A stretch of 64,000 bases of DNA from an uncultured Pseudomonadota bacterium. Lineage in GTDB: Bacteria > Pseudomonadota > Alphaproteobacteria > UBA9219. Position numbers and translations under genes: made by a program. The stretch spans positions 30,031 to 94,030 of the forward strand of contig CAIXHP010000023.1 of NCBI GenBank assembly GCA_903919315.1, written 5' to 3'. Within the stretch, counting starts at the first letter, position 1. Each line of letters starts with the position of its first letter. Positions 1 through 64,000 of the stretch are shown here, one piece after another. The notes beneath the pieces are model-generated. The model worked only from the letters and a program-made list of their open reading frames with translations. It had not been told where the DNA came from and ran no database searches.

Positions 1-712
1 TGAGCGCTGTATCGGCAAAGCGCACGTCTATGGTACCCGTCAGCGCCGCGATGGTGGGATCGGCCCCGTCGATCTTGCCATCAGAACGAATGGTTTCGAT
101 GCGCTCCAGGTTGTTGCTGTAGGTCAATTGCGCGCCAGTAACGTTGCCGAGCTGCACGCCGTCCTTTTTGACCGAACCCTGAAATTGGTTGAACCGCGTG
201 AGCGCCGCGACTGTTGGCACACCGCCACCGCTCACTGCTGCTTTGGTTTCACCCTGCGCGATGCAGTTGAGCGTGGCATCCGCCGCGCCCGAACGGGCAA
301 AGGACAGCTGCATGGAGTTGAGCCGCACGCCCATGTTGGTGAAGAAGGCCGGAATATCCGGCATGCCGACCTCAAGCGACAAGCTCGGAAGCGAGGACGC
401 GCCCGATATATAGGTATGAACATAAGGCCCGGCGCCCGTCGTGTCAGGCGGCCCCAAAAGGGCTTTGAGCCAGTGCCCGAAGTTGCGCACGTCGACCGGA
501 GCGACAATGTTGCCCTCGACCTTGATCACGTCGCGCATGGGCTGGGCAGGATCGCGGCCCTGACCGAGCAGGTTGGACGCAATCAGCCCCTGTTCCGAGC
601 CAAGCTCGGACGACACGAACGGGAACTTTATGAAGTTGCCGACCGGCGTAGTGCCGTAGACGGCCTCGAATTTACCCAATAGCTGCGCGTTCGCGCCATA
701 GGCACGTGCCAT
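1..712 (-). CDS. phage major tail (tail tube) protein, 3'-truncated at window edge
   Basis: Read manually from reverse complement: ATG at 712..710 preceded by AGGAGA; open frame MARAYGANAQLLGKFEAVYGTTPVGNF... runs off the window start; position after head-tail genes matches lambda gene order. Confidence 0.55.
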   Translation of the reverse strand, partial: MARAYGANAQLLGKFEAVYGTTPVGNFIKFPFVSSELGSEQGLIASNLLGQGRDPAQPMRDVIKVEGNIVAPVDVRNFGHWLKALLGPPDTTGAGPYVHTYISGASSLPSLSLEVGMPDIPAFFTNMGVRLNSMQLSFARSGAADATLNCIAQGETKAAVSGGGVPTVAALTRFNQFQGSVKKDGVQLGNVTGAQLTYSNNLERIETIRSDGKIDGADPTIAALTGTIDVRFADTAL

Positions 713-742
713 GATATTCTCCTGTTTTCAGTGGGTTAGGAT

Positions 743-1159
743 TTAGAGAAGCGGATCGTCGCTGGTGTAGACCAGAAGGACGGGGACAATCGCGCCCTTG
801 AAAGGGCCCGCGCCGTCAAGCGCCGTTTCACCTGTTTGCGGCGCGCCGGGCTGAATAAAATCACACAGGCCGCCCAACGTACGGTCAGCTGCGATTATTC
901 CACCAATGGCGACGAGCAGCGCATCAAGCGCGGCGTCATCTTTAGCGGTCACGACTTCAATGGTGGCGCTGTGTTCCCAAAGATACGAGGGCGGCGAAAG
1001 CGTCTGGCTTGGCTCGCCCGGAGCGCCGTCGCGAAGAATGACAAGACCGCCATTGGGAACCCGCTCAGGCAACGGCTCATTCCGAAGCGCCTTAATATCG
1101 GGCAACGTCTTCAGGCGTTCAAAAAAGGCGCTCAGGACTTGTTCGCGTTTGCTGGGCAT
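743..1159 (-). CDS. phage tail completion/head-tail protein (hypothetical)
   Basis: 138-aa ORF placed between the head genes and the tail gene; function inferred from position only. Confidence 0.45.
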   Translation of the reverse strand: MPSKREQVLSAFFERLKTLPDIKALRNEPLPERVPNGGLVILRDGAPGEPSQTLSPPSYLWEHSATIEVVTAKDDAALDALLVAIGGIIAADRTLGGLCDFIQPGAPQTGETALDGAGPFKGAIVPVLLVYTSDDPLL

Positions 1160-1165
1160 GGCGGC

Positions 1166-1840
1166 TCACTTGTCTTTGTTCTTGTTGTCATCATCCTGCC
1201 AGTTCTGGATGACCAGCTTGGGCACAAGGTCGATCCATTTCCTGGCGGCACTGTCGATATCGAAACGCTTCCGTATAGTCACTTGCGGGACGAGAATAAA
1301 GATCGGAACCGTCACAAGCCCACGGCCTGTTTTTATGGCCTTTGCGCTAGCGTCGGCAAACCCGCCGCGCTTGCCGGTACGCGCCCGCATGTCGTCGGCG
1401 ACAAGAAGCGAGGGCGCGCCACGGCGGTAAACGAAACGCAGCCGTTTGCCATGTGCCTGCTCCCAGCCGCCCGGCGTGATTTTCTTGCCCATGGCGTACT
1501 TGCCTGCCGCCGCCGTAGGGATCGCAAGGAAAAACCCTTTGCTGGAACGGATCACGGCCCCATAGGCGTAGCTGCGCACGATGTCAGGCGCTTTGCTCCA
1601 CACAAAACCGGCGGCGTTGATGCTCAGGCTGCCTTTGGGATAAACCTGTCCCCGCCATGTGTTGGCAAGGCGCTGGCCTAAACCTGCATTGGTGATCTGG
1701 CCCCGCAACTCAAGCTTCAGACCATCGGTCGCTTGGCGCACGCCTGCGGTCACGGCTTTCTCAGCCGAACGAACTTCCTCGGCCATGATTTTGTTGAGAT
1801 TGCCCTCAAGAGCGGCAACCAGTCGGGGAAACCCGCTCAC
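1166..1840 (-). CDS. phage virion structural protein (hypothetical)
   Basis: 224-aa ORF in the structural operon; tight spacing with neighbouring genes. Confidence 0.5.
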   Translation of the reverse strand: MSGFPRLVAALEGNLNKIMAEEVRSAEKAVTAGVRQATDGLKLELRGQITNAGLGQRLANTWRGQVYPKGSLSINAAGFVWSKAPDIVRSYAYGAVIRSSKGFFLAIPTAAAGKYAMGKKITPGGWEQAHGKRLRFVYRRGAPSLLVADDMRARTGKRGGFADASAKAIKTGRGLVTVPIFILVPQVTIRKRFDIDSAARKWIDLVPKLVIQNWQDDDNKNKDK

Positions 1841-2160
1841 GGCGTCTCCTGCCGCGCCTCAATCGACCATAACAGCCGCGTGGCATCGGCCATGGGCTGG
1901 CCTTGAACCACATACGACATGCCATTGATCACAAAGGCATCGCCTTCCTGCGGTTCAGGGATTTCGGATTGGCGTACCTCGATCAAGACGGCTCCTGCCA
2001 CCAGACGCGTTTCACCGAACGTGCCCAACTGGTCGGGACGGCGCAGAAGCACTTTGACGCTCTGCGCCGCCCCGCCAGTCTCGGGCTGGTAGATGGCATC
2101 GACGGCGATATTGGGATCCGTATAAAGATCGTCCATTGCCGCCTCAAACACGCCTTTCAT
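1837..2160 (-). CDS. phage head-tail connector/head closure protein (putative)
   Basis: 107-aa ORF immediately downstream of the major capsid gene; 4-bp overlap with the next gene. Confidence 0.5.
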   Translation of the reverse strand: MKGVFEAAMDDLYTDPNIAVDAIYQPETGGAAQSVKVLLRRPDQLGTFGETRLVAGAVLIEVRQSEIPEPQEGDAFVINGMSYVVQGQPMADATRLLWSIEARQETP

Positions 2161-2162
2161 TG

Positions 2163-3182
2163 TTAGTTGCTACTGAACAGGCGTACCGCAAGACGGGGGC
2201 GCTTGTTGACGGGCAGGATCGAGGACTCGGTACGAACCTCAATCGCGCCGCCATCGGGACGCGCCAGCTGACGCGCGTAGATCGGCAGACCGATGGTGTT
2301 GACCGTCTCGATCAGGTTGGCCGGAGCGCCGTAGGTCACGAAGGTGTCGAGCGTACCCAACGGGAACGCAATGCCTTCGCCTGCGGGCAGCAAGGTTTCC
2401 GTCTCGCCGGTGGAGAGCGTGACCGTGCCGACGTATTCCTCGAATACGATGCCCGCGAACGGGAAGCGGCGGCGCGCGTCTTCCCGCAAGGGTTGGGCAC
2501 CCGCCGAGTAGTATTTGTACGCTTCCTCGACCTTGCTATGCCCGATGAGCTTGTCGAAGAACTCCGGAGAGACGAGCGCAAGAACCGAGGTCATGCTTTC
2601 GCCTTTGAGTTCGCCTTCGATCTTACGCAGGACATCGCGCACTTTCGCCTGCACGTTCGTTCCCGCCGTGCCGAGGGTGAAGTCCGCCGACAGGCGCGTC
2701 AGGCCAAACACCTCGAAGTAATCATAGAGGGTCGTGCCCGCACCATCGCGGACTTCACCGCGCAGAGCGTTGACTTCCATGAACTCGCGGGTCTGGGCGT
2801 GCTTGGCGCGCATGCGCGTGAGCTTGCGCTCCATCAGCACGGCCAGAGGGTCGCTGGTGTCCGGCATCCCGTTGCCGCGCACGCCCTGAATATCCTGCGG
2901 CGTGATGTTGTCATCATGCGGGATCCACGGCACAGAGAACGAGCGCATGGAACGCACATCGCGGTTCGCCATAGTCGAAGGCCCGCCGAGCGGCACAGTA
3001 GGCAAGAGGTTCAACACGCCTTCAGCCTGTTCGATAAGCACCGAACGCTGCGTGACGCCCTCGAACCGGAACAGGCCAAGCTGGCCGAGGCGCGTGTAGA
3101 TATTAGGCAGGATGTTGATGGCCTGCGTCATTTCGGCAAGGCTGTAACCGCCCGCGTCGAAGGGATTGATAATAACAGTCAT
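2163..3182 (-). CDS. major capsid protein, lambda E family
   Basis: 339 aa; size and position after the decoration gene match lambda gpE-type capsids; terminator-like hairpin upstream. Confidence 0.8.
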   Translation of the reverse strand: MTVIINPFDAGGYSLAEMTQAINILPNIYTRLGQLGLFRFEGVTQRSVLIEQAEGVLNLLPTVPLGGPSTMANRDVRSMRSFSVPWIPHDDNITPQDIQGVRGNGMPDTSDPLAVLMERKLTRMRAKHAQTREFMEVNALRGEVRDGAGTTLYDYFEVFGLTRLSADFTLGTAGTNVQAKVRDVLRKIEGELKGESMTSVLALVSPEFFDKLIGHSKVEEAYKYYSAGAQPLREDARRRFPFAGIVFEEYVGTVTLSTGETETLLPAGEGIAFPLGTLDTFVTYGAPANLIETVNTIGLPIYARQLARPDGGAIEVRTESSILPVNKRPRLAVRLFSSN

Positions 3183-3204
3183 GGTTTTCTCCGGAAGTTA
3201 GGGA

Positions 3205-3232
3205 CAAAAAAACCGCCGGAAAGGCGGTTCGG
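3205..3232 (-). terminator. terminator-like hairpin between decoration and major capsid genes
   Basis: Minus-strand read AACCGCCTTTCCGGCGGTTTTTTTG. Confidence 0.5.
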
Positions 3233-3255
3233 GTGGGTCGAATGTTTATTGGGCG

Positions 3256-3651
3256 TTAGGCGGTGTCGCGGGCGACTAGCCCGTGAGTTGCAAGCTGGGC
3301 GATCTTGGCCGCTTTCTCCGCATCCAGATCGACGCTGCTGTCGTAAGCCAACGCCGCCTTGGAGAAGAGAATGGGGCCGCGCGCCGCAACGAGGCCGATG
3401 GCATCAGCCGTTGTGGCATCTACGATCTCCAGCAATACCGCGCAGGCGTTTTCCGCGCCTTCGTCGCCGACGACTTCGGCAATGGGTGAAGCGCGGTATT
3501 TGCCGGTCGCTGTGATTTTGCCGAGCACGGTGCCGATGGCATAGGCATAGGACGCGCCGGATTTCAGCGTAACGACCTCGCGGTTGTAGCGCGGCTCAAG
3601 CTCGTACTTAACGAGATCGCCGAGCGTGGGGTTTTGAGTGAGAGCAGTCAT
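3256..3651 (-). CDS. head decoration protein (lambda D-like)
   Basis: 131 aa, between the prohead protease and the major capsid gene. Confidence 0.7.
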   Translation of the reverse strand: MTALTQNPTLGDLVKYELEPRYNREVVTLKSGASYAYAIGTVLGKITATGKYRASPIAEVVGDEGAENACAVLLEIVDATTADAIGLVAARGPILFSKAALAYDSSVDLDAEKAAKIAQLATHGLVARDTA

Positions 3652-3683
3652 AATGTTTTCTCCTTTGGGTTATGTGAGAGGAA

Positions 3684-4997
3684 TTACGCCTTGGCCTTCT
3701 CGGCGGCCGCGCGAGCGCGGCGGATGATGGGGCTATCGACGGCGGTGGCTGTGTTCGTCGTAGCGGCGACGATGCCGGTCGCGTTGGAACGCACCGCCAA
3801 TTCGTCGAGAACGGCACGGCGCATGGCATCGGGTTTGACACCGCGCGCCATCGCATCCGCCACGTCGAGATTGACGCCGAGCCTTGCCGCTTGCGCGGCG
3901 ACCTGCGCCAGCTCGGCGTAATCGCCCCGCAGCTTTTCAGTCACACGCGCTTCGATAGCCGCAGGATCCGGTGCAGCGTGCACAGGTGCCGCAGCCATCG
4001 GCGCGGGACTATTTTCAGCAGTAGTGGGTTGGGCGACGACAGGCGTAGCCGTCGCCGCGATTTCCGGCTGCTGGATTTCAGTCATAGGATTTTGGGCGTT
4101 CATAAAAGTGTCCTTTCGGTTTGGGTTGAGAAATGAAAAGGAACGGGCGGAAGAGCCTATGGCCGTTATCGCCGCATCGCGGCTCATGACGGCGTCGGCA
4201 AGTCCGGCAGTTACGGCAAGCTCACCGCGATAGGTCGCAGCCTCGGTGGTGCGAACGGTATCAGCGGACAGATTGCGGTTGTGGGCCACCAGTGCAACAA
4301 AGCGTTCATAAAGCTGATCAACATCCGCCTGAATGTCTGTGCGGGCGCGATCCGACAGCGGTTCGTGCGCGTTGGCATCGACCTTGCGCTGGCCCGCATA
4401 GATGAAGTTCCATGCAAGGCCAGCTTGTTCGTCCGCGCCGCTTTCATCGATATGAACGGCGACGACACCGATGGAGCCTGCTTCCGCCGTTTGCGTCACA
4501 AGCACGCGGTCGGCGCAACAAGCGATGGCGTAGGCAGCCGACAAGGCGTTTTCGTGCGCGAGCGCCCAGAGCGGTTTGGCATTGGCCTGGCGCAAGGCCG
4601 TAATTCGGTCGCACAGATCGAACAGACCGCCGACTTCGCCGCCCGGCGAGTCAATCTCCAGCAACACGGCGCGCACAGCAGGATCCGTCATCGCCGTTTC
4701 GATATGCTCGCCAACATCTGCGTAGCTGGTCAGACCGCTTGCTGCAGAAAGATAGCTGGATCGCATCACAAGCGTGCCGAACACAGGGATAATGGCCACG
4801 CCATCTGACGTGACCTGCACCGCCGTTTCAGAAACCGGCCCATCAATCGCATCGTCCTGCGTGTTGAGCGTCGCAGAAAGACCCGTTAGACGCGGCCCCA
4901 CCACCGAGAGCAGGACATCCAGCTTTGGGCGAGCCAGCATAAGCGGCGTTCCAAGCAGGCGCGACGCGATATGCGGAAGATTATGCATTTTGATCAT
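3684..4997 (-). CDS. S49-family prohead protease with C-terminal scaffold region (lambda C-like)
   Basis: SppA/ClpP-fold motifs (AVLLEIDSPGG, SAAYAIACCADRV); Ala/Gln-rich C-terminal tail; sits after the portal gene. Confidence 0.8.
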   Translation of the reverse strand: MIKMHNLPHIASRLLGTPLMLARPKLDVLLSVVGPRLTGLSATLNTQDDAIDGPVSETAVQVTSDGVAIIPVFGTLVMRSSYLSAASGLTSYADVGEHIETAMTDPAVRAVLLEIDSPGGEVGGLFDLCDRITALRQANAKPLWALAHENALSAAYAIACCADRVLVTQTAEAGSIGVVAVHIDESGADEQAGLAWNFIYAGQRKVDANAHEPLSDRARTDIQADVDQLYERFVALVAHNRNLSADTVRTTEAATYRGELAVTAGLADAVMSRDAAITAIGSSARSFSFLNPNRKDTFMNAQNPMTEIQQPEIAATATPVVAQPTTAENSPAPMAAAPVHAAPDPAAIEARVTEKLRGDYAELAQVAAQAARLGVNLDVADAMARGVKPDAMRRAVLDELAVRSNATGIVAATTNTATAVDSPIIRRARAAAEKAKA

Positions 4998-6459
4998 TTG
5001 TTTGTTGATCCTGTTGCGTAGTGTCGCCGGAATTGCCGTCCTGCAGCATCTGTGGCTGCATGTCGGCTGGCGTGAAGGTGATGCCTAACTTCGCCTCGCG
5101 CTGGCGGTCGGCAGCAATCTCGGCATCGACTTGCGCGGGATCGTACCCACGCTCTGTGATGGCTTGTGTCCGGCTCTTCAGCCCCGCATTGATCAGCTCG
5201 ATCTCGGCGCGAGCGTCTTTGAGCGGATCGACCCAGTCCCACTTGGGCGGCAGCCAATCGCAGGACAGATACTCGAAGCGTTTGACTTCGTAGCCCCGCA
5301 GGGTAACTGCGCCGGAAAGAACAGCCATGTCCATCCAGCGTTCCCAAACGCGGCGGCACATCTGCCAGACCATGACCGCGTGCTGCCATGCCTCCACACG
5401 ACGCCGGAACTCAAGCAACGCCATGCGCGAGTTGGAATAGTTCGCCTTCAGCATGTCGCCGGAGACGTAGGCGTAAGGCACGCCCGATGCCGCCGCTATC
5501 TGCAGCAAGGTGCGGTATTGAAACGGCTCATAAGTCTGCCCCACATCGGCAGGAGCCGACGTTTCGACCGTTTCGCCCGGCGCAAGTTCCATAATCTGGC
5601 CGGGTTGCACGTCAAGCACCCGGTCTTCGTCTTTCTCGTCCACGCCATCGGGCGGTGCAGGAGTCGTGATAAACATTGCGTACATTGCCGCGACTTTTTT
5701 GCGGTCAAGCTCGGCGTCGTCGTATTGATCGAGCAGAAACAGCTTCACGATGGCGGGGGCAAGACGCGACACGCCGCGCAGCTGCCCCGCATCCGCCGCA
5801 TCGTACAAATGGATGACATCCAGCGCGGGCACGCGCACGGTCTCCATCGTCAAATCCAGTTGCGTCAGATCGCCCGGATGGCGGCGCAGAAAATGATAGG
5901 CCACCCGTTGGCCGTTTTTGTTAAACTCGATACCGCAGCGAATGACGTTGCCGTTGGCCAGAAGCTCGTTCTTGAGCATAGGCAGCATCTCGGTCGGCAG
6001 AAGCTGCAGCTGAAGCGGCACTTCCAGTCCTGACGAGGACGGTTGCGGGCGGAACACGAGAAACACTTCGCCCGTGATGAACATCTCCCGCGTGGCGCGG
6101 CGTTGCAGTCCCCCAAAATCCGTCAGCCCTTCGACATCGGCTGCGTCCGTCCATCGCGACCACAATCCCATGACCCGCGTCTTGGCGCGGGGATTGGTGA
6201 TGCGGCTCGAAGGATTGATCCCTGTGCCGACGGCATTGCCTGTCCAGCTTTCCGCCGCATTAGCGGCGTAGCCATTGTTGCGCACCAGATAACGCGCGCG
6301 GGCCGTTATGTCCGCGCCTGCGCCCATGAGCAGTGTGTTCAGGTGGAGCCGCGAGGGCATGAACTTCCGCAAACGCCGATTACTCTGCGCCGCTTCGAAG
6401 CCGCCGATATGTCCCATGGAACCGCGCCACAGGTTGGACATGCTTTTTAACAGGCCCAT
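4981..6459 (-). CDS. portal protein (lambda gpB family)
   Basis: 492 aa; placed between gpW and the protease; acidic, Gln-rich C-terminus. Confidence 0.8.
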   Translation of the reverse strand: MGLLKSMSNLWRGSMGHIGGFEAAQSNRRLRKFMPSRLHLNTLLMGAGADITARARYLVRNNGYAANAAESWTGNAVGTGINPSSRITNPRAKTRVMGLWSRWTDAADVEGLTDFGGLQRRATREMFITGEVFLVFRPQPSSSGLEVPLQLQLLPTEMLPMLKNELLANGNVIRCGIEFNKNGQRVAYHFLRRHPGDLTQLDLTMETVRVPALDVIHLYDAADAGQLRGVSRLAPAIVKLFLLDQYDDAELDRKKVAAMYAMFITTPAPPDGVDEKDEDRVLDVQPGQIMELAPGETVETSAPADVGQTYEPFQYRTLLQIAAASGVPYAYVSGDMLKANYSNSRMALLEFRRRVEAWQHAVMVWQMCRRVWERWMDMAVLSGAVTLRGYEVKRFEYLSCDWLPPKWDWVDPLKDARAEIELINAGLKSRTQAITERGYDPAQVDAEIAADRQREAKLGITFTPADMQPQMLQDGNSGDTTQQDQQTNDQNA

Positions 6460-6462
6460 GCG

Positions 6463-6675
6463 TTACAGCCCTTTGCTGGCGGAGGTCAGGATGGTGCGGC
6501 GCGACTTGCCGCTTTCCGCAACAGCAATGCGGCGCTCAAGGTCAGTGAGGGCCGAGGCCATTTCAGCATCGGTCGCGTAAACAATCCGCCGTCCTTCAAT
6601 CTCGACGGTACGCACGCCGCGCCACCGTGCGGCCAGCAGCGCCTCGCGCCGGGCTTTCATGTCATCGAGCGTCAT
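6463..6675 (-). CDS. head-tail joining protein gpW
   Basis: 70 aa, between terminase large subunit and portal, as in lambda. Confidence 0.7.
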   Translation of the reverse strand: MTLDDMKARREALLAARWRGVRTVEIEGRRIVYATDAEMASALTDLERRIAVAESGKSRRTILTSASKGL

Positions 6676-6679
6676 GGGG

Positions 6680-8650
6680 TTAATCCAGATAACTTGAGCG
6701 GTGAACTTTGTGTTTGGAAGAATGTTTCGTGTGCAGCACGCCCGCTATGCGTTCAGCGGGTTTGTCGGGCTGCAGTCCTTCTTCGTCCTTTACGACGCCG
6801 ACTTGCTGTTCCAGTTCCTTCCACTTGCGTTCATGGAACCAGTCAATCCCCACAAGCCACGCGGCGGCGCGCGCATAAACCCGGCAATCCAGCGCCTCGT
6901 TGCGATCCCTGATCTTCTGCCATTCGAACTTTGAGAAGCCGCGTTTGGTTTTTACCGTAACCAGTTGCTCTGCCGTGAGCTGTTTGATCCAGTCATCTGT
7001 CGTGCCTTGCGGCAGATGGATGGTGCCGGGCGCGAACAGAACGCCTTGAGCTAATTCCTCAGCCGTAGGCCGCGCTAGACGCAGGAAACGATAGGTCTCC
7101 GCCTTGAACGTCGAACCCGCGACCGTCCATATCTTTGCGCCGCGCCGAATCTTGCGCCCGCCTTCGGTCGCGTCCACATACGTCGGCCCGGAAACGGGGC
7201 TGGCGCGGTTAAAACTATCCACCCCCTTGACCGCGATGACCTGAGGACTCCCCATCTTACGCGTCCAGCTATAGACGGCAGGAGCAGCGTGGCCGGAGTC
7301 GATGGCCAGTTTAGCAATCGTCAACTGCGGGCCGTTCTCATGCGGCCATGTGCGCGTGAGCAAGGCGGTCAGATCATCCCAGACCTGCTGGTCATCCGGC
7401 CCACCATTAAGCACAATATGATCGACCAGCCAGCTTTCAAGGCCGCGACCCCACGCCCAGATGTCGGCTTCGATGCGGTCTTTTTGAACGTCAACGCCTG
7501 CGGTGAGGAATAATCCGCCTTTGGGCACAATACCGATATGGCAAGTCTCCCTGCGGTCGCAGAGGATTTGCCAATCGGGCGCTTCGCCGCTCTCAACCCA
7601 TGTTTCGCCAAGCACGCTGTTCTTGAATCCTTTCAGGGCTTCGTCGTTGCCTTGCGCCGCTTCCCATTCCCGCACGATACGCTCCCAACTCAGCCAACCA
7701 TGCGGCGAATAAAGACTTGAGATGTGGAACCCAACCGTCAACGGATCGGCGCTGACGGCTGTTGCCCGCCACTCGCCGTTCTCCAGCATGAAGGTTTTGT
7801 GCCGCTCTTCGATCCGCGCCTCGCAGTGCTCGCAGAAATAGGCAGCCGACTCCGGATGACCTTTCTCCCAGCGCAGACGCTCAAACTTGAGAACCTGCTT
7901 TTCGCCGCAGTGGGGACACGGCACGAAATATTTACGCTGGTCGCTCGCTTCGTATTCGCGTTCGATGCGCGAGATGCCCCTGATCGTGGGCGTCGAGCAC
8001 AGGAACACTTTACGTCGCCACGCGAAGGTGCGTGTGCGGGCTTCGGCCAGCGCAACAGGATCGCCTTCTTCCCCCGCGCTGGCGGGATAAGCGTCGATCT
8101 CGTCCAGAAACAGATACCGCGCGGGCATCGAGCGAAGCCCAACCGCGCTGTTCGCGCCAGTCATCACCAGAATGCCGCCCGGAAACTCTTTCGAAAGAAT
8201 TGTGTTGCCGCTGTCCCGTGACCTTGGAGGCGCAACGCGCTCGCGCAGCACCGGACATTCCTCAATCAGCGGTTCGATGCGTTGCTGACTAAAGCGTCGC
8301 GCAAGTTCGACCGTAGGCTGTACCGCCATCATCGGGCCGGGCGCGTGATGGATGACATAACCGATCCAGTTATTGCCGCATTCCGTGCCGCCTAGCTGCG
8401 CGCCTTTCATCAGAACGATGCGCTGGTAAGGCGAACATGGCGACAGCGCGTTCATAGGCTCGCGCAAATACGGTGTCCGGCTTGTGCGCCAAGGCCCGGC
8501 TTCGTTTGCGCCGCGCGGCGAAAGAATGCGGTTCTCGTCGGCCCACGTTGGCACGGTGTGATCCGGATCGGGCCTTAGGCCATCGGCCCAGCCGCGCAAA
8601 ATCTCATCCGCGCCGTCGAAGGCGGCGAAGTTTTCTTCGATGCCGACCAT
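6680..8650 (-). CDS. terminase large subunit (lambda gpA-like)
   Basis: 656 aa; ATPase and nuclease regions; ATGA overlap with the upstream TerS gene. Confidence 0.85.
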   Translation of the reverse strand: MVGIEENFAAFDGADEILRGWADGLRPDPDHTVPTWADENRILSPRGANEAGPWRTSRTPYLREPMNALSPCSPYQRIVLMKGAQLGGTECGNNWIGYVIHHAPGPMMAVQPTVELARRFSQQRIEPLIEECPVLRERVAPPRSRDSGNTILSKEFPGGILVMTGANSAVGLRSMPARYLFLDEIDAYPASAGEEGDPVALAEARTRTFAWRRKVFLCSTPTIRGISRIEREYEASDQRKYFVPCPHCGEKQVLKFERLRWEKGHPESAAYFCEHCEARIEERHKTFMLENGEWRATAVSADPLTVGFHISSLYSPHGWLSWERIVREWEAAQGNDEALKGFKNSVLGETWVESGEAPDWQILCDRRETCHIGIVPKGGLFLTAGVDVQKDRIEADIWAWGRGLESWLVDHIVLNGGPDDQQVWDDLTALLTRTWPHENGPQLTIAKLAIDSGHAAPAVYSWTRKMGSPQVIAVKGVDSFNRASPVSGPTYVDATEGGRKIRRGAKIWTVAGSTFKAETYRFLRLARPTAEELAQGVLFAPGTIHLPQGTTDDWIKQLTAEQLVTVKTKRGFSKFEWQKIRDRNEALDCRVYARAAAWLVGIDWFHERKWKELEQQVGVVKDEEGLQPDKPAERIAGVLHTKHSSKHKVHRSSYLD

Positions 8651-9210
8651 TAGCGCAACTCGATTTTGAGTTCCGCCAGATCCGACAGTTGTTCACGCAC
8701 AAGCTTTGAAAGTGCGTTCTGGACAGTATGCGTGTCCGCGCCGATCTCGGCAGCCAACGTAGCCGCCACGCGCGCAGGCCATAGCTGCCATGCATCGCGT
8801 TCTTGGTGAGCTAGACGATAGACCAGCGCGATGGCTTGTGCTCGGTCGACCAGCTCTCCCTTCAGCCGTTGAAGCTTGACCCGGCGTTCCTGTGCTTTCA
8901 GGACTTCATTGGCTGTGCGGGCTTGTAGAAAGGTTGTTCCACCTCCAGTGACAGGTGCTTGTCCCGTTTCGCGCAGCGTGTCGCCGACCGCTCGCACGGC
9001 TGCTTCCGGCACCGCTTTGACTTTCGGCGCTGCCGAGGCCTTTGTGCGCACCTGCGTGGGATCCGTGTTTGTGGCAAGGGACGCCAGCGCCTTGTCGGGG
9101 TTGATGGTACCATCGCTTTCAAGCCGGATGCGCCCGGAAGCGATGGCTTTTTGCACCGCGCCGCGACTTTTGCCCCAGAGCGCCGCGAATTCTCGTTGAC
9201 TGACTCCCAT
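8650..9210 (-). CDS. terminase small subunit (HTH)
   Basis: 186 aa; N-terminal HTH (REFAALWGKSRGAVQKAI); directly upstream of and overlapping TerL. Confidence 0.7.
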   Translation of the reverse strand: MGVSQREFAALWGKSRGAVQKAIASGRIRLESDGTINPDKALASLATNTDPTQVRTKASAAPKVKAVPEAAVRAVGDTLRETGQAPVTGGGTTFLQARTANEVLKAQERRVKLQRLKGELVDRAQAIALVYRLAHQERDAWQLWPARVAATLAAEIGADTHTVQNALSKLVREQLSDLAELKIELR

Positions 9211-9345
9211 GCCTCATTTCCTGCGCCCCGTCGTCAATCATGATCATTTGATGATCCGTTCGGCGCGAACAACGCCATTAGATGATCCCTTATTCACTGG
9301 ATAATCCGCGCGAATGAAGCGTTCATGTTGATGAAAGGATCAACA

Positions 9346-9687
9346 ATGAGCGCCACAAATGCCAATCCGTTTCCTACTTACAAAGGGTTTGGATTGCGCG
9401 TGGCCAATGCCAAACGCGCCCTTGAACGATTAGGCCGTGACAGTCTGGCGCGGATTTACACGCGTGGCTTCGATAGTTGCTTCGAACACTTCGATGGCAA
9501 GGCCGTTATTTGGCAACTCATGCACGATGCCTTGAATGGAAACGCCGATCTTGAGCGCGGGATCCGCAATTTAGGCCGCACGTGTTGGGATGAATGGCTC
9601 GTTCTTCACAACACAGCGCAAGGCACGCCTGACCAAGACCTATTTCTGGCCAACCCAAACACAACAACCCAAACGAAAGGAGAATAA
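9346..9687 (+). CDS. hypothetical phage protein
   Basis: ORF with AAAGGA RBS ahead of ATG 9346; diverges from terS. Confidence 0.5.
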   Translation: MSATNANPFPTYKGFGLRVANAKRALERLGRDSLARIYTRGFDSCFEHFDGKAVIWQLMHDALNGNADLERGIRNLGRTCWDEWLVLHNTAQGTPDQDLFLANPNTTTQTKGE

Positions 9688-9689
9688 TC

Positions 9690-10100
9690 ATGTCAAAGAA
9701 ACCCAAAGCAAAAAAGACCAACAAACCAAAGCCGGTAACCAGCACCCCGGCCAAGAACGCCGCCGAGTACGTCGCGCGCGGCAAATATCGCAAGCTGGCG
9801 ATTGCGGAAAAACCAGCGGTGCCCCAAACCCCGATGGACGCGGGACTTGCCGCAGTCGCAGCCATGAAACCTGCAAGTTCCGCACCTGCCAAGGAAACCA
9901 AACTCACGAAAGTGATTGAACTTCTGAGCCGTCCCGACGGCGCGACAATCGACCAGCTTGTCGATGCCACTGGGTGGCAGAAACATACGGTTCGGGCCGC
10001 CCTTTCCCATGCGCTCGGCAAGAAACGTGGTTACAAAATCGTTTCCGACAAGGAAAAAGGCGGAAAGCGCACCTACAAGATCGCCGAACCTAAGCAATGA
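9690..10100 (+). CDS. DUF3489-family protein
   Basis: C-terminal motif KLTKVIELLSRPDGATIDQLVDATGWQKHTVRAALS...GGKRTYKI, characteristic of alphaproteobacterial DUF3489; AAAGGAGA RBS. Confidence 0.7.
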   Translation: MSKKPKAKKTNKPKPVTSTPAKNAAEYVARGKYRKLAIAEKPAVPQTPMDAGLAAVAAMKPASSAPAKETKLTKVIELLSRPDGATIDQLVDATGWQKHTVRAALSHALGKKRGYKIVSDKEKGGKRTYKIAEPKQ

Positions 10101-10241
10101 AATGATCGTCAGCGCCGGTTGATTATCAAACAATCAATCGGCGCCTTTCTTCGCAATCAGATGATCCCTAATTGAGTTGATAATCTTGCAGTGAAGAGCG
10201 TGAATGACCATGTGATTAGAAGCCAATTTATGGAGACGAAC

Positions 10242-10781
10242 ATGGAAAACTTTACGCCATTACCCACCGCCAACCCCGAATGGGGCTTCTGGGGGACAAG
10301 CGAACGCAGCGGCTACGACGTCGATATGACTTGGAACGCCGTAAGCCAAATTCTATCCAGCGAATTCGAACTCACCCCCGAACAGACGCGCGACCTTTTG
10401 GATTCGACGTTTGGCCGCCATCTCTCGGACGACTTGAGTTTCATAAAAGACGGCCCGTCCACATCCGGCGCCATTTACACGCACATCCGCGAACGCCTTG
10501 CCGATTGGAAATGGCGCGGCGAATACGAAAAAGCCGTTCAAGCCGTGAAGCCGGAACAGAAAGTGTCGTCCACGGAGCAACTCATTTTACAGCGAGACAT
10601 GGACTTGGCGCATTTCATTGCCAAGTTTTTCAAAGGCGACCCGGCGCTTTATAACCACCCGCATCCCGAAGACGTCGACTTTCATTTCAGTGAGGATGAC
10701 CCCCTTACGCTTTACGATGTAAAGGCCGCGCTGACCGCTGCCTATGCCGCCGGTTTTAAGATGGGCAAAAACAGGAGATAG
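10242..10781 (+). CDS. hypothetical phage protein with C-terminal DFH...AALxAAxxAG motif
   Basis: ORF 10191..10781; GGAGA RBS favours ATG 10242; C-terminus DVDFHFSEDDPLTLYDVKAALTAAYAAG. Confidence 0.5.
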   Translation: MENFTPLPTANPEWGFWGTSERSGYDVDMTWNAVSQILSSEFELTPEQTRDLLDSTFGRHLSDDLSFIKDGPSTSGAIYTHIRERLADWKWRGEYEKAVQAVKPEQKVSSTEQLILQRDMDLAHFIAKFFKGDPALYNHPHPEDVDFHFSEDDPLTLYDVKAALTAAYAAGFKMGKNRR

Positions 10782-10785
10782 GGCC

Positions 10786-11274
10786 ATGCAAAACAACAAC
10801 GAGCTTTTCACTGCCATCGCAAAACACCACCTCAGCATTGAGACGCTGGAGACACGCAACAGCGACCGTCTTGATTTCCACGACTGCAGCGTCTGGGGCG
10901 TCCGCGCCGCCTTGGAAGCAGCCTTCGAAGCCGGTCGGCGGAAAGCCATGGCCCCGAAGGCCAAGCGAAAACATCCCGCAGATAGCACCTGCTATATCGG
11001 CGCCATTGAAGCCAATCACCACGATCTGGCCGAAACATTCGGCCCGCCTGCAAAAGGCGATGGTTACAAAACCGAGGCCGAGTGGGTCATCATTCTTCCC
11101 AACAAGCAGGTGGCAACTATTTACAACTACAAGAACAGCCGCAGTTATTCACCGGACTGTCCGGAAATCGAAAAGGTCACGAACTGGCACATCGGCGGCC
11201 ACAAACGCGATGCGCTTGATCCGCTTCTCGCTTTGATTGGCGACAAAGCCAAGATTGTGGAGCGTCTTAACTGA
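10786..11274 (+). CDS. hypothetical phage protein with N-terminal DFH...AALxAAxxAG motif
   Basis: CAGGAGA RBS before ATG 10786; N-terminus DRLDFHDCSVWGVRAALEAAFEAG resembles the C-terminus of the upstream gene. Confidence 0.55.
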   Translation: MQNNNELFTAIAKHHLSIETLETRNSDRLDFHDCSVWGVRAALEAAFEAGRRKAMAPKAKRKHPADSTCYIGAIEANHHDLAETFGPPAKGDGYKTEAEWVIILPNKQVATIYNYKNSRSYSPDCPEIEKVTNWHIGGHKRDALDPLLALIGDKAKIVERLN

Positions 11275-11286
11275 AAGGGGTCTGCC

Positions 11287-11493
11287 ATGACAAACGCAAC
11301 GCGATATCCCGACGTCAGTGTTCAACTGACTGGCAACGACGGCAACGCCTTCAATCTTCTTGGCCTATGCCAACGCGCCGCGCGGAAAGCCGGTCTACCG
11401 GACGATCAGATCAAGACATTCATGGCCGAAGCCACCGGCGGCGACTACAATCACTTGCTGGCGACCTGCCAGCGTTGGTTTGACTGTCACTGA
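11287..11493 (+). CDS. small hypothetical protein
   Basis: 68-aa ORF with AAGGGG RBS. Confidence 0.4.
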   Translation: MTNATRYPDVSVQLTGNDGNAFNLLGLCQRAARKAGLPDDQIKTFMAEATGGDYNHLLATCQRWFDCH

Positions 11494-12692
11494 TCGGCCT
11501 TGGCCAGTTCAGCTTTCTTCCCAGTAAACTCCTCCCACCGTTGGACAATCACGTCGCAGTACTTGGGATCCAACTCGATCAGCCGCGCTTGCCGTCCCAG
11601 TTTTTCACAGGCGATCAGCGTGGTGCCGGAACCGCCGAAGCAATCGAGGACAATGTCCCGACTCTTGCTGCTGTTGCGGACGGCGCGTTCCACCAGCTCG
11701 ACCGGCTTCATGGTCGGGTGAAGATCATTGACGCGTTGCTTGTTGACGAACCACACATCGCCTTGATCGCGCGCGCCGCACCAGAAATGATCTGTGCCTT
11801 GCTTCCAGCCATAAAGGATCGGTTCGTACTGGCGCTGGTAATCAGACCGGCCCAGCGTGAACGTGTTCTTCGCCCAGATGACGAAGGTCGACCATTTGCC
11901 TCCCGCAGCGACGAACGCTTTCTGCAGCGTGTGTAGTTCAGAGGACGACATGCAAACGTAAATCGCGCCCTTGCACACCGCGAGCATATTGACGCTGGCG
12001 TCGTACAGAAACTTTTCAAACCCGTCGCCAAGATTGTCGTTCATGATGGTGCGGTTGTTGCCGCGCATCTTATCCTTGGCGGTGTTGCCATAATCGACGT
12101 TATACGGCGGGTCGGTAAAAACCATGTCTGCCAAAGCGCCGTTCAGAACCTTTTCGACGTTCGCCAGCACGGTGCTGTCGCCGCACAGCAGACGATGATT
12201 GCCAAGGACATAAATATCGCCGGGCTTGGTAACAGGCTCGACGGGAACCTCCGGCACGGCATCTTCATCGGTGTTGCCGGTTGCCGTGTCATCTTCCAGA
12301 AGATCGTTGAGTTCGTTTTCGTCAAAGCCAAGCAAGGAGAGATCAACATCTTCCTCTTGCAACCGCGCTACCTCCGCCGCGAGCATGGCTTCGTCCCATG
12401 CGCTGTTTTCCGCGATGCGGTTGTCAGCGATGCGATAGGCGCGGGCTTGCGCCTCGGTAAGATGGCCGAGACAGATGACCGGCACTTCCGTCAGACCCAG
12501 CTTGCGCGCGCCGAGAAGCCGCCCGTGTCCCGCGATCAGGATCCCGCGCTCGTCGACTAGACAGGGCGCATTGAATCCGAACTCGGCAATGCTGGCCGCT
12601 ATCTGTGCGACTTGCGCTTCGTCATGCGTCCGCGCATTGGCGGCATAGGGCAACAGGCGCTCGACCGGCCATTGTTCAACGGACAGGGTCAT
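11487..12692 (-). CDS. ParB-like nuclease domain fused to DNA methyltransferase (DPPY motif; N6-adenine/N4-cytosine class)
   Basis: N-terminal ParB motifs (ILIAGHGRLLGARKLG); Ado-Met MTase motifs DPPY and FGGSGTT. Confidence 0.85.
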   Translation of the reverse strand: MTLSVEQWPVERLLPYAANARTHDEAQVAQIAASIAEFGFNAPCLVDERGILIAGHGRLLGARKLGLTEVPVICLGHLTEAQARAYRIADNRIAENSAWDEAMLAAEVARLQEEDVDLSLLGFDENELNDLLEDDTATGNTDEDAVPEVPVEPVTKPGDIYVLGNHRLLCGDSTVLANVEKVLNGALADMVFTDPPYNVDYGNTAKDKMRGNNRTIMNDNLGDGFEKFLYDASVNMLAVCKGAIYVCMSSSELHTLQKAFVAAGGKWSTFVIWAKNTFTLGRSDYQRQYEPILYGWKQGTDHFWCGARDQGDVWFVNKQRVNDLHPTMKPVELVERAVRNSSKSRDIVLDCFGGSGTTLIACEKLGRQARLIELDPKYCDVIVQRWEEFTGKKAELAKADQ

Positions 12693-14134
12693 GCGGCCGC
12701 ACTTTCATTGGTCAGGGATACACCGCGCGCGGCGGCGGTTTCTTCAAAACTGGTGCCTTCGCCGTCAAGCGTGACAGGGACAGCGGGAAAGATTTCGCGC
12801 CAACGGCGGACGCAAACGTCCACATATTCGGGCGCGAGTTCCATGGCGCGAACCTTGCGTCCCGTCTGTTCTCCAGCGATCAGGGTCGTGCCGGAACCGC
12901 AGAAAGGTTCATAAACGATTTCGTCCGGTGCGCTGTAGGCCTCTATGATGAACGCTGGCAAGCGCACGGGAAACACGGCGGGATGTTCCGTTTCGACGCC
13001 GCGAGCCTTGTGGCGCGTGATGCGAATGACGTTGTCCGGTATACGATGATCCTGCACAGGCTGTTCGGCATGCGTCCATTTGCCGACCGTGCCGTCCTTC
13101 TCGCGCAGTCCCCCTTCATCGTCGTGCATGATGTGGCCAGCCCATTTGCACGGCACGATCTTGTTGGGCCTTCTGGCTTGCCGGTTGAAGTGAAAGATAA
13201 ACTCAAACGCTGGTGCAAAACGCCCGGCCCAGTCTCCCGGCATACCGGTGCCCTGATCCCAAACGTACAAACCAAAGCGCCGCCAATTTTTGGTGCGCAT
13301 CCATTCAAGCCAACTCTGCCAATAAAGCTGCCACTCGTTATCGCGATGAATGAGACCGAGATTGACAAGTACCTGACCGTCATCGCGCATGGGCAGGTTG
13401 GCAAACACGCCCTGCATCAAAGCGTCCCAATCGCTGATGCCGCCGGTCGTGTAATTGCGTTGGTTGCCATACGGCGGCGACGTGAAAAGCAGATGCGCCT
13501 GCTCGCCATCCATCAAGTGGGCGATTGCAGAAGCATCCATGCTGTCGCCGCACAGCAATCGGTGTCCGCCCAACCGCCACAAGTCTCCCGTGCGGCTGAC
13601 GGGAGTGCGTGGTGGCTCCGGCGTTTTGTCTTCGTCTGTGTCGTTGCCGTCGCCTGCAGTTTCTTGTTCGTCCTGCAGCGGCGCGAGCAGACGATCAACT
13701 TCACTTTCGTCGAAGCCGGTCAAAGACAAATCAAACCCTGAGCCATTGAGCGCATGCATCTCTGCCGCCAAAACCTCTTCGTCCCATCCTGCCTGCAGGG
13801 CAAGTTGATTGTCGGCGATAACGTAGGCGCGACGTTGCGCGGGCGTCAGATGATCAAGGATGATGACGGGGACTTCCTCAAGGCCCAGTTGCCGCGCGGC
13901 TTCCAATCGTCCATGTCCCGCAATCACCGTGCCGTCACTTGCCACGAGCAGCGGATTTGTGAAACCGTATTCCACGATGCTCGCTGCCAGTTGCGCGACC
14001 TGCGCCGCGCTGTGCGTGCGCGGGTTTCGCGCATAGGGCGCAAGCCGATCGATCGGCCAGTGCTCGACGGTAGCGGGAAGCGTGATGTTGGGCATGAAGG
14101 CTCGTCGTGGTGGATTCTGGAGTGGATACCGCAC
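12689..14134 (-). CDS. ParB-like nuclease domain fused to DNA methyltransferase (SPPY motif)
   Basis: N-terminal ParB motifs (VIAGHGRLEAARQLG); SPPY and FCGSGTT motifs; track ORF begins at GTG 14134, alternative ATG at 14095; 4-bp overlap with the downstream MTase. Confidence 0.8.
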   Translation of the reverse strand: MRYPLQNPPRRAFMPNITLPATVEHWPIDRLAPYARNPRTHSAAQVAQLAASIVEYGFTNPLLVASDGTVIAGHGRLEAARQLGLEEVPVIILDHLTPAQRRAYVIADNQLALQAGWDEEVLAAEMHALNGSGFDLSLTGFDESEVDRLLAPLQDEQETAGDGNDTDEDKTPEPPRTPVSRTGDLWRLGGHRLLCGDSMDASAIAHLMDGEQAHLLFTSPPYGNQRNYTTGGISDWDALMQGVFANLPMRDDGQVLVNLGLIHRDNEWQLYWQSWLEWMRTKNWRRFGLYVWDQGTGMPGDWAGRFAPAFEFIFHFNRQARRPNKIVPCKWAGHIMHDDEGGLREKDGTVGKWTHAEQPVQDHRIPDNVIRITRHKARGVETEHPAVFPVRLPAFIIEAYSAPDEIVYEPFCGSGTTLIAGEQTGRKVRAMELAPEYVDVCVRRWREIFPAVPVTLDGEGTSFEETAAARGVSLTNESAAA

Positions 14135-14367
14135 CGGATGCCATGCTGGATTCTTTGGCGGCTTCCGTGGTTCGTGGCTTGGGTCTGTTTTATTGGCCCA
14201 ACCGTTTGAAACGTTGGCGCTGTGTTGGCTTTAGAGGCGGCTGCCGCCTATTAGGTGGCTTCCCGCTTTTCATCGCTGTGCGTGGCGAAGTCCCGCGCGT
14301 TTGCCGCCAGCATACGCTGAGGCCCACACAGGACCCGCGATTAACGGCAACAGCGCGGCTGTTTGGC

Positions 14368-14850
14368 AACACTGTGAACTGTGAGACAGCGTCGAACGAG
14401 ACGAGCAATCTGTTTTGCTTTTCCACTCACAACCTTTTTGATCATTGCTGAATGTGGACACATGTTCGAACAGTGTCCAACAGTGTCGAACGAGCGTCGA
14501 TCATCTGTGGCGCGTTTCTTGCGCCGAACCTTTCTGGTTATTGCTGAATCTCACCACACATCCGGACAGTGTTGAACGACATGTACATGAGATTGAGCAA
14601 TCTTCGGATCGACTGTCGCTGCAAACCCGACCACACATTGCTCACTGTGGAAACATGTTCGTACAGTGTCACATGACATTCCGTGACGTTCAGCAATCTG
14701 TGGCGCTTATCGCGCTCTGTTCTTGTCCGATGATTGCTCGATCATGTAGATCATGTTCGACGGTGTCGCACAGTGTTCGACCATGACCAGCAATCTTCGA
14801 TGCGACGCTTGCGCCTAACCGATCCGGTTATTGCTGGTTTTGCGGATGAT
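14368..14850. repeat. array of about 5 spaced inverted repeats (AGCAATCT ... 30-40 bp ... TTATTGCTG) alternating with GTTCGAACAGTGT-type motifs
   Basis: Read directly in the non-coding region between the MTase gene and the 15033 gene. Confidence 0.7.
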
Positions 14851-15032
14851 GTGGGGATGATGTTCGAGACTATGTCGCGTCATGATCGGGCTTTTGCCGT
14901 TTGCCCGCCGCGCGTAACTCTCTCGACCATGCCAAAAAATATGCCAGAAAATGCACAAAGTGCGCAGAACTAAAATGCGTACGACTTTTTCCAATGATTT
15001 GAATCGTTTAACCGATTTTTGCGCCTTTTTCC

Positions 15033-15464
15033 TTATCCGTTTCGGATCATCCGCTTGTAGGGAAAGTCAAATTTCTCTTCCGGATGGGCAAGCCGATGCG
15101 TGATTTTGACGAGCGCAACGCGCCAGTCATGCTGTAGTTTACTCACTGACCAGCCTGTCAGCCTCCCGATGGCTTTCCACCGAATGCCGCATGCGCGGAG
15201 CCAAACGAGTTTGACATCATCGCTCTCAAGCCACATCAGCCAACGCAACGCTTCGTCCATTTCGGTGATGTGCCGTGGCGATGGCGGGCCGGGATGAATG
15301 TGCGCATCTTCCCAGCCGTAGGCTTCCATGGACTCGCGCACAATGGCTGGCCATGTTCCGAAGAAACCTTGCACGGCAACTTTGGGCAGTCGCTTGAGCG
15401 TATGCGCGGCTTGTTCAAGCCGGTCAGCGACGTCGACGACCGTGATGCGCTTGCTGCGGTTCAT
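15033..15464 (-). CDS. phage regulatory protein (putative HTH; hypothetical)
   Basis: ORF 15033..15509; ATG 15464 forms an ATGA overlap with the upstream gene's stop. Confidence 0.5.
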   Translation of the reverse strand: MNRSKRITVVDVADRLEQAAHTLKRLPKVAVQGFFGTWPAIVRESMEAYGWEDAHIHPGPPSPRHITEMDEALRWLMWLESDDVKLVWLRACGIRWKAIGRLTGWSVSKLQHDWRVALVKITHRLAHPEEKFDFPYKRMIRNG

Positions 15465-15778
15465 GGCCGCGCTCCATAGGCGCCGACCTTGAGCATCGCG
15501 CGCGCCCATGCGCAGTTGTCGATTTTGGCAAATTGCAAAAGCGCAATGCGCGCTTCCTCAAGCGTGGTGAAGCCGTAGCGCAAAAGCAATTCACCGAAGA
15601 CAGCTTCGGGCGGCATGCTCTTCCCGTGCATCCAGGACGCCCACACAGCGCCGCTTGAGCAGGTGCGCTCTTCGGCAGGGTCGTAGCGATCACGTACGCG
15701 CACGTCATAGACGCGCCCAGTGTGGGAACAGTTCCAATAAATTTTTGCGTCACGCGCTTTGATCAGGGTTGCTGTCAT
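15461..15778 (-). CDS. hypothetical phage protein
   Basis: 105 aa; AAGGAGG RBS 8 bp upstream of ATG 15778. Confidence 0.55.
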   Translation of the reverse strand: MTATLIKARDAKIYWNCSHTGRVYDVRVRDRYDPAEERTCSSGAVWASWMHGKSMPPEAVFGELLLRYGFTTLEEARIALLQFAKIDNCAWARAMLKVGAYGARP

Positions 15779-15921
15779 CGCTCATGCCTCCTTCGTTGGT
15801 GATGGGAAAAATGGAGCTTGGTTTTTGGGCAGGACACCTTGTGCCCGTGCGCAACTCCCTCGACCGATGGAGGAGAGAACGCTGAAAGCGTCTCTCTCTC
15901 CCGTAGGGAGAGTGGGTTTTT

Positions 15922-16124
15922 GTGAATCTGTGAATCTGGAATAAGCGCCTGAAATAAAAGGCGTATTTTCTAGATTTACAGATTCACGCGCCAGATTCCG
16001 GGGAATCTGGAAATCGCCTTTAAGTGACTGATAATAAATACGTATTCTAGATTCACAGATTCCCGTCGCGTCCAGATTCACGTAAATCTGGCCTAGATTC
16101 ACGCCGCCAAGGGGCAGATTCACG
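15922..16124. repeat. iteron-like array, about 12 copies of AGATTCAC/GTGAATCT with AT-rich patches (putative phage origin or regulatory site)
   Basis: Direct reading: motif copies at 15922, 15930, 15980, 15993, 16003, 16048, 16057, 16074, 16095, 16117 among others; each contains a GANTC site. Confidence 0.75.
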
Positions 16125-16155
16125 CGCGGGTTGGCGGGGTTTTGGAGAGCAAAAT

Positions 16156-18348
16156 TCATGGCTCAACCCCCTCGTGGTAGACCCAGATTTCGGGGTTCTC
16201 GACCGGCAAAATGGCACCGTCGCCAGGCTGCTTGAAATGGGTCGGAAGTAGGAGGGTCATGATGTCCGTGATCTCTCCTGTCTCAGGATCGACGGTCGGT
16301 TCGGCACGCGGAATTTCCATGCCTTCGATGCACATCATGCCGTACTTGCTCTTGGCTCCACGTCCTTCCTTGTTGAACTTGATGAAGCCCTTTGTTGTCA
16401 GAACGTCGATGCGGTCATGAATAGAATGGCGGCCACCGAGGCCTGCCTTGTTTTCGAAGGCTTGGCAGAATTGGCTCGGCGAGTAGAGATGGCCGCGCCG
16501 CGCTTCGTCGAACAGCAATTGCAGGATCACGTCATGACGGCGGCGGCGTTCGTTATCGAGTTTTTCGCCATGATCCTTGTTCACGAGTCTCTTCGAATGA
16601 CGCTCGACCTCGCGCCAGATGCCGTTGATTTTCTCGATGCCTTTTGTCGGGATCGATTGGCCATTGCGCAGTTCGAACATCAATTCGCGCATGGGCTGCT
16701 GCTCGTCAGGGCGGAACATAATGATGCCGGTGGTGTAAAAGCTGCGCAGGCTTGCGGCGCCACTGAGAGCCTGAAAGGGGTCGTCCTCCAGCATTCTCTT
16801 GGTGATTTTCTTGGTGTGGTGGGCGAGAATGATGCCAGCGTTGGGGTTGACCAGAAAACGCAGCTTTTCCACACGATCCTGAAGGAACGCGAGCATGGCG
16901 GTGTTGTCATTTTCATTGCCGCCTTCGCCCGGATCGAACACGTTGCGCAAAGGGTCGATGACGATAACGTCCAGAAGAGCGGGGTCGAAAAACCGCAAAA
17001 TGGCGTCGCGCACCATCTCGACGCCCTTGTCGTCGAGGAGCATGCGCACTTGCGACGTGATGACGAGGTTGTCCCGAACGAGAGGCAGGAACATCGGATC
17101 GAACTTCATCTGCTTCAGGCGTTCGCGCAGGTAGTAATAGCCAATCTCCGCCTGCAGATAGAAAATCCTGAGAGGCCTTGGCGGCTTCATACCGAGAAAA
17201 GCAAGTCCCGCCGCCATGTGTGCGAGAATGATCAAAAGCAAGTCCGTCTTGCCGACTTTCGGCGCGCCACCGAACACCGTAAGCCCGCCCGGCGTCAGGA
17301 TGCGCGGCGCGATCAAATCTTCCGGCATGGGGCTGTCGTCATCGAGAATAGCGCCGACGGTATAGGCAGGAACTGTGGCGACTGGCGCGGCGGCGATGGA
17401 TTCGGGGTGAGCGGTGTCGATGAACACGCGAACGTCCACGCCCTCGGCGCACGCGTCTGCCGCATCCCAGCCTTCGGATTTGTTCTCAGGAAGGGGAATG
17501 ATGCCAACGCTGGTCGCATTGGCGGCGAGAACGGCTTTGGCGGCCGCATGCGCGTAGGACGCGCCCGGCGCATCGTTGTCCGGCCAGATCAGCACCTGTT
17601 TTCCGGCCAGAGGCGACCAGTCTGTTTTGTCGGTTGGCGCATTGGATCCGCACACGGCGCTGGTGGCCGGTACGCCTGCGGCGATAAGCGCATCTGCCGC
17701 TTTCTCGCCCTCGACCAGAATGACCTTTTCGGCGCTTGCGATGCCTTTCTGGTTGTAAAGCGGGCGGCCTGATTTAGGTGCCTCGGCTTTTTTGGTAGCG
17801 GCGTTCCATATTCTGAAGCTCTTTTTCTTCTTGCCTTTTTCGTCCACGAACTCATGCCGATAAACAACGAGCTGAATGATGCCGTTGGCATCCGTGTAAT
17901 TGTACTGCGCGACGGGTGGCCCGATGTCGGGCTGGGATTTAACGGATTTGGCAGTTTTTGCGGTTGGCGTCGGCTCGCGCTCCGCCATGTTCAAAAATGA
18001 GGCGATGTTCCTGATCGCGGTCGTATAGTCTTCTCTCTGGACGATTTTCCAGAGGTCTATCAGATCGCCGAACTTCTGGCCGGTGGCAAAGTCTTCGCCC
18101 ACGCCCATCTTGTTCTTGCGCACGCTGATCTTGAGGCTTTCGCCCGGCGCGCCATAAACATCGCCGCACTGGAACTCTTCGCCGACATAAACGCCGTTCG
18201 GTAAAAGATGATCAAGGATCTGACGATAGCAGTCGGCCATGCGCTCTTTAAGTCGCGCGACATCGATTTTGGCGCGTGGATCTGGCCCGCCTTGCTTGCG
18301 GGCGTCATTAAAATCCATCTCAGACGCCATGCCAGCACCGCTTGGCAT
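16156..18348 (-). CDS. DNA primase/helicase (Toprim domain + RecA-like AAA_25 helicase domain)
   Basis: Toprim motifs VILVEGEKAADAL and WPDNDAPG; Walker A GGAPKVGKTDLLL; 730 aa. Confidence 0.8.
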   Translation of the reverse strand: MPSGAGMASEMDFNDARKQGGPDPRAKIDVARLKERMADCYRQILDHLLPNGVYVGEEFQCGDVYGAPGESLKISVRKNKMGVGEDFATGQKFGDLIDLWKIVQREDYTTAIRNIASFLNMAEREPTPTAKTAKSVKSQPDIGPPVAQYNYTDANGIIQLVVYRHEFVDEKGKKKKSFRIWNAATKKAEAPKSGRPLYNQKGIASAEKVILVEGEKAADALIAAGVPATSAVCGSNAPTDKTDWSPLAGKQVLIWPDNDAPGASYAHAAAKAVLAANATSVGIIPLPENKSEGWDAADACAEGVDVRVFIDTAHPESIAAAPVATVPAYTVGAILDDDSPMPEDLIAPRILTPGGLTVFGGAPKVGKTDLLLIILAHMAAGLAFLGMKPPRPLRIFYLQAEIGYYYLRERLKQMKFDPMFLPLVRDNLVITSQVRMLLDDKGVEMVRDAILRFFDPALLDVIVIDPLRNVFDPGEGGNENDNTAMLAFLQDRVEKLRFLVNPNAGIILAHHTKKITKRMLEDDPFQALSGAASLRSFYTTGIIMFRPDEQQPMRELMFELRNGQSIPTKGIEKINGIWREVERHSKRLVNKDHGEKLDNERRRRHDVILQLLFDEARRGHLYSPSQFCQAFENKAGLGGRHSIHDRIDVLTTKGFIKFNKEGRGAKSKYGMMCIEGMEIPRAEPTVDPETGEITDIMTLLLPTHFKQPGDGAILPVENPEIWVYHEGVEP

Positions 18349-19093
18349 ACGGGCAGAACTTGCATTCGTAATAGTCAGGGTTGGCTGCCATGCGCGGAAG
18401 AAGCTGTCCGGCTTCCGTTGCTCGAAGAATGTTCACAGCCTTGTCACTGACGCTTTGCGCAAGGGAGCAGTCGAACGGCACAAGCTCGTGGTAAAGCTCT
18501 TCAGTATCTTTGTTGAGCGCCGTGAAGAGCGCGGGATTCTGCGCAAGATCGGGCATGTAGCCCTGATAGAGGGCGAGTTGCGCGGCGTAGAGCGGCTTGG
18601 AAATCGCAAGCCCGCGCTTCACGACATCCTGCCAGCTTTTGTCCTTGAGAGCCTTGTGCTCCCACAGCATGGGATATGATAGAAACGATGGCCCGCCGAC
18701 GATTACGCCATCGATGTGGCCCTTGATGCGGCCTTTGGCGACCGAAAACCCGAATTGTTTTCCGTCCGCTTTTTCCGTGAGCAGCGCAAAGCCTGCCGCT
18801 CGTAGCCATTTGATCGACAACGCCTCAAACTGATGCCCCGCGTCAAAGATACGCAGCGTTTGCCCGTCAAAATCCGCACCTTCGTCTTTCGGCGCACCGG
18901 CATATTCGTATTGGATGCGGCGGGTGCAGGCGTTGCCGAGCATCGATGCGCCCAGATATTCGCGGCGCGGCTGTTTCTGGCGTTCGGCAATCAACGCCGC
19001 GTTGACCAGATCATTGATGCGTTCGCCAATGGGTACCGAGCGCGGATCAACAGGGGTACGTTCGGAACCATGGTTGAAATCGAGCATGCTCAA
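18320..19093 (-). CDS. Cas4-like PD-(D/E)XK exonuclease with Fe-S cysteines
   Basis: Catalytic motifs GHIDGVIV and EHK; Cys pattern C(N-terminal)...CKFCPYAKRC, i.e. C-x2-C-x5-C, as in Cas4/DUF83 nucleases. Confidence 0.65.
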   Translation of the reverse strand: MSMLDFNHGSERTPVDPRSVPIGERINDLVNAALIAERQKQPRREYLGASMLGNACTRRIQYEYAGAPKDEGADFDGQTLRIFDAGHQFEALSIKWLRAAGFALLTEKADGKQFGFSVAKGRIKGHIDGVIVGGPSFLSYPMLWEHKALKDKSWQDVVKRGLAISKPLYAAQLALYQGYMPDLAQNPALFTALNKDTEELYHELVPFDCSLAQSVSDKAVNILRATEAGQLLPRMAANPDYYECKFCPYAKRCWHGV

Positions 19094-19431
19094 AACGGCA
19101 CCTCAGGGCTGCCCTTGCGCATCTCGTTCTGAAAGGCCGTGACGATGACCTCGATCAGCGTCAGCACCTGTTCTTTGCTGTAGGCCGACAAGGGCTTGTC
19201 CATGCCAATTTCGGCCACGCATTCGCCAAGTGGCATCAGACACGCCCGTATGGCGGCGCGTTCAAAATCCGTCATGTCAACCATGCCGTTGTTCTCCTTG
19301 AATAGCTGTGCGTAAAGATTGAGGCAGCGCATGCTGCAGAAACGGCGCGCGGGTTTTTTCGGCTGCTTTATAAGAGCGGGGGAAAAGCCGAAGCCGTGCT
19401 GCTCGCGATAACAAATGGCACACCATCTCAC
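19090..19431 (-). CDS. hypothetical phage protein (N-terminal Cys-rich)
   Basis: 113-aa ORF with 4-bp overlaps on both sides. Confidence 0.45.
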   Translation of the reverse strand: MRWCAICYREQHGFGFSPALIKQPKKPARRFCSMRCLNLYAQLFKENNGMVDMTDFERAAIRACLMPLGECVAEIGMDKPLSAYSKEQVLTLIEVIVTAFQNEMRKGSPEVPF

Positions 19432-20417
19432 GTTGCCTCGCTTTCAAAGGTCATGATGGCTTGCCCGATGATCGCCGCGATTTGCGGGACGATGGCATTG
19501 CCGAGGGCGCGCAGTCTGTCCACCCGATGGGGTACCCTTGAAGCCACTCGACCCACGTCGGGTTCAACGATCCAAGGATCGCGTTGGAACCATGGGTCTG
19601 AAGCCCACTCCTTCTGTTCGCCGTGGGCGTCGGCCATTGATGCACCGCCCGGCCAAGGAGACCGTTCACTGGCACGTTCTTGCAGGCCTGCGCCGTTCCG
19701 TCCTTCCAGTCGCGGCTGGTCGGCGTCGGCCATTGGCGCAGGGATTGATTGACGGCCCGCCCTAACTCGTTTCCGCTGGGCCCGTTGCTTTTGCCGTCCG
19801 GACTGAAGCCGTGCGGTGTTGGCCACAGCTTTTGCTTTTGCGAAATACCCGCACGATAAGCCATCGCCGCCCATTCCTCGCGGTTCCGACATTTTTCCTT
19901 CAGCATCATAAGTGATCCGTCGTTCGTGAATCCGCGAACGTCTGGCGTGGGCCAAAATCCAAAGTCGGTCGCGTCTATGCGGGGCGCCAACGGCGCAAGC
20001 TGGAATAACAAACGGCCAGACGGCGAAGCCTTCAGCTTCCAGCGATGTGGCAACCTCGTCGAAACCGAGGCTAATATGCCCAGCAACGTTTTCGGCAACG
20101 ACCCATCGCGGCCTGACGCCTCGTATAATGCGCAGCATTTCCGGCCAGAGATGTCTTTCATCTTCTGCGCCAGCCCTACGTCCTGCCATGCTGAAGGGCT
20201 GGCAGGGGTATCCCCCGCAAACAAGGTCAACTGTTCCCCGGTATTGTCCGCCATCAAGCGCACGCACATCGTCGTGGATGGGGACGTCGGGCCAGTGCTT
20301 TCGCAGCACGGCGCGGCAGTACGTTTCGATTTCGCAGAACGCGACGGTTTGCATGCCCGCCGCTTCGAGGCCAAGGCTGAATCCGCCGATGCCGGAGAAG
20401 AGGTCGAGCACATTCAC
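19428..20417 (-). CDS. DNA (cytosine-5)-methyltransferase
   Basis: Motif I LFSGIGGFS, motif IV GGYPCQPFS, motif VI ENV. Confidence 0.85.
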   Translation of the reverse strand: MNVLDLFSGIGGFSLGLEAAGMQTVAFCEIETYCRAVLRKHWPDVPIHDDVRALDGGQYRGTVDLVCGGYPCQPFSMAGRRAGAEDERHLWPEMLRIIRGVRPRWVVAENVAGHISLGFDEVATSLEAEGFAVWPFVIPACAVGAPHRRDRLWILAHARRSRIHERRITYDAEGKMSEPRGMGGDGLSCGYFAKAKAVANTARLQSGRQKQRAQRKRVRAGRQSIPAPMADADQPRLEGRNGAGLQERASERSPWPGGASMADAHGEQKEWASDPWFQRDPWIVEPDVGRVASRVPHRVDRLRALGNAIVPQIAAIIGQAIMTFESEAT

Positions 20418-21178
20418 GCCGCCTCCGCATCGAAGTCGACGAAACAGCCGCAGCCGCCGATCTCGAACATGTCGATCTGGCCTTTGGCTTCTATTTTTTC
20501 GCGCAGCGCCTTAAGGGTAAGATCTTTCAGAATGGAGACGTTTTTGCCGAGAAACGCGCGTAGTTCCTGTTCTTTTTGTTCATGGTACAAATAGCGGCAC
20601 GGCAACGTGCGCAGCAGGTTGGCAAAATGGCCTTGCCCCGCTTTCACACAAAACCCGCCGCAGTTGTTGTGCGCGAAGCCCATCTCATAGAGACGAGGCG
20701 GTTTGATGCCTGCGTTTTTAAGCCATGCCAGCATCTGGCGTTTGTCCACATAAGGCGGATCGCACATGGGAGCTTCGTAAATCCATGGCAGCTTGCGCGG
20801 CGCGAGCCGGATGATCCGATGCTCTTCTGTCCAGTCGATGCCGACATAGCAAACGGTGTCGGCAGGATCGCAATTCGCCTTAAGCCACCTGTCGGCCATT
20901 TTTCGTTTCAGCGTTTCGCTGCACGGGTCGATTTGGCTGTTGCCGAGAAAGCGGCGGTCGAAGAACACTTCCCAAGGCGTGCGTCCCTCGGCGATTTTGA
21001 CCAGCGGTGCGCCGATGTTCGCCGCTGCCTCATCGATGAAGCGGTACAAATCCTCGTCTTCCATGCGCGTGTCCGTGAACAGCAGCACGGTGTTCGCCGT
21101 TCCATGCCGCTCGACGACACGTTTCGCGGCCGCCCATGAGCCGATGCCGCCGGAAAAGAAAACGACGTGCTTTGTCAT
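20414..21178 (-). CDS. PAPS reductase-like / PP-loop superfamily protein
   Basis: N-terminal VVFFSGGIGS; C-terminal Cys cluster NCGGFC; ATG 21178 overlaps the helicase stop (TGATG). Confidence 0.5.
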   Translation of the reverse strand: MTKHVVFFSGGIGSWAAAKRVVERHGTANTVLLFTDTRMEDEDLYRFIDEAAANIGAPLVKIAEGRTPWEVFFDRRFLGNSQIDPCSETLKRKMADRWLKANCDPADTVCYVGIDWTEEHRIIRLAPRKLPWIYEAPMCDPPYVDKRQMLAWLKNAGIKPPRLYEMGFAHNNCGGFCVKAGQGHFANLLRTLPCRYLYHEQKEQELRAFLGKNVSILKDLTLKALREKIEAKGQIDMFEIGGCGCFVDFDAEAA

Positions 21179-23901
21179 CACGCCGCCTCCGTTTTTCCAA
21201 CGGCGTTCTCGACCAGTTGCCTGATCCGCCCTTTGTTGAACCGGAAATTGAGCAGGCATGACGCGCGGTACTTGGTCATGCTGAAATCGAGACGCGCCGC
21301 TTCGTCGAGAAGGGCGAGTTGCTTTTCACTGGCGGGTTCATTGAGCCACCGGCGCGTTTTATGGGCGCTTTCGCTCGTCTCGTGTTCGTTGAGAAAATCG
21401 TCAGCCACGGCCATCATCACCGTGCGCTCGCCCGTCCCAAGAAGTTGGACGGTGCGTTCATGGCCGCCAACGGCGTGCCAGTACCCATTGAGCCAGAAGA
21501 TCGCGGCCCATGCCGTGAATCCAGAGGCCATCAGGGCGGCGTCATCACCGAACAGGTCAATCCACCGGAAGCTGCTGCGTTTGAGGAGGTCGATTTCCGT
21601 AAGTGAAAAATCTTCAAGCGGAAGTTGATCGACTCCAAGTGCTGCTCCAGCCTCGGCGTTGCCGAACACGAACTCATAACCACACAACGCGCATTCATGG
21701 GCGGAAAGCGGGACGATGGCATCGCATTCAGGACAGGTTTTTGTTGGCGCTTCGCCTTCGTGAACTTTCCCGTCGAGATTGACGTCCTGTTCGAGGCTTC
21801 CGTGCATGAGCGTCGATGTGCCGAAGTCGAGCACAATGCAGTCTGTCTTGATCACGCCCGGATGTTCTTTGGGATCGATCGTGCGCAACCCGCGACCGAT
21901 CATCTGGATCATTGTCGAACGGTACGAGCTGGGGCGCAGCAAGACGACGCATGAGGTCGGCGGGTAATCCCATCCTTCCGTCAATACGGCGACATTGACA
22001 ATGACGCGCGCGCTGCCCTGCTGGAAGCGGGCGAGCGTCAAGCGACGATCACTGTGAGCCATATCGCCATGCACGAGGACGGCTTCAACACCGGAGCGCT
22101 TGAATGTTTCCGTCACGTTTGTTGCGTGTTCGACGGTCGAGCAGAAAACGACCGTTTTGCGATCACCCGCTTTTTCCTGCCAGTGGCTGACGACAGCGCT
22201 GGTTACGACCGGGCGATCCATGATCTCCGCGACTTCGGCCATATCGAAGTCCGCAGCGGTCTTACGCACCTGGCTCAGTTCGTCCTGGACGCCGACATCC
22301 ACGACAAACGTGCGCGGTGGCACGAGATGGCCGGATTGAACAAGCTCGGCAAGGCGGATTTGATCGCCGACATTGTCGAACACAGGGCGCAAAGCTTTCT
22401 TGTCGCCGCGATTGGGCGTGGCTGTCAGCCCGAAGAGCATAACCTTCTGGTTTTTCTCTTTGGCGTTATCGATGATGCGGCGATAGCTGTCTGCAGCTGC
22501 GTGATGAGCTTCGTCGATTACAAGAAGATCGAGCGGCGGCATCATGGTGAGATTGTCGGATCGCGCCAGTGTGGGCGCCATAGCGAAGGTCGCGCGTCCA
22601 CGCCATGATTTGCTGTTCGCGTCATAGATGGACGTGCTGATGGCGGGATTGACCCGCATAAACTTCGTGACGTTCTGCGCGGTGAGTTCGTCGCGGTGGG
22701 CCAAAACGCAAGTCTTTTCGGCAGCGCGCTCTCGGATAAGTTCGCCCGCAACGGCGGACAGCATGATCGTCTTGCCGGAGTTATGCGTAACCGTGAAATC
22801 GCCCATCAAATAGCGGCAATCGCCATCGACCGAAAACCCGATATAGTCGCCACGACCGACGGCATGAACCGTAAATCCGGTTCGAAGCACATTTTTGCGC
22901 TGCCGTCGCGGTGTGGCCTGCTTGCGCACGACGCGCGTGGGAATGAGATCGGTGTCGCCGCTGATATGAACCCGCCAATAAAGGACGCCGTTAACTTCCT
23001 TACGGCTGGGCGTGGCCAGAAAGCCGAGGCTGCGAGCGACAAAAACGACATCTTCAGTGAGCTTTGGGGACTTGCTGCTGAACTCAAAACCCGTTTGCTT
23101 GGACAGGTGACCGTCGGTATCGAGTAACCCGGCGAGCACCGCAAGGCGTGTGTCGCGGCTGCCCAGTCGGTAGCCGTTGGGCAGAAACTTCTCTTCTGCG
23201 CCCTTGCCGTGCAGAGACAATTCGCGCAAGGCGTCGATCAGGACGTTTGCCTGTCCACGCCCGGCGCCAACCAAGTGATAGGTGTTAGCGGCATTATCGA
23301 CCAGTTGTTCACACCGGATAGACAGGCCCATAGCATCGGCGTGGGCATAGAGCGTTTCCACGATTTCCGCATCGGGGGTCGTCACAGCGATGCCGTGCTT
23401 GATAGAGCCGTCGCCGATCAGGACGCCGAAAAAATAGGGATCCAACGCAGGCTTTTGCCTGTAAGGAAAATCGACAGAAAGCCTCAACAGCTTGTGCAGG
23501 TGCCGAAATGTCGACGATTCTGCGAGATAATCGCGCAGCGGAATGTCGATGATCTCGCCTGCGCGGCTTCGTCCGAACTTATCCTCACCGTCGTTTGTTC
23601 GCACCAAGGTCAGGATATGGCCATGATTGACCCGGAATGGCATCCCTTTGATCGGGCGGATGTCGAACATTTGATCTTGGCCTTGATGGATTTCCAGCAC
23701 ACGTCTGCGGGTGCCGTCTGGCCCCATGAGCAGGTCATCGATCCGTATGTTCTCCACCGACTTTTGAGAACCGTCATGCATAAGGATCAGCGTTCCGGGC
23801 GCGTGGCAGCCTGTGGGAGCCACGCCGAGCGTGTTACCGCGCGCTTTAAGCGCAGCGACACAATTATCGACAAAGATTTTCTGACGTGGCCTTAACAGCA
23901 T
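21178..23901 (-). CDS. SF2 DEAH-box phage helicase precursor carrying an intein in the Walker A motif
   Basis: Exteins join to LGVAPTG|SGKT (Walker A); motif II VIDEAHH, III LTATPN, VI QMIGRGLR; C-terminal zinc ribbon CPECD...CALCG. Confidence 0.85.
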   Translation of the reverse strand: MLLRPRQKIFVDNCVAALKARGNTLGVAPTGCHAPGTLILMHDGSQKSVENIRIDDLLMGPDGTRRRVLEIHQGQDQMFDIRPIKGMPFRVNHGHILTLVRTNDGEDKFGRSRAGEIIDIPLRDYLAESSTFRHLHKLLRLSVDFPYRQKPALDPYFFGVLIGDGSIKHGIAVTTPDAEIVETLYAHADAMGLSIRCEQLVDNAANTYHLVGAGRGQANVLIDALRELSLHGKGAEEKFLPNGYRLGSRDTRLAVLAGLLDTDGHLSKQTGFEFSSKSPKLTEDVVFVARSLGFLATPSRKEVNGVLYWRVHISGDTDLIPTRVVRKQATPRRQRKNVLRTGFTVHAVGRGDYIGFSVDGDCRYLMGDFTVTHNSGKTIMLSAVAGELIRERAAEKTCVLAHRDELTAQNVTKFMRVNPAISTSIYDANSKSWRGRATFAMAPTLARSDNLTMMPPLDLLVIDEAHHAAADSYRRIIDNAKEKNQKVMLFGLTATPNRGDKKALRPVFDNVGDQIRLAELVQSGHLVPPRTFVVDVGVQDELSQVRKTAADFDMAEVAEIMDRPVVTSAVVSHWQEKAGDRKTVVFCSTVEHATNVTETFKRSGVEAVLVHGDMAHSDRRLTLARFQQGSARVIVNVAVLTEGWDYPPTSCVVLLRPSSYRSTMIQMIGRGLRTIDPKEHPGVIKTDCIVLDFGTSTLMHGSLEQDVNLDGKVHEGEAPTKTCPECDAIVPLSAHECALCGYEFVFGNAEAGAALGVDQLPLEDFSLTEIDLLKRSSFRWIDLFGDDAALMASGFTAWAAIFWLNGYWHAVGGHERTVQLLGTGERTVMMAVADDFLNEHETSESAHKTRRWLNEPASEKQLALLDEAARLDFSMTKYRASCLLNFRFNKGRIRQLVENAVGKTEAA
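22780..23808 (-). mobile_element. intein (343 aa) with LAGLIDADG homing endonuclease
   Basis: Begins at Cys (codon 23808..23806; CHAPGTLILMHDG); ends ...FTVTHN (Asn codon 22782..22780) followed by Ser +1; LAGLIDADG motifs YFFGVLIGDGSI and LAVLAGLLDTDGHL. Confidence 0.8.
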
Positions 23902-23969
23902 GGCTCACCAACAACAAACGAACGGATAAGGAAAACGCGGCGAGCCTCATGCCCGCCGCGCTGCGAGGG

Positions 23970-24611
23970 TCAGCGCGCCCAAGAGGGCATGGCTCCGCCT
24001 TGCGTTCCTGTTTGTTGCTGTTGAGGGGCGGCGTTCGGTTGCTGCGCCGGTTGTTGAGCTGGCATTGGCTGCGGAGCATAACCGGCTTGGGCGCCGAACA
24101 TCACGCCAGCGTATTCTTGATTTTTGCGCGTCAGCACGAGGGCCAGACGGTTCTTGTCCGGATAGTTGTCTTTACCCTTTTCGATGCCAATCTTGGCGAC
24201 AAACTGCAGTCCATTGAATGAACCGAAGTCTTGCGTGATGCGTTTCTGGCGCGCGGCGGGACTGTCGTCGTCGGGATCAAGGCCGAAGGCGCTGTCCAGC
24301 ATAGCGCGCAACGACGCCTTGGTGATGCCCCACGCTTTCGACTGCCCGCGCTCGTCGACTTTGCCGCCGGATACCGTCATGTTCTGCCAGAACTTGCGCT
24401 TCGCAAACGGGCCTTCGAGCACCGTGAATTCGAAATTCAGGTATTCGACGTCGCTGGTGTTGCTGCGCGTCAACCAGCCGCCCTGGCCTGTGCTGCCGGG
24501 CCGTAGGGTCGCAACCACCTTTGCAATCGTATTCGCCGGAATAAGCTCTCCGGACTGCTGTTGTCCGGCGTCGTTGAAATCCATCCCTTGAGTCTGGTAC
24601 ATGTGGGTCAC
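23970..24611 (-). CDS. DUF669-like phage protein (Sak4 partner, putative ssDNA-binding)
   Basis: Follows the Sak4-like ATPase gene with a 4-bp overlap; Gln/Pro-rich C-terminus. Confidence 0.5.
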   Translation of the reverse strand: MTHMYQTQGMDFNDAGQQQSGELIPANTIAKVVATLRPGSTGQGGWLTRSNTSDVEYLNFEFTVLEGPFAKRKFWQNMTVSGGKVDERGQSKAWGITKASLRAMLDSAFGLDPDDDSPAARQKRITQDFGSFNGLQFVAKIGIEKGKDNYPDKNRLALVLTRKNQEYAGVMFGAQAGYAPQPMPAQQPAQQPNAAPQQQQTGTQGGAMPSWAR

Positions 24612-25498
24612 TCCTGTATTGGTTTAGCGGCTGGTGCGGGGGGTTCGGCATCGGTCGGCTGTGGCCTGCAAAACTCCAGCCGTTCCGATGCCGTCTTGGT
24701 TAAGGGTTGTTTGATCTTTTCCATGAGCCGCCCCAAGTGCGGCTCCTCGATCATGGACAGCCGCCCGCTGCGGTCGCCCGCGGGGTAGCCCCATGGATTG
24801 AGCGCTTGGCAGACGAAGGCGCGATAGGGCGTTCCATCGTCGGCTTTCAATTCAGCCATCGTAATCACTTGATCGACGATGCCCGGCAATTCGAGGCCGG
24901 TTTTGCTGCCTTCGATCTGTGGCGTGTAAATACGGCGGTTGAAATCGTCGGTCTTTTCGTCAAGAAGCCCGACGAACCAGACGTTTTTGCTGCGCGTGTG
25001 CTGCAAATGCGTAAGCCAACCCACCATCTCGCGGCCCAGAAGACCGTAAGCGCCTCGCGTATCGGGCTTGCCTGTCTTTTCGCTGATGGCTTCCGGCTGG
25101 CCTGTGCACCACTGGAAGCACAAGCGAGAGGCGACGGTGATGCTGTCGACGAAAATCGTTTCGTATTTGTCGAGCGCGGCTGCATCGCCGAATTCGCTGC
25201 AGACAAAATCGTAATGCGCCTGACTGTAGGGCTGATTATCGCGCAACGCGGGATTAGGGCCGCCGATGTAGGCAGCGAAGTCGCGGCACTCCTGCCACGT
25301 GCGCGGGCGGATCGTATCGCCCGGCCAACCTTCGACAGCAAGATCGCCCGCCTCAAGATCAATAAACAACGTGCTCTTTGCGTCCAGCGTCAATAGCTCC
25401 GTGGTTTTGCCGATTTTATAAGGCCCGTAAAGGCAGCCTTTGATGCCGCGCTTTTCAGCCATGCGCTGCTCAGCCGTGATGAGTTTGAATCCGGTCAT
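24608..25498 (-). CDS. Sak4-like RecA-family ATPase (AAA_24)
   Basis: Walker A GPYKIGKTT near the N-terminus when started at ATG 25498 (MTGFKLI...); the longer track ORF carries a low-complexity N-terminal extension. Confidence 0.65.
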   Translation of the reverse strand: MTGFKLITAEQRMAEKRGIKGCLYGPYKIGKTTELLTLDAKSTLFIDLEAGDLAVEGWPGDTIRPRTWQECRDFAAYIGGPNPALRDNQPYSQAHYDFVCSEFGDAAALDKYETIFVDSITVASRLCFQWCTGQPEAISEKTGKPDTRGAYGLLGREMVGWLTHLQHTRSKNVWFVGLLDEKTDDFNRRIYTPQIEGSKTGLELPGIVDQVITMAELKADDGTPYRAFVCQALNPWGYPAGDRSGRLSMIEEPHLGRLMEKIKQPLTKTASERLEFCRPQPTDAEPPAPAAKPIQE

Positions 25499-25499
25499 T

Positions 25500-25973
25500 T
25501 TACTCCTGCGGTTTGGGTTTGAGGGTGTAGGTCGCCTTGCCCGGCACGACGGTGCGCGCGGGAGAGAAAAGTTTCTGGATGTCGGGAGGAGCGGCGGCGT
25601 ACTTGCGTTCGTCGACCTTGAACTCGGCTTTGACATAGTGCTTGGCCGTTTCGGTCGGAAGAGAATCCAGCGCCGTAACGAGCTTGGCCTGATCCCATTT
25701 AACGGTTTTGCCAACTTCGGCGGCGACGTCAAAACCCATGTCGTCAAGATGAACGACACCTGTGTCTTTTCCCGCCTCAAGCCGCCGTTGTTTTGCCGCA
25801 TCGCCATATTTGCGGTCGAGGGCGCAAATGAGCTTGTCCTTGCGCACCTTCAGGAGCATTGCGTCCTTGTCGAGCAGGTCGATCAAGTCCGCCAGTTCCG
25901 GCGCAGCCAGATTGGCAATGGTCGCGATGTCCATGGCATCAAGCGCGGCGGGATGGAAATTGCGCAGGATCAT
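25500..25973 (-). CDS. hypothetical phage protein
   Basis: 157-aa ORF overlapping both neighbours by 4 bp. Confidence 0.5.
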   Translation of the reverse strand: MILRNFHPAALDAMDIATIANLAAPELADLIDLLDKDAMLLKVRKDKLICALDRKYGDAAKQRRLEAGKDTGVVHLDDMGFDVAAEVGKTVKWDQAKLVTALDSLPTETAKHYVKAEFKVDERKYAAAPPDIQKLFSPARTVVPGKATYTLKPKPQE

Positions 25974-26458
25974 GCCATGCCTCCATGCTGCTGCCCGTAG
26001 AATGCAATCAACGCCGCTTCGGCCAATCCGTCATCCTTGTGACGCGGCCACAGATGCGCATGGCGCGGCATCAACTGGCTGGCGCGGTAGCGGGCGTCGT
26101 CTTTGTTGCTGGAGACTTTGAGTTTGCTCTTCCACGTCACCGGCGTGACAAGCGTCATGGGTAGAAAGTGCGCGGCGACGATGCCTTTGATCGCGCCATA
26201 CGTTTCGCCAAAGGCAAACATGCTGGCGACGCCCTGCTTGGGCATGGACGCGACGCGCTCGATGAAAACATGAACGTGCGAGGCATTTTTCGTCCCGTTG
26301 TCGATCAGCCGCGCCAAGGCATTCAGATCGAGGATCCTGCGGTTGCCCTTGCCTTTGCTGATTTTGAGCGTGGGCAACGCCTCAACGGACATCTCGTCGC
26401 CGTTACGAAAAGCCAAAGCGCCGGACAGACCCGGATCGATGCCGACGAAGAGCGTCAT
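25970..26458 (-). CDS. RuvC-family Holliday junction resolvase
   Basis: N-terminal LFVGIDPGLSGALA, the typical RuvC start; 162 aa. Confidence 0.75.
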   Translation of the reverse strand: MTLFVGIDPGLSGALAFRNGDEMSVEALPTLKISKGKGNRRILDLNALARLIDNGTKNASHVHVFIERVASMPKQGVASMFAFGETYGAIKGIVAAHFLPMTLVTPVTWKSKLKVSSNKDDARYRASQLMPRHAHLWPRHKDDGLAEAALIAFYGQQHGGMA

Positions 26459-26667
26459 ACGGGGATCTCCACGCTGTAGAGATCCTTGTGCTTCACGCGC
26501 CCCTTGGTTATGGCGACGATTTTGTCGGCTATGACGGGGCGCGGACGGCGCAAACCTCTGGCATATCTGGAGACATTCAGGGCTGCGCTGGTGCTGTCCA
26601 TGCCAAGCATTCGCGCGAATTCAGCGTGGGACAGGTCTTTCTCTTTGAGATAATCGGCAAGTTTCAT
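26455..26667 (-). CDS. Cro-like HTH transcriptional regulator
   Basis: HTH LSHAEFARMLGMDSTSAALNVSRYARG; first gene of the leftward early operon; divergent from the CI-like gene. Confidence 0.65.
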   Translation of the reverse strand: MKLADYLKEKDLSHAEFARMLGMDSTSAALNVSRYARGLRRPRPVIADKIVAITKGRVKHKDLYSVEIPV

Positions 26668-26801
26668 AGGCCAAAGACCTATCCCATTTGGCACACTAAC
26701 ACAAGATTAATGTGGCCTATTCGGATGTGCGAATGAAACTATTTGCGTTAACCATCCAGAGCGGATAGGATGCCTCATCCGAATTGGATGGAGTATTAGG
26801 C
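26668..26801. promoter_or_regulatory. lysogeny-switch intergenic region with GGATG/CATCC inverted-repeat operator candidates
   Basis: GGATGCCTCATCC and CATCCGAATTGGATG inverted repeats lie between the divergent cro-like and cI-like genes. Confidence 0.55.
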
Positions 26802-27191
26802 ATGAACAGATTGAAAATCGTACGAGAACTGGCGGGTTACACGCAAGAGCAAGTCGCCACGGCGCATGAAGTCACGGCGCAAACGATTCAGCGTTTCGAG
26901 AAGGGAACGCGCAACGTAAGCCTCGCCTGGCTGGAAAAAATGGCGGAATTTTACAAGGTCAGGGTTTCCACTTTAGTCGATGACGTTGTCGAAGCTGAAG
27001 TCGACGAGGCTCTCATGCGGGAAATCATGGCCTACACGTTCAAGCGATGCGAGGGCGAAAACGTCGATATCAATAAGCTCGCCAAGGTCGTGACCAAAAC
27101 CTACAAAAAATGCCGCAAGATGAAAGAAGCCCCTAAAATGGCCGAGATCAGGGAAAAAGTGGACGACATGCTGACATGCGCCATCGATTAA
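26802..27191 (+). CDS. CI-like XRE-family repressor (no peptidase domain)
   Basis: HTH LAGYTQEQVATAHEVTAQTIQRFEKG. Confidence 0.7.
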   Translation: MNRLKIVRELAGYTQEQVATAHEVTAQTIQRFEKGTRNVSLAWLEKMAEFYKVRVSTLVDDVVEAEVDEALMREIMAYTFKRCEGENVDINKLAKVVTKTYKKCRKMKEAPKMAEIREKVDDMLTCAID

Positions 27192-27195
27192 GCGC

Positions 27196-27576
27196 TCAAT
27201 TTATGCCGTTAAATTCCTGCAAGAACTGCACCGCTTCATCAAACTGATCGCGCGGCAACTCACACAAATCCTCGATTTGGTAGGCCGTGGTAAAAGCCAA
27301 GCGCAGGGTAGCTGGACTGCAAAGAAGGCCGTAGGCGCGGCGAATAATGATGCCTTCCAAACTTTTAATCTGATGGTCACAAATTGGGTTGTACACCCCT
27401 GCCGGTAAGGGCGTCTGTCCAGAAGAAAAAAGATCCTCCTCTTCGGCCATTTCCTCAAAGACGAGGGGCACTATTTCTTTGTAATCGCTCATAAAAATCA
27501 TTCGCAGGAGAAAATCGGTTACCAAAAACCGGCAAAACATGTTGTTAATAATGCCCGAAAAAAACGGCAAAAGCAA
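27196..27576 (-). CDS. hypothetical cargo protein (low-GC)
   Basis: ORF in the AT-richer segment; probable shorter start MSDYKEI at 27492; no clear SD. Confidence 0.4.
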   Translation of the reverse strand: MLLPFFSGIINNMFCRFLVTDFLLRMIFMSDYKEIVPLVFEEMAEEEDLFSSGQTPLPAGVYNPICDHQIKSLEGIIIRRAYGLLCSPATLRLAFTTAYQIEDLCELPRDQFDEAVQFLQEFNGIN

Positions 27577-27659
27577 TTAAAATCTTGACTTTTAGTATCA
27601 TATAGTCAGACTTTACGTATTAACGATATGTAAAGCATAATTGGAATAGAAAGCATACT

Positions 27660-28316
27660 ATGGCACTCACCCCAGACCAGCTCCGCGCCGCCCGTGCGCT
27701 TTTGAATATCTCGCAAGACAGCCTTGCTAAAGGATCCGGCGTTGCTGTCACGGCCATACGCCAATACGAGTTGGGTATTACGACGAACCTGCAGCAGAAG
27801 ACGGAAAACGCCTTGCTCTCTTTCTTCGCGGATAAGATCGAGTTCATCGGCACGCGAGGCGTTGCGCAACGGGAAGCAGATCAGCTGATCCTGGACGGCG
27901 AGAACGTGATTGCGCAGATGTTCGAGGACATACATGCGCATTTGTGCGGGCAGGAAGGGGCGGAAGCTCTATTCTTGTGCGGCGATACGCCTTGCCTGTT
28001 CTCTCCGGAGCTTATCGGATACAGCGTAGCCCTGCAGGAAGCCGGTTTTACCTATCGTTCCGTTTGCCAAAAAAAGAACAAGGCTGCGTTTACGCGCATC
28101 ATTCCGGCGAACTACGCACCGCTCCCCTTTCAAGCCGTCTATGGTTCAACGGTCGCGCAGATGATCAATCATAACCGCATTCTTCTGGTGCGCTCGCCCA
28201 TGCTGGCGAAAGGGCTGCGACAAACGTTCGAGCTGCTTTGGGCCTTCATCCCTGCATCTGAAGCAGAAAAATCCGATGAGGACGCCACAGAAGAAGGTGA
28301 AGCTCTCAGGGCATAA
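27660..28316 (+). CDS. XRE-type HTH protein with uncharacterised C-terminal domain
   Basis: N-terminal LRAARALLNISQDSLAKGSGVAVTAIRQYELG; AT-rich promoter-like region upstream. Confidence 0.6.
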   Translation: MALTPDQLRAARALLNISQDSLAKGSGVAVTAIRQYELGITTNLQQKTENALLSFFADKIEFIGTRGVAQREADQLILDGENVIAQMFEDIHAHLCGQEGAEALFLCGDTPCLFSPELIGYSVALQEAGFTYRSVCQKKNKAAFTRIIPANYAPLPFQAVYGSTVAQMINHNRILLVRSPMLAKGLRQTFELLWAFIPASEAEKSDEDATEEGEALRA

Positions 28317-28418
28317 GCAAACCGATCCTTTTTGGATGTTTGACAAACCATGCCTATTTGGATAGGTTCTTGGGGTCAGGCGGCCAATTGCCGCTCCATT
28401 TACCCCAAGGAGAATTGC

Positions 28419-28661
28419 ATGATCCCCGTTGTTTCCCAGCTCTATATGGATATGGCCCACCGTTGCGTTCGGCAGACACTCGCGCTTGTGCGCGAAGGGC
28501 GCAGCGAAGAAGCCCTCGAAGTCGCCAATCTTGCCGTCGATTCCTACGACAAAGCCCTGTCAGCCAATAAAGGCGCTGGCCACGATATCTTCGCCGTCCT
28601 TGCGATGCTCGTTCCTCATACATCCGAACGTGCTTCCGCCACCAAACAATCAGCCGCCTAA
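28419..28661 (+). CDS. small hypothetical protein
   Basis: ORF 28350..28661; AAGGAGA RBS before ATG 28419. Confidence 0.4.
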   Translation: MIPVVSQLYMDMAHRCVRQTLALVREGRSEEALEVANLAVDSYDKALSANKGAGHDIFAVLAMLVPHTSERASATKQSAA

Positions 28662-28947
28662 CCAGCATGATCGTGTTTGCCGGAATTTGGCGTCGCGTCA
28701 CCCGCGCCCTGCGTCAGCAGTGGCGCTGGTGGCGCACGCTCTGGACGGGGAAATGATGCGTGTCGCAACTGCCCATGGAGTCGTCGTCGCAAAAAAGCTC
28801 TCTGCATATCGTGGCTGATCTTCTGGCCCTGGCTATATTACGCAGAAAAGCAAAGGAAAATGGCCAGAACGACGGTTCTCAACTGGACTTCGCGAACAAA
28901 GGAAGCATGTGTGACGGCAACGAAAAACCGTCAAAAGAGAGCATGCT

Positions 28948-29412
28948 ATGACGCCGATTATGCGGCAGATCAAAGAACTTCAGGACAAAAGCTTCGCCGA
29001 ACTTAAACAGCTTTGGCGAGATTATTATCAGACTGAACCCCCGCCGTACCGGCGCGGATTTATGGCCCGCGCCTTGGCCTATCGGATACAAGAATTGACC
29101 TACGGCGGATTATCCACGAAAGCGGAAAGTCGACTGGACGATCTGATTGCCGAAGCCAAAGGAACAAAAACCAAGAGGCGTTTGGCTCCGGCGAAGATCC
29201 CTGTCGCTGGCACACGGCTTGTGCGCGAATGGCGCGGTGAGAGGCATGAAGTGATCGTGTTGCCCGATGGATTCGAATATGCGGGCCGAAAGTGGGGATC
29301 GCTGACGGCCATAGCACGGCAAATCACCGGCACCCATTGGAACGGGCCGGTGTTTTTCGGACTGCGCAGAGAGCAGCCAAAACCCGTTGTCGTGAACGCG
29401 GAGGCCGCATGA
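28948..29412 (+). CDS. DUF2924-family protein (serine recombinase partner)
   Basis: C-terminal ...ITGTHWNGPVFFGL; ATGA overlap with the recombinase start. Confidence 0.65.
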   Translation: MTPIMRQIKELQDKSFAELKQLWRDYYQTEPPPYRRGFMARALAYRIQELTYGGLSTKAESRLDDLIAEAKGTKTKRRLAPAKIPVAGTRLVREWRGERHEVIVLPDGFEYAGRKWGSLTAIARQITGTHWNGPVFFGLRREQPKPVVVNAEAA

Positions 29413-30791
29413 AAGAAATCGTCGTGCCCCGCATTCGCTGCGCTATCTACACGCGCAAATCGTCCGAAGAGGGCCTCGACATGGAGTTCAACAGCCTCGA
29501 TGCCCAGCGGGAGGCGTGCGAGGCATATACTCTGAGCCAGAAAGCGGAAGGCTGGACGGCACTTGCGACCCAATACAACGACGGCGGCTTCTCCGGAGGT
29601 ACGCTGGAACGCCCCGCCCTGAAACGGCTTATGGAAGACATCGAGCGCGGGCAAATCGACATCGTCGTGGTCTATAAAATCGACCGCCTTTCGCGCTCTT
29701 TGATGGACTTCGTCAAAATGGTCGAGGTCTTCGACCGCCACAAGGTGACTTTCGTCAGCATCACGCAGTCCTTCAACACGACGACGTCGATGGGACGATT
29801 GATCCTCAACATCCTTCTTTCCTTCGCGCAGTTCGAACGCGAGGTGATAGGAGAGCGCATACGCGATAAATTCGCGGCCAGCCGCAGGAAAGGCATGTGG
29901 ATGGGCGGGTGCCCTCCCTTGGGCTATGACGTCATCAGCCGCAAGCTGATCGTCAATGCGCGAGAGGCTATGCTCGTTCGGGAAATCTTCGAATCCTTCA
30001 CGCAAACCGAATCCTGCGTCGGGATCCTGCGCCAACTGAATGTTACCGGGCACACGAAGAAGGCATGGACGACGCAGGACGGACGCTTTCACGAAGGGAA
30101 GCCAATCGACAAGCAGTACATTTACCGGATCCTGCACAATCGGGTTTATCTGGGCGAAGCCGTTCACAAGGGAAAATCCTATCCTGGCGAACACAAAGCA
30201 ATTATAGACCCGCCGCTTTGGGAGGGAGCGCATCGCATCCTTGCGCGCGCCCCGCAGACGCGCAGCAACATCAACCGCGCGCGCCAACCGTCGCTTCTAC
30301 GTGGCCTTGTGTGGTGCGGGTGCTGCGGTTCGGCCATGACGCCGTCCTCCACCACCATTCGAGCCAGAGGCGCGTCCTATCGCTATTACGTGTGCGTCAA
30401 ATCACTCAGGAACGGACGCGAGGCTTGCACCATTCGCTCGATCCCCGCGCATGAGCTGGAAAGCGCCGTGCTTTATCAAATCAAGGCGGCGTTCAAAGCG
30501 CCGGAACTGATCGCCATGGTCGGCCAATGCCTGAGCAAAAGAGACGAAAGCCTCGCCGTCGCCACAAAAACAGAGCGCGAGAGGCTCGTGCGGAGCGAAC
30601 TCAAAAACTTCGAGGCTCTATGGGAACAGCTCTTCGTGCCGGAACAGCGCAAGCTGTTGATGCAGCTCCTCGACCGGATCGAGGTCTCCGAAGATGGCGT
30701 CAAGCTCCACCTCAAGAAAAACAACCTGACCCAATGGGTCGCGGAATCGCAGCATGGAACAGGACACGATTGTCATTCACCTGCCGCTTAA
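29409..30791 (+). CDS. large serine recombinase (prophage integrase)
   Basis: Resolvase domain with nucleophile context AIYTRKSSEEG; recombinase domain; zinc ribbon CGCCGS...YYVCV...C. Confidence 0.85.
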   Translation: MKEIVVPRIRCAIYTRKSSEEGLDMEFNSLDAQREACEAYTLSQKAEGWTALATQYNDGGFSGGTLERPALKRLMEDIERGQIDIVVVYKIDRLSRSLMDFVKMVEVFDRHKVTFVSITQSFNTTTSMGRLILNILLSFAQFEREVIGERIRDKFAASRRKGMWMGGCPPLGYDVISRKLIVNAREAMLVREIFESFTQTESCVGILRQLNVTGHTKKAWTTQDGRFHEGKPIDKQYIYRILHNRVYLGEAVHKGKSYPGEHKAIIDPPLWEGAHRILARAPQTRSNINRARQPSLLRGLVWCGCCGSAMTPSSTTIRARGASYRYYVCVKSLRNGREACTIRSIPAHELESAVLYQIKAAFKAPELIAMVGQCLSKRDESLAVATKTERERLVRSELKNFEALWEQLFVPEQRKLLMQLLDRIEVSEDGVKLHLKKNNLTQWVAESQHGTGHDCHSPAA

Positions 30792-31140
30792 GCCGAGGCG
30801 ACGCGCAGGCCGCAAATACCTGGTCGCCCCGGACGGCTCGACCGTCCCGGCAACCGGCGAAACACCGCAGTTGCAGACGATGCAGAAGGCGCTCGTGCGT
30901 GCCTTTCTTTGGCGACAGGAAATCGAACAAGGGCAATATGCCAGCATCACGGAGTACGCCTGCAGAACTCGACAAGATACTGCTTACGTTCTCCGGCAGC
31001 TAACCCTGACGTTTTTGGCTCCTGCCATCGTTGATGCCATTCTCGAAAACACCCAGCCGCGCTACCTCACGCTCCAGCATCTTTACGATCTGACGCTTTT
31101 GAGTTGGGACGAGCAGACACAAAAAATGACTATGCGTTGA
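30754..31140 (+). CDS. hypothetical protein downstream of the integrase
   Basis: 128-aa ORF overlapping the recombinase 3' end in another frame. Confidence 0.35.
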   Translation: MEQDTIVIHLPLKPRRRAGRKYLVAPDGSTVPATGETPQLQTMQKALVRAFLWRQEIEQGQYASITEYACRTRQDTAYVLRQLTLTFLAPAIVDAILENTQPRYLTLQHLYDLTLLSWDEQTQKMTMR

Positions 31141-31642
31141 AATGAAAGACGTTGTCGGTTGTTCCAGTAAACATAATCGAAGGTGTTATGGAGTTCTTCT
31201 TCAAATCGATGCACAGAAATTGAGGCGTCATGCCCGGTTCCGAAGGATTTTCAGCAATCCGCAAGAGTTCGTAAGCGTCGATAAATACAGGGCTGTGATC
31301 TTTGATGATGGGAAGCAGCGGATCCTCCCAATAGGAGCTGTCCTCGATTTTTGTTGGATCGTAATTGTGAGCGTTAACGGCTAACTTTTCTGCCTTTTCT
31401 TTGCCGTCTTGCTGCCAGTTGGCGGCATTCGTCATCAGGAAGACGGGGTTTCCTCCGAACAACCAGAAACCTTTTTCACAAAATTCTTCGCCATAAAGAG
31501 GCTGGGCCGCTATTGCGATCTTCAATTCGTCGTAAAGCTTTTGAACTTCAGCCCATACAAAATACAACCTCACAATGAGCGGATCGTCACACATGTCTGT
31601 CATCCTTTTGCAAAGCCGCAAAGCTCTCATTCTTGACCGCAA
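31130..31642 (-). CDS. hypothetical cargo protein (low-GC)
   Basis: 170-aa ORF in the AT-rich segment between the integrase and the tRNA. Confidence 0.45.
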   Translation of the reverse strand: MRSRMRALRLCKRMTDMCDDPLIVRLYFVWAEVQKLYDELKIAIAAQPLYGEEFCEKGFWLFGGNPVFLMTNAANWQQDGKEKAEKLAVNAHNYDPTKIEDSSYWEDPLLPIIKDHSPVFIDAYELLRIAENPSEPGMTPQFLCIDLKKNSITPSIMFTGTTDNVFHFNA

Positions 31643-31759
31643 ACAACCGAAAGCTTTCCTATAAACGATATGTTTAAGATTTTTCCCTTATTATTGCACT
31701 ATCAAAGAAAGCGGCCTGGATTCTGGCTATCCACCCACATATTTTAATCGAGGCAGGTC

Positions 31760-32032
31760 ATGCATATCTTCTTCATAATCAGCATCATCGTCCTTGCGAT
31801 CATTTATCCGTTTTATAATCACTATTTGATGAAATGGGGCATTCCCAAAGCCATCGAGATTGCCAAATTTCAGGGCTGGGTGTCGCCCATTCGCATGAGT
31901 AACCAAACGCGCATCACGCGCAGCACCTGCCAGTCGATTATTGATAAGGCCGTCAAGGAAGGGCTGCTATGCCTTGCCGTCGATGGACATTATCACCTCA
32001 AAACCCAACACGAAGATAAAGCCCAGTCCTGA
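31760..32032 (+). CDS. small membrane protein with C-terminal HTH-like segment (hypothetical, low-GC)
   Basis: N-terminal TM helix IFFIISIIVLAIIYPF. Confidence 0.45.
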   Translation: MHIFFIISIIVLAIIYPFYNHYLMKWGIPKAIEIAKFQGWVSPIRMSNQTRITRSTCQSIIDKAVKEGLLCLAVDGHYHLKTQHEDKAQS

Positions 32033-32330
32033 AAATTGATGGCATCGCACAACACCCAAGATCGAAAATCGTTTGAAGTTTCGTATATCATCCGCAGACC
32101 GTTTGAGTAAAAACGAAAAAGTTGGCTAAGTCATTGATAAACTAGTAACTGGACTTTTTTCCAAAAGTCCAGTTACCACAGAGAGAACCGGCCCAGAGAG
32201 AGGACGAAAGGGGCGTTTTGGGGTGAATTCAGGGGGCGCGGAGTCCAGTTGCAAAAGCCGAAAATGGCGCAAAGACTGGCGTTTTTGAGGCGCGCTTACA
32301 AAACAGAGAATCCGATTTTGTAACAATAAC

Positions 32331-32422
32331 TGGCGGAGGGGATGAGATTCGAACTCACGATACAGTTTGACCCGTATAACCGCTTTCCAGGCGATCGCCT
32401 TCAACCACTCGGCCACCCCTCC
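32331..32422 (-). tRNA. tRNA-Ser (anticodon GGA)
   Basis: Folded by hand: acceptor GGAGGGG/CCCCTCC, anticodon loop CUGGAAA, long variable arm, T-arm GTTCGAATC, encoded CCA. Confidence 0.85.
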
Positions 32423-32669
32423 GCAGGACGCTTGAAATGGGCGGAACTTGGCGGCCCCGGTGGTGGGTTTGGGGGCGGTTGGGTTCGCGCGATTTCGGCG
32501 ACACGTTGATGTAGCGTTTTTGCGCTCCTATGGAAACATCAAACTTTGGGGCGATGGGGGAATATTTGCAAATGTTAACGGGCGCTCTGGCCCGGCTCTG
32601 GCACAGCTCTGGCCTTTGGGAGGCTCTTTGTGGCGTGGGCGAGCGGCTGTGCCGCTCGGCTGGCCTCAG

Positions 32670-33491
32670 CTACCCCTCGGTCAGCATCCCTTGGAATGAC
32701 CGGCTCGCGGGGCCGGACATGATGATCGAGCCGTCCTCGCGCCATTCGATGCTGAGCGCACCGCCGTCGAGCGTGACGGTGGCGCGGCGGTCGGTGAGGC
32801 CGCGCCGGACGGCGGCGACGAGGGTCGCGCACGCGCCAGAGCCGCAAGCCTCGGTGATGCCCGCGCCGCGTTCCCAGACACGCATGCGGATGTGGCCTCG
32901 GTCGATGACTTGGGCGATTTCGATATTGGCGCGGTCGGGGAAGAGGGGGTGCGTTTCCAGCTTTGGGCCGACCTCGGCCAAGGGAACAGCCTCGACGTCG
33001 GGCACAAAGAAGACCGCATGAGGATTGCCGACATTTACGCAGCAGGGGTCGGCCAGCTCGCCCACGCGCAAGGGGACGCTGAGCGTGTCGGCGGCTTGCG
33101 CCAGGGGGATGTCTTGCCATTGCAGACGTGGCGGGCCGAAATCGGCGGCGATGTGGCCGTTCGGCTCGGCCCAGACTTTCAACAGGCCGCTGACGGTCTG
33201 GATCACGGCGCGGTCGCGGCCCGTCTCCTCGAACAGCAACCGTCCGACGCAGCGCGTTGCGTTGCCACAGGCGCGCACCAATGATCCGTCGCAGTTGTAC
33301 ATGTGCATGAACAGATCGGCCTCAGGCGACTGCGGCGGAGCCAGAATGACAATCTGATCACAGCCCACGCCGCGCTTGCGGTCGGCGATGGCGCGGCACG
33401 CGGCTTCGTCGGGGATATAGCCGTCGGCGCGGCTGTCAAGAATGACAAAATCATTGCCGAGCCCGTGCATTTTAATGAAAGAGCGATTCAT
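32670..33491 (-). CDS. dapF: diaminopimelate epimerase
   Basis: N-terminal FIKMHGLGNDFVILD; two-domain DapF layout. Confidence 0.85.
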   Translation of the reverse strand: MNRSFIKMHGLGNDFVILDSRADGYIPDEAACRAIADRKRGVGCDQIVILAPPQSPEADLFMHMYNCDGSLVRACGNATRCVGRLLFEETGRDRAVIQTVSGLLKVWAEPNGHIAADFGPPRLQWQDIPLAQAADTLSVPLRVGELADPCCVNVGNPHAVFFVPDVEAVPLAEVGPKLETHPLFPDRANIEIAQVIDRGHIRMRVWERGAGITEACGSGACATLVAAVRRGLTDRRATVTLDGGALSIEWREDGSIIMSGPASRSFQGMLTEG

Positions 33492-33726
33492 GGCGCGAGT
33501 GTAGAACGACAGCCGGTGTTTTTCCACCCCCGTCCTTTCACGGCCCAAGGGAAATCCCCGACAAATTTGGCGGCATTAATCTTGCGTTTCGAATGGGGCC
33601 GTCGCCCATTCCCGGCCTGCTTGACCTTCATCAAATTTGGAAGTTGGAACCCGATTACGGTAGCGAAGTGTCCGGAGATTTCATCTTCGACACATTCCGT
33701 TGAACCTATAGCTCAGGAGATATGAC

Positions 33727-33939
33727 ATGCAGAACTCCCAAACAAAGCCGACAGGCAATAATAGCGCAGAGCATCACACAAAGGCTGCTGCCTATTACAA
33801 AACGGCCTCGGAAGAACATGACCAAGCGGCCAAATGCTGCGCGTCTGGCGATGAGAAAAAGGCCAGCGAACACGCAAAAACAGCGCTTGATCAATCCGTG
33901 AAGGCTCAAGATCACGGCAAGCGAGCCATAACGAGCTGA
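33727..33939 (+). CDS. small hydrophilic Lys/Ala-rich protein (hypothetical)
   Basis: 70-aa ORF with AGGAGA RBS. Confidence 0.5.
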   Translation: MQNSQTKPTGNNSAEHHTKAAAYYKTASEEHDQAAKCCASGDEKKASEHAKTALDQSVKAQDHGKRAITS

Positions 33940-34214
33940 ACGGGCCGAGACTAAAACACAACCGGCAAATGTGTGACGGATGGAGCGATGCTTGTTATCG
34001 CCGCCTTCCGGCCATGTTGGCCGGTTGTTTCTTTGCCCGAAACGCGCTTCCCCAAATCACAAACCATAAGTCTTTTGGTGTTATTTCGCGAACTACACCA
34101 CAGTTATTTGAACATAATTTTCTTTCTTTGATCAACATCAAATAGGCAAAACACAACGAGCGTACTTGTACTGTTATCGGAAAAGCTTCGCCGATTTATC
34201 AGGAGGAACCGCTC

Positions 34215-34625
34215 ATGAATCCCATTCGAAAAAATAGCGCGATAGTGCTGGCCAGTCTGGCGCTGCTGGGCACGTCGCTATCTGCGGCATCTGTCGTCGC
34301 CGAGAATGCGATGCAGACCATCCAACTGGTCAAGGTCGATGTTCTTAAGTTATCGACCGGTTACCGCACCTCAAAACTCATCGGCAGCGATGTCATGAGC
34401 GATGGCGGGGAAACAATCGGCAAGATTGATGACCTCATCGTCAGTCCCGACGACAACAAATCCGCTTATGTCATCATTTCCGTCGGCGGCTGGCTGGGCA
34501 TGGGCGCGCGTCTTGTCGCTCTTCCCTATGGCGATCTGCGGATCAACAACGCGAAGATCACGCTGCCGGGCGTTACCAAAGAGGCGCTCAAAGGCTTGCC
34601 TGAGTTCAAATTCAGCACGATGTAA
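34215..34625 (+). CDS. PRC-barrel domain protein with signal peptide
   Basis: Signal peptide followed by a PRC-barrel-like region (DDLIVSPDDNKSAYVIISVGGWLGMG); AGGAGG RBS. Confidence 0.65.
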   Translation: MNPIRKNSAIVLASLALLGTSLSAASVVAENAMQTIQLVKVDVLKLSTGYRTSKLIGSDVMSDGGETIGKIDDLIVSPDDNKSAYVIISVGGWLGMGARLVALPYGDLRINNAKITLPGVTKEALKGLPEFKFSTM

Positions 34626-34714
34626 TCGCGCGCCACCAATGACTCCGGCCCATGCCTTACCCGACGTGGGGCGGAGAGTTTCTTTTACACATTACGTTTT
34701 TCAGGAGAACGCTC

Positions 34715-35074
<360 letters not shown>

Positions 35075-35089
35075 ATCAGGGAGGCGGTT

Positions 35090-35248
35090 ATGACCTTAGG
35101 CACCATTCTTCTTATCGTTCTTCTTGTCCTTTTGATCGGCGGTCTGCCCACATGGCCGCACAGCCGAAAATGGGGTTATTACCCGACGGTGAGCCTCGGA
35201 ACGGTGCTTTTGGTTGTGCTGATTTTGATGTTGTTGGGACGCATTTAG
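35090..35248 (+). CDS. DUF3309-family small membrane protein (52 aa; absent from ORF track)
   Basis: Translated manually: MTLGTILLIVLLVLLIGGLPTWPHSRKWGYYPTVSLGTVLLVVLILMLLGRI; GGAGG RBS. Confidence 0.7.
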   Translation: MTLGTILLIVLLVLLIGGLPTWPHSRKWGYYPTVSLGTVLLVVLILMLLGRI

Positions 35249-35392
35249 GCAAAACCTCCAAGCGTTCGATGCCAGCGGTCGGTTCTTGAAAGGAAACAAC
35301 ACGACAGCGCCTGTGACGTTGCCACACGCCGAGAACGCCCAAAGGATCGTTGTCCGTCCTGTCATGAATAAAAAGACACTTGGAGGGCACCT

Positions 35393-35773
35393 ATGCCTGA
35401 TCTTGCGAACGATACGGCCACCGTCGAAGAGTACGAACGCACGTTTGAGCGCTATCTGGATATATGCAACCAAGCGATAGAGCGAAACAAAGACAAGTTC
35501 CCCTATATGGAAATTTGGCGTGTGCGCTGGAAAAAACTTGGCCCGGATGCGATCTTGCAGTGCGCCGTTTATGACGACAGGCCTAAGATTATTTACAAGC
35601 TCCGGCTCACCGAAGACATGAAGATAGAAATTATTGAGAAGACGCATGTGCCGCCGCATGACGCTTGGCCTTTCAAATACAGCTATCTTAAGCATGTCGT
35701 CGACCATCCGGACGAATACATCGACCACCCGGCCAATCTCGATTGGGGATGGCTTACGGGCATGGTCGGTTAG
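35393..35773 (+). CDS. hypothetical protein
   Basis: 126-aa ORF with GGAGGG RBS; the antisense 258-aa ORF has skewed composition. Confidence 0.55.
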   Translation: MPDLANDTATVEEYERTFERYLDICNQAIERNKDKFPYMEIWRVRWKKLGPDAILQCAVYDDRPKIIYKLRLTEDMKIEIIEKTHVPPHDAWPFKYSYLKHVVDHPDEYIDHPANLDWGWLTGMVG

Positions 35774-35774
35774 G

Positions 35775-36521
35775 TCACATATCTTCGGACGCGTATTTCG
35801 GGGCCAGAGGGCCATAGACAAATTTCGCCAGCTGCTCGACCGAGTTGATTTCGACCCGGTCGCCGCGCACATGGACTCCGGCTTTTTCCCTTAATACATT
35901 GAGCGCTCGCGAGAAAGTCGCCCCCTTCATGCCGAGCGTCGTGGCGATTAAGGTCTTGTCATAGGGTAAATACAGGACGGCGCTTTTCTTTTCATCAACA
36001 ACGCAAAGCCTGAGTAAAAATCCGCCGATGCGTTCCGGCGCGCTCTGCGTGACGTTCACGGCCATCGTGTCGTAATGGCGGCGGTGTTGGCGCGACATGG
36101 ATGACAGCATGTTGCGCGCCAGAGTCGGGCTTTGCCCTATCTGGTCTTTCAAAACGGAAGCGGGAATACTAAGAAGCAGAACGTCTTCGATGACCTCGGC
36201 GCTGCTTGTGTGATGGCTTTGTTCGAAAATGGCACCTTCACCGACCATATAGCCGCAAGTCAGCATGTCAACGATCACTTCCTCGCCTTCCTGCGTGGTA
36301 TGGAACAATTTGATCCAACCGCTGCAAATAATGTAGAAGTGCGTCGCCTCCTCGCCTTGAAGATACAGTATCTTCCCTTTTGGATAGGATCGCGCCTGCG
36401 CGGCCCTTACAAAGCAAGCGAGGTCATCGTCTGAAAGATCGGCAAAAAGCACAGCCCTCCTGAGGCAATCGAGGTGTCGGTTCGAAGGCCCATCGGACGC
36501 GCCATGGTTAGTTTTTAGCAT
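35775..36521 (-). CDS. Crp/Fnr-family transcriptional regulator
   Basis: cNMP-binding domain plus C-terminal HTH (TLIATTLGMKGATFSRALNVLRE). Confidence 0.8.
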   Translation of the reverse strand: MLKTNHGASDGPSNRHLDCLRRAVLFADLSDDDLACFVRAAQARSYPKGKILYLQGEEATHFYIICSGWIKLFHTTQEGEEVIVDMLTCGYMVGEGAIFEQSHHTSSAEVIEDVLLLSIPASVLKDQIGQSPTLARNMLSSMSRQHRRHYDTMAVNVTQSAPERIGGFLLRLCVVDEKKSAVLYLPYDKTLIATTLGMKGATFSRALNVLREKAGVHVRGDRVEINSVEQLAKFVYGPLAPKYASEDM

Positions 36522-36889
36522 TTTCTGCACAGCCTTAAGTCTAACACAAGCGAACGTCGCGCAGGACAAATAATTCTTAAAAGCCTTAAATAAATAGGTC
36601 AATCAGAGCAAGCCAAACGATGGTATTGATTGTTGGGGCAGACGCAAAATGTGTGGACAGCACGATTGTTATTGCCGGACTTCAGGCACGCGAACCGTGC
36701 AGGCGCGTTGCTTTGAACTATAGTACCCAGTGATCATCGCGATTTCCACACCAAAGCTATGTTCTTTCCCGGCCCTCGGCGCAGCGCGGGCGCTTATAGG
36801 GGATGCTATCGAGCTGTTGATACGAGCGCTGATGGTCTTTGCAAAACAGGCGTTTTTCCATACGGCAGAGGCAAAAGGCATAACGGCGT

Positions 36890-37276
36890 ATGCCGCTGCT
36901 ATACAAGGCGTTAAGCGGCCTCGTTCATAGTGGAAGACACGAAGTTGCACGAACGACGGATACTCCCATGCACTATGCCATTCACAACGGTGTCGAAGCG
37001 ATGCACATCCAGATGGATGGGTGTTTCACTTTTGCGGATTCTCATGCGTTTCAACATTTGCTTGATGCCATTCGCCATTGCAACCAGAACGCCGAAATTC
37101 GCTTGAACATCGAGCAACTCGACTACATCGATGCCACGGCGCTGGGGCTGTTGATGGATGCCTATGACACCGCCAAGCGGTATCGGCACGCTCTTGTCTT
37201 TGAACAACCCCACGGTCAGGTGCAGGAATCCCTCATCCGTGCCGCACGTGTGAACGCAATCCAGATCGCGGCCTGA
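36890..37276 (+). CDS. STAS-domain protein (anti-sigma-factor antagonist-like)
   Basis: FTFADSHAFQHLLD...LDYIDATALGLLMDAYD; true start may be ATG 36968. Confidence 0.5.
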   Translation: MPLLYKALSGLVHSGRHEVARTTDTPMHYAIHNGVEAMHIQMDGCFTFADSHAFQHLLDAIRHCNQNAEIRLNIEQLDYIDATALGLLMDAYDTAKRYRHALVFEQPHGQVQESLIRAARVNAIQIAA

Positions 37277-37423
37277 AACCCACGGGCGCAACAGCGCATT
37301 TTATAAATGTCCCGACGGATCGGGATCGTTTAGCGGACACAGAGGACGCACACTCTGGCGGCGCGTCGGACAGCCTTAGTGTCCGTCCAAAAATTTTAAC
37401 AACAAAGACAACCCAAAGAACAG

Positions 37424-37536
37424 TCATCCCCGCGAAGGCGGGGAGCCATCACCTGTAGAATGAATATGCGCCAGTAAGGAAAAATGGCGCTCAATCCTAT
37501 CAGCGGGAGATGGTTCCCCGCCTTCGCGGGGATGAC
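37424..37536. repeat. REP-like element: two inverted copies of a GAAG-loop hairpin (TCATCCCCGCGAAGGCGGGGAGCCATC) separated by about 58 bp
   Basis: Arms 37424..37450 and 37509..37536 are reverse complements, 27/28 identical. Confidence 0.75.
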
Positions 37537-37693
37537 CAGTCCTTATTATAAATCGTTGTGAACAAACGACAAGCTTCTGGACAGACACTTAGGGACGATT
37601 GCAACACATTGCCAAACCGTCCGACTGTAGCAATGAACCCAATCGCACAGCGCTTGCCGATCCACTGCTTCCGCCTTTGTATTGGCGACCGGA

Positions 37694-39388
37694 TCACCCC
37701 GCGCGGAGCGAGGTGAGGAAGGCGGTGAGTTTTTGTTTCAGTGTGCCGGATTCGGTCGAAAGGACGTTGGAGGATTCGAGGACGAGCGAGGCGGAGCGGC
37801 CTGTGCTTTCGGCGGCGGACTTCACGCTGACGATGTTGCTGGAAACCTCGGTTGTGCCAGTCGAAGCCTCTTGGATGTTCCGCGAAATTTCCTTGGTCGT
37901 CGCGCTTTGCTCCTCGACGGCTGAGGCGATGGCGGTGGCGATGCCGCTGATCTTGTTGATCGTCTGGCCGATGTTTTGGATGGCGCTGACGGCGGCCTGA
38001 GTCTCGTTTTGGATCGAGGTGATCTGGCCGGAGATTTCCTCCGTCGCCTTGGCCGTCTGGTTGGCGAGAACTTTGACTTCCGAGGCCACGACGGCAAAGC
38101 CTTTGCCCGCTTCGCCCGCGCGCGCGGCTTCGATGGTGGCGTTGAGCGCCAAAAGGTTGGTTTGCGAGGCGATTTCGTTGATCAGATTGACAACGTCGCC
38201 GACTTTTTGCGCCGACTGCGCCAGTTTTTCGATCATGGCGTTGGTGTTCTTGGCTTCTTCGACGGCGATGGTGGCGATGCGTGCCGAGTCATTAACGCGG
38301 TTGCCGATTTCACCGATGGAGCTAGACATTTCCTCGGTCGCCGCCGCCACGGTTTGAACGTTGGTGGAGGCTTGCTCGGCTGCTGCGGCCACGGTGGCCG
38401 ACTGCCGCGTGGTTTCTTCGGCGGTCGAAGAAAGGTCGGTCGCCGCGCCGCGCAGTGACTCGGCGGCGGACGATACTGTGTTGACGATCGAACCGACCTC
38501 CTTGTCAAAGGTCTCGGCCAGCTGCATGAGGGTCGCCTTACGGTCTTCCTCAGCCTTTTTCTTCAGCGATTCCTGCTCGGCCTTCATCTTTTCCATGGCG
38601 ACGGCGTTGTCACGGAAGACCTGAACCGACTTGGCGATGTCGCCGACTTCATCGCGGCGCTCCGTGTCGGGAACGTCGATGGCTGTCCGGCCTTCGGCCA
38701 GCTGCTTCATGACACCCAGCATGCTGCCGAGAGGTTTTGTGATGGAGCGGGAAACCACAGTGCCGAAGGCGAGGCCCAAAAGGATGGAAAGTACCGTGAT
38801 GGCGATGCTGGTGGATTTGCTGTTTTCGCTGACGGCCTTGGCTTTGTCGTATTCTTCCTTGGCGATGCGAACTTGCAGTTGGATGAGTTTGTCGGTGGGC
38901 TCCATGACGGTTTCATAGGCTTGCAGCAGCTCACCGGTTGTGATTGAACGAAATTCGTCTTTGCGTCCGGCCTTGGCGGCTTGCAAGGCCCGCTCGCCAA
39001 CGGCGGTATAAGCTTTGTAACCGTCGGAGAATTGTTCGGTCAGAGCCTTTTCTTCGGGCACGAGATACGTGGCGGTATATTCCTTCCACTGTGTCCTGAG
39101 CGATTGCTCCTTGGCGGCAATGTCGTTGGCCAACTCGGCCAGCTTGTCGCCCTCGGCACCCAGACCAATCTCAAAAAAGTCGGCCTGAGTCGTCGAGAGG
39201 TCGTCGTTGACCTGCGAAAGTTGACCGAGGCAGACGGTGCGATCTTCGTAAACGGTTTTCAATCCGCCCCAAACCGCATGGATACCGGTCAAGCTGATGT
39301 ACCCGACGACCACAAGGCCGACGGAGAGAAGGCCGATAACAAGTCCAATTTTTTTAGAAAAACGGATGTTGGCAAGCATCGATCTCAC
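37694..39388 (-). CDS. methyl-accepting chemotaxis protein
   Basis: N-terminal TM segment, HAMP region, conserved MCP signalling domain ([29 protein letters not shown]). Confidence 0.85.
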
Positions 39389-39614
39389 TCCGAAGTGGTT
39401 TGATGCGCCATCTTTATGGATTTATGGTTAAGGGGTCGTTAACGTCTGGGTGTGATGCGGTAATAATACATGGAGATTCAAGCTGTTATAGCGTGGTTAG
39501 CCGCATGCTAGCGTATGTAATTCTGGGGGTTTTTCTTGGGAAAACAGGCCTCGGCGAGCGGGATGGAAAAATACGATGTCTGAATTGTCGTTGGATGCCG
39601 CGCCGCTGATGCTC

Positions 39615-39863
39615 TCAGACGGCTTCGGCCTGAGCGGCGCCGATGGTTTCGCGCAAGTGGGTGACGACGTTGCGCCAGATGGCGCTGCGGCTCGTGTCGC
39701 CTTTGCGCTCGGCGGCGGCGGCTTCTCCGGCGGCGCGGGTGAGGGCGAGGGGGCCATAGCGGCCAGCCACCGACCGGGCCAAGGCCCAGATTTCACCCAT
39801 TTCGTCGCTCTTTGTGCCGTTCATCGTCGCCATCCGCTTGCTGCTCGATATTGAAGAAGCCAC
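39615..39863 (-). CDS. small hypothetical protein
   Basis: 82-aa ORF; weak translation signals. Confidence 0.3.
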   Translation of the reverse strand: MASSISSSKRMATMNGTKSDEMGEIWALARSVAGRYGPLALTRAAGEAAAAERKGDTSRSAIWRNVVTHLRETIGAAQAEAV

Positions 39864-39960
39864 GGCTTCGTGGCCGCTTTGAGGCAGAATACGGACGAGT
39901 TTTTGATATCTTGTTAACAGCGCCGCCTTTTTTCACAAAAAAAGCGCGGCAACGGCGCGA

Positions 39961-40917
39961 CTAGAGCGCCGGAGCTTCGCTGGGGTTGGCCAGTGCGCCG
40001 ATTTCCGGCAGCTCGGCGACCCAGCTTTCGAAAAGTCGGGCATAGGCGGTGCCGATACGCGCCACCCAGCTCTGCTGGATCGGCAAATCGCGTTCGCCGA
40101 TGGCCGTCACGAATTGCTTGTTGGCGGGGAGGCGGGTCACGTCCTGACGGGCTTCGGTAAGGGCGTTGGCCTTTTCGAGGAAATCGGGGCCGGACAGGAC
40201 GTATTTCTCGACGATGTTGGCGGCGAGAACGCTGATCTCGTCGGGCGAAAGCTTGAGAAGATGGGCCGGATGGTCGATCGGAAGCGCCAGCCGTCGCGTC
40301 GCCTCGTGGTTGGCCCGGTCGATCAGCTCCGACGTGTCAAAGGCCGCCGGAACCGAATAGGTCAGGGTCATGTGCGAGATAAACTCATGCCCGTTGGCAA
40401 AACCGCCGATGGCAAGCAAATCGGCCATAACCCGCGCTACGCGCGTCGAACCTGTCGCCTGCGCGACGAACAGCGCTGCTTCGGCATCGCGCCGTGCCCG
40501 GTGGCGGTACAGCCCGTAAAGCTCGGCCAGCGGCGAGGGCAGGTCGCTCTTGGCGATCCAAAAATCGCGCCCGACCAGATTGTCGGTTTCACGGTGATTA
40601 CGGCGGAAATGGTCGATCTCGGCGGCGGTCAACGGCAGATCAAGTCCGGCGGCGAGAAAGTCCTGCGCCTGATGGCCGCACAAACTGGCGACGGTTTGCC
40701 AGTCGTCGCCTTGCAGCGCCGCGCGTTCCGTCGAAGCCGACGCGCTCGGCGCGTGATTCGCGGGCCGCGAGGTGACACGAAACAGCCACGCGATGAGCTT
40801 TTGATCGGACGTCAGCGATGTAACATCGTCGTCCGAATTGGCGGGTTGCGGCAAATGGCCGATGTCGCCGTGAAAGCTGGTCTGGACTGTGGCCACGTTA
40901 TCCTCGCGGGTTGACAA
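39961..40917 (-). CDS. hypothetical protein
   Basis: 318-aa ORF with natural composition; the opposite-strand ORF is Arg/Gly-rich shadow. Confidence 0.55.
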   Translation of the reverse strand: MSTREDNVATVQTSFHGDIGHLPQPANSDDDVTSLTSDQKLIAWLFRVTSRPANHAPSASASTERAALQGDDWQTVASLCGHQAQDFLAAGLDLPLTAAEIDHFRRNHRETDNLVGRDFWIAKSDLPSPLAELYGLYRHRARRDAEAALFVAQATGSTRVARVMADLLAIGGFANGHEFISHMTLTYSVPAAFDTSELIDRANHEATRRLALPIDHPAHLLKLSPDEISVLAANIVEKYVLSGPDFLEKANALTEARQDVTRLPANKQFVTAIGERDLPIQQSWVARIGTAYARLFESWVAELPEIGALANPSEAPAL

Positions 40918-41187
40918 AGACGGGACGACTCCGGACGTGAAAGGAATGGGGGCGCATACTTATCCACAGGAACGCAAAAAGAAAACCCATGTCGATGCCG
41001 CAATGTTTTTAAAGGCAACGCCGCGACTCCGACGGATTCTTTTACCACAGAACATTAGTTTCATTAATCGGAAATTTACCAAAGTGAATCCGATTTTAAC
41101 AAACGGGAGGGTTTCCGAGTCGCTGTGCTTTGTGTGCAACAAATCGTTGCGCGAAGGGAATCATCGCGGCGGTCGCGTGCGTCCGGC

Positions 41188-41964
41188 TTAAACCTGAACA
41201 ACGATCTTTTGGTAAAAGCCGCCGAAGAAGCTGCGTTTGACGCGGATGCCGTTTTTGTGCGCGGCGGGAATCCATTCTTCGATCTCGTGCCGCCACAAAT
41301 CCGGCGCGAAAGGCTCGAGGACGCGCAAGACCGGCAACCAGATATAGCGCAGCGGGTGCCACCACGCGGGCTTGCCGAAATCGACGATCACGATCTTGCC
41401 GCCCGGCTTGACGACGCGAAAGGCCTCGGCCAGCGTCCGCGCGCGCGCCTCGCGCGGCTGTTCGTGCATCAGAAAAAAGAGCAGAGCGCGGTCATAGCTG
41501 GCATCGGGCAACCCCAGATTGGTCGAATCACGACGCATCAGGCGCGCCCTGTGGCCGTGGCCCAACTTGCTCGCCAGATTGTCCAACTGCGCAGGCGCGA
41601 CATCGATAACGTCAAAGCTGCCGCCGCAACGCCCGATTCGCTCCGCCAGCATCGGCGTGAGGCTGCCATAGCAGCAGGCGATTTGGATCGTCTTGCCGGG
41701 CAACAGCGGCCCCAGAGCCGCCAGAGCCGCGTCGCGCAACGGCGCATACCATCCCCACAGGATGAGATTCACCAGCCAAGGCCGCTCGAACACGCGCACG
41801 GCCCAAGGGCGGACATAGGCCCACCAGTAATGTTGCTCAAGATACGCGGGAATCGCCGGATCCGTCACATCCGCAGGCGGATTCGCAGGAAGATCAGGGA
41901 GGGCCGCAAGGACGGGAGCGTCGTCGTAAGGGCCGATTTGGGGCAAGGCCGAGGAGTGTTGCAT
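41188..41964 (-). CDS. class I SAM-dependent methyltransferase
   Basis: Rossmann MTase fold (KTIQIACCYGSLT...VIDV...VVKPGGKIVIVDF). Confidence 0.65.
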   Translation of the reverse strand: MQHSSALPQIGPYDDAPVLAALPDLPANPPADVTDPAIPAYLEQHYWWAYVRPWAVRVFERPWLVNLILWGWYAPLRDAALAALGPLLPGKTIQIACCYGSLTPMLAERIGRCGGSFDVIDVAPAQLDNLASKLGHGHRARLMRRDSTNLGLPDASYDRALLFFLMHEQPREARARTLAEAFRVVKPGGKIVIVDFGKPAWWHPLRYIWLPVLRVLEPFAPDLWRHEIEEWIPAAHKNGIRVKRSFFGGFYQKIVVQV

Positions 41965-42148
41965 ACAAAAGAACTAACGCCCATTTCGCTCCCGCACAAG
42001 CGGCTAATCGCCGCGCTGGAATTCCCGCTGAGTCGAACGTTTCATTATGGGATCAAGATGCAACAGAGGCGAAAAAATCGGAGCTTGTGCCGAGGGCGAA
42101 AATTCCCTATCGGTCTGGATCAAGCTCACCTTTGCCGGACGAAGCGCC

Positions 42149-43024
42149 ATGACCGAGAACAGCCCTTCCTTGCGGAACATCGCCGAGTTGATGAATGAAC
42201 TGCACGCCTACACGCGGCAGGTCGTGGTCATCAAGATCGGCGGGAACTCTATCGCGGAAGACCCCGACTTTCTGACCGCCATCGCGCAACAGATTGAATT
42301 CCTGCAAAGCCGTCACATCCGGATCGTTTTGGTCCACGGCGGCGGGCCGCAGATCGACCGCGCACTAACAGATGCCGGAATCACGCCGGTCAAAGGCGCT
42401 GACGGCCGCCGCGTCACCGACCCCGCGACGATGGCGGTCGTGGCGCAGGTCATGGGCGCGATCAGCCAAGACGTGACCGTGGCGTTGGAAGATCAGGGCT
42501 GCACGGCGTTCAACGCTTCGGCGCTGGGAGTCTGCTATGTGGAGGCGGAATCGCTGCAACCGGAGGAGTTTAGTCATCAGGATCGCACCGGCAGGCCCGT
42601 GGCCGTGGATGCCGAAGGTCTGTCGGCAAAGCTGGAGCAGGGCAAGATCGTCGTGCTGAATTCCGTCGGGCGCGGCGCGGACGGGCATGATTACAACGTC
42701 AACGCGGACGACTACGCCATGGCGGTGGCCTTGGCGCTCCGCGCGCGGCGGCTGATCCTCGCCACCAACGTCGCGGGCGTGTACGATGCCGAGAAGAAGC
42801 CGATTTCCCTGCTCACACCCAAAACGGCGAAAAGCCTGATCGCCTCCGGCGTGATCGCGGGCGGCATGATCCCCAAGGTGGAAAGCGCTCTGTCCGCCCT
42901 GACGCAAGGCGTCGGCGGCGTCGCCATCATCGACGCGCACAAAAACTGGGCCTTGCTCGGCGAATTGCTGACAAGGAAAGGCTTCGGCACGCTGATCGCG
43001 TCGCGCGAGCCGGAACTGTTTTAA
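42149..43024 (+). CDS. argB: acetylglutamate kinase
   Basis: VVIKIGGNSI...VLVHGGGPQ; amino-acid kinase fold throughout. Confidence 0.85.
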   Translation: MTENSPSLRNIAELMNELHAYTRQVVVIKIGGNSIAEDPDFLTAIAQQIEFLQSRHIRIVLVHGGGPQIDRALTDAGITPVKGADGRRVTDPATMAVVAQVMGAISQDVTVALEDQGCTAFNASALGVCYVEAESLQPEEFSHQDRTGRPVAVDAEGLSAKLEQGKIVVLNSVGRGADGHDYNVNADDYAMAVALALRARRLILATNVAGVYDAEKKPISLLTPKTAKSLIASGVIAGGMIPKVESALSALTQGVGGVAIIDAHKNWALLGELLTRKGFGTLIASREPELF

Positions 43025-43302
43025 CCATACGCGGGCCGCAACCAAAAAAACCGTTGTAGCCGGGAGCGGTATCTCTTACATTTTACGACAGGACAGGGCG
43101 CAAGTCGCGCCTCCCTATACTGGAAGGGCATGATTGCAGTGACGGTTTTGTTTCACTCGATGCGACGACGTACGCGCTCGGACAAGGTCTGAGGGCGGCC
43201 TTCTTGTTTCGCGTCGGTCGTGCCGCGCTTCTTCAGATCGGTGTCAAGGCAGCCACCCTTGGGTGGGAAGGGCGCGATCCATTTGCAGAATAGGGAATAG
43301 TT

Positions 43303-44112
43303 ATGTCCGTCACATTAACGCCGACGCAAAGCGAAGCGTCCGCCATCCACAATGTCCACCCTCCCGCGCACGGCGCGCTACCACATTACAGCTCACGGAC
43401 TCTGGTCGGCGAAGATTGGCTTGACCGCGTCATGGCCTTGCACGCGCAGGTGCGCGCCGAAATGCCGGAAAGTCAGCGTCACTTCCTGCTGCCCAAGCCG
43501 CCGGAATACTTCCGCGACCTTTTGACCGAAAAGACCGGCGCGTTGGTCGGCGTGTTCGTCGATGAAAAGCTGGCCGGTTTCATGGCGGTGGTGCGAACCG
43601 AGAGTTTTGCCGTGGCCCACGCGGCGGGACGCATCACCTGTCCGGACGACGATGGCCGTCTGGCGGCGGCCTTTGGCGTGGGTGAGGTGGGCGTGTGCCA
43701 ATCGATGTGCGTGCTGAACGCCTATCTGGGGCGCGGCATGTCGCGGCTTCAGGTGCAGGCGGCGGTGGCATGGGCGCGGCGGCACGAATGCCGCCATCTG
43801 TTCGCGCAAGTCGCGGATCAGAACATGCTGAGCTGGATGCGCTTTCTCGACGAGGATTTCTCCATCGTCGCGACGTGGGAGAGCGGCCATCGCCGCTTCC
43901 TGCTGCGGTGGTTGCCGCCGGAGGAAAAAGCCCGCCAGCTGCGCGATGCCACGCCGCTCGGCCTTCACGTCTTTCGCAAGGACTACGCGCAGGTTCCGGC
44001 TCTGGTCGCCGAATTGACGGCCAAGGTGCAGCGGGGGCATATTGTCTTCCTCGACAACATGGCCCACGAGGCCGGAGCGTTGCGCTTTGTGTTTGGACAG
44101 GTGGCGGGATGA
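43303..44112 (+). CDS. hypothetical protein, possible GNAT-like acyltransferase
   Basis: 269-aa ORF; ATGA-coupled to the downstream deacylase gene. Confidence 0.4.
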   Translation: MSVTLTPTQSEASAIHNVHPPAHGALPHYSSRTLVGEDWLDRVMALHAQVRAEMPESQRHFLLPKPPEYFRDLLTEKTGALVGVFVDEKLAGFMAVVRTESFAVAHAAGRITCPDDDGRLAAAFGVGEVGVCQSMCVLNAYLGRGMSRLQVQAAVAWARRHECRHLFAQVADQNMLSWMRFLDEDFSIVATWESGHRRFLLRWLPPEEKARQLRDATPLGLHVFRKDYAQVPALVAELTAKVQRGHIVFLDNMAHEAGALRFVFGQVAG

Positions 44113-44996
44113 TACATACTGTGACCTATACCGCCGAAACGCCGGGGCCAAAGCTGCTGGTTCTGGGGTCGGTGCATGGCAACGAAACCTGCGGCGCGTC
44201 GGCCATCCGGCGAGTCCTCGCGGCTTTGGATGCCGGACAACTGGAAATCACGCGCGGACAGGTGACGTTCGTCCCCGTCTGCAACCCCCGTGCCTATGAG
44301 GCGGGAAAACGCTTTGTCGAACGCGACCTGAACCGCTATCTGGTGCCGATGGAATCGCCGGACTGCTATGAGGCGCGGCTGGGCAACATCCTGTGTCCCC
44401 TTCTGGCGGAGTGCGATGCTCTGCTGGATATTCATTCCTACACCATCGGCGGCGAGGCCTTTGTCGTCATGGACGCGTCGGGCTCAAAGGCCGAGCATGA
44501 CTTTGCCGCCTGTCTGGGCGGAGACGTGGCTCTGTTGGGATGGAGCGAAGCCTACGCCGCTTCGGGCCGCGCCAGCGCGACGCCATCGGAAGAGTCCACC
44601 GGCACCGTCCAATACGCGCGTCGTTTCGGCGCATTGGCCGCCACGATCGAATGCGGCCAGCACAACGCGTCGCAGTCGCCCGACATCGCCTATCGCGCCA
44701 TTCGCAACGCTTTGGCGCATTTGGGCATGGTGGCGGACGAAGCCGTCGCCGCCCCGGCGACCAAGTTGCGCCGCATCACGATGACGCGCGTGTATTACCG
44801 CGACGAGCCGGGCGAACTCGCAAAGACATGGCACAATTTCGAGCGCGTCGTGGCCGGTCAGCCGATGGCGGTCTTTGGCTCGGGCGCAACGTGGCTCGCG
44901 CCGGAAGACGGTGTCATCATCCTGCCCAAGCCAAACGCGGACGTGGGCGAAGAATGGTTTTACTTCGGCGTGGAGAACAAAGAAACCGCGCCATGA
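44109..44996 (+). CDS. succinylglutamate desuccinylase/aspartoacylase (AstE/AspA) family Zn deacylase, paralogue 1
   Basis: Zn-binding GSVHGNETCG and LLDIHS motifs; ATGA overlaps on both sides. Confidence 0.7.
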   Translation: MIHTVTYTAETPGPKLLVLGSVHGNETCGASAIRRVLAALDAGQLEITRGQVTFVPVCNPRAYEAGKRFVERDLNRYLVPMESPDCYEARLGNILCPLLAECDALLDIHSYTIGGEAFVVMDASGSKAEHDFAACLGGDVALLGWSEAYAASGRASATPSEESTGTVQYARRFGALAATIECGQHNASQSPDIAYRAIRNALAHLGMVADEAVAAPATKLRRITMTRVYYRDEPGELAKTWHNFERVVAGQPMAVFGSGATWLAPEDGVIILPKPNADVGEEWFYFGVENKETAP

Positions 44997-45871
44997 TCAA
45001 ATCCGTCGCCTTTGCCGCTGAAACGCCCGGCCCGAAATTGCTGGTGCTGGGGGCCGTGCATGGCAACGAGCCTTGCGGCGCGGTGGCCATCCCGCACGTG
45101 ATCGCGGAACTGATGACGGGCAAGCGGAATCTGGTGCGTGGCCGCGTGACGTTCGTTCCCGTGTGCAACCCCCGCGCCTACGCCGCCGGAGAACGCTACA
45201 TCGACCGCAACCTGAACCGTTATCTGGTGCCGCAGGCGCACCCTGACTGTTACGAAGCGCGGTTGGGCAATATCCTGTGCGGTTTGTTGGCGGACTGCGA
45301 CGCGCTGCTCGACCTCCACTCCACGCCGCGCGGCAACGAGCCGCATGTGTATGTCGAGCCGTCAAATCCGGCCGAATACGCCTACGCCGCCCATCTAGGC
45401 CTACGTACCCTCATCACAGGATGGGAGGACGTTTACGCGGCAACCGACCGCAAGGCCGTCGAGCAAATTCATCCCGACGAAGGCATCGGCACCGAACAAG
45501 CGGTGCGCCGACGCGGCGGACTGGCCGCTCTGGTGGAATGCGGCCAAGACGGCGATCCGCAAGCGGTCGAAGTCGCTTACCGCGCCATCCACAACGCCTT
45601 AAAGCATTTCGGCATGGTCGAGGAAAAAGCGCTGGCTTCCGGAGCGACGCGCCTCGTGCGTATGACAAAAGTCTACTACCGCGACGACAACGGCGCTTTC
45701 ACGCGCCCGTGGCGCGACTTTGACCCCGTTGAAGCGGGCGAACCCATGGCCATACGCGCCAACGGGACCCGTCTGTGCGCCCCCGCCAACGGCCTCGTCG
45801 TCATGCCCCAGCCTGATTGCGCTCTGGGGCAGGAGTGGTTCTATTTCGGGGTCGAAGAAACGCGAGACTGA
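44993..45871 (+). CDS. AstE/AspA family Zn deacylase, paralogue 2
   Basis: GAVHGNEPCG...LLDLHS; collinear with paralogue 1. Confidence 0.7.
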   Translation: MIKSVAFAAETPGPKLLVLGAVHGNEPCGAVAIPHVIAELMTGKRNLVRGRVTFVPVCNPRAYAAGERYIDRNLNRYLVPQAHPDCYEARLGNILCGLLADCDALLDLHSTPRGNEPHVYVEPSNPAEYAYAAHLGLRTLITGWEDVYAATDRKAVEQIHPDEGIGTEQAVRRRGGLAALVECGQDGDPQAVEVAYRAIHNALKHFGMVEEKALASGATRLVRMTKVYYRDDNGAFTRPWRDFDPVEAGEPMAIRANGTRLCAPANGLVVMPQPDCALGQEWFYFGVEETRD

Positions 45872-47089
45872 TTTTGAATCCGGCATCGCGCGGCAGTTCA
45901 CGCGCCTGCAGCACAAGAAAAACCAGCAGAACGAGTGGCGTTAGCGGAACCCCGGCGCCGTTCAAACCAAAGACACACAGCGGCGACAGCCAGAGAAGAG
46001 CGAAAAAAAGCGTCTGCCAAAGAGGCAGAGGGCGGCCCCCGCTCGAAGCGAGAAAACTGACGACCGCAGCGCTCAAAAGCGTCATGTCATAGGAAAAAGA
46101 GTAGGGAGTAGCAAGAAGTGCCGCCGTTAGAAGAATAGCGTCGCGCCGCTCCGGTTTAATCGTGGACGTGCTGGCGATAGCGACAAGGAGCGCCGCATAG
46201 AGGGCTACCGCGATCGAGATGGCATAAGCCACAGCGGTCGGCGCACCGAGGTGGCGAGCCGCTGCGAAAGGCGACGGCATCATATCCAGATAGAATGCAG
46301 GGGCCAATTCCAAAAGGCGGCGTTGAAAAGGAACCGTCACGTTAAAAAACCCACGCCATGGTTCGGCCCCATATAAAAACAGAGCCAGCGCCGCCAACGC
46401 GAGGGCTGTCAGAAGGGCCGCCGCTATGACTTTCCCGTGACGTCCAAGCAGCAAGGCGAGCGGAACCATCAAACCGAGATGGGGCTTGAACGTGAGAAAG
46501 CCGAACAGAACACCCGCAAGTTTGGGCCGCGCATGCAAAAGCCGCAATCCACCCACAAGAAAGGCGGCGGTAAGAAAACCGTTTTGGCCTGAAACAATGT
46601 TTTCAAAACTGGCGGGCGCCAGCGCGAGAATGAGCGTCAAAACCCACGGGTTGGCGCGCCGATACGATACGGCGAAAGCGTAAAGCGCAAAAGTTCCTAT
46701 CGTCCAAAGGCCAAGCGCCACCGGATAGGAGAACAGACCAATAACCGTGATCCAGGGAATAAGATGGGGCGGATAGCTCCAGTTGTGAAGCTGATAAAAA
46801 AGCGGCCCAACAAAATGACGCTCGGCTTGATAGAACCGCCCTATATCAAACAAATCCGTAACGTGACCGTCGAGCGCGAGTTTTGCCCCTGACCACATGT
46901 TGATAAAATCATGGCCGACAATATGGCCGCTGTCTTCGAACAAACCATGAAGATCGCTAATGTAATTGACCAGAATACAAAGCCAGATGCAGACTAGAAA
47001 AAAGTGAAACACCCACGCCTGCGCCACCTGTGGCGGCCACATGGTATTCAGGCTGTCTGGTGGGCGATGGCCGGAATCGGGATGATTCA
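45801..47089 (-). CDS. GT87/DUF2029-family membrane glycosyltransferase (putative)
   Basis: Polytopic membrane protein; ATG 47089 lies 2 bp past the upstream gene's stop. Confidence 0.55.
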
Positions 47090-47091
47090 TG

Positions 47092-48609
47092 TTAACGGTG
47101 CTTTGCTGTTTCATTGGAAAAGAAGGACGCATAGTCGAATGTCTTGCTCTCGACCGCTGTCGTGTACACAGAATCCTTAGACTCCGGAAAAGGAAACCTG
47201 AGTATTTGGAGCGTGGAGGGTTGTTGTGGATCGAAGGGTTTAAGGCGCTGGGTACACCGGAGGCCAATGATCGTGTGGATTTGCTCCGTTCCGTTGAGAA
47301 GAATGCTGAGTTTGTCGGAAACGAAATTGTGATTGAAGTTCCAAAGGAATCGGCTGAGTTCCGTGGGGGCGTTCAGGACGGATTGGTCATAGGGAATATA
47401 ACCTGATTTCGTGTCCACCTCGTTCTTGAGAAGCGCGACATAGCGGCTCCAGTACCAAGTTGTTTTAATGTGCGCCGCAGACTGCAGAGTGAGAGCCAGT
47501 CCGACGAGCAGACAAAGATGACGAACGGGAAATTCATACTGGATCGGAACTTTCTTCGATGCCCCCGCAGACTCGCGCCATGCAAAAAACACCACAACCA
47601 GTTGCGCCGTGGCGTTGATGAAGACGTAGACAAGGCGCGTTCCGGTGACTTCGACGATTTGAATCGTGGTCGACAGGAGGCTGATGATGCCGAGACAAAA
47701 CAAGACGACCAATAACACACACGTCACATCGCCGATGCTTCGCCGCTTTCGAGGATGGGCAAAAACCAGCATAATGAGCGCGGCGAAGAAGGCGGAAAAG
47801 CTGGCGACCCAAACCTGCGGGATCAGCAGCGCCCACGGGAGAACATCGAACATGCTGAGTTGGGCGTAACGTTTGTAATTGTCCGGAATATGCTGCAAGT
47901 GATGCGCATAATACAGGGTGGTAATGGCGATGTAGCCCAGCAGCGCGATCCACAAGAGAGTCAGGGCGCGGGAGTCGCCGCCCTGACGCAGACGGACGAT
48001 AAGCGCGGCCCCGATAACCGGAAGGCTGAAGATCAACACTTCGCCGCCCCGAAACGCGAGGAGGCATAGGCCCAAAATCAATGCGATGTCCCAGCCGCGA
48101 AGGGATCGGTCGAAGAGAATGTAAAACAAGAGCGGCCAGCTCAGCGAAATAAAGACCTGCGGTTCCCATATAGCGTAAAGCGACATGCCGATGCCAAAGG
48201 ATGCGAACGCCAGCAACGCGAACAGGCCATAAGGCAGCTTGTTGGTCTTTCGTAGAACGTGCCAGCCGAGCCATCCCGCGATGATGGGGTGGATCAAGAG
48301 CGTGGCGGAAAAAACATACATGAGTACAGGTATGTTGTTCACGCCGCTCCACAACAATAGCAGGGTCGGAATCTGGTGGAGCGCTACGACGAAATCGCGG
48401 CGGTGGTGCAACACCTCGTCGTACCAAACAAAGTCGCGGGCGTTGAGGATGTCAAACAGCTCGACCGTCCCCTCCCAGATCAGCCCCCGGCAGGTGGCGA
48501 TGGCGAGGATCATGTGAAGCGCGAAAGCGCCAAGCCCCACGCCGAGCCACAGACGCGGCGAACCGAGATGCAGCAACAGGTTGCTTGACTCCGAGCGCGG
48601 CAGGGTCAT
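47092..48609 (-). CDS. polytopic integral membrane protein (hypothetical, possibly GT-C-like)
   Basis: More than 10 predicted TM segments; immediately downstream of gyrB. Confidence 0.5.
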   Translation of the reverse strand: MTLPRSESSNLLLHLGSPRLWLGVGLGAFALHMILAIATCRGLIWEGTVELFDILNARDFVWYDEVLHHRRDFVVALHQIPTLLLLWSGVNNIPVLMYVFSATLLIHPIIAGWLGWHVLRKTNKLPYGLFALLAFASFGIGMSLYAIWEPQVFISLSWPLLFYILFDRSLRGWDIALILGLCLLAFRGGEVLIFSLPVIGAALIVRLRQGGDSRALTLLWIALLGYIAITTLYYAHHLQHIPDNYKRYAQLSMFDVLPWALLIPQVWVASFSAFFAALIMLVFAHPRKRRSIGDVTCVLLVVLFCLGIISLLSTTIQIVEVTGTRLVYVFINATAQLVVVFFAWRESAGASKKVPIQYEFPVRHLCLLVGLALTLQSAAHIKTTWYWSRYVALLKNEVDTKSGYIPYDQSVLNAPTELSRFLWNFNHNFVSDKLSILLNGTEQIHTIIGLRCTQRLKPFDPQQPSTLQILRFPFPESKDSVYTTAVESKTFDYASFFSNETAKHR

Positions 48610-48619
48610 GCGGGCCTCG

Positions 48620-51067
<2,448 letters not shown>

Positions 51068-51169
51068 TCAGGTGGCCTTCAGCAGGGGTTTCTCAGCCCT
51101 TCTGAGTAGCACTCAACGCGTCGCGGCGCAACGTTCCAACGTGCCGAAAAGATTAGCGAATTGGGCGCT

Positions 51170-52216
51170 TTACGGCGCGGGATTCGGCGCACCGAGACGC
51201 AAGACCGGAACCTTGCCGCTGCGCCGCAAAGCCTCCACGCCATCGCGCCCGCCTTCCCTATACGCCCCAACAACCTGACCTTGCGCGGGGGTAAGACCGG
51301 CGGCGGGGAAGCGGCCGTTCGCGAAATCGCTGAGCTGATAGCGCGACTGGCTGGGCGTGTTGGTAAAATTGATGCCCGCATAGTTGGCATCGAGGTTGGT
51401 TGTGTTCACCCGCGCATAGGCGGCCAGACCGAGCAGCATATCCTGCTGCGCCCGCAGCGTCAGCGTTTCCGCGAAATAGCCCAGCTGTTCCGGGGTCATG
51501 TTCACCTGACGCGTCGCGTCGATGCTGGCCGCGTTCTGGTTGACGACGGTGCGGAAATCATACGACGAAGGGCCGCCCAACTGGTAAAGACCGCCGAGGG
51601 TGACTTTCGTGGCTCCGGTGCGGAAGGTCGACGTCGTCGCCACGGTGAGGCGGTTGATGTCGAGGCGCGTGATGGTTCCGTCGTTTCCGACGATCTTCAC
51701 CACGCCGGTGCCGCTGCCCGTATCGTTGGCATAAACGCCCGGCTTGCTGTTGCGCTGGGTCGCATAGCCCATCGCCGTCTTCATCGTCTGCGTCAGTTGC
51801 GCGGCATCGTTGGGCTGCAAAGGATAGTTCGCGTAGGTGCCAGCCGGTTTGGCGATGCCGTTGACGTAATGATAGCCGTCTTGCTGGCGCGAGAAATAGC
51901 CTTCCATGGCCACGCCGTTGATGATTTGCTTGACGGTCGCGCTGCTGCCGTCGGGCTGCATCTGGACGGCAAAGACGGGGCTGCCGTCGCGCGTGTCGTA
52001 ACCCGCAATCACGGTGCCGAGCGGCATCTGCCGATCATTCAATCCCTGATAAACATTGACGCAAGTGCCGCGCTGCGTAACGGCATCGCAACCCATCGCC
52101 ACGCCACCCGCGTTGTTGGCGGAAAATCCGGTGGTGGCGCAGCCGCCGACGAAGGCGGAAGCAGCGAGGACGAGGGGAAGGGCAGTTCCGGCCAAGAGAC
52201 GGCTTTTCAAATTCAT
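51170..52216 (-). CDS. secreted lipoprotein (hypothetical)
   Basis: Signal peptide ending in the lipobox-like FVGGC; Gly/Thr/Asn-rich. Confidence 0.55.
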   Translation of the reverse strand: MNLKSRLLAGTALPLVLAASAFVGGCATTGFSANNAGGVAMGCDAVTQRGTCVNVYQGLNDRQMPLGTVIAGYDTRDGSPVFAVQMQPDGSSATVKQIINGVAMEGYFSRQQDGYHYVNGIAKPAGTYANYPLQPNDAAQLTQTMKTAMGYATQRNSKPGVYANDTGSGTGVVKIVGNDGTITRLDINRLTVATTSTFRTGATKVTLGGLYQLGGPSSYDFRTVVNQNAASIDATRQVNMTPEQLGYFAETLTLRAQQDMLLGLAAYARVNTTNLDANYAGINFTNTPSQSRYQLSDFANGRFPAAGLTPAQGQVVGAYREGGRDGVEALRRSGKVPVLRLGAPNPAP

Positions 52217-52499
52217 TTTCTCTATCCTTCGGCGATCAACGCCTCAAAAATGGTTGCGGCAGGTCTTTCAGGCACAGCCCCTAAAACCCAACAAAAACAC
52301 CTTAAACGAGCATCAAAAAACTACTCTCCGGCAAATAGTTGCGCAAGAGGTCAAACGTTAAGCATGAATGCTGGTTTTGCAGGCGCGGTTCGATCAGCGC
52401 AACGCGGCTGTCGCATGTGCCGCCCTCAGGGTTGACTCGACGGAGGCGTAGGGCGAGGCTGTTGTCGACGTTAACCATTCCGACAAGGGAAACGAGCAA

Positions 52500-53303
52500 A
52501 TGGCGGATGAGAGCGGTGAAAACGTCGATCAGGGCGCTTCGCATTATGCCCCCGGATATGCGGAAGCGCGCATCGGCTTCATGGAGAAGCGTCGTGGCGT
52601 GACGCACGCGGCTTTTCTGCTTCCGTACTTGAGCGACCAGTCGCGCGTTCTGGATTGCGGCTGCGGCCCCGGAACCATCACCAATGATCTGGCGGCGTGC
52701 GTTAAGGGCGGGTTTGTTATCGGCATCGATGTCAACAAAGCGCAGACGCAACGGGCGCAGCGCCATGCGCGTGATTTGGGAATACAAAACGCTTTTTACA
52801 TCGAGCAGAATGTAACCGCCTTGGACTTCAGCGACGACAGCTTTGATGTCGTTTTCAGCGAAGCTCTCCTTGATCATGTTCCGGACACCGAAAAAGCCGT
52901 TTCTGAAATGGTTCGCGTTCTCCGTCCCGGGGGCCTTTTGGCGCTTCGTTCTCCGGACTGGTCCGGACTGGCCTTTGATCCGCCCACAGAGAGCGGGCTG
53001 TTTCTGGTCGAAGCATACAAGAACCGCATCGCCGCCGCTGGGGGGCACCCGTTCATGGGCCAGCAACTATCTGTGTGCATGGGGTTGGCGGGTCTTGAAA
53101 ACATCAAGGTGTCGCGCGGCCAAGAAATACACGACGCGCCGAGCGGCTTTCTTTTGGCCATCGGCGAGGCCGTTTTGCCCACTTCGGTGAATCGCAACCA
53201 AGCCAACGCCCTCATTGCCGAGGCCCAAACGTGGGCCAAGCGGCCTCAGGCGACGATCAGGGAAATATGGACGGAGTGTGTAGGATTCAAGCGCGGGTCT
53301 TGA
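52500..53303 (+). CDS. class I SAM-dependent methyltransferase
   Basis: Motif I VLDCGCGPG; motif post-II VLRPGGLL. Confidence 0.7.
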   Translation: MADESGENVDQGASHYAPGYAEARIGFMEKRRGVTHAAFLLPYLSDQSRVLDCGCGPGTITNDLAACVKGGFVIGIDVNKAQTQRAQRHARDLGIQNAFYIEQNVTALDFSDDSFDVVFSEALLDHVPDTEKAVSEMVRVLRPGGLLALRSPDWSGLAFDPPTESGLFLVEAYKNRIAAAGGHPFMGQQLSVCMGLAGLENIKVSRGQEIHDAPSGFLLAIGEAVLPTSVNRNQANALIAEAQTWAKRPQATIREIWTECVGFKRGS

Positions 53304-53309
53304 CCAAGT

Positions 53310-54182
53310 TTATTCTATAAAGGGCTTGGCGACGGGCAGAAAGGAGGAGGGATCGTCCTTTCTGTAACGATCCAGAATGACATCAATATCGCCGGAGCCT
53401 AACATTTCTTCGAGCGTCATGTTGAACATCGCCAGCAACTTGTTCTCGCCGATGTCCATTTGCAACCCGTTGGCGTAGTAACGGATGGGCGTGTCCTTGA
53501 TAACGCGTTGTATCTTGTCCGGGTTTTTGCCCATGAACATTGAGGCAGCGTGGCGCTCGATAAAGGTCACATCCGCCTTCTTTTCCGCGACGTTGACAAG
53601 CGCCGTTATATAATCGGTCGTTTGCGGCATCGTGAGCTGTGTGGCGTTGGGAAAATTCTGATCGGCAATAACCTTGGTCGCGGTGCCGTCAATGGCCGAT
53701 ATCTTCACGGATGGATCGTTGATAGCGCCCAGATTGTGGTCAAAGCGATTGTTGCCTTTCCATGTGTAGGCATCAAGGGCGCTGTAGTACAGCGGGATGG
53801 TCTGGCTCAGGAAAGCCGAATAGCCCCCGGAATTCCAGCCATTTATGCACAATGCGTCGTAGCGCCCTGTCTTTAACCCCTCGATCATGCTGCCGAAGCT
53901 GACTTCTTCCGCCCACTCGATTTTCAGGCCGGCGCGCTTTCCCAACAGTTCCGTAATGTCATAGATGATGCCCGAGAAAACGCCGGTGTTCGGGTCTTTC
54001 ATCAGCGCGGATTCGTAAACCACATAACCGCATCTGAGCGTGTGTGTGCGCATAACGCGATCATACGCGCTTTCTTTGGCGACCTGCGTCGTCAAGGCGT
54101 TGTGACGGACGAGGCTTGCCGTGGTCAACGAAGCGACAAGCGCAATGGCAACGGCCAGAAGTGTCAGGAAAGACTTACTCAT
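53310..54182 (-). CDS. ABC transporter periplasmic substrate-binding protein (family 3, amino-acid type)
   Basis: Signal peptide; SBP_bac_3-like sequence; lower GC than surroundings. Confidence 0.6.
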   Translation of the reverse strand: MSKSFLTLLAVAIALVASLTTASLVRHNALTTQVAKESAYDRVMRTHTLRCGYVVYESALMKDPNTGVFSGIIYDITELLGKRAGLKIEWAEEVSFGSMIEGLKTGRYDALCINGWNSGGYSAFLSQTIPLYYSALDAYTWKGNNRFDHNLGAINDPSVKISAIDGTATKVIADQNFPNATQLTMPQTTDYITALVNVAEKKADVTFIERHAASMFMGKNPDKIQRVIKDTPIRYYANGLQMDIGENKLLAMFNMTLEEMLGSGDIDVILDRYRKDDPSSFLPVAKPFIE

Positions 54183-54246
54183 GACCCGTTCCTCGATAAA
54201 CTCAAAGGTGTCTGCTGCTTGAATCTACGCTGTTCAGAAGAGCCGC

Positions 54247-55332
54247 TCAATCCCCCAGACAAACCCCAAGCCCACGGGCGGTGCGGACGAGGGAGTCTTC
54301 GGGGCCGACTTGTTGGCATTGGCGGATGGCGTCGTCGATGGGCACGTCGATGACTGTGCGGTTCGACCAACCGACCATGCGGTCATAGTGTCCGGCTTGG
54401 ATCAGCTCCACGGCGTGAACGCCAAAGGCGGTCGCCAGCAGGCGGTCTTGGGCGCTGGGCTGGCCGCCGCGCTGGACATGGCCGAGGACGGTGACGCGCG
54501 TTTCGGCTTGGCACAGGTCAGCGATTTGCGCGCCGAGGTAATGGCCGATGCCGCCCAGACGATGCTGGTTGCCATAGAACGCCTTGGTGAGCGTTTCACC
54601 CGCGCTCGTCTTGACGGCTTCCGAGACGACCATCAGCGCGAAATTCCGTCCGCGCTGCCGCAGACTTTCGATGTGAGCGGCGACCTTTTGCAGCGTGTAG
54701 GGAATTTCGGGAATCAGAATGACATCCGCGCCGCCCGCGATTCCGGCGGTCAGGGCGATATGTCCGGCATCGCGGCCCATGACTTCCAGAATCATGATCC
54801 GGTCATGGCTGGCCGCCGTGGGTTGCAATCGATCCAACGCTTCGGTGGCGACGGCGACGGCGGTGTCAAAGCCGACCGAGGTTTCCGTCATGCTCAGGTC
54901 GTTGTCGATGGTCTTGGGAATGCCGATCAGGTGAAAACCGCCTTGCCGCGCCAGCCGTTGCAGGATGGCGAGGCTGCCGTCGCCGCCGATGCCGATCACC
55001 GCCTCGCAGCCGAGCTTTTTCAGCGCCGCGATGATCTCGCCGGAACGGTCTTTAAGCGAGCCGTCGGGCATGGGATAGGCGAAAGGATCGCCCTTGTTGG
55101 TCGTGCCCAGAATCGTGCCGCCTTGGCGCAGAATGGCCGTCTCGACATCTTCCACCGTCAAAACCTGCGTCTTCGGCGGATCGCAGAGCAAGCCATGCGT
55201 GCCGTTCTTGATCCCGATGACTTCCCAATTCAAAGCCGAAGCGCGCAGCACCACGGCGCGCAAAATGGCGTTCAGTCCGGCGCAGTCGCCGCCGCTGGTC
55301 AGAATGGCAATACGTTTGACAGGTGCGTTCAT
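54247..55332 (-). CDS. pfkA: 6-phosphofructokinase
   Basis: ILTSGGDCAGLNA, GGDGS and PKTIDND motifs. Confidence 0.85.
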   Translation of the reverse strand: MNAPVKRIAILTSGGDCAGLNAILRAVVLRASALNWEVIGIKNGTHGLLCDPPKTQVLTVEDVETAILRQGGTILGTTNKGDPFAYPMPDGSLKDRSGEIIAALKKLGCEAVIGIGGDGSLAILQRLARQGGFHLIGIPKTIDNDLSMTETSVGFDTAVAVATEALDRLQPTAASHDRIMILEVMGRDAGHIALTAGIAGGADVILIPEIPYTLQKVAAHIESLRQRGRNFALMVVSEAVKTSAGETLTKAFYGNQHRLGGIGHYLGAQIADLCQAETRVTVLGHVQRGGQPSAQDRLLATAFGVHAVELIQAGHYDRMVGWSNRTVIDVPIDDAIRQCQQVGPEDSLVRTARGLGVCLGD

Positions 55333-55416
55333 AAAAAACCTCGGAAGGGGGAGTAGACGGAGGATTATAACGAAAAGCGAAAGCGAACGGAATGGAACAG
55401 CGAAAAATTTATCGTC

Positions 55417-56088
55417 TCAGCTCGTGGCTTTGAGCGCGTGGGCTCTCGCCAAGCGCGGCAGGTCTTGCATGTTTGAAAAGACCGTTTCCGCGCCTGCTTG
55501 ACGAAGCTTGTCACTGTGGTTTGGCCCGCAATGGCTGCCGCCCACAAAGCCGAATACCGTCATGCCCGCTGCAACTCCGGCCAAAACGCCAGCAACGCCG
55601 TCCTCGATCACCAGACAGTCTTGGGCCGGAATGCCGACATGACGTGCGGCGAGAAGAAACAAATCCGGCGCGGGCTTGCCGTGTTCAACGCGCTCCGTAG
55701 AGAAGATATGGGGCGCGAAACGGTCGTAAAGACCGACGGTTTCCAGCGCCGCCGTCACTTCGCTCTCTTTCGAACCCGAAGCGATGCAGCGGGGAAAGTC
55801 GCTCAGAGCATCCAGCGCCGCGCCAACGCCTGCGATGGGCTGGAGTTGTTGGCGAAACGTGGCGATTTTCTCTCGCTCCATCGTCGCCTCGATTTCCGGG
55901 GATATCGTGCGGCCTGTCTCTTGCTCTAGAATCTTGCAAATAGAACTCATCGCAACGCCAGCAAAGCGCCGCCTTAGTTCCTCCGGGAGAATATTTATAC
56001 CTGCCGTCCGAAGAACTCTGGCCTCAATTTCGTTATGAAGGAGCATTGAGTCCACGACCACGCCGTCGCAATCAAAAACAAGCAGCAT
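55417..56088 (-). CDS. HAD-family hydrolase
   Basis: Motif I LLVFDCDGVVVDS; AAGGGGA RBS before ATG 56088. Confidence 0.7.
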   Translation of the reverse strand: MLLVFDCDGVVVDSMLLHNEIEARVLRTAGINILPEELRRRFAGVAMSSICKILEQETGRTISPEIEATMEREKIATFRQQLQPIAGVGAALDALSDFPRCIASGSKESEVTAALETVGLYDRFAPHIFSTERVEHGKPAPDLFLLAARHVGIPAQDCLVIEDGVAGVLAGVAAGMTVFGFVGGSHCGPNHSDKLRQAGAETVFSNMQDLPRLARAHALKATS

Positions 56089-56126
56089 TTCTAAAATCCC
56101 CTTGCGGAAGAGTGAAGCGACGATGT

Positions 56127-57224
56127 TCAGGCCTCTGACCACTTATCGCCCAGCCGCGTCATATGCGCCATCTTGCGGCCTGGACGAATTTCCGTTTTGC
56201 CGTAGAGGTGGAGGCAGACGGTGGGATCGGCCAGATACTCCGGCCAGCGTTGCACATCGTCGCCCAGAATATTCTGCATCACGGCGCGGCTGTGCGGCGT
56301 GGTGGGGCCGAGCGGCAGACCGCAGACGGCGCGAACCAGTTGCTCGAACTGGCTGCAGGCGCAGGCATCGATCGTCCAGTGGCCGGAATTGTGCGGACGC
56401 GGCGCGATCTCGTTCATCAGCACACTCTGCCCCGCCGCGTTGGGAGTCTTGAGAACGAACATCTCGACGCACAGCAGGCCGACGACATCAAGCGCAGCGG
56501 CCAGCGTTTGCGCGATCTGCTTGGCTTCATGCTCCACGGCGGGCGATATGCGGGCCGGAACACGCGTTTCGGCGAGGACGTGGTTGATGTGGATGTTCTC
56601 GGCGACGGGATAGGTCGCCATGACTCCATCCGCGCGACGCGCCACGATGACGGAAATCTCGCGGTCGAAATCGATGAAGGTTTCGATGATTCCGGCCTCG
56701 CTCCCCATCGCGCGCCAAGCTGTCGCCGCGTCCATGTCGGACGTGATCGTCAACTGCCCCTTGCCATCATAGCCAAGGCGCGAGGTTTTGAGGATGGCGG
56801 GCCGCGCGAAATTCTCCATCGCTTCCGCCAGTTCCTTGACGGACAGCACCGGCATGAAATCCGGCGTTCCGAGGCCTTGCTGGCGGGCAAAGGACTTTTC
56901 CAGCACGCGATCCTGCGCGATGCGCAAGACGGGAGCGTTGGGGTGGACTGGCTTGCGGCGCGACAGGACTTCGAGAGTCTCAAGCGGCACGTTTTCCCAT
57001 TCCAGCGTCACGACATCGACGGCCTCGGCGAATTTCTTCAAAGCCGCGTGGTCGAGGAAATCGCCGCGCGTGTGGCCCGCCGCCACTTGCAGGGCGGGCG
57101 CGTCCATTTCCGGGCAAAAGATGTGGCTGCGGTAACCGAGCCGCGCTGCCGCGAGCGCCGTCATGCGCCCCAATTGCCCGCCGCCGAGAATGCCGATGGT
57201 GGAACCGGGAGGAAGAATGTTCAT
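56127..57224 (-). CDS. purK: N5-carboxyaminoimidazole ribonucleotide synthase
   Basis: ATP-grasp; N-terminal IGILGGGQLGRM. Confidence 0.85.
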   Translation of the reverse strand: MNILPPGSTIGILGGGQLGRMTALAAARLGYRSHIFCPEMDAPALQVAAGHTRGDFLDHAALKKFAEAVDVVTLEWENVPLETLEVLSRRKPVHPNAPVLRIAQDRVLEKSFARQQGLGTPDFMPVLSVKELAEAMENFARPAILKTSRLGYDGKGQLTITSDMDAATAWRAMGSEAGIIETFIDFDREISVIVARRADGVMATYPVAENIHINHVLAETRVPARISPAVEHEAKQIAQTLAAALDVVGLLCVEMFVLKTPNAAGQSVLMNEIAPRPHNSGHWTIDACACSQFEQLVRAVCGLPLGPTTPHSRAVMQNILGDDVQRWPEYLADPTVCLHLYGKTEIRPGRKMAHMTRLGDKWSEA

Positions 57225-57225
57225 G

Positions 57226-57783
57226 TCAGACCTTCTTCTTTTTGGTTTCGTTCTTAGGTTTTTCGGCGATGGAAGCGGTCTGCGCGGCGCGCCAGACGTT
57301 CAGACGTTCCGCCAGTTTCTTGTCTTGGAGCGCCAGCACCGCCACCGCCAGCAATCCGGCGTTGGTGGCCCCCGCCTCGCCGATGGCCAACGTCCCTACC
57401 GGAACGCCCGCAGGCATCTGCGCGATGGAAAGCAGGCTGTCGAGGCCGTCCAGCGACTTGCTCCGTATTGGCACACCCAAGACGGGCAGGGTGGTCAGAG
57501 AGGAAATCATGCCGGGCAAATGCGCCGCGCCGCCCGCTCCGGCGATGATGACCTGCAAGCCACGCTCTACGGCTGAGGTGGCGTAGGAATACAGGCGTTG
57601 CGGCGTGCGGTGTGCCGACACAATCATGGCCTCGAACGGCACGCCAAAGCCGTGCAGAACGTCCGCCGCCCGTTTCATGGTCTCCCAGTCGGACTGGCTC
57701 CCCATGACGATTCCGACCAAGGACGGGGCCGAATCGTTGCCGGACTTGGTGGATTTAGGGGTTGCGCGGGGCTTGCGAGCCAT
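57226..57783 (-). CDS. purE: N5-CAIR mutase
   Basis: [14 protein letters not shown]...[11 protein letters not shown]. Confidence 0.85.
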
Positions 57784-57910
57784 GGTTGATCCTTTTTTTC
57801 GCAGGGAAGGGCGCAAATTAATGGGTTTTAAGGCAATTGGCTAGAAACTTGTTCGCGGCCCCAAAATCCGAGGCCATTCTCGTTGCCGAGCAACCCATTC
57901 GAGGCCCTGC

Positions 57911-58540
57911 GTGGACAAACCTATCGACTTGATGAGCGATCCCCTGACCGACGCGCCTTTGACGACAGAGCAGCGTCAGGCGTGGGACTTGATCCGCGCG
58001 GAACTCATCATCGCGCGTGAGAGCCTTCAAGAAATGGAGACGCGCATCCGCGCGCTCGAACATCGCGCGTCCGACGAGGAACGCGTTTTATCCATTCTTA
58101 CGCGCCCCGAATTTAACCGCGAAGTGGCGCGTATGCTGGCCTTTGACGAACGCTATGGCGGACAGTCCAGCGTCCTCTACTTCAGCGTCGAGAACCTGAC
58201 CGACATTATCGCGCAAAAAGGGCGCGACAAGGCCAACGCCGCCGTGCGTACAGCCTGTGACACGTTCGCGCGCAACATCCGCAACAGCGACATTCTGGGC
58301 CGCCTCGCGGTGGACGAATTCGGCATACTGCTCCCGCGTTGCGATAATGTGTCCGCGTGGAAGAAAGGTGAAACGCTGGTCACCGCGCTTCAACGCGCCC
58401 TTACAGGCGCGGGCGATTTCGACTTTTCCCTGTCGATCAGCTATGGCGCCTATACCTTCAATGACGACAAAGACGTGGCCGCAGGCCTGAAACGCGCCGC
58501 CAGTTCCATGACCCGCTCCCCCGAAGGCCCCAAGCCCTGA
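57911..58540 (+). CDS. GGDEF-like domain protein (degenerate active site) with N-terminal coiled coil
   Basis: RLAVDEFGILL in place of RxGGDEF; upstream cyclase-like elements. Confidence 0.5.
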   Translation: MDKPIDLMSDPLTDAPLTTEQRQAWDLIRAELIIARESLQEMETRIRALEHRASDEERVLSILTRPEFNREVARMLAFDERYGGQSSVLYFSVENLTDIIAQKGRDKANAAVRTACDTFARNIRNSDILGRLAVDEFGILLPRCDNVSAWKKGETLVTALQRALTGAGDFDFSLSISYGAYTFNDDKDVAAGLKRAASSMTRSPEGPKP

Positions 58541-58561
58541 ACTTACACTCATCCCCCCGAG

Positions 58562-59110
58562 TCATGCTCGCGAAGGCGAGCATCCATCACCCGGCGATGC
58601 CCTATACGCACGTTCACAGAACGCCACGAGAACGTTGCCGACAGGCGATGGATCGCCGCCTACGCGGCGATGACGCTTGGGGGGAGGGGCGCATTTTTCC
58701 CCCTGCGTCATGCTCGCGAAGGCGAGCATCCATCTCCCGGAGGAGCCTTAAGCGCACAGCCTCAGAACGCCGCGCGAACGTCCCCGACAGGTGATGGATC
58801 GCCGCCTGCGCGGCGATGACGCTTGCGGGGAGGGGGTGCACTTTTCCCCCTGCGTCATGCTCGCGAAGGCGAGCATCCATCACCCGGCGGAGCCTTAAGC
58901 GCACAGCCTCAGAACGCCGCGCCAACGTCCCCGACAGGTGATGGATCGCCGCCTACGCGGCGATGACGCTTGGGGGGAGGGGCGCATTTTTCCCCCTGCG
59001 TCATGTTCGCGAAGGCGAGCATCCATCACCCGGTGGAGTCTTAAGCGCACGTTCACAGAACGCCGCCTGCGCGGCGATGACGCTTGGGGGGGCAGATGTC
59101 GCCGCAGACC
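58562..59110. repeat. about 3.7 tandem copies of a ~146-bp REP-like unit containing GAAG-loop hairpins (CATGCTCGCGAAGGCGAGCATC) and GC palindromes
   Basis: Units begin at 58562, 58707, 58855 and 59001 with near-identical sequence. Confidence 0.85.
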
Positions 59111-59115
59111 CTTTT

Positions 59116-59316
59116 TCAGGCGATAATATCAGGAAGCAATTGGTTCTCGACGCGGCTGATTTCGTCGCGGATCTGGAGCTTGCGCTTCTTCACGCGGGCC
59201 AGTTGGAGCATATCCGGCACGGCGCGTTGAGCCAGCGACAGGATGGCATCATCCAGATCGCGGTGTTCGGCCTTCAACAGGGCCAGTCGTTCGCGGAGTT
59301 TATCTTGGTCGCTCAT
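59116..59316 (-). CDS. DUF465 (YdcH-like) small protein
   Basis: LALLKAEHRDLDDAI...VKKRKLQIRDEI matches the DUF465 pattern. Confidence 0.7.
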   Translation of the reverse strand: MSDQDKLRERLALLKAEHRDLDDAILSLAQRAVPDMLQLARVKKRKLQIRDEISRVENQLLPDIIA

Positions 59317-59499
59317 GTTTCTTCAGCCGATTTATAGGATCGGCGACTATTAGCAGAGAATCGCGCCAATAACCACTATTCCGTTCGGCTTCAAAGCCGC
59401 CGCCGTCGGGAAAGAAATTCACAGGCTAGATGAAAGCTGGTATCTTTGGCAAAGCGCGGCGGACATCTCCGCTTAAGGGGATGTCGAAGGGGAGGGATA

Positions 59500-60096
59500 A
59501 TGCGTTCCAGCGATTCGGCGGAGGTAGAAGGATCGACCGAGTCAGGCTGGCTGGCGGGCCGAATTCTGATCGCCATGCCGACAATGGCCGACCCGCGCTT
59601 TGCCCGCGCCGTCGTCTATCTGTGTTCGCACGGCCCTGAGGGCGCGATGGGGTTGGTCATCAATCGCGTCTATGGCGAGCTGAACTTCCGGGGCTTGCTT
59701 GGCCAGATGGGCATCAAGCCCGTGGCGGGCGTTCCCGATATGCCGGTGCATTTTGGCGGCCCCGTCGATCCGGCGCGCGGTTTTGTGCTGCACACCGTCG
59801 ATTACAGCCGCCACGACACGCTTCCGGTCGGCGACAACATCGCCTTGACCGCCACGGTCGAAATTCTCAAGGCTCTGGCGAACGGCGAGGGGCCGCAACG
59901 CTCGCTTCTTGCGCTGGGCTACGCCGGATGGGGCGCGGGGCAGCTTGAGGCGGAACTTCAGACCAACGGATGGCTGGTGGCGGCGGCGGACGAAGACCTC
60001 GTCTTTGACCCCGACCTTGAGTCCAAATGGGATCAGGCGCTGGCCAAACTCGGTGTCAGCGCGATGATGCTGTCGGGCGACATGGGGCATGCGTGA
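59500..60096 (+). CDS. YqgE/AlgH family protein (UPF0301)
   Basis: GRILIAMPTMADPRFARAVVYLCSHGPEGAMGLVINR; GGAGG RBS. Confidence 0.75.
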   Translation: MRSSDSAEVEGSTESGWLAGRILIAMPTMADPRFARAVVYLCSHGPEGAMGLVINRVYGELNFRGLLGQMGIKPVAGVPDMPVHFGGPVDPARGFVLHTVDYSRHDTLPVGDNIALTATVEILKALANGEGPQRSLLALGYAGWGAGQLEAELQTNGWLVAAADEDLVFDPDLESKWDQALAKLGVSAMMLSGDMGHA

Positions 60097-60168
60097 TTTG
60101 ACTTTGGCGGCGTTCTGTGCATTTTCAGCCGCTCGGTGACACAAGTTTTTTGGGTTTGAGGACGTTCC

Positions 60169-61288
60169 ATGCGCGCAGAAGTACAATCAGCGATTGCGGC
60201 GATTGAAAAATCGCTGGCGTTGCTGAGGAGGCATCTTTGACTATGATCAGGCCCTTATCCGTTTGGATGAGTTGAACGCGCTGTCCGAAAACCCCGACCT
60301 TTGGAACAATTCGGCGCGGGCGCAGGCGGTGATGCGCGAACGCACGCATCTTGAGCAAGCCGTGCGCGGCTATCGCGCCTTGACGCAAGGGGTGAAGGAC
60401 AACACCGAGCTTTTGCAGATGGCCGAGAGCGAAGGCGATCCCGCCATGGTCGCCGAGGCCGAGCAAGCCCTGTTCGCCCTGCGCGAACAAGCGGCGCAGC
60501 GCGAGCTGGAAAGCCTGTTGTCCGGCGAAGCGGATGCCAACGATTGCTACCTCGAAGTCAACGCGGGCGCGGGCGGCACCGAGGCGCAGGATTGGGCCGA
60601 AATGCTGCTGCGCATGTATTTGCGTTGGGCCGAAAAGCATGGCTACAAAATCGCGCTGCTCGACGAATCGCGCGGCGAAGAAGCGGGCATCAAATCCACC
60701 ACCGTGCAGATTTCCGGCCACAATGCCTATGGCTGGCTGAAAACCGAAACGGGCGTGCATCGTCTGGTGCGCATCAGTCCCTATGATGCCAACGCCCGCC
60801 GCCACACCAGCTTTGCCAGCGCGTCGATCAGCCCCGTGGTGGACGACAGCATCCCCATCGAGATTCTGGACAAGGACTTAAAGGTCGACGTGTACCGCTC
60901 CAGCGGCGCGGGCGGCCAGCACGTCAACAAGACCGAAAGCGCGGTGCGCTTCACCCACTTGCCCACCGGCATCATCGTCGCATGCCAGCAGGAACGGTCG
61001 CAGATCAAAAACCGCGCCAAGGCGATGGAAATGCTCCGCGCCAAAATCTACGAAATGGAGCTGAAAAAGCGCGAAGATGCCGCCGCCGTTCTGGAAGCCA
61101 ACAAAAGCGAAATCGCCTGGGGCCACCAGATCCGCTCGTATGTGCTGCAACCCTATCAGATGGTTAAAGACGTCCGCACCGGCGTCGAAACCAGCCAAAC
61201 CCAAGACGTCCTCGATGGCGACATCGACAAATTCCTCCAAGCCTCACTGGCCCAACGCATCAAGGGACAGGTGGAGGACGTGGAGTAG
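60169..61288 (+). CDS. prfB: peptide chain release factor 2 with programmed +1 frameshift
   Basis: Frame 0 ATG 60169 ... AGGAGG CAT CTT TGA C (TGA at 60238-60240); the +1 frame continues [22 protein letters not shown]...; SPF and GGQ ([11 protein letters not shown]) motifs downstream. Confidence 0.9.
60226..60241 (+). other. prfB programmed +1 ribosomal frameshift site (internal SD AGGAGG + CUU UGA C)
   Basis: Sequence AGGAGGCATCTTTGAC read directly. Confidence 0.85.
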
Positions 61289-61547
61289 GTCGTTTCCGTA
61301 TCATGGAAATCCCCCACCTATGCGGACGTGACGGAACTTGCTTTGAATTCAATAACCTATCGTCATGCCCGCGTAGGCGGGCATCCCATTTTTTGAATCA
61401 TTTTATCCGGCGCTGGCAATATAATTGCGCAACTAAAAAAACATATTTATATTTTCACGACTGAAACAAACCCGTTCGAGAAGGCTCTGGCATTCGGTTT
61501 TGGAGCGCAAGGCACGGATTTCGAAATTTATAATCAGGAGACATCAA

Positions 61548-61895
61548 ATGATTCATGAATCGATCATGCAGCGCACGGAGGATTGCCACCACCATCGTCG
61601 GCACAGGCAAGGTGGTTCGCAACCTGTGGTCAGGTTGCTGCGCGTAATGCGGCGGCCCGGAAAAGTAGGCACGGCATCGGATGGGCTCACATCGGCGCGG
61701 GCGCTGTTCGAGCAGAGGATAAGAGAGCTCGAATATCATCGTGATGAGCTTTCCGACCGGATCTTGCAGGTGAAAGAGGCCGAAGCCAACAGGCTGGATG
61801 CCGAAAAACAGAAGGCTGCCTTGGCGCGAGAGGCTGCCAAAAAAAGCGCCGTTTTAGGAAGAACCAGTCGGTCAAGTACTGGAAACTCATCGTGA
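61548..61895 (+). CDS. hypothetical coiled-coil protein
   Basis: AGGAGA RBS before ATG 61548. Confidence 0.45.
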   Translation: MIHESIMQRTEDCHHHRRHRQGGSQPVVRLLRVMRRPGKVGTASDGLTSARALFEQRIRELEYHRDELSDRILQVKEAEANRLDAEKQKAALAREAAKKSAVLGRTSRSSTGNSS

Positions 61896-62614
61896 TGGCG
61901 GACGTGGCAAAGGTTCGCGCCCGTCGCAATGCCGCTCTTGTTGAAACGCTCTCTCGGTTTTTCAAGAACGGGCGGACGGTTCAACGTTATCCCGGCATCG
62001 GCAGTCAGGCCGGAACGCTCTTCCGCCGTTTCACGACAGCCGTGTCATCGTGGAGCGATGACCGCCGTGCTCTGCGTAATATCAACCAAGAAAGGGTCGC
62101 GAGTCTGAAACAAGATAGAGATAGAACAATCGCCGCTCTCCCACAGAAGATCGAAGCGGCCTTTACGGCTGACTTGGAAACAAGATGCCATCGCAATAAT
62201 CTGAGTCAGGCCGAACGATACGATCAAATAGTTGCAGTCAGAGACAAGGCAGAAATCTTGCGCCAAATGGTTTGTAGGGAGCGGGCCATCGTCGAACGGA
62301 TGCATGAAGCTGCTTTGCGGCGACACAAGGAGTCTATAGATTTCCAAATGGCGGCGACCCGGACTACGCTGCGACGAGAGGTTGTTGGAGTCGCTGTCGG
62401 GACGGGGCAGGCCATGCTCAACTCCTTCCGGAACGCCGTCGAACCAGTGGTATTGCCCGTTGTGTCATCCCTAGTAGGGACGGCTCGATCCATGGCGGTA
62501 ACGATCACCACAGCGAACAGGCATGTGCGAGCGTTGAAGCGGAATGGTTTGGCCGAGAAACACCGAATCGTGCAGTTCGATTTGTGGGTTGCGGCGGGGC
62601 CCCGTCCAGCCTAA
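61892..62614 (+). CDS. hypothetical protein
   Basis: 240-aa ORF ATGA-coupled to the upstream gene; followed by a terminator. Confidence 0.5.
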   Translation: MMADVAKVRARRNAALVETLSRFFKNGRTVQRYPGIGSQAGTLFRRFTTAVSSWSDDRRALRNINQERVASLKQDRDRTIAALPQKIEAAFTADLETRCHRNNLSQAERYDQIVAVRDKAEILRQMVCRERAIVERMHEAALRRHKESIDFQMAATRTTLRREVVGVAVGTGQAMLNSFRNAVEPVVLPVVSSLVGTARSMAVTITTANRHVRALKRNGLAEKHRIVQFDLWVAAGPRPA

Positions 62615-62617
62615 CAG

Positions 62618-62662
62618 ATCATCTCTCCTCTTTCCCCCTTTGGGGAAAGAGGGCTTTTTTTG
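62618..62662 (+). terminator. rho-independent terminator
   Basis: CTCTTTCCCC-CTTTG-GGGAAAGAG hairpin followed by TTTTTTTG. Confidence 0.75.
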
Positions 62663-62680
62663 TCCGCCCGGAAAGTCCTC

Positions 62681-62971
62681 ATGGCCATTATCACCGAACA
62701 CGAATTCGTCGCCAGTGAAGACGGCGAACTGGCGTTGATCATTGAGGCGCTTGACGACGCGATCACCGAGCTTCCGACTCTGGTCGTCGTGCGCGCCGAG
62801 GCCACGGCCAGCCTCAATCTGGGGGCGGAAGCCTCGCACGACATCGTTGGGATCAATCCCGATGTGCTGGAGCGGTTGTGCGGCGCGGAAAGCTTGCTGG
62901 TCGTAGAACTCAAGGGCGATGCCGTCCATCGCACCTACGATGCCGTCGTCGGTGTGGACGAGACTGAGTAG
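62681..62971 (+). CDS. hypothetical protein
   Basis: ORF 62660..62971; acidic small protein; convergent with miaA. Confidence 0.4.
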   Translation: MAIITEHEFVASEDGELALIIEALDDAITELPTLVVVRAEATASLNLGAEASHDIVGINPDVLERLCGAESLLVVELKGDAVHRTYDAVVGVDETE

Positions 62972-63855
62972 TCCCCGCCGTCCTCCCGCCACTGATTCCG
63001 AAACCATGTCATCTGGCGTTTGGCGTAGTTGCGCGTGGCTTGTTGCGCTTGGGCGACCGCGTCGGCGCGGGAGACTTCGCCGCGCAGATACGCCGCCAGT
63101 TCGCGCACGCCGAGAATCTTCATCGCGGGCAGATCGGGATCAAGCGAACGGTCGAGCAGCGCCCGAACTTCCTCAAGCGCCCCGCGCTCCATCATGCGCT
63201 CAAAGCGCCGGTCGCAAGCGGCGTAAAGCTCCTCGCGCGGCGGCAGAAGCAGGATGCGGCGCACGGCAAAGGCGGAAACCGGCCCTGCGCCGTCTTGCGC
63301 TTGCCCCGCTCCGTTCTGCCAATAGCCAAGCGGTTGCCCTGTGTGTTGCGCCACTTCAAAAGCGCGGATCAGACGTTGCCGATCATTGGGCTTAATCCGC
63401 GCGGCGCTTGAAGGATCGAGTGTGGCGAGGCGGGAACGAAAGGCCGCTTCGCCCATATGCTCGTAGAGTGCCTGAACCTCCGCCCGCACCGCGTCGGGGA
63501 TCGGCGGTATCGCGGCGAGGCCGTCGGTCAGAGCCTTAAAATACAACCCCGTCCCGCCGACCAAAATCGGCGTGCGCCCCGCCTCGGCGCAGCGGCGCAG
63601 AGCGGCTTCGGCCAAGGCAAGCCATTTTCCGGCGGAAGAACGCTCGGCAGGGTCATAGACTTCATACAATTCGTGCGGCGCGGCGCGTTTGTCCTCCGCC
63701 TCCGGCTGCGCCGTCAGGAGGGGTAGTCCGGCATAAACCTGCATCGCGTCGGCGTTGATGATAACGCCGTTCATGCGCCGCGCCGCCTCCAGCGCGCGCG
63801 CCGACTTGCCCGAAGCCGTCGGGCCGCCGATAAGGATGAGGGGCGGTTTGGTCAT
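62935..63855 (-). CDS. miaA: tRNA dimethylallyltransferase
   Basis: P-loop ILIGGPTASGKSA; MiaA architecture. Confidence 0.9.
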   Translation of the reverse strand: MTKPPLILIGGPTASGKSARALEAARRMNGVIINADAMQVYAGLPLLTAQPEAEDKRAAPHELYEVYDPAERSSAGKWLALAEAALRRCAEAGRTPILVGGTGLYFKALTDGLAAIPPIPDAVRAEVQALYEHMGEAAFRSRLATLDPSSAARIKPNDRQRLIRAFEVAQHTGQPLGYWQNGAGQAQDGAGPVSAFAVRRILLLPPREELYAACDRRFERMMERGALEEVRALLDRSLDPDLPAMKILGVRELAAYLRGEVSRADAVAQAQQATRNYAKRQMTWFRNQWREDGGDYSVSSTPTTAS

Positions 63856-63952
63856 GGGCCGCAGCCTATCAGGCCGGAACGCCTAGCAAAATGCCCATTT
63901 GTAGCGGACGGCATCCTTTGATAGGTTAAGGCTTCCACAGAGGAGAACGACA

Positions 63953-64000
63953 ATGGGTTTAAGTCTCTGGCATATCGCCATCGTGCTGTTGGTCGTGCTG
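63953..64000 (+). CDS. tatA: twin-arginine translocase TatA/E family subunit, 5' fragment
   Basis: MGLSLWHIAIVLLVVL after a GAGGAGAA RBS; truncated by window end. Confidence 0.6.
   Translation, partial: MGLSLWHIAIVLLVVL

Follow-up and report, generated by a model that had tools for sequence, protein, structure and literature searches.

The question raised by this locus is what a dense array of short repeats is doing directly behind the primase-helicase gene of an alphaproteobacterial prophage. The array occupies positions 15922-16123 (202 bp) of the window, by which we mean the whole 64-kb stretch of DNA analysed, and begins 32 bp past the stop codon of a minus-strand gene (16156-18348) for a primase-helicase of 730 aa, downstream of which an earlier note on this DNA had correctly placed it. 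We consider it probable, on the strength of sequence comparison, that the array is a cis-acting, iteron-type replication origin of this prophage. To our knowledge, no member of this primase-helicase/array family has been studied.

As to the reality of the cluster, the estimate of about 12 copies in about 200 bp turned out to be accurate. We count 12 copies of AGATTCAC/GTGAATCT, 11 of them with at most one mismatch (seven exact, four with one mismatch, one with two), and the consensus on the gene strand is GTGAATCTGG. The exact AGATTCAC occurs eight times on the two strands of the window, and seven of these eight occurrences lie within the array, while shuffled versions of the window contain 1.63 +/- 1.32 copies and none of 100 shuffles reaches eight. 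A degenerate iteron pattern finds 11 matches in the array, none in the rest of the prophage and four scattered in the host DNA. The repeat cluster is confirmed as real and statistically exceptional.

The copies are arranged in a definite order, given here from the primase-helicase gene outwards. Two single iterons on the minus strand, 21 bp apart (16116-16123 and 16095-16102, spanning 16095-16123), read GTGAATCT on the gene strand and are followed by an inverted pair, CCAGATTCAC|GTAAATCTGG (16074-16089), and a tandem pair with 8-bp spacing (16049-16064). Next come a central spacer (16009-16048), a candidate DNA-unwinding element of about 69% A+T, a second inverted pair, CCAGATTCC GG GGAATCTGG (15993-16008), and another tandem pair (15972-15987). 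Beyond a second spacer (15938-15971, about 62% A+T), the array ends in a tandem pair of opposite orientation (15922-15937), with GTGAATCT twice on the plus strand. Single mismatches occur in the copies at 15972 (AGATTTAC) and 16057 (AGATTCCC) and in the minus-strand copies at 16001 (AGATTCCC) and 16082 (AGATTTAC), and the copy with two mismatches, AGATTCCG (15993-16000), is half of the palindrome CCAGATTCC-GG-GGAATCTGG. The A+T-rich stretches noted earlier between the repeats are thus present, both spacers standing out, in composition only, from a window background of about 58% G+C. A GCGCC...GGCGC hairpin had also been described; the inverted repeat exists, but it is imperfect (GCGCC...GGCGT) and forms, with the second spacer, the centre of a 29-nt inverted repeat (15922-15950/15959-15987) that is 83% complementary and folds as DNA at -16.3 kcal/mol (z = -5.5).

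As to function, the main evidence comes from some 130 non-redundant related loci in alphaproteobacterial MAGs and viral contigs (scans of soil, freshwater and marine metagenomes gave 236 and 413 confirmed matches). In most of these loci a short-repeat array lies directly 3' of the primase-helicase stop codon; few or no repeats are found downstream in L022, L025, L026 and L029, and only three in the L067 group. The closer relatives share one layout, in which two single sites are followed by an inverted pair and a tandem pair, then by an AT-rich spacer with an IHF-like motif and another inverted pair and tandem pair, and then by a second AT-rich spacer, an inverted tandem pair and a conserved double hairpin. 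The window locus and loci L001, L014, L018, L008, L002 and L024 agree in how many sites and spacers they have, in what order and in which orientation, and the positions of the single iterons are equivalent in all six relatives. What changes between lineages is the repeat unit, which is swapped in concert (GTGAATCTG, TCAATCTGG, GTCATTCTGG, GTCATTCTTGG, ATTCCTGG, CAAACTGG, TCCCAACTTG): in the window locus and the six relatives just named the repeats are GTGAATCTG, ATTCCTG, GTCATTCTTG, GTCATTCTG, CATTCTGG, CAATCTG and CAAACTG, and further types, TCCCAACTTG and TCCCAACTG, occur in other relatives. The gene that follows changes as well, being a 105-aa ORF in the window locus, L001, L014 and L018 and a RuvC-like (resolvase) gene in most others, and since the array stays while the following gene changes, the array is linked to the primase-helicase and not to its downstream neighbour. 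The same place and layout, a different repeat, and linkage to the primase-helicase whatever gene follows strongly support the origin reading already put forward in the earlier note. Concerted turnover of a repeat on a fixed layout is the pattern that would be expected for sites read by a single co-evolving protein, and, by analogy with SaPI Rep/ori and P4 alpha, it appears to be the signature of an iteron origin co-evolving with its initiator.

The proposed initiator is the primase-helicase itself, in which a Toprim region, a RepA/DnaB-like AAA_25 core and a C-terminal winged helix can be distinguished. The core matches Pfam AAA_25 (E 3.6e-18) and the protein matches PHROG 239, "DNA primase/helicase" (E 1.9e-55), and Toprim is matched weakly, short of the Pfam cut-off (E 1e-3); there is no Pfam match to an SF3 family. 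Its nearest phage relatives are the "RepA" proteins of Wolbachia WO, at 30-34% identity, with no close phage relative in INPHARED, no match in a PDB sequence search and no record of the exact protein on look-up. Small plasmids using a close homologue as replicon were also considered and dismissed, as the matches are prophages in megaplasmids or chromids. The C-terminal part (residues 576-730) is modelled by AlphaFold2 with an H-H-H-strand-wing-strand fold at a pLDDT of about 91, and nearly all top matches of this domain in a Foldseek search of the PDB are winged-helix DNA binders (Fur, PadR, ArsR), these matches being weak (E >=0.16). The C-terminus is thus predicted to be a winged helix (approximately residues 600-690, coding region approximately 16279-16551, minus strand), with the recognition helix GGRHSIHDRIDVL and the wing KFNKEGRGAKSKYG, and we infer that it binds the iterons. 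No competing initiator was found in the annotated parts of the replication module, and a role of iteron binder for the 105-aa protein or for DUF6362 was rejected, most array-bearing relatives having neither at this place.

The comparison also points to the surface with which the DNA may be read. Recognition helices of the classes xHSIxDRIDVL, KDTIRERISVL and KDTIRDRLNVL go with different iteron classes, and the sequence and length of the wing co-vary with the iteron, in a handful of lineages and partly confounded by phylogeny. The window locus and L001 have identical recognition helices and different iterons, so that specificity would have to sit in the wing or elsewhere. The wings ADLSV of L014 and EDLSV of L001 go together with an iteron longer by one nucleotide, ATTC[C/T]TGG, and L018, a near-sister of L014 with an identical recognition helix, has the wing DGAA and a shorter iteron, ATTCTG. 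A one-residue change in the wing is matched to a one-base change in the iteron.

The following mechanism can be proposed. The C-terminal winged helix of the primase-helicase would bind the approximately 12 short sites, which in both orientations flank the two AT-rich spacers, with an IHF-like motif in the central one. The RepA-like helicase would multimerise on the sites, melt an AT-rich spacer, load itself and go on to prime synthesis with its own Toprim domain, and the double hairpin conserved beyond the array may belong to the same module. We infer melting at the spacers, participation of IHF and a start of replication at the array. The IHF-like motif, TATCAGTCACTTA, lies in the central spacer on the minus strand (16033->16021) and fits the consensus WATCAANNNNTTR at 12 of 13 positions; in L001 and L014 the fit at that offset is perfect, and the motif is absent in several relatives. 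Over 129 loci, such matches number 80 on the gene strand and 32 on the other strand, versus 6.9 in shuffles, and a weaker motif (11/13, minus strand, 15954->15942) is present in the second spacer. In the 31-kb prophage, cumulative GC skew is lowest at about 14-16 kb, near the array, with all genes on either side co-oriented, and this lends weak support to an origin here.

Among signals for other host factors, no DnaA box (up to two mismatches) was found between 14861 and 16864, and a host dnaA/dnaN neighbourhood suspected near gyrB was not confirmed. A CtrA box was considered and rejected: a single TTAA-N7-TTAA match with one mismatch overlies the central spacer (16020-16034), the window holds 10 such matches versus 6 expected, which is not above chance, and by eye the match is not kept in L001.

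A different role for the array would be that of an operator or roadblock, at which a regulator, possibly the same winged helix, would control read-through into the downstream genes (the 105-aa ORF, DUF6362, methyltransferases and late genes) with no initiation of replication. The array does separate the replication module from these genes within a long operon read in one direction, its palindromic pairs resemble operators, hairpins are conserved 3' of it, and an ORF with translational-coupling signals crosses it, so that downstream expression clearly matters. However, no sigma-70-like promoter is found on the gene strand in the array region, the only match being antisense (16008-16035), the downstream gene varies by lineage while the array stays with the primase-helicase, and the combination of twelve sites, two AT-rich spacers and an IHF-like site is laid out as in an origin (PMC9371898). 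The prophage also has a CI/Cro-like switch elsewhere, 11 kb away (26455-28316), and the repressor-binding array offered as an alternative in the earlier note is therefore unlikely. We regard the operator role as quite unlikely; a dual role, in replication and in autoregulation, would not contradict the origin reading. A conserved terminator was rejected as well, terminator-like hairpins being present on the plus strand with a T-run that is not kept in relatives.

The conserved double hairpin (15855-15912) consists of CTCTCCC-TAC-GGGAGAG followed by GAGAGACGC-TTTCA-GCGTTCTCTC, with an outer pairing to GAGGGAG, and folds as DNA at -16.4 kcal/mol on either strand (z about -3.7 to -4.0). A structured element (-24 to -48 kcal/mol per 66 nt) likewise lies 3' of the array in 24 diverse loci whose sequences are unrelated, and in seven sequences compensatory changes are seen at 6 of the 15 hairpin pairs. 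A signal for primase or for ssDNA entry and an RNA structure are both candidates for its role; an Rfam scan of 15400-16400 found no RNA family, its sub-threshold, miRNA-like matches reflecting the palindrome.

The whole of the putative origin is spanned by orfX, a frame of 125 codons on the minus strand (15782-16159, -1 frame), whose ATG overlaps the primase-helicase stop codon (ATGA), with an SD-like GAGGGGG in front, and which ends 3 nt before the ATG of the next gene. That gene, the 105-aa ORF (15461-15778, minus strand), has its own GGAGG ribosome-binding site and no family match, and in relatives it is unlinked to the array. The SD-like motif and an ATG or GTG are conserved at the start of orfX. 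Over 14 loci the orfX frame contains no stops; most of the remaining five frames have 2-8, with as few as 0-1 for the antisense -0 frame in several of the 14. Of 24 sequence clusters, 15 have the orfX frame open, while the other two are open in 4 and 3. The repeats might then be codon-level repeats of a genuine protein, for which the openness of the frame in most lineages, the ATGA overlap and the SD-like motif would speak. Yet the three codon positions of orfX vary to a similar extent (58/58/60 variable sites, and in further counts 10/12/9 and similar values), versus 49/25/158 and 37/33/120 in the flanking genes, which are strongly biased to the third position; the iterons, lying in both orientations and in different phases, would encode different peptides; and orfX has no Pfam or PHROG family match. 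Indels in orfX are multiples of three or compensated. The frame is thus kept open in most lineages without constraint at the amino-acid level, and that the repeats owe their existence to an orfX protein is very improbable. A programmed -1 frameshift into orfX was rejected, no slippery heptamer preceding the stop codon in any lineage.

As to methylation, the earlier note had pointed to about 11 GANTC sites where about 1 would be expected, one in every repeat copy. The strong enrichment holds, but the figures need correction: 10 sites are present at 15922-16124, versus 0.46, or about 0.5, expected per 203 bp (Poisson P ~7e-11), and 10 of the 12 iterons carry GANTC, the two AGATTTAC copies being without it. 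The window has 144 GANTC sites in total, and the next densest 203-bp stretch has five. A methylation-gated origin would be one in which N6-adenine methylation at these sites, by host CcrM or by a phage enzyme, controls binding of the initiator and so times firing. In its favour, beyond the density itself, both methylatable adenines fall within an AATC core common to many iteron types, so that methylation would face the reader, and GANTC is depleted 2.4-fold in the rest of the prophage (35 sites, with 84 expected) but not in the host DNA (95, with 109 expected), which would make the origin the main GANTC target of the phage. The host is, moreover, an alphaproteobacterium, a class in which CcrM is conserved, so a host CcrM would probably methylate the array; ccrM is not found in the 64-kb window. 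The prophage does encode, as claimed, two ParB-methyltransferase fusions on the minus strand (11487-12692, with DPPY, and 12689-14134, with SPPY), which are mentioned as context only. They align to CcrM (6PBD) over 57-90 residues around the SAM-binding motifs only (E 3e-6 and 1e-9), and SPPY is a motif typical of N4-cytosine enzymes; by sequence the two appear only remotely CcrM-like.

The relatives weigh against methylation gating. Some 128 related arrays, those of the same architecture among them, have 0-4 GANTC sites versus 10 here, and most iteron types (CAATCTGG, CATTCTGG, CAAACTGG, CCCAACTTG) cannot contain GANTC at all. The sites arise here because this lineage has a G before the shared AATC core, a single variable base, and with the core fixed a G in front would occur by chance in about a quarter of variants. 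GANTC thus looks like a side effect of the repeat version of this phage and not a conserved design feature. Precedents exist for methylation-dependent iteron binding. One example is ori2 of Vibrio cholerae, where GATC is fixed in the 12-mers of RctB and binding depends on Dam methylation. The resemblance to ori2 and to the GANTC-rich repABC origins lies in a methyltransferase target that each iteron contains or in which the origin is enriched (PMC6090056); the difference is that GATC is fixed in ori2, whereas GANTC is absent here from most orthologous arrays. In the repABC case, RepC binds in vitro regardless of methylation (PMC6090056). With GANTC specific to one lineage and the phage enzymes matching CcrM over the region of motif I only, one of them with SPPY, the earlier proposal of a methylation-gated origin or switch is unsupported, and we hold such gating to be unlikely.

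A broader scenario would have the origin deliberately embedded in a translated, sequence-unconstrained ORF coupled (ATGA) to the initiator, with ribosome and RNA-polymerase traffic linking translation of the primase-helicase to the firing of the origin, to delivery of the nascent initiator in cis or to downstream expression, and with the acquired GANTC letting the host cell-cycle methylase CcrM set the methylation of nearly every initiator site in an otherwise GANTC-purged genome. We view this combination as quite improbable.

The ParB domains also call to mind a packaging (pac/cos) or partition (centromere) site, with the repeats as targets of a small terminase or of ParB-like proteins, and the pac site of P1 does have an array of hexamer repeats that carry Dam methylation sites, plus an IHF site. 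However, the lambda gpA-type terminase gene (6680-8650) lies 7 kb and about 10 genes away, the array goes with the primase-helicase gene in most related loci, and the ParB domains are fused to methyltransferases, with no HTH family recognised by Pfam or PHROG. There is also no obvious need for a centromere, because the prophage integrates via a serine recombinase (29292-30791). A packaging or partition function is extremely improbable.

Overall, the analysis provides a candidate origin annotation for a widespread group that extends, through distant relatives, to the WO prophages of Wolbachia; it also offers a concrete candidate for the surface with which the initiator may read DNA and, in at least seven iteron variants on one fixed scaffold, a ready-made specificity-swap system. 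Two features would, if confirmed, be of interest to specialists in replication and gene expression: a frame open across an origin without amino-acid constraint, and a GANTC-depleted prophage that concentrates 10 GANTC sites in its origin.

No new kind of system is revealed, and the idea of methylation is unsupported; the module shares its parts with several known systems. One example is phage lambda, whose ori, with iterons and an AT-rich region, lies inside a translated ORF (gene O) of the early operon. In lambda, O is a functional, separate initiator working with a separate helicase loader, while here the ORF over the putative origin lacks constraint at the amino-acid level. Another example is the IncQ plasmid RSF1010, in whose oriV iterons are followed by an AT-rich segment and then by hairpin-forming inverted repeats (ssi sites). 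The likeness consists in a RepA-like helicase (a Wolbachia WO homologue is annotated as "similar to RepA of RSF1010") and in iterons, AT-rich segment and hairpins in that order. IncQ, however, has separate RepA, RepB' and RepC, the last being the iteron binder, and a RepB'-type primase, whereas here a Toprim-type primase and a predicted wHTH are joined in a single fusion, and the annotated prophage genes include no homologue of RepC or RepB'.

A third example is the alpha protein of P4, which binds short repeated octamers, P4 having two separated cis sites, ori and crr. Alpha unites a DnaG-type primase, a helicase and a C-terminal winged helix in one polypeptide (PMC2777425), as appears to be the case here; its helicase is of the SF3 type, unlike ours, P4 has two cis sites where we find one array, and no sequence similarity to alpha was detected. 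In pRN1, the origin is likewise directly 3' of the gene for a primase-helicase-wHTH protein (ORF904) and comprises a stem-loop conserved in structure and variable in sequence (PMC4234260), with the difference that no iterons have been identified in pRN1.

The closest parallel is presented by the SaPIs, in which the C-terminal WHD of the helicase binds 6-12 short iterons directly 3' of rep, the middle of the ori is AT-rich and flanked on either side by opposed iterons, and SaPI5 has a Pri-Rep fusion (PMC9371898). The SaPI/PICI Rep-ori and the module described here have in common a C-terminal winged helix on the helicase (here predicted), short iterons 3' of the gene, an AT-rich middle part between opposed iterons, self-loading of the helicase (here proposed), a primase-helicase fusion as in PriRep5 of SaPI5, and an iteron sequence that differs between elements and sets specificity (as it may do here). 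They differ in the motor, SF3/AAA+ in SaPI Rep and an AAA_25, RepA/DnaB-like core here, in the carriers, satellites of Firmicutes there and an alphaproteobacterial temperate phage here, and in the translationally coupled ORF that covers the origin and the conserved double hairpin that follows it here. While not a member of the SaPI Rep protein family, the module thus appears, by analogy, to work like a SaPI Rep-ori.

The observation of a repeat array downstream of the primase-helicase gene is confirmed. The octamer AGATTCAC/GTGAATCT occurs in 12 copies within 15922-16123, separated by 32 bp from the primase-helicase stop codon, in agreement with the approximately 12 copies claimed by the earlier note: seven are exact (15922, 15930, 15980, 16049, 16074, 16095, 16116), four deviate at one position (15972, 16001, 16057, 16082) and one at two (15993). 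The exact octamer is found 8 times in the entire 64-kb window, a count attained in no shuffle (1.6 expected), and a degenerate iteron pattern has 11 matches in the array, none in the rest of the prophage and 4 dispersed in host DNA. GANTC sites are in strong excess in the array region, with 10 versus 0.46 expected from the window density (Poisson P ~7e-11), the runner-up density being 5 per 203-bp stretch; the count is nevertheless 10, not 11 as first given, and it is not the case that every copy contains GANTC, as two AGATTTAC copies are without it. The GCGCC...GGCGC hairpin is present, but it is imperfect, being the centre of a 29-nt inverted repeat (DNA fold -16.3 kcal/mol, z = -5.5).

The prophage extends from position 1 to ~31 kb, with host genes beyond. 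Its named genes include a lambda-type terminase gpA, a portal, an S49 protease and a serine recombinase (29292-30791); a tRNA-Ser gene is located at 32331-32422, and dapF, an MCP and gyrB represent the host, the GyrB being 84-89% identical to proteins from uncultured Alphaproteobacteria. A CI/Cro-like switch (26.4-28.3 kb) marks the start of one long minus-strand operon, encoding, in order, a RuvC-like resolvase, an AAA_24 ATPase, an intein-containing SNF2 helicase, a PAPS-reductase-like protein, a C5-MTase, a Cas4-like nuclease and the 730-aa primase-helicase (16156-18348, minus; a weak Toprim and an AAA_25 RepA-like core), followed by the array, a 105-aa ORF, DUF6362 and two ParB-MTase fusions. 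The gene for the RuvC-like Holliday-junction resolvase (25970-26458, minus) is at the early-operon start in this prophage, adjoining the Cro-like gene; in most relatives (L002, L042 and others) it lies directly 3' of the putative origin, where the 105-aa ORF and DUF6362 are found here. The intein of the SNF2/ResIII helicase gene (21178-23901, minus), with a Hint domain and a LAGLIDADG homing endonuclease, is in the N-terminal part. In host DNA, the stretch 40920-41125, between long ORFs for which no Pfam match was found, contains a perfect DnaA box (TTATCCACA, at 40960), the second-densest GANTC cluster of the window (5 in 203 bp) and two CtrA-box-like sites with one mismatch each (41064 and 41085), and looks like a cell-cycle-regulated host control region.

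Searches with the primase-helicase identified 14 close loci, and a profile of its C-terminal 400 residues 160 further loci; ~130 of the related loci provided non-redundant downstream sequence. Most of these ~130 possess a short-repeat array directly 3' of the stop codon, and in the closer relatives (L001, L014, L018, L008, L002, L024) its architecture is superimposable on that of the window: two single sites ~21 bp apart, then an inverted and a tandem pair, an AT-rich spacer, again an inverted and a tandem pair, another AT-rich spacer and a tandem pair of opposite orientation, ending in a strongly structured double hairpin. The iteron sequence varies by lineage: it is GTGAATCTG in the window, (T)CAATCTGG in the L002 group, GAAATCTGG in L021, GTCATTCTGG in L008, L018 and L019, GTCATTCTTGG in L014, ATTCCTGG in L001, CAAACTGG in L024, TCCCAACTTG in many loci and TCCCAACTG in L170. 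Within each locus all sites are altered in concert, the pattern expected if one protein of drifting specificity reads them all. The array also keeps company with the primase-helicase gene despite a differing next gene, the 105-aa ORF in the window, L001, L014 and L018, and a RuvC-like resolvase gene elsewhere. The same position and layout, with the repeat replaced in concert, back the origin interpretation of the earlier note, and the array is probably a replication origin, a reading well supported by this comparative evidence. The array could have a second function as an operator or roadblock, but this accounts for neither the origin-like layout nor the linkage to the helicase gene. A role as pac/cos or centromere is unlikely, since the terminase is 7 kb distant and the array is tied to the primase-helicase.

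The central AT-rich spacer (~69% A+T) contains TATCAGTCACTTA (16033->16021, minus strand), a 12/13 match to the IHF consensus WATCAANNNNTTR, and the second spacer an 11/13 IHF-like motif (15942-15954, minus). L001 and L014 have perfect consensus matches at the equivalent offset, and across 129 loci matches with at most one mismatch number 80 on the gene strand (that of the primase-helicase), 32 on the other strand and ~7 in shuffles. No DnaA box with up to two mismatches was found in or near the array. A CtrA-box-like TTAAGTGACTGATAA (one mismatch) overlaps the IHF-like motif at 16021-16033, at a frequency not above chance. The sole sigma-70-like promoter match in the region (16008-16035, plus; TGGAAA-16-GATAAT) is inside the central spacer in antisense orientation, directed into the primase-helicase gene from its 3' end, and may be no more than a product of the AT-rich composition. 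The double hairpin immediately after the array (15855-15912) has a DNA fold of ~-16.4 kcal/mol on either strand (z ~-3.7 to -4); equivalent structures of -24 to -48 kcal/mol, of unrelated sequences, are present 3' of the arrays in 24 diverse loci, and a small alignment contains compensatory changes in 6 of 15 pairs. Its predicted structure is conserved and its sequence variable, and the candidate roles are a primase/ssDNA entry (priming) signal, likened to the ssi sites of RSF1010, or an RNA structure.

The candidate reader of the iterons is the primase-helicase itself. Its C-terminal 155 residues, modelled with 31 homologues, are confidently predicted as a winged helix (pLDDT ~91; three helices, strand, wing, strand), and winged-helix DNA-binding proteins (Fur, PadR, ArsR) account for nearly all of the top PDB matches, with weak E-values. 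The recognition helix GGxHSIxDRIDVL is well conserved inside the AATCTGG/ATTCTGG iteron classes, and is KDTIRERISVL or KDTIRDRLNVL in classes with other iterons. The wing offers the most informative case: L014 (wing ADLSV) and L001 (wing EDLSV) have an iteron longer by one nucleotide, ATTC[C/T]TGG, while L018, nearly a sister of L014 and sharing its recognition helix, has the wing DGAA and the shorter ATTCTG; the window and L001 have identical recognition helices, yet different iterons. Covariation of wing and helix with the iteron is suggestive, with few independent lineages, and is not proof.

Methylation gating of the array, as also proposed earlier, is unsupported: GANTC is not conserved, with 0-4 sites in related arrays. 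Most iteron types exclude it, and in the window it is the product of a G preceding the shared AATC core, a variable position. The two adjacent ParB-MTases align to CcrM around the SAM-binding motifs only (E 3e-6 and 1e-9), and their catalytic motifs are SPPY (12689-14134, minus) and DPPY (11487-12692, minus). SPPY is typical of N4-cytosine enzymes, and the difference is suggestive of an N4-cytosine enzyme beside an N6-adenine enzyme, not of a CcrM-like pair. ParB-MTase fusions are frequent in prophages, with a presumed anti-defence role (PMC12704722). On the other hand, CcrM is conserved among Alphaproteobacteria, the class of the host (PMC6090056), the iteron core holds both methylatable adenines, and the prophage (1-31000) is 2.4-fold depleted in GANTC outside the array (35 sites versus 84 expected), a depletion not seen in the host flank (33000-64000; 95 versus 109) and a hint that the phage lineage has been under restriction pressure at GANTC. 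Dam-dependent iteron binding has a precedent in RctB of V. cholerae, but binding by the repABC RepC is methylation-independent (PMC6090056). Overall, a functional role for GANTC in the array is improbable. CCNGG is depleted in prophage and host alike (ratios 0.46 and 0.40), hinting at a CCNGG-targeting system in the host.

An open frame, orfX (15782-16159, minus; 125 codons), spans the whole origin. At 132 of 169 loci the primase-helicase stop is overlapped (ATGA/GTGA) by the ATG or GTG start of a -1-frame ORF, with an SD-like GAGG motif upstream, and in many relatives this ORF extends in frame into the RuvC-like gene, for ~315 codons in total. The orfX frame has no stops in any of the 14 close loci, versus 2-8 in most of the other five frames, although the antisense -0 frame has as few as 0-1 in several of them; it is open in 15 of 24 sequence clusters (<70% identity), the other two forward frames in 4 and 3. 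Variation falls evenly on the three codon positions (58/58/60 variable sites; 10/12/9 and similar in a second group), versus a strong third-position bias in flanking genes (49/25/158 and 37/33/120), and indels are multiples of three or compensated within ~20 nt. The frame thus appears to be kept open with the peptide unconstrained; the codon-position data contradict a reading of the repeats as part of a real repeat protein. We infer that the act of translating the origin region is what counts; its possible benefits are escape from Rho-dependent polarity on the genes downstream, translational coupling, or a connection of transcription and translation with origin function.

In the mechanism we propose, an iteron origin would be served by a self-loading primase-helicase: opposed iterons would be bound by the C-terminal winged helices, assembly of the RepA-like ring would melt an AT-rich spacer, perhaps aided by IHF bending, and the Toprim domain would prime synthesis. 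The layout closely matches the description of the SaPI Rep-ori, in which 6-12 short iterons directly 3' of rep are recognised by a winged helix at the C-terminus of the helicase, the ori having an AT-rich centre with at least two opposed iterons per side, and SaPI5 possessing a Pri-Rep fusion (PMC9371898). Likewise, the P4 alpha protein combines primase, helicase and winged helix (PMC2777425), the same organisation as here, and in pRN1 the origin is directly 3' of the replication gene (PMC4234260). Unlike those of SaPI and P4, however, the helicase in the window is not SF3, and thus the module would work like the SaPI, P4 and pRN1 systems from outside their protein families: an uncharacterised, new representative of an established type of replication module, with the twist that an ORF stays open across the origin while its peptide is unconstrained.

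Follow-up and report, generated by a model that had tools for sequence, protein, structure and literature searches.

The window analyzed here, a stretch of 64,000 nucleotides, carries an alphaproteobacterial prophage whose RadD-like SF2 helicase most probably (probability of about 0.88) contains a canonical class-1 intein of the PI-SceI (VMA1) type with a two-motif LAGLIDADG endonuclease, inserted at APTG↓SGKT (arrows mark insertion points or splice junctions), which would have entered by homing and would splice. The intein is real, yet it belongs, as an ordinary case, to a class that is very large and already well described, and it opens no new question. Inteins as a rule target the P-loops of ATPases that handle DNA and are carried along by phages; to this known rule, the finding contributes a well-documented case and a large family so far without annotation.

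The precursor and its junctions

The features of the precursor gene, all on the minus strand, are as follows.

21178..23901, minus: precursor ORF (N-extein, intein, C-extein), 907 aa, 100.2 kDa; 907 codons plus stop, uninterrupted
23809..23901, minus: N-extein, aa 1-31, ending with the first Walker A half (..GVAPTG); conserved in homologues with and without intein
22780..23808, minus: intein, 343 aa, 38.1 kDa, Cys1...His342-Asn343, a Hint domain split by a LAGLIDADG endonuclease (Pfam PF05203, PF05204, PF14528; PI-SceI alignment; Foldseek)
23611..23631, minus: splicing block B, VNHGHIL, with intein N61 and H64 (precursor N92 and H95); conserved across 58 full-length family inteins
22909..23463, minus: homing-endonuclease domain, approximately intein aa 116-300 (Pfam Hom_end, LAGLIDADG_3; AlphaFold model)
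23401..23436, minus: LAGLIDADG motif 1, YFFGVLIGDGSI, precursor aa 156-167; intein Asp133 aligns with PI-SceI Asp218
23104..23145, minus: LAGLIDADG motif 2, LAVLAGLLDTDGHL, precursor aa 253-266; intein Asp232 aligns with PI-SceI Asp326
22780..22827, minus: splicing blocks F and G, DGDCRYLMGDFTVTHN, with the penultimate His and terminal Asn (family alignment)
21178..22779, minus: C-extein, aa 375-907 plus stop codon, its first residue being the +1 Ser of SGKT (Pfam ResIII, Helicase_C, UPF0547)
22708..22779, minus: candidate co-conversion tract, the first 24 C-extein codons from the +1 Ser to Cys398 (outgroup-state residues, DNA identity)
21667..21741, minus: Cys4 zinc ribbon of the helicase, aa 721-745 (Pfam UPF0547, E 1.2e-10)

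The precursor reads ...LGVAPTG31↓C32HAPGTLILMHDG...FTVTHN374↓S375GKTIML, with the insert between G31 and S375 of Walker A. The DNA junctions are CCC ACA GGC↓TGC CAC at 23809/23808 and CAT AAC↓TCC GGC AAG ACG at 22780/22779. A first-pass annotation of this DNA had described a 907-aa ORF bearing a 343-aa insert: the frame is indeed uninterrupted, the boundaries given for the insert match the junctions to the base, and the Cys, the His-Asn and the +1 Ser are all read at the predicted places. Its mass estimates of ~62 and ~38 kDa agree with those calculated for the spliced helicase (62.1 kDa) and the intein (38.1 kDa), released from a precursor of 100.2 kDa. The source is a contig of a metagenome-assembled genome (MAG; GCA_903945155.1, CAJAUK010000048.1), which leaves room for an assembly chimera or artefact, an explanation whose probability is vanishingly small: it is contradicted by the identical 907-aa protein (P0001), which recurs on 9 public contigs belonging to the MAG and to three or more independent metagenome assemblies, by the same architecture in dozens of homologues, and by junctions that are exact and in frame.

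Intein type, splicing blocks and endonuclease domain

Pfam analysis of the insert alone reports hits with Hom_end_hint (E 6.6e-16), Hom_end (E 1.7e-8) and LAGLIDADG_3 (E 2.3e-7), PF14528 and PF05204 exceeding their cut-offs. PI-SceI matches by sequence (E 2e-16) in an alignment that spans Cys1 to the terminal HN, and Prp8 inteins match as well (E 1e-11); by these searches, the resemblance of the insert to intein models is far above chance level. The AlphaFold model of the precursor has a mean pLDDT of 80, and its top Foldseek match in the PDB is the PI-SceI mini-precursor (1ef0_A, E 8.9e-23, target-normalised TM-score 0.65). The Hom_end_hint hit and the Foldseek match both report a Hint fold, the latter for a predicted structure and not a solved one. 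The identification as a LAGLIDADG intein made in the first pass is thus upheld by profile search and by PI-SceI both in sequence and in predicted fold. The insert also has the hallmarks of class 1: an in-frame insertion with exact boundaries that is missing from close homologues, an N-terminal Cys nucleophile (Cys32 of the precursor, Cys1 of the intein), and T-H-N↓S at the C-terminus, that is, His-Asn followed by the +1 Ser.

Matches to blocks A, B, F and G were looked for and are present in the insert. The block B motif V-N-H-G-H is an NxxH variant of the TxxH type, found in the VMA1 intein too, and its N92 and H95 are invariant in an alignment with three phage inteins. The splicing blocks and both LAGLIDADG motifs are kept across 58 family inteins.

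The two LAGLIDADG motifs announced in the first pass are located at YFFGVLIGDGSI and LAVLAGLLDTDGHL. They include GVLIGD133G and GLLDTD232G (intein numbering), each ending in a catalytic-position Asp, and the alignment with the three phage inteins shows G163, D164 and G165 of motif 1 and D261, D263 and G264 of motif 2 (precursor numbering) to be invariant. In the AlphaFold model, the endonuclease domain (pLDDT mostly 85-97) displays an alpha/beta pattern repeated twice, the first repeat comprising helix 155-164, strand 172-175, helix 178-190, strands 193-199 and 206-212, and helix 220-227, and the second helix 249-263, strands 264-267 and 271-276, helix 279-291, and strands 295-303 and 306-314. 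The model therefore has the pseudo-dimeric alpha-beta-beta-alpha-beta-beta-alpha core, a fold that matches PI-SceI and the TliVMA intein.

Host helicase and prophage setting

After in silico splicing, Pfam reports ResIII (E 2.4e-24) and Helicase_C (E 1.5e-16), the ResIII score rising from 66.5 to 86.5 bits over profile positions 4-164 without a break. The SF2 motifs are then complete: APTGSGKT, VIDEAHH (aa 461-467), TATP (aa 493-496) and QMIGRGLR (aa 666-673). Besides the DEAH motif (VIDEAHH), TATP and QMIGRGLR, the C-extein holds the Cys4 zinc ribbon, whose C723, C726, C737 and C740 are near-invariant in homologues, and a C-terminal domain. The best characterised relative of this helicase, RadD, serves as an accessory protein in repair and recombination. 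It is the closest solved relative of the spliced helicase by sequence (E 1.9e-33) and the second-best fold match to the precursor model (E 2.7e-22). E. coli RadD (PDB 6jde, 7r7j) likewise has a zinc ribbon after its SF2 core, but its C-terminal domain differs and the present gene is phage-borne. Orthology with RadD/YejH was rejected, the NCBIfam model NF053632 giving 147.4 bits against a cut-off of 720, and the protein is filed as RadD-like.

The surrounding elements are listed below.

1166..30791, no strand assigned: prophage context, from a phage protein (phrog_6367, 1166..1840) to the serine integrase (29292..30791) (PHROG and Pfam scans)
16156..18348: primase/helicase, separate from the intein-bearing helicase and in the same module
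32331..32422: tRNA-Ser, beyond the serine integrase

The prophage genes run in the order capsid, protease, portal, terminase (large and small subunits), DNA methylases, primase/helicase and Cas4-like nuclease, followed by the intein-bearing helicase, a Sak4-like protein, a RuvC-like resolvase, a repressor-like HTH protein and the serine integrase. Beyond tRNA-Ser lie the host genes DapF and type II topoisomerase, and the best matches of the adjoining host genes are all alphaproteobacterial. Structural, replication and integration genes are thus contiguous and adjoin the host chromosome, the left end being cut by the contig end. This phage replication/recombination module beside alphaproteobacterial host genes agrees with the setting proposed in the first pass. 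The accompanying label of a prophage replication helicase fares less evenly: the SF2 assignment stands (ResIII, Helicase_C), but the replication role does not follow, the module having a separate primase/helicase and the best characterised relative, RadD, acting in repair and recombination.

The insertion site across homologues

Clean junctions are also seen from the side of the homologues. Intein-free homologues (557-567 aa) align with a gap that spans exactly aa 32-374; they are contiguous there, with no native domain, which confirms the proposal that the insert splits Walker A. They read APTGAGKT in nearly all cases and APTGSGKT in few; therefore, the +1 Ser travels with the intein. The earlier claim that removal of the insert restores a canonical APTGSGKT P-loop holds for the clean junction and the contiguous ResIII domain, but the family state without intein is APTGAGKT. 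At least 67 homologue clusters have an intein at exactly this APTG↓C...HN↓S site, with the junction pattern (A/S)-x-T-(G/A)↓C...(T/S)HN↓S and a +1 residue that is Ser in 65 of the 67 and Cys in the other two; since the junction search was built to require the intein Cys1, all 67 begin with Cys. A +1 Ser or Cys in every intein cluster, against Ala in nearly all empty alleles, reads as a signature of selection for splicing. Same-site variants elsewhere include mini-inteins of 147-162 aa and forms of 251-265 aa with a half-deleted endonuclease.

Substitution ratios, rough values since pS is ~0.7 and near saturation, point the same way: pN/pS is ~0.04 when the extein is compared with the intein-free L005 allele, ~0.08 for the intein and, relative to the nearest intein, ~0.11 for its endonuclease domain, which indicates that purifying selection acts on both extein and intein. 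From the conserved residues and this selection, we infer that the insert splices and cleaves DNA. The same data bear on the reading of the insert as a degenerate, non-splicing Hint domain in a decaying helicase pseudogene of a defective prophage. The truncation of the prophage by the contig end and the unusual Cys in block F could be taken in its favor, but it is very improbable, as no stop interrupts the 907 codons, none of the splicing residues (Cys1, the Asn and His of block B, His342, Asn343, the +1 Ser) is missing, the extein pN/pS does not agree with a dead gene that has a lasting break in its P-loop, and the +1 Ser/Cys rule in the 67 clusters speaks against it.

Around 16,000 related intein clusters exist. 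Nine of their host proteins were examined, and in all nine the relative of the present intein (38-56% identity) lies inside Walker A or immediately after it; these hosts are AAA-type, ClpB-like, VirB4, DnaB-like and primase-like ATPases and other SF2 helicases. Of the nine, P0134 has a second intein copy outside Walker A.

Probable lateral acquisition and homing

Within the subclade of the present extein, the 11 other sampled clusters, 80-88% identical to it, are all intein-free. Among intein-bearing exteins the closest reaches only 68% identity, and the closest sampled intein only 73%; the donor allele lies outside the sample, and the invasion need not be recent, because that nearest intein is so distant. 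Across the family, the similarity of two inteins does not track that of their exteins; P0002 and P0019, for example, are 95% identical in the extein but 64% in the intein. Among 61 subclade-diagnostic positions, three of the four outgroup-state residues fall inside the 24-codon tract that follows the insertion (Fisher p = 0.001), clustering 10-24 codons 3' of it, a signal drawn from five diagnostic positions in a loop that is variable across the family. DNA identity to the intein-free L005 allele is 52% in the tract against 77% overall. Distribution and tract together fit lateral invasion plus co-conversion, and the intein in this helicase lineage was probably acquired by lateral homing. As an evolutionary example the case is clean: an allele with the intein sits amid sisters that lack it, it has a candidate co-conversion tract, and full-length, endonuclease-deleted and mini forms share one site.

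These observations also have to be weighed against an intein that splices while its endonuclease is dead, inherited vertically with the prophage after its mobility was lost. The 73% identity of the nearest sampled intein, with no very recent transfer visible, is what such a history would leave, endonuclease decay is evident in the same-site mini-inteins and half-deleted forms, and the intein has a GC content (56.8%) and GC3 like those of the host gene and therefore has been resident long enough to ameliorate. Against this, the catalytic Asp pair is intact and conserved, as are the two LAGLIDADG helices, the domain has a low pN/pS and is modelled at high confidence, and the intein-free state of all the sampled sisters favors gain over long vertical descent; a dead endonuclease thus appears unlikely, though not far-fetched.

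On the preferred reading of an intein that splices and homes, the split P-loop would keep the 100-kDa precursor from binding ATP. Cys1 would undergo an N-S acyl shift, the thioester would then be attacked by the +1 Ser hydroxyl, and His342-assisted cyclisation of Asn343 would release the 38-kDa intein, an O-N shift finally giving a native peptide bond in a 62-kDa helicase with an APTGSGKT P-loop. Once free, the intein would probably be a site-specific endonuclease that cuts intein-less helicase alleles when related phages or prophages share one cell. With the intein-bearing copy as template, repair would then insert the intein and a short extein flank with the obligatory +1 Ser codon.

Cys331 and a possible switch

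The residue at block F position 331 is a Cys unique among 63 relatives (His in 50, Asn in 7, Gln in 4, Gly in 1), and its codon is two base changes away from a His codon. It is not a read error, because the identical protein recurs on 9 contigs. Cys331 may affect the splicing rate. The first-pass annotation had further proposed a post-translational switch, which is speculation, the sole pointer to it being this Cys. Splicing, and hence helicase activity, would be held back under conditions such as oxidative stress, for instance through a Cys1-Cys331 disulfide, tying phage DNA metabolism to host physiology. There is a precedent in the M. smegmatis P-loop intein DnaBi1, which is reversibly blocked by a disulfide between the catalytic Cys and a non-conserved Cys (PMC6195587), and the clustering of inteins in P-loops has been argued to reflect selective retention (PMC4760082). 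However, several residues are tolerated at position 331, where a Cys may be neutral, and empty sites, mini-inteins and discordant trees form the pattern of a selfish element; a conditional switch is accordingly judged improbable, and the idea would matter only once demonstrated by experiment. A joint reading, in which Cys331 and Cys1 would make splicing redox-sensitive, the recombination helicase would be freed only in a reducing (healthy) host, and homing between temperate phages would be ongoing against an intein-free relative with an 88% identical helicase in the same lake metagenomes, a natural system, is quite improbable as well.

Comparison with known inteins

The best solved relative by both sequence and fold is PI-SceI, the S. 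cerevisiae VMA1 intein (PDB 1vde, 1ef0, 1lws), which shares a Hint domain with a two-motif LAGLIDADG endonuclease, the NxxH block B, the aligned Asp residues and a P-loop ATPase host. The two share only ~20% identity; the present one has 111 residues fewer, Ser in place of Cys at +1, and a bacterial phage helicase as host in place of the eukaryotic V-ATPase A subunit. About 85 PI-SceI residues, an extra DNA-recognition region between the N-terminal Hint part and the endonuclease, are absent here, and the present intein may recognize DNA differently. It could supply a Ser+1 splicing intein of the PI-SceI type that originates in a mesophilic phage.

ORF42 of Listonella (Vibrio) phage phiHSIC (NC_006953) has a PI-SceI-type intein with endonuclease at the same insertion point of a homologous helicase (..DAATG↓CHAYG...HHN↓CGKS), and it lies in the same kind of module, with a Sak4-like protein, an SSB and a resolvase encoded upstream. 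The precursors are, however, ~32% identical, the +1 residue is Cys and the phage host is gammaproteobacterial. The phiHSIC intein is presumably an entry of the InBase registry; a literature search returned no matching paper on it. In Klebsiella phage JD001 and Escherichia phage HelliStehle_Bas95, inteins also lie within Walker A of homologous phage SF2 helicases; these precursors are 30-35% identical to the present one, with blocks A, B, F and G common to both sides, and a "similar to intein" feature is annotated in the Bas95 record. Their insertion is three residues further, between Lys and Thr (TGGGK↓C...THN↓T), and K↓T is the "classic" P-loop intein site of phage terminases (PMC5050341). 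Surveyed P-loop inteins include those at DnaB site b, MCM site a, RFC and mycobacteriophage TerL1-a/b (Novikova et al. 2016, PMC4760082; Kelley et al. 2016, PMC5050341). Like them, the present intein occupies Walker A of a DNA-transaction ATPase, uses a P-loop residue as +1 nucleophile and has a phage carrier, whereas RadD-like phage SF2 helicases are absent from the families tabulated in PMC4760082 and PMC5050341.

Database labels of the homologues are diverse and include "DbpA", "terminase large subunit", "exonuclease", "DarB-like antirestriction" and "homing endonuclease", because the intein confuses annotation pipelines; correct labels for these intein-bearing proteins are a practical gain. 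The RefSeq label of the phiHSIC helicase gene is "DarB-like antirestriction".

Boundaries of the insert in the helicase precursor

The precursor ORF comprises 907 open codons on the minus strand (21178..23901), in which the first-pass annotation had placed a LAGLIDADG intein. The encoded sequence reads MLLRPRQKIFVDNCVAALKARGNTLGVAPTG31↓C32HAPGTLILMHDG...MGDFTVTHN374↓S375GKTIMLSAVAG (arrows mark junctions), and the corresponding DNA junctions, GGC↓TGC at 23809/23808 and AAC↓TCC at 22780/22779, are in frame and return the boundaries first proposed for the insert, 22780..23808 (-), 343 aa. The two LAGLIDADG motifs ascribed to it are located at precursor residues 156-167 and 253-266, and the computed masses of 62.1 kDa for the spliced protein and 38.1 kDa for the intein (100.2 kDa for the precursor) agree with the anticipated sizes of ~62 and ~38 kDa. 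The in-silico spliced junction of the gene is GGCGTGGCTCCCACAGGC↓TCCGGCAAGACGATCATGCTG, while the Ala-type empty site of L005, an intein-free allele of the helicase gene, is GGCGTTGCGCCGACCGGC↓GCGGGCAAAACCATTATGCTC, with many wobble-position differences from the window target.

The insert continues the reading frame of both exteins without a break; on this ground, a free-standing endonuclease gene and a group I intron are rejected. Antisense ORFs over the intein (e.g. 23209..23895 (+), 228 aa) are dismissed as genes on the strong minus-strand coding evidence, long antisense ORFs being common in GC-rich coding DNA. A phmmer search with the intein against six-frame segments of at least 80 aa reports only the self-match, and a second intein elsewhere in the window is likewise rejected.

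A PI-SceI-type intein in a RadD-like helicase

The split of an SF2 helicase Walker A motif is borne out at the domain level. The ResIII match of the precursor (66.5 bits) begins only at profile position 34, whereas removal of the insert in silico raises it to 86.5 bits, unbroken over positions 4-164, and the DEAD score increases from 27.7 to 47.7 bits. The spliced protein exhibits the Walker A (APTGSGKT), DEAH (VIDEAHH), TATP and QMIGRGLR motifs; a Cys4 zinc ribbon (UPF0547) is also present, as is a conserved domain at the C terminus. Its closest solved relative is the E. coli SF2 helicase RadD (E 1.9e-33), but since it scores 147 bits with the NCBIfam RadD equivalog model, below the cut-off of 720, it is named RadD-like here, not RadD.

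Pfam analysis of the insert alone reports Hom_end_hint (PF05203, E 6.6e-16, from residue 1), Hom_end (PF05204, E 1.7e-8) and LAGLIDADG_3 (PF14528, E 2.3e-7), all three exceeding the curated cut-offs, which upholds its assignment as a LAGLIDADG intein. Among all PDB sequences, its top match is PI-SceI, the Saccharomyces cerevisiae VMA1 intein (E 2e-16), with fungal Prp8 inteins next (E ~1e-11). The alignment with PI-SceI runs from Cys1 to the terminal His-Asn and pairs D133 (GVLIGD133G) and D232 (LLDTD232G) with PI-SceI D218 and D326, the two catalytic aspartates of that enzyme. Both inteins share the NxxH form of block B (Asn61 and His64 here). The window intein is 111 residues shorter; ~85 of these would fall between the N-terminal portion of Hint and the endonuclease domain, where PI-SceI carries its additional DNA-recognition region. 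The class-1 splicing residues are complete (Cys1, Asn61, His64, blocks F and G, His342, Asn343 and a Ser at +1, the first C-extein residue) and are kept across 58 full-length relatives. An AlphaFold2 model of the whole precursor, built from a 59-sequence alignment, has a mean pLDDT of 80, reaching about 85-97 in the endonuclease domain. Foldseek comparison of this model with the PDB ranks the PI-SceI mini-precursor 1ef0 first (E 8.9e-23, target-normalised TM-score 0.65), just ahead of RadD 7r7j (E 2.7e-22), and these two top matches indicate that the protein is an intein of the PI-SceI type within a RadD-like helicase.

Prophage context

The helicase gene lies in the following neighbourhood:

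11487..12692 (-) and 12689..14134 (-), ParB-methylase fusions, two adjacent paralogues (phrog_498, phrog_620)
16156..18348 (-), primase/helicase
18320..19093 (-), Cas4-like exonuclease
19428..20417 (-), C5 DNA methylase (PF00145, phrog_363)
20414..21259 (-), PAPS-reductase-like protein (phrog_424, E 1e-55)
21178..23901 (-), intein-bearing helicase
23970..24611 (-), phrog_2300 protein
24608..25807 (-), Sak4-like AAA_24 protein
25970..26458 (-), RuvC-like resolvase
29292..30791 (+), large serine integrase
32331..32422 (-), tRNA-Ser(GGA)
32670..33548 (-), DapF, a host gene
48620..51064, type II topoisomerase subunit, host (matches alphaproteobacterial genomes only, at no more than 70% identity)

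On the helicase strand, the ParB-methylase fusions are followed by genes for the small and large terminase subunits, portal, protease and major capsid protein, and an HTH repressor-like gene is found on the other side of the module from these structural genes. The serine integrase, close to tRNA-Ser(GGA) and DapF, marks the right prophage-host junction, with other host genes beyond, while the left prophage end runs off the contig, MAG contig CAJAUK010000048.1 of GCA_903945155.1, whose length exceeds that of the window by only 433 bases. The first-pass description of a replication helicase in an alphaproteobacterial prophage therefore stands in part: the phage gene block and the topoisomerase matches support both "prophage" and "alphaproteobacterial", but a replication role is at most putative, since a separate primase/helicase is encoded in the module and RadD, the closest relative to have been characterised, is an accessory protein of repair and recombination.

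The PAPS-reductase-like gene is directly downstream of the helicase, and its longest ORF shares 82 bases with the helicase end; in the public gene call it is shorter (254 aa), beginning at the stop codon of the helicase. The protein has no Pfam match at E ≤ 0.001, and its gene is missing from the contigs of intein-free relatives. In each ParB-methylase paralogue, a DNA methyltransferase is fused behind an N-terminal ParB-like domain, so that the prophage holds three methylase genes, the C5 methylase included.

Occupied and empty sites among homologues

A search of 5.8 billion proteins reports 3,887 relatives of the precursor, the best 120 of which were examined. An insert is present at the exact same position in 67 of them, always in the form [A/S]-x-T-[G/A]↓C...[T/S]HN↓[S/C]GK, with Ser (65) or Cys (2) at +1. 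A contiguous native domain at this position, the alternative raised at first pass, is contradicted by 48 insert-free homologues, of which 42 have a clean APTGAGKT and the other six APTAAGKT or a +1 Ser (two), Cys (two) or Met; the remaining five of the 120 are truncated or divergent. The +1 Ser is tied to the presence of the intein, as expected under selection for splicing. The inserts are full-length in 58 clusters (336-352 aa), lack the first endonuclease half, with its LAGLIDADG half, in P0070, P0071, P0073 and P0075 (251-265 aa), and are mini-inteins without endonuclease in P0066, P0067, P0068, P0072 and P0074 (147-162 aa). Judged from these sequences, full-length, partial and mini-inteins together with the empty sites probably represent stages of the homing cycle, the short forms being snapshots of endonuclease decay. 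A 574-residue Pannonibacter phragmitetus "helicase" (P0079) begins within the intein, in its C-terminal portion (MRKQAPPRKQKKNVLRCGFTVHP...THN↓SGKT), as if the gene call were truncated or an intein-bearing allele had been disrupted.

Probable lateral acquisition, and selection

Comparison of inteins and exteins provides evidence that the window helicase lineage probably acquired its intein laterally. Among the best 120 relatives, the window extein is 80-88% identical to 11 clusters, all without intein, while the nearest intein-bearing extein is 68% identical, no nearer than many intein-free ones, and the nearest intein 73% identical. Intein and extein identities are only moderately correlated across 56 intein-bearing proteins (Spearman 0.59); for instance, P0002 and P0019 share 95% extein but 64% intein identity. 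P0001, the public protein identical to the precursor, and its intein-free relative P0046 (88% extein identity) co-occur in the metagenome assemblies ERZ1426633 and ERZ1426810, in syntenic phage contexts.

Of 61 diagnostic positions separating the subclade of the window extein from other family members, 54 show the subclade state in the window, including all five in the N-extein. Three of the four outgroup-state positions (spliced 41, 51 and 55) lie on the 3' side of the insertion, no more than 24 residues away (Fisher p = 0.001), and in the 60 bases just past the insertion the DNA is only 52% identical to the intein-free allele (L005:6001-7692), against 77% for the alignment as a whole. This divergent stretch, which includes a family-variable loop, is a candidate for a short 3' co-conversion tract from an outside donor. 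GC and GC3 of the intein (56.8% and 65.9%) match those of the extein (58.1% and 68.3%), so the intein did not arrive very recently from a source of different composition.

Nei-Gojobori pN/pS is ~0.04 for the extein (versus L005) and ~0.08 for the intein, 0.11 in its endonuclease domain (versus L086, the nearest intein-bearing allele), values that are rough as synonymous sites are near saturation (pS ~0.7). A dead helicase or a decaying insert is incompatible with such low ratios in all three.

Known relatives and annotation

Among 1.84 billion cluster representatives, scanned exhaustively with HMMER, the intein has 16,050 relatives at E ≤ 1e-3, of which 3,503 reach E ≤ 1e-30. The nine host proteins read are all P-loop ATPases with the intein at G↓[S/T/C]GK or GK↓[T/S]: two AAA-type ATPases, one with three intein copies (Pfam scan only), a ClpB-like ATPase, a VirB4/TrbE ATPase, a DnaB-like helicase, an AAA_25 protein, a primase-like protein and two other SF2 helicases. 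One of these hosts, P0134, has an extra copy outside Walker A. ORF42 of Listonella phage phiHSIC contains an intein at the same site as the window (ATG↓C...HHN↓CGKS); a literature search gave no match for this helicase intein, which is probably listed in InBase. Related inteins in homologous helicases of Klebsiella phage JD001 (L003:3001-5694) and E. coli phage Bas95 (L002:2983-5844) are located three residues further along Walker A (GGGK↓C...THN↓T versus APTG↓C...THN↓S in the window); therefore, one intein lineage uses two neighbouring P-loop sites. The P-loop has been described as the "classic" intein insertion site and phages as intein carriers (Novikova et al. 2016, PMC4760082; Kelley et al. 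2016, PMC5050341). The feature is genuine and clean-cut, but its thousands of relatives, the nine P-loop hosts, the same-site phage intein and these published cases mark it as ordinary.

Annotation of the family is uneven. The Bas95 record has "similar to intein" and NCBI names one homologue "Hint domain-containing homing endonuclease", while six intein-bearing helicases, H10 (NC_020204.1), H18 (NC_054652.1), H22 (NC_006953.1), H25 (MG592395.1), H27 (PQ850607.1) and P0003, bear the labels "terminase large subunit", "DarB-like antirestriction", "homing endonuclease", "exonuclease" and "ATP-dependent RNA helicase DbpA". A likely cause of mislabelling is that the intein matches PHROG profiles of intein-containing terminases and primases (phrog_19299, phrog_15, phrog_510).

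Cys331 and a possible switch

The intein contains only three cysteines, at positions 1, 166 and 331. Cys331 (codon TGC), in the block F motif DGDCRYL (22807..22827 (-)), is unique among 63 relatives, which have His (50), Asn (7), Gln (4) or Gly (1) at this position, and is not an error, as the identical protein P0001 occurs on 9 contigs. The P-loop intein DnaBi1 of M. smegmatis is regulated by a disulfide between the catalytic Cys and a non-conserved Cys (PMC6195587). With this precedent, Cys331 makes the post-translational switch evoked at first pass testable, though such a role is speculative and quite improbable.

A second ORF nested in the C5 methylase gene

The C5 methylase gene (19428..20417 (-)) encloses a second ORF of 320 aa in another frame of the same strand (19451..20413 (-)), an arrangement also found at L005:7689-8672 and L087:1296-2333. 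Frame A encodes methylase motifs I-VIII and X (PF00145, phrog_363). Frame B, which matches phrog_1008, exhibits WPTP repeats and a motif IX-like LNPTWVEWLQGYPIGWT; it has >4,700 homologue clusters and no Pfam domain. In low-GC Paenibacillus phages, too, it is open within the methylase gene, under the annotation "g55 internal gene". The public gene calls on the contig take frame B and hence miss the methylase. The pN/pS of frame A is 0.94 in the middle but 0.23-0.29 towards either end, while that of frame B is 0.55 in the middle and at least 1 at the ends, showing that frame A is constrained at its two ends and frame B in the middle. In the two-chain methylase M.EcoHK31I, the beta chain (motif IX) is encoded within the alpha gene in another frame (PMC2836561), an architecture that the nested genes of the prophage match.
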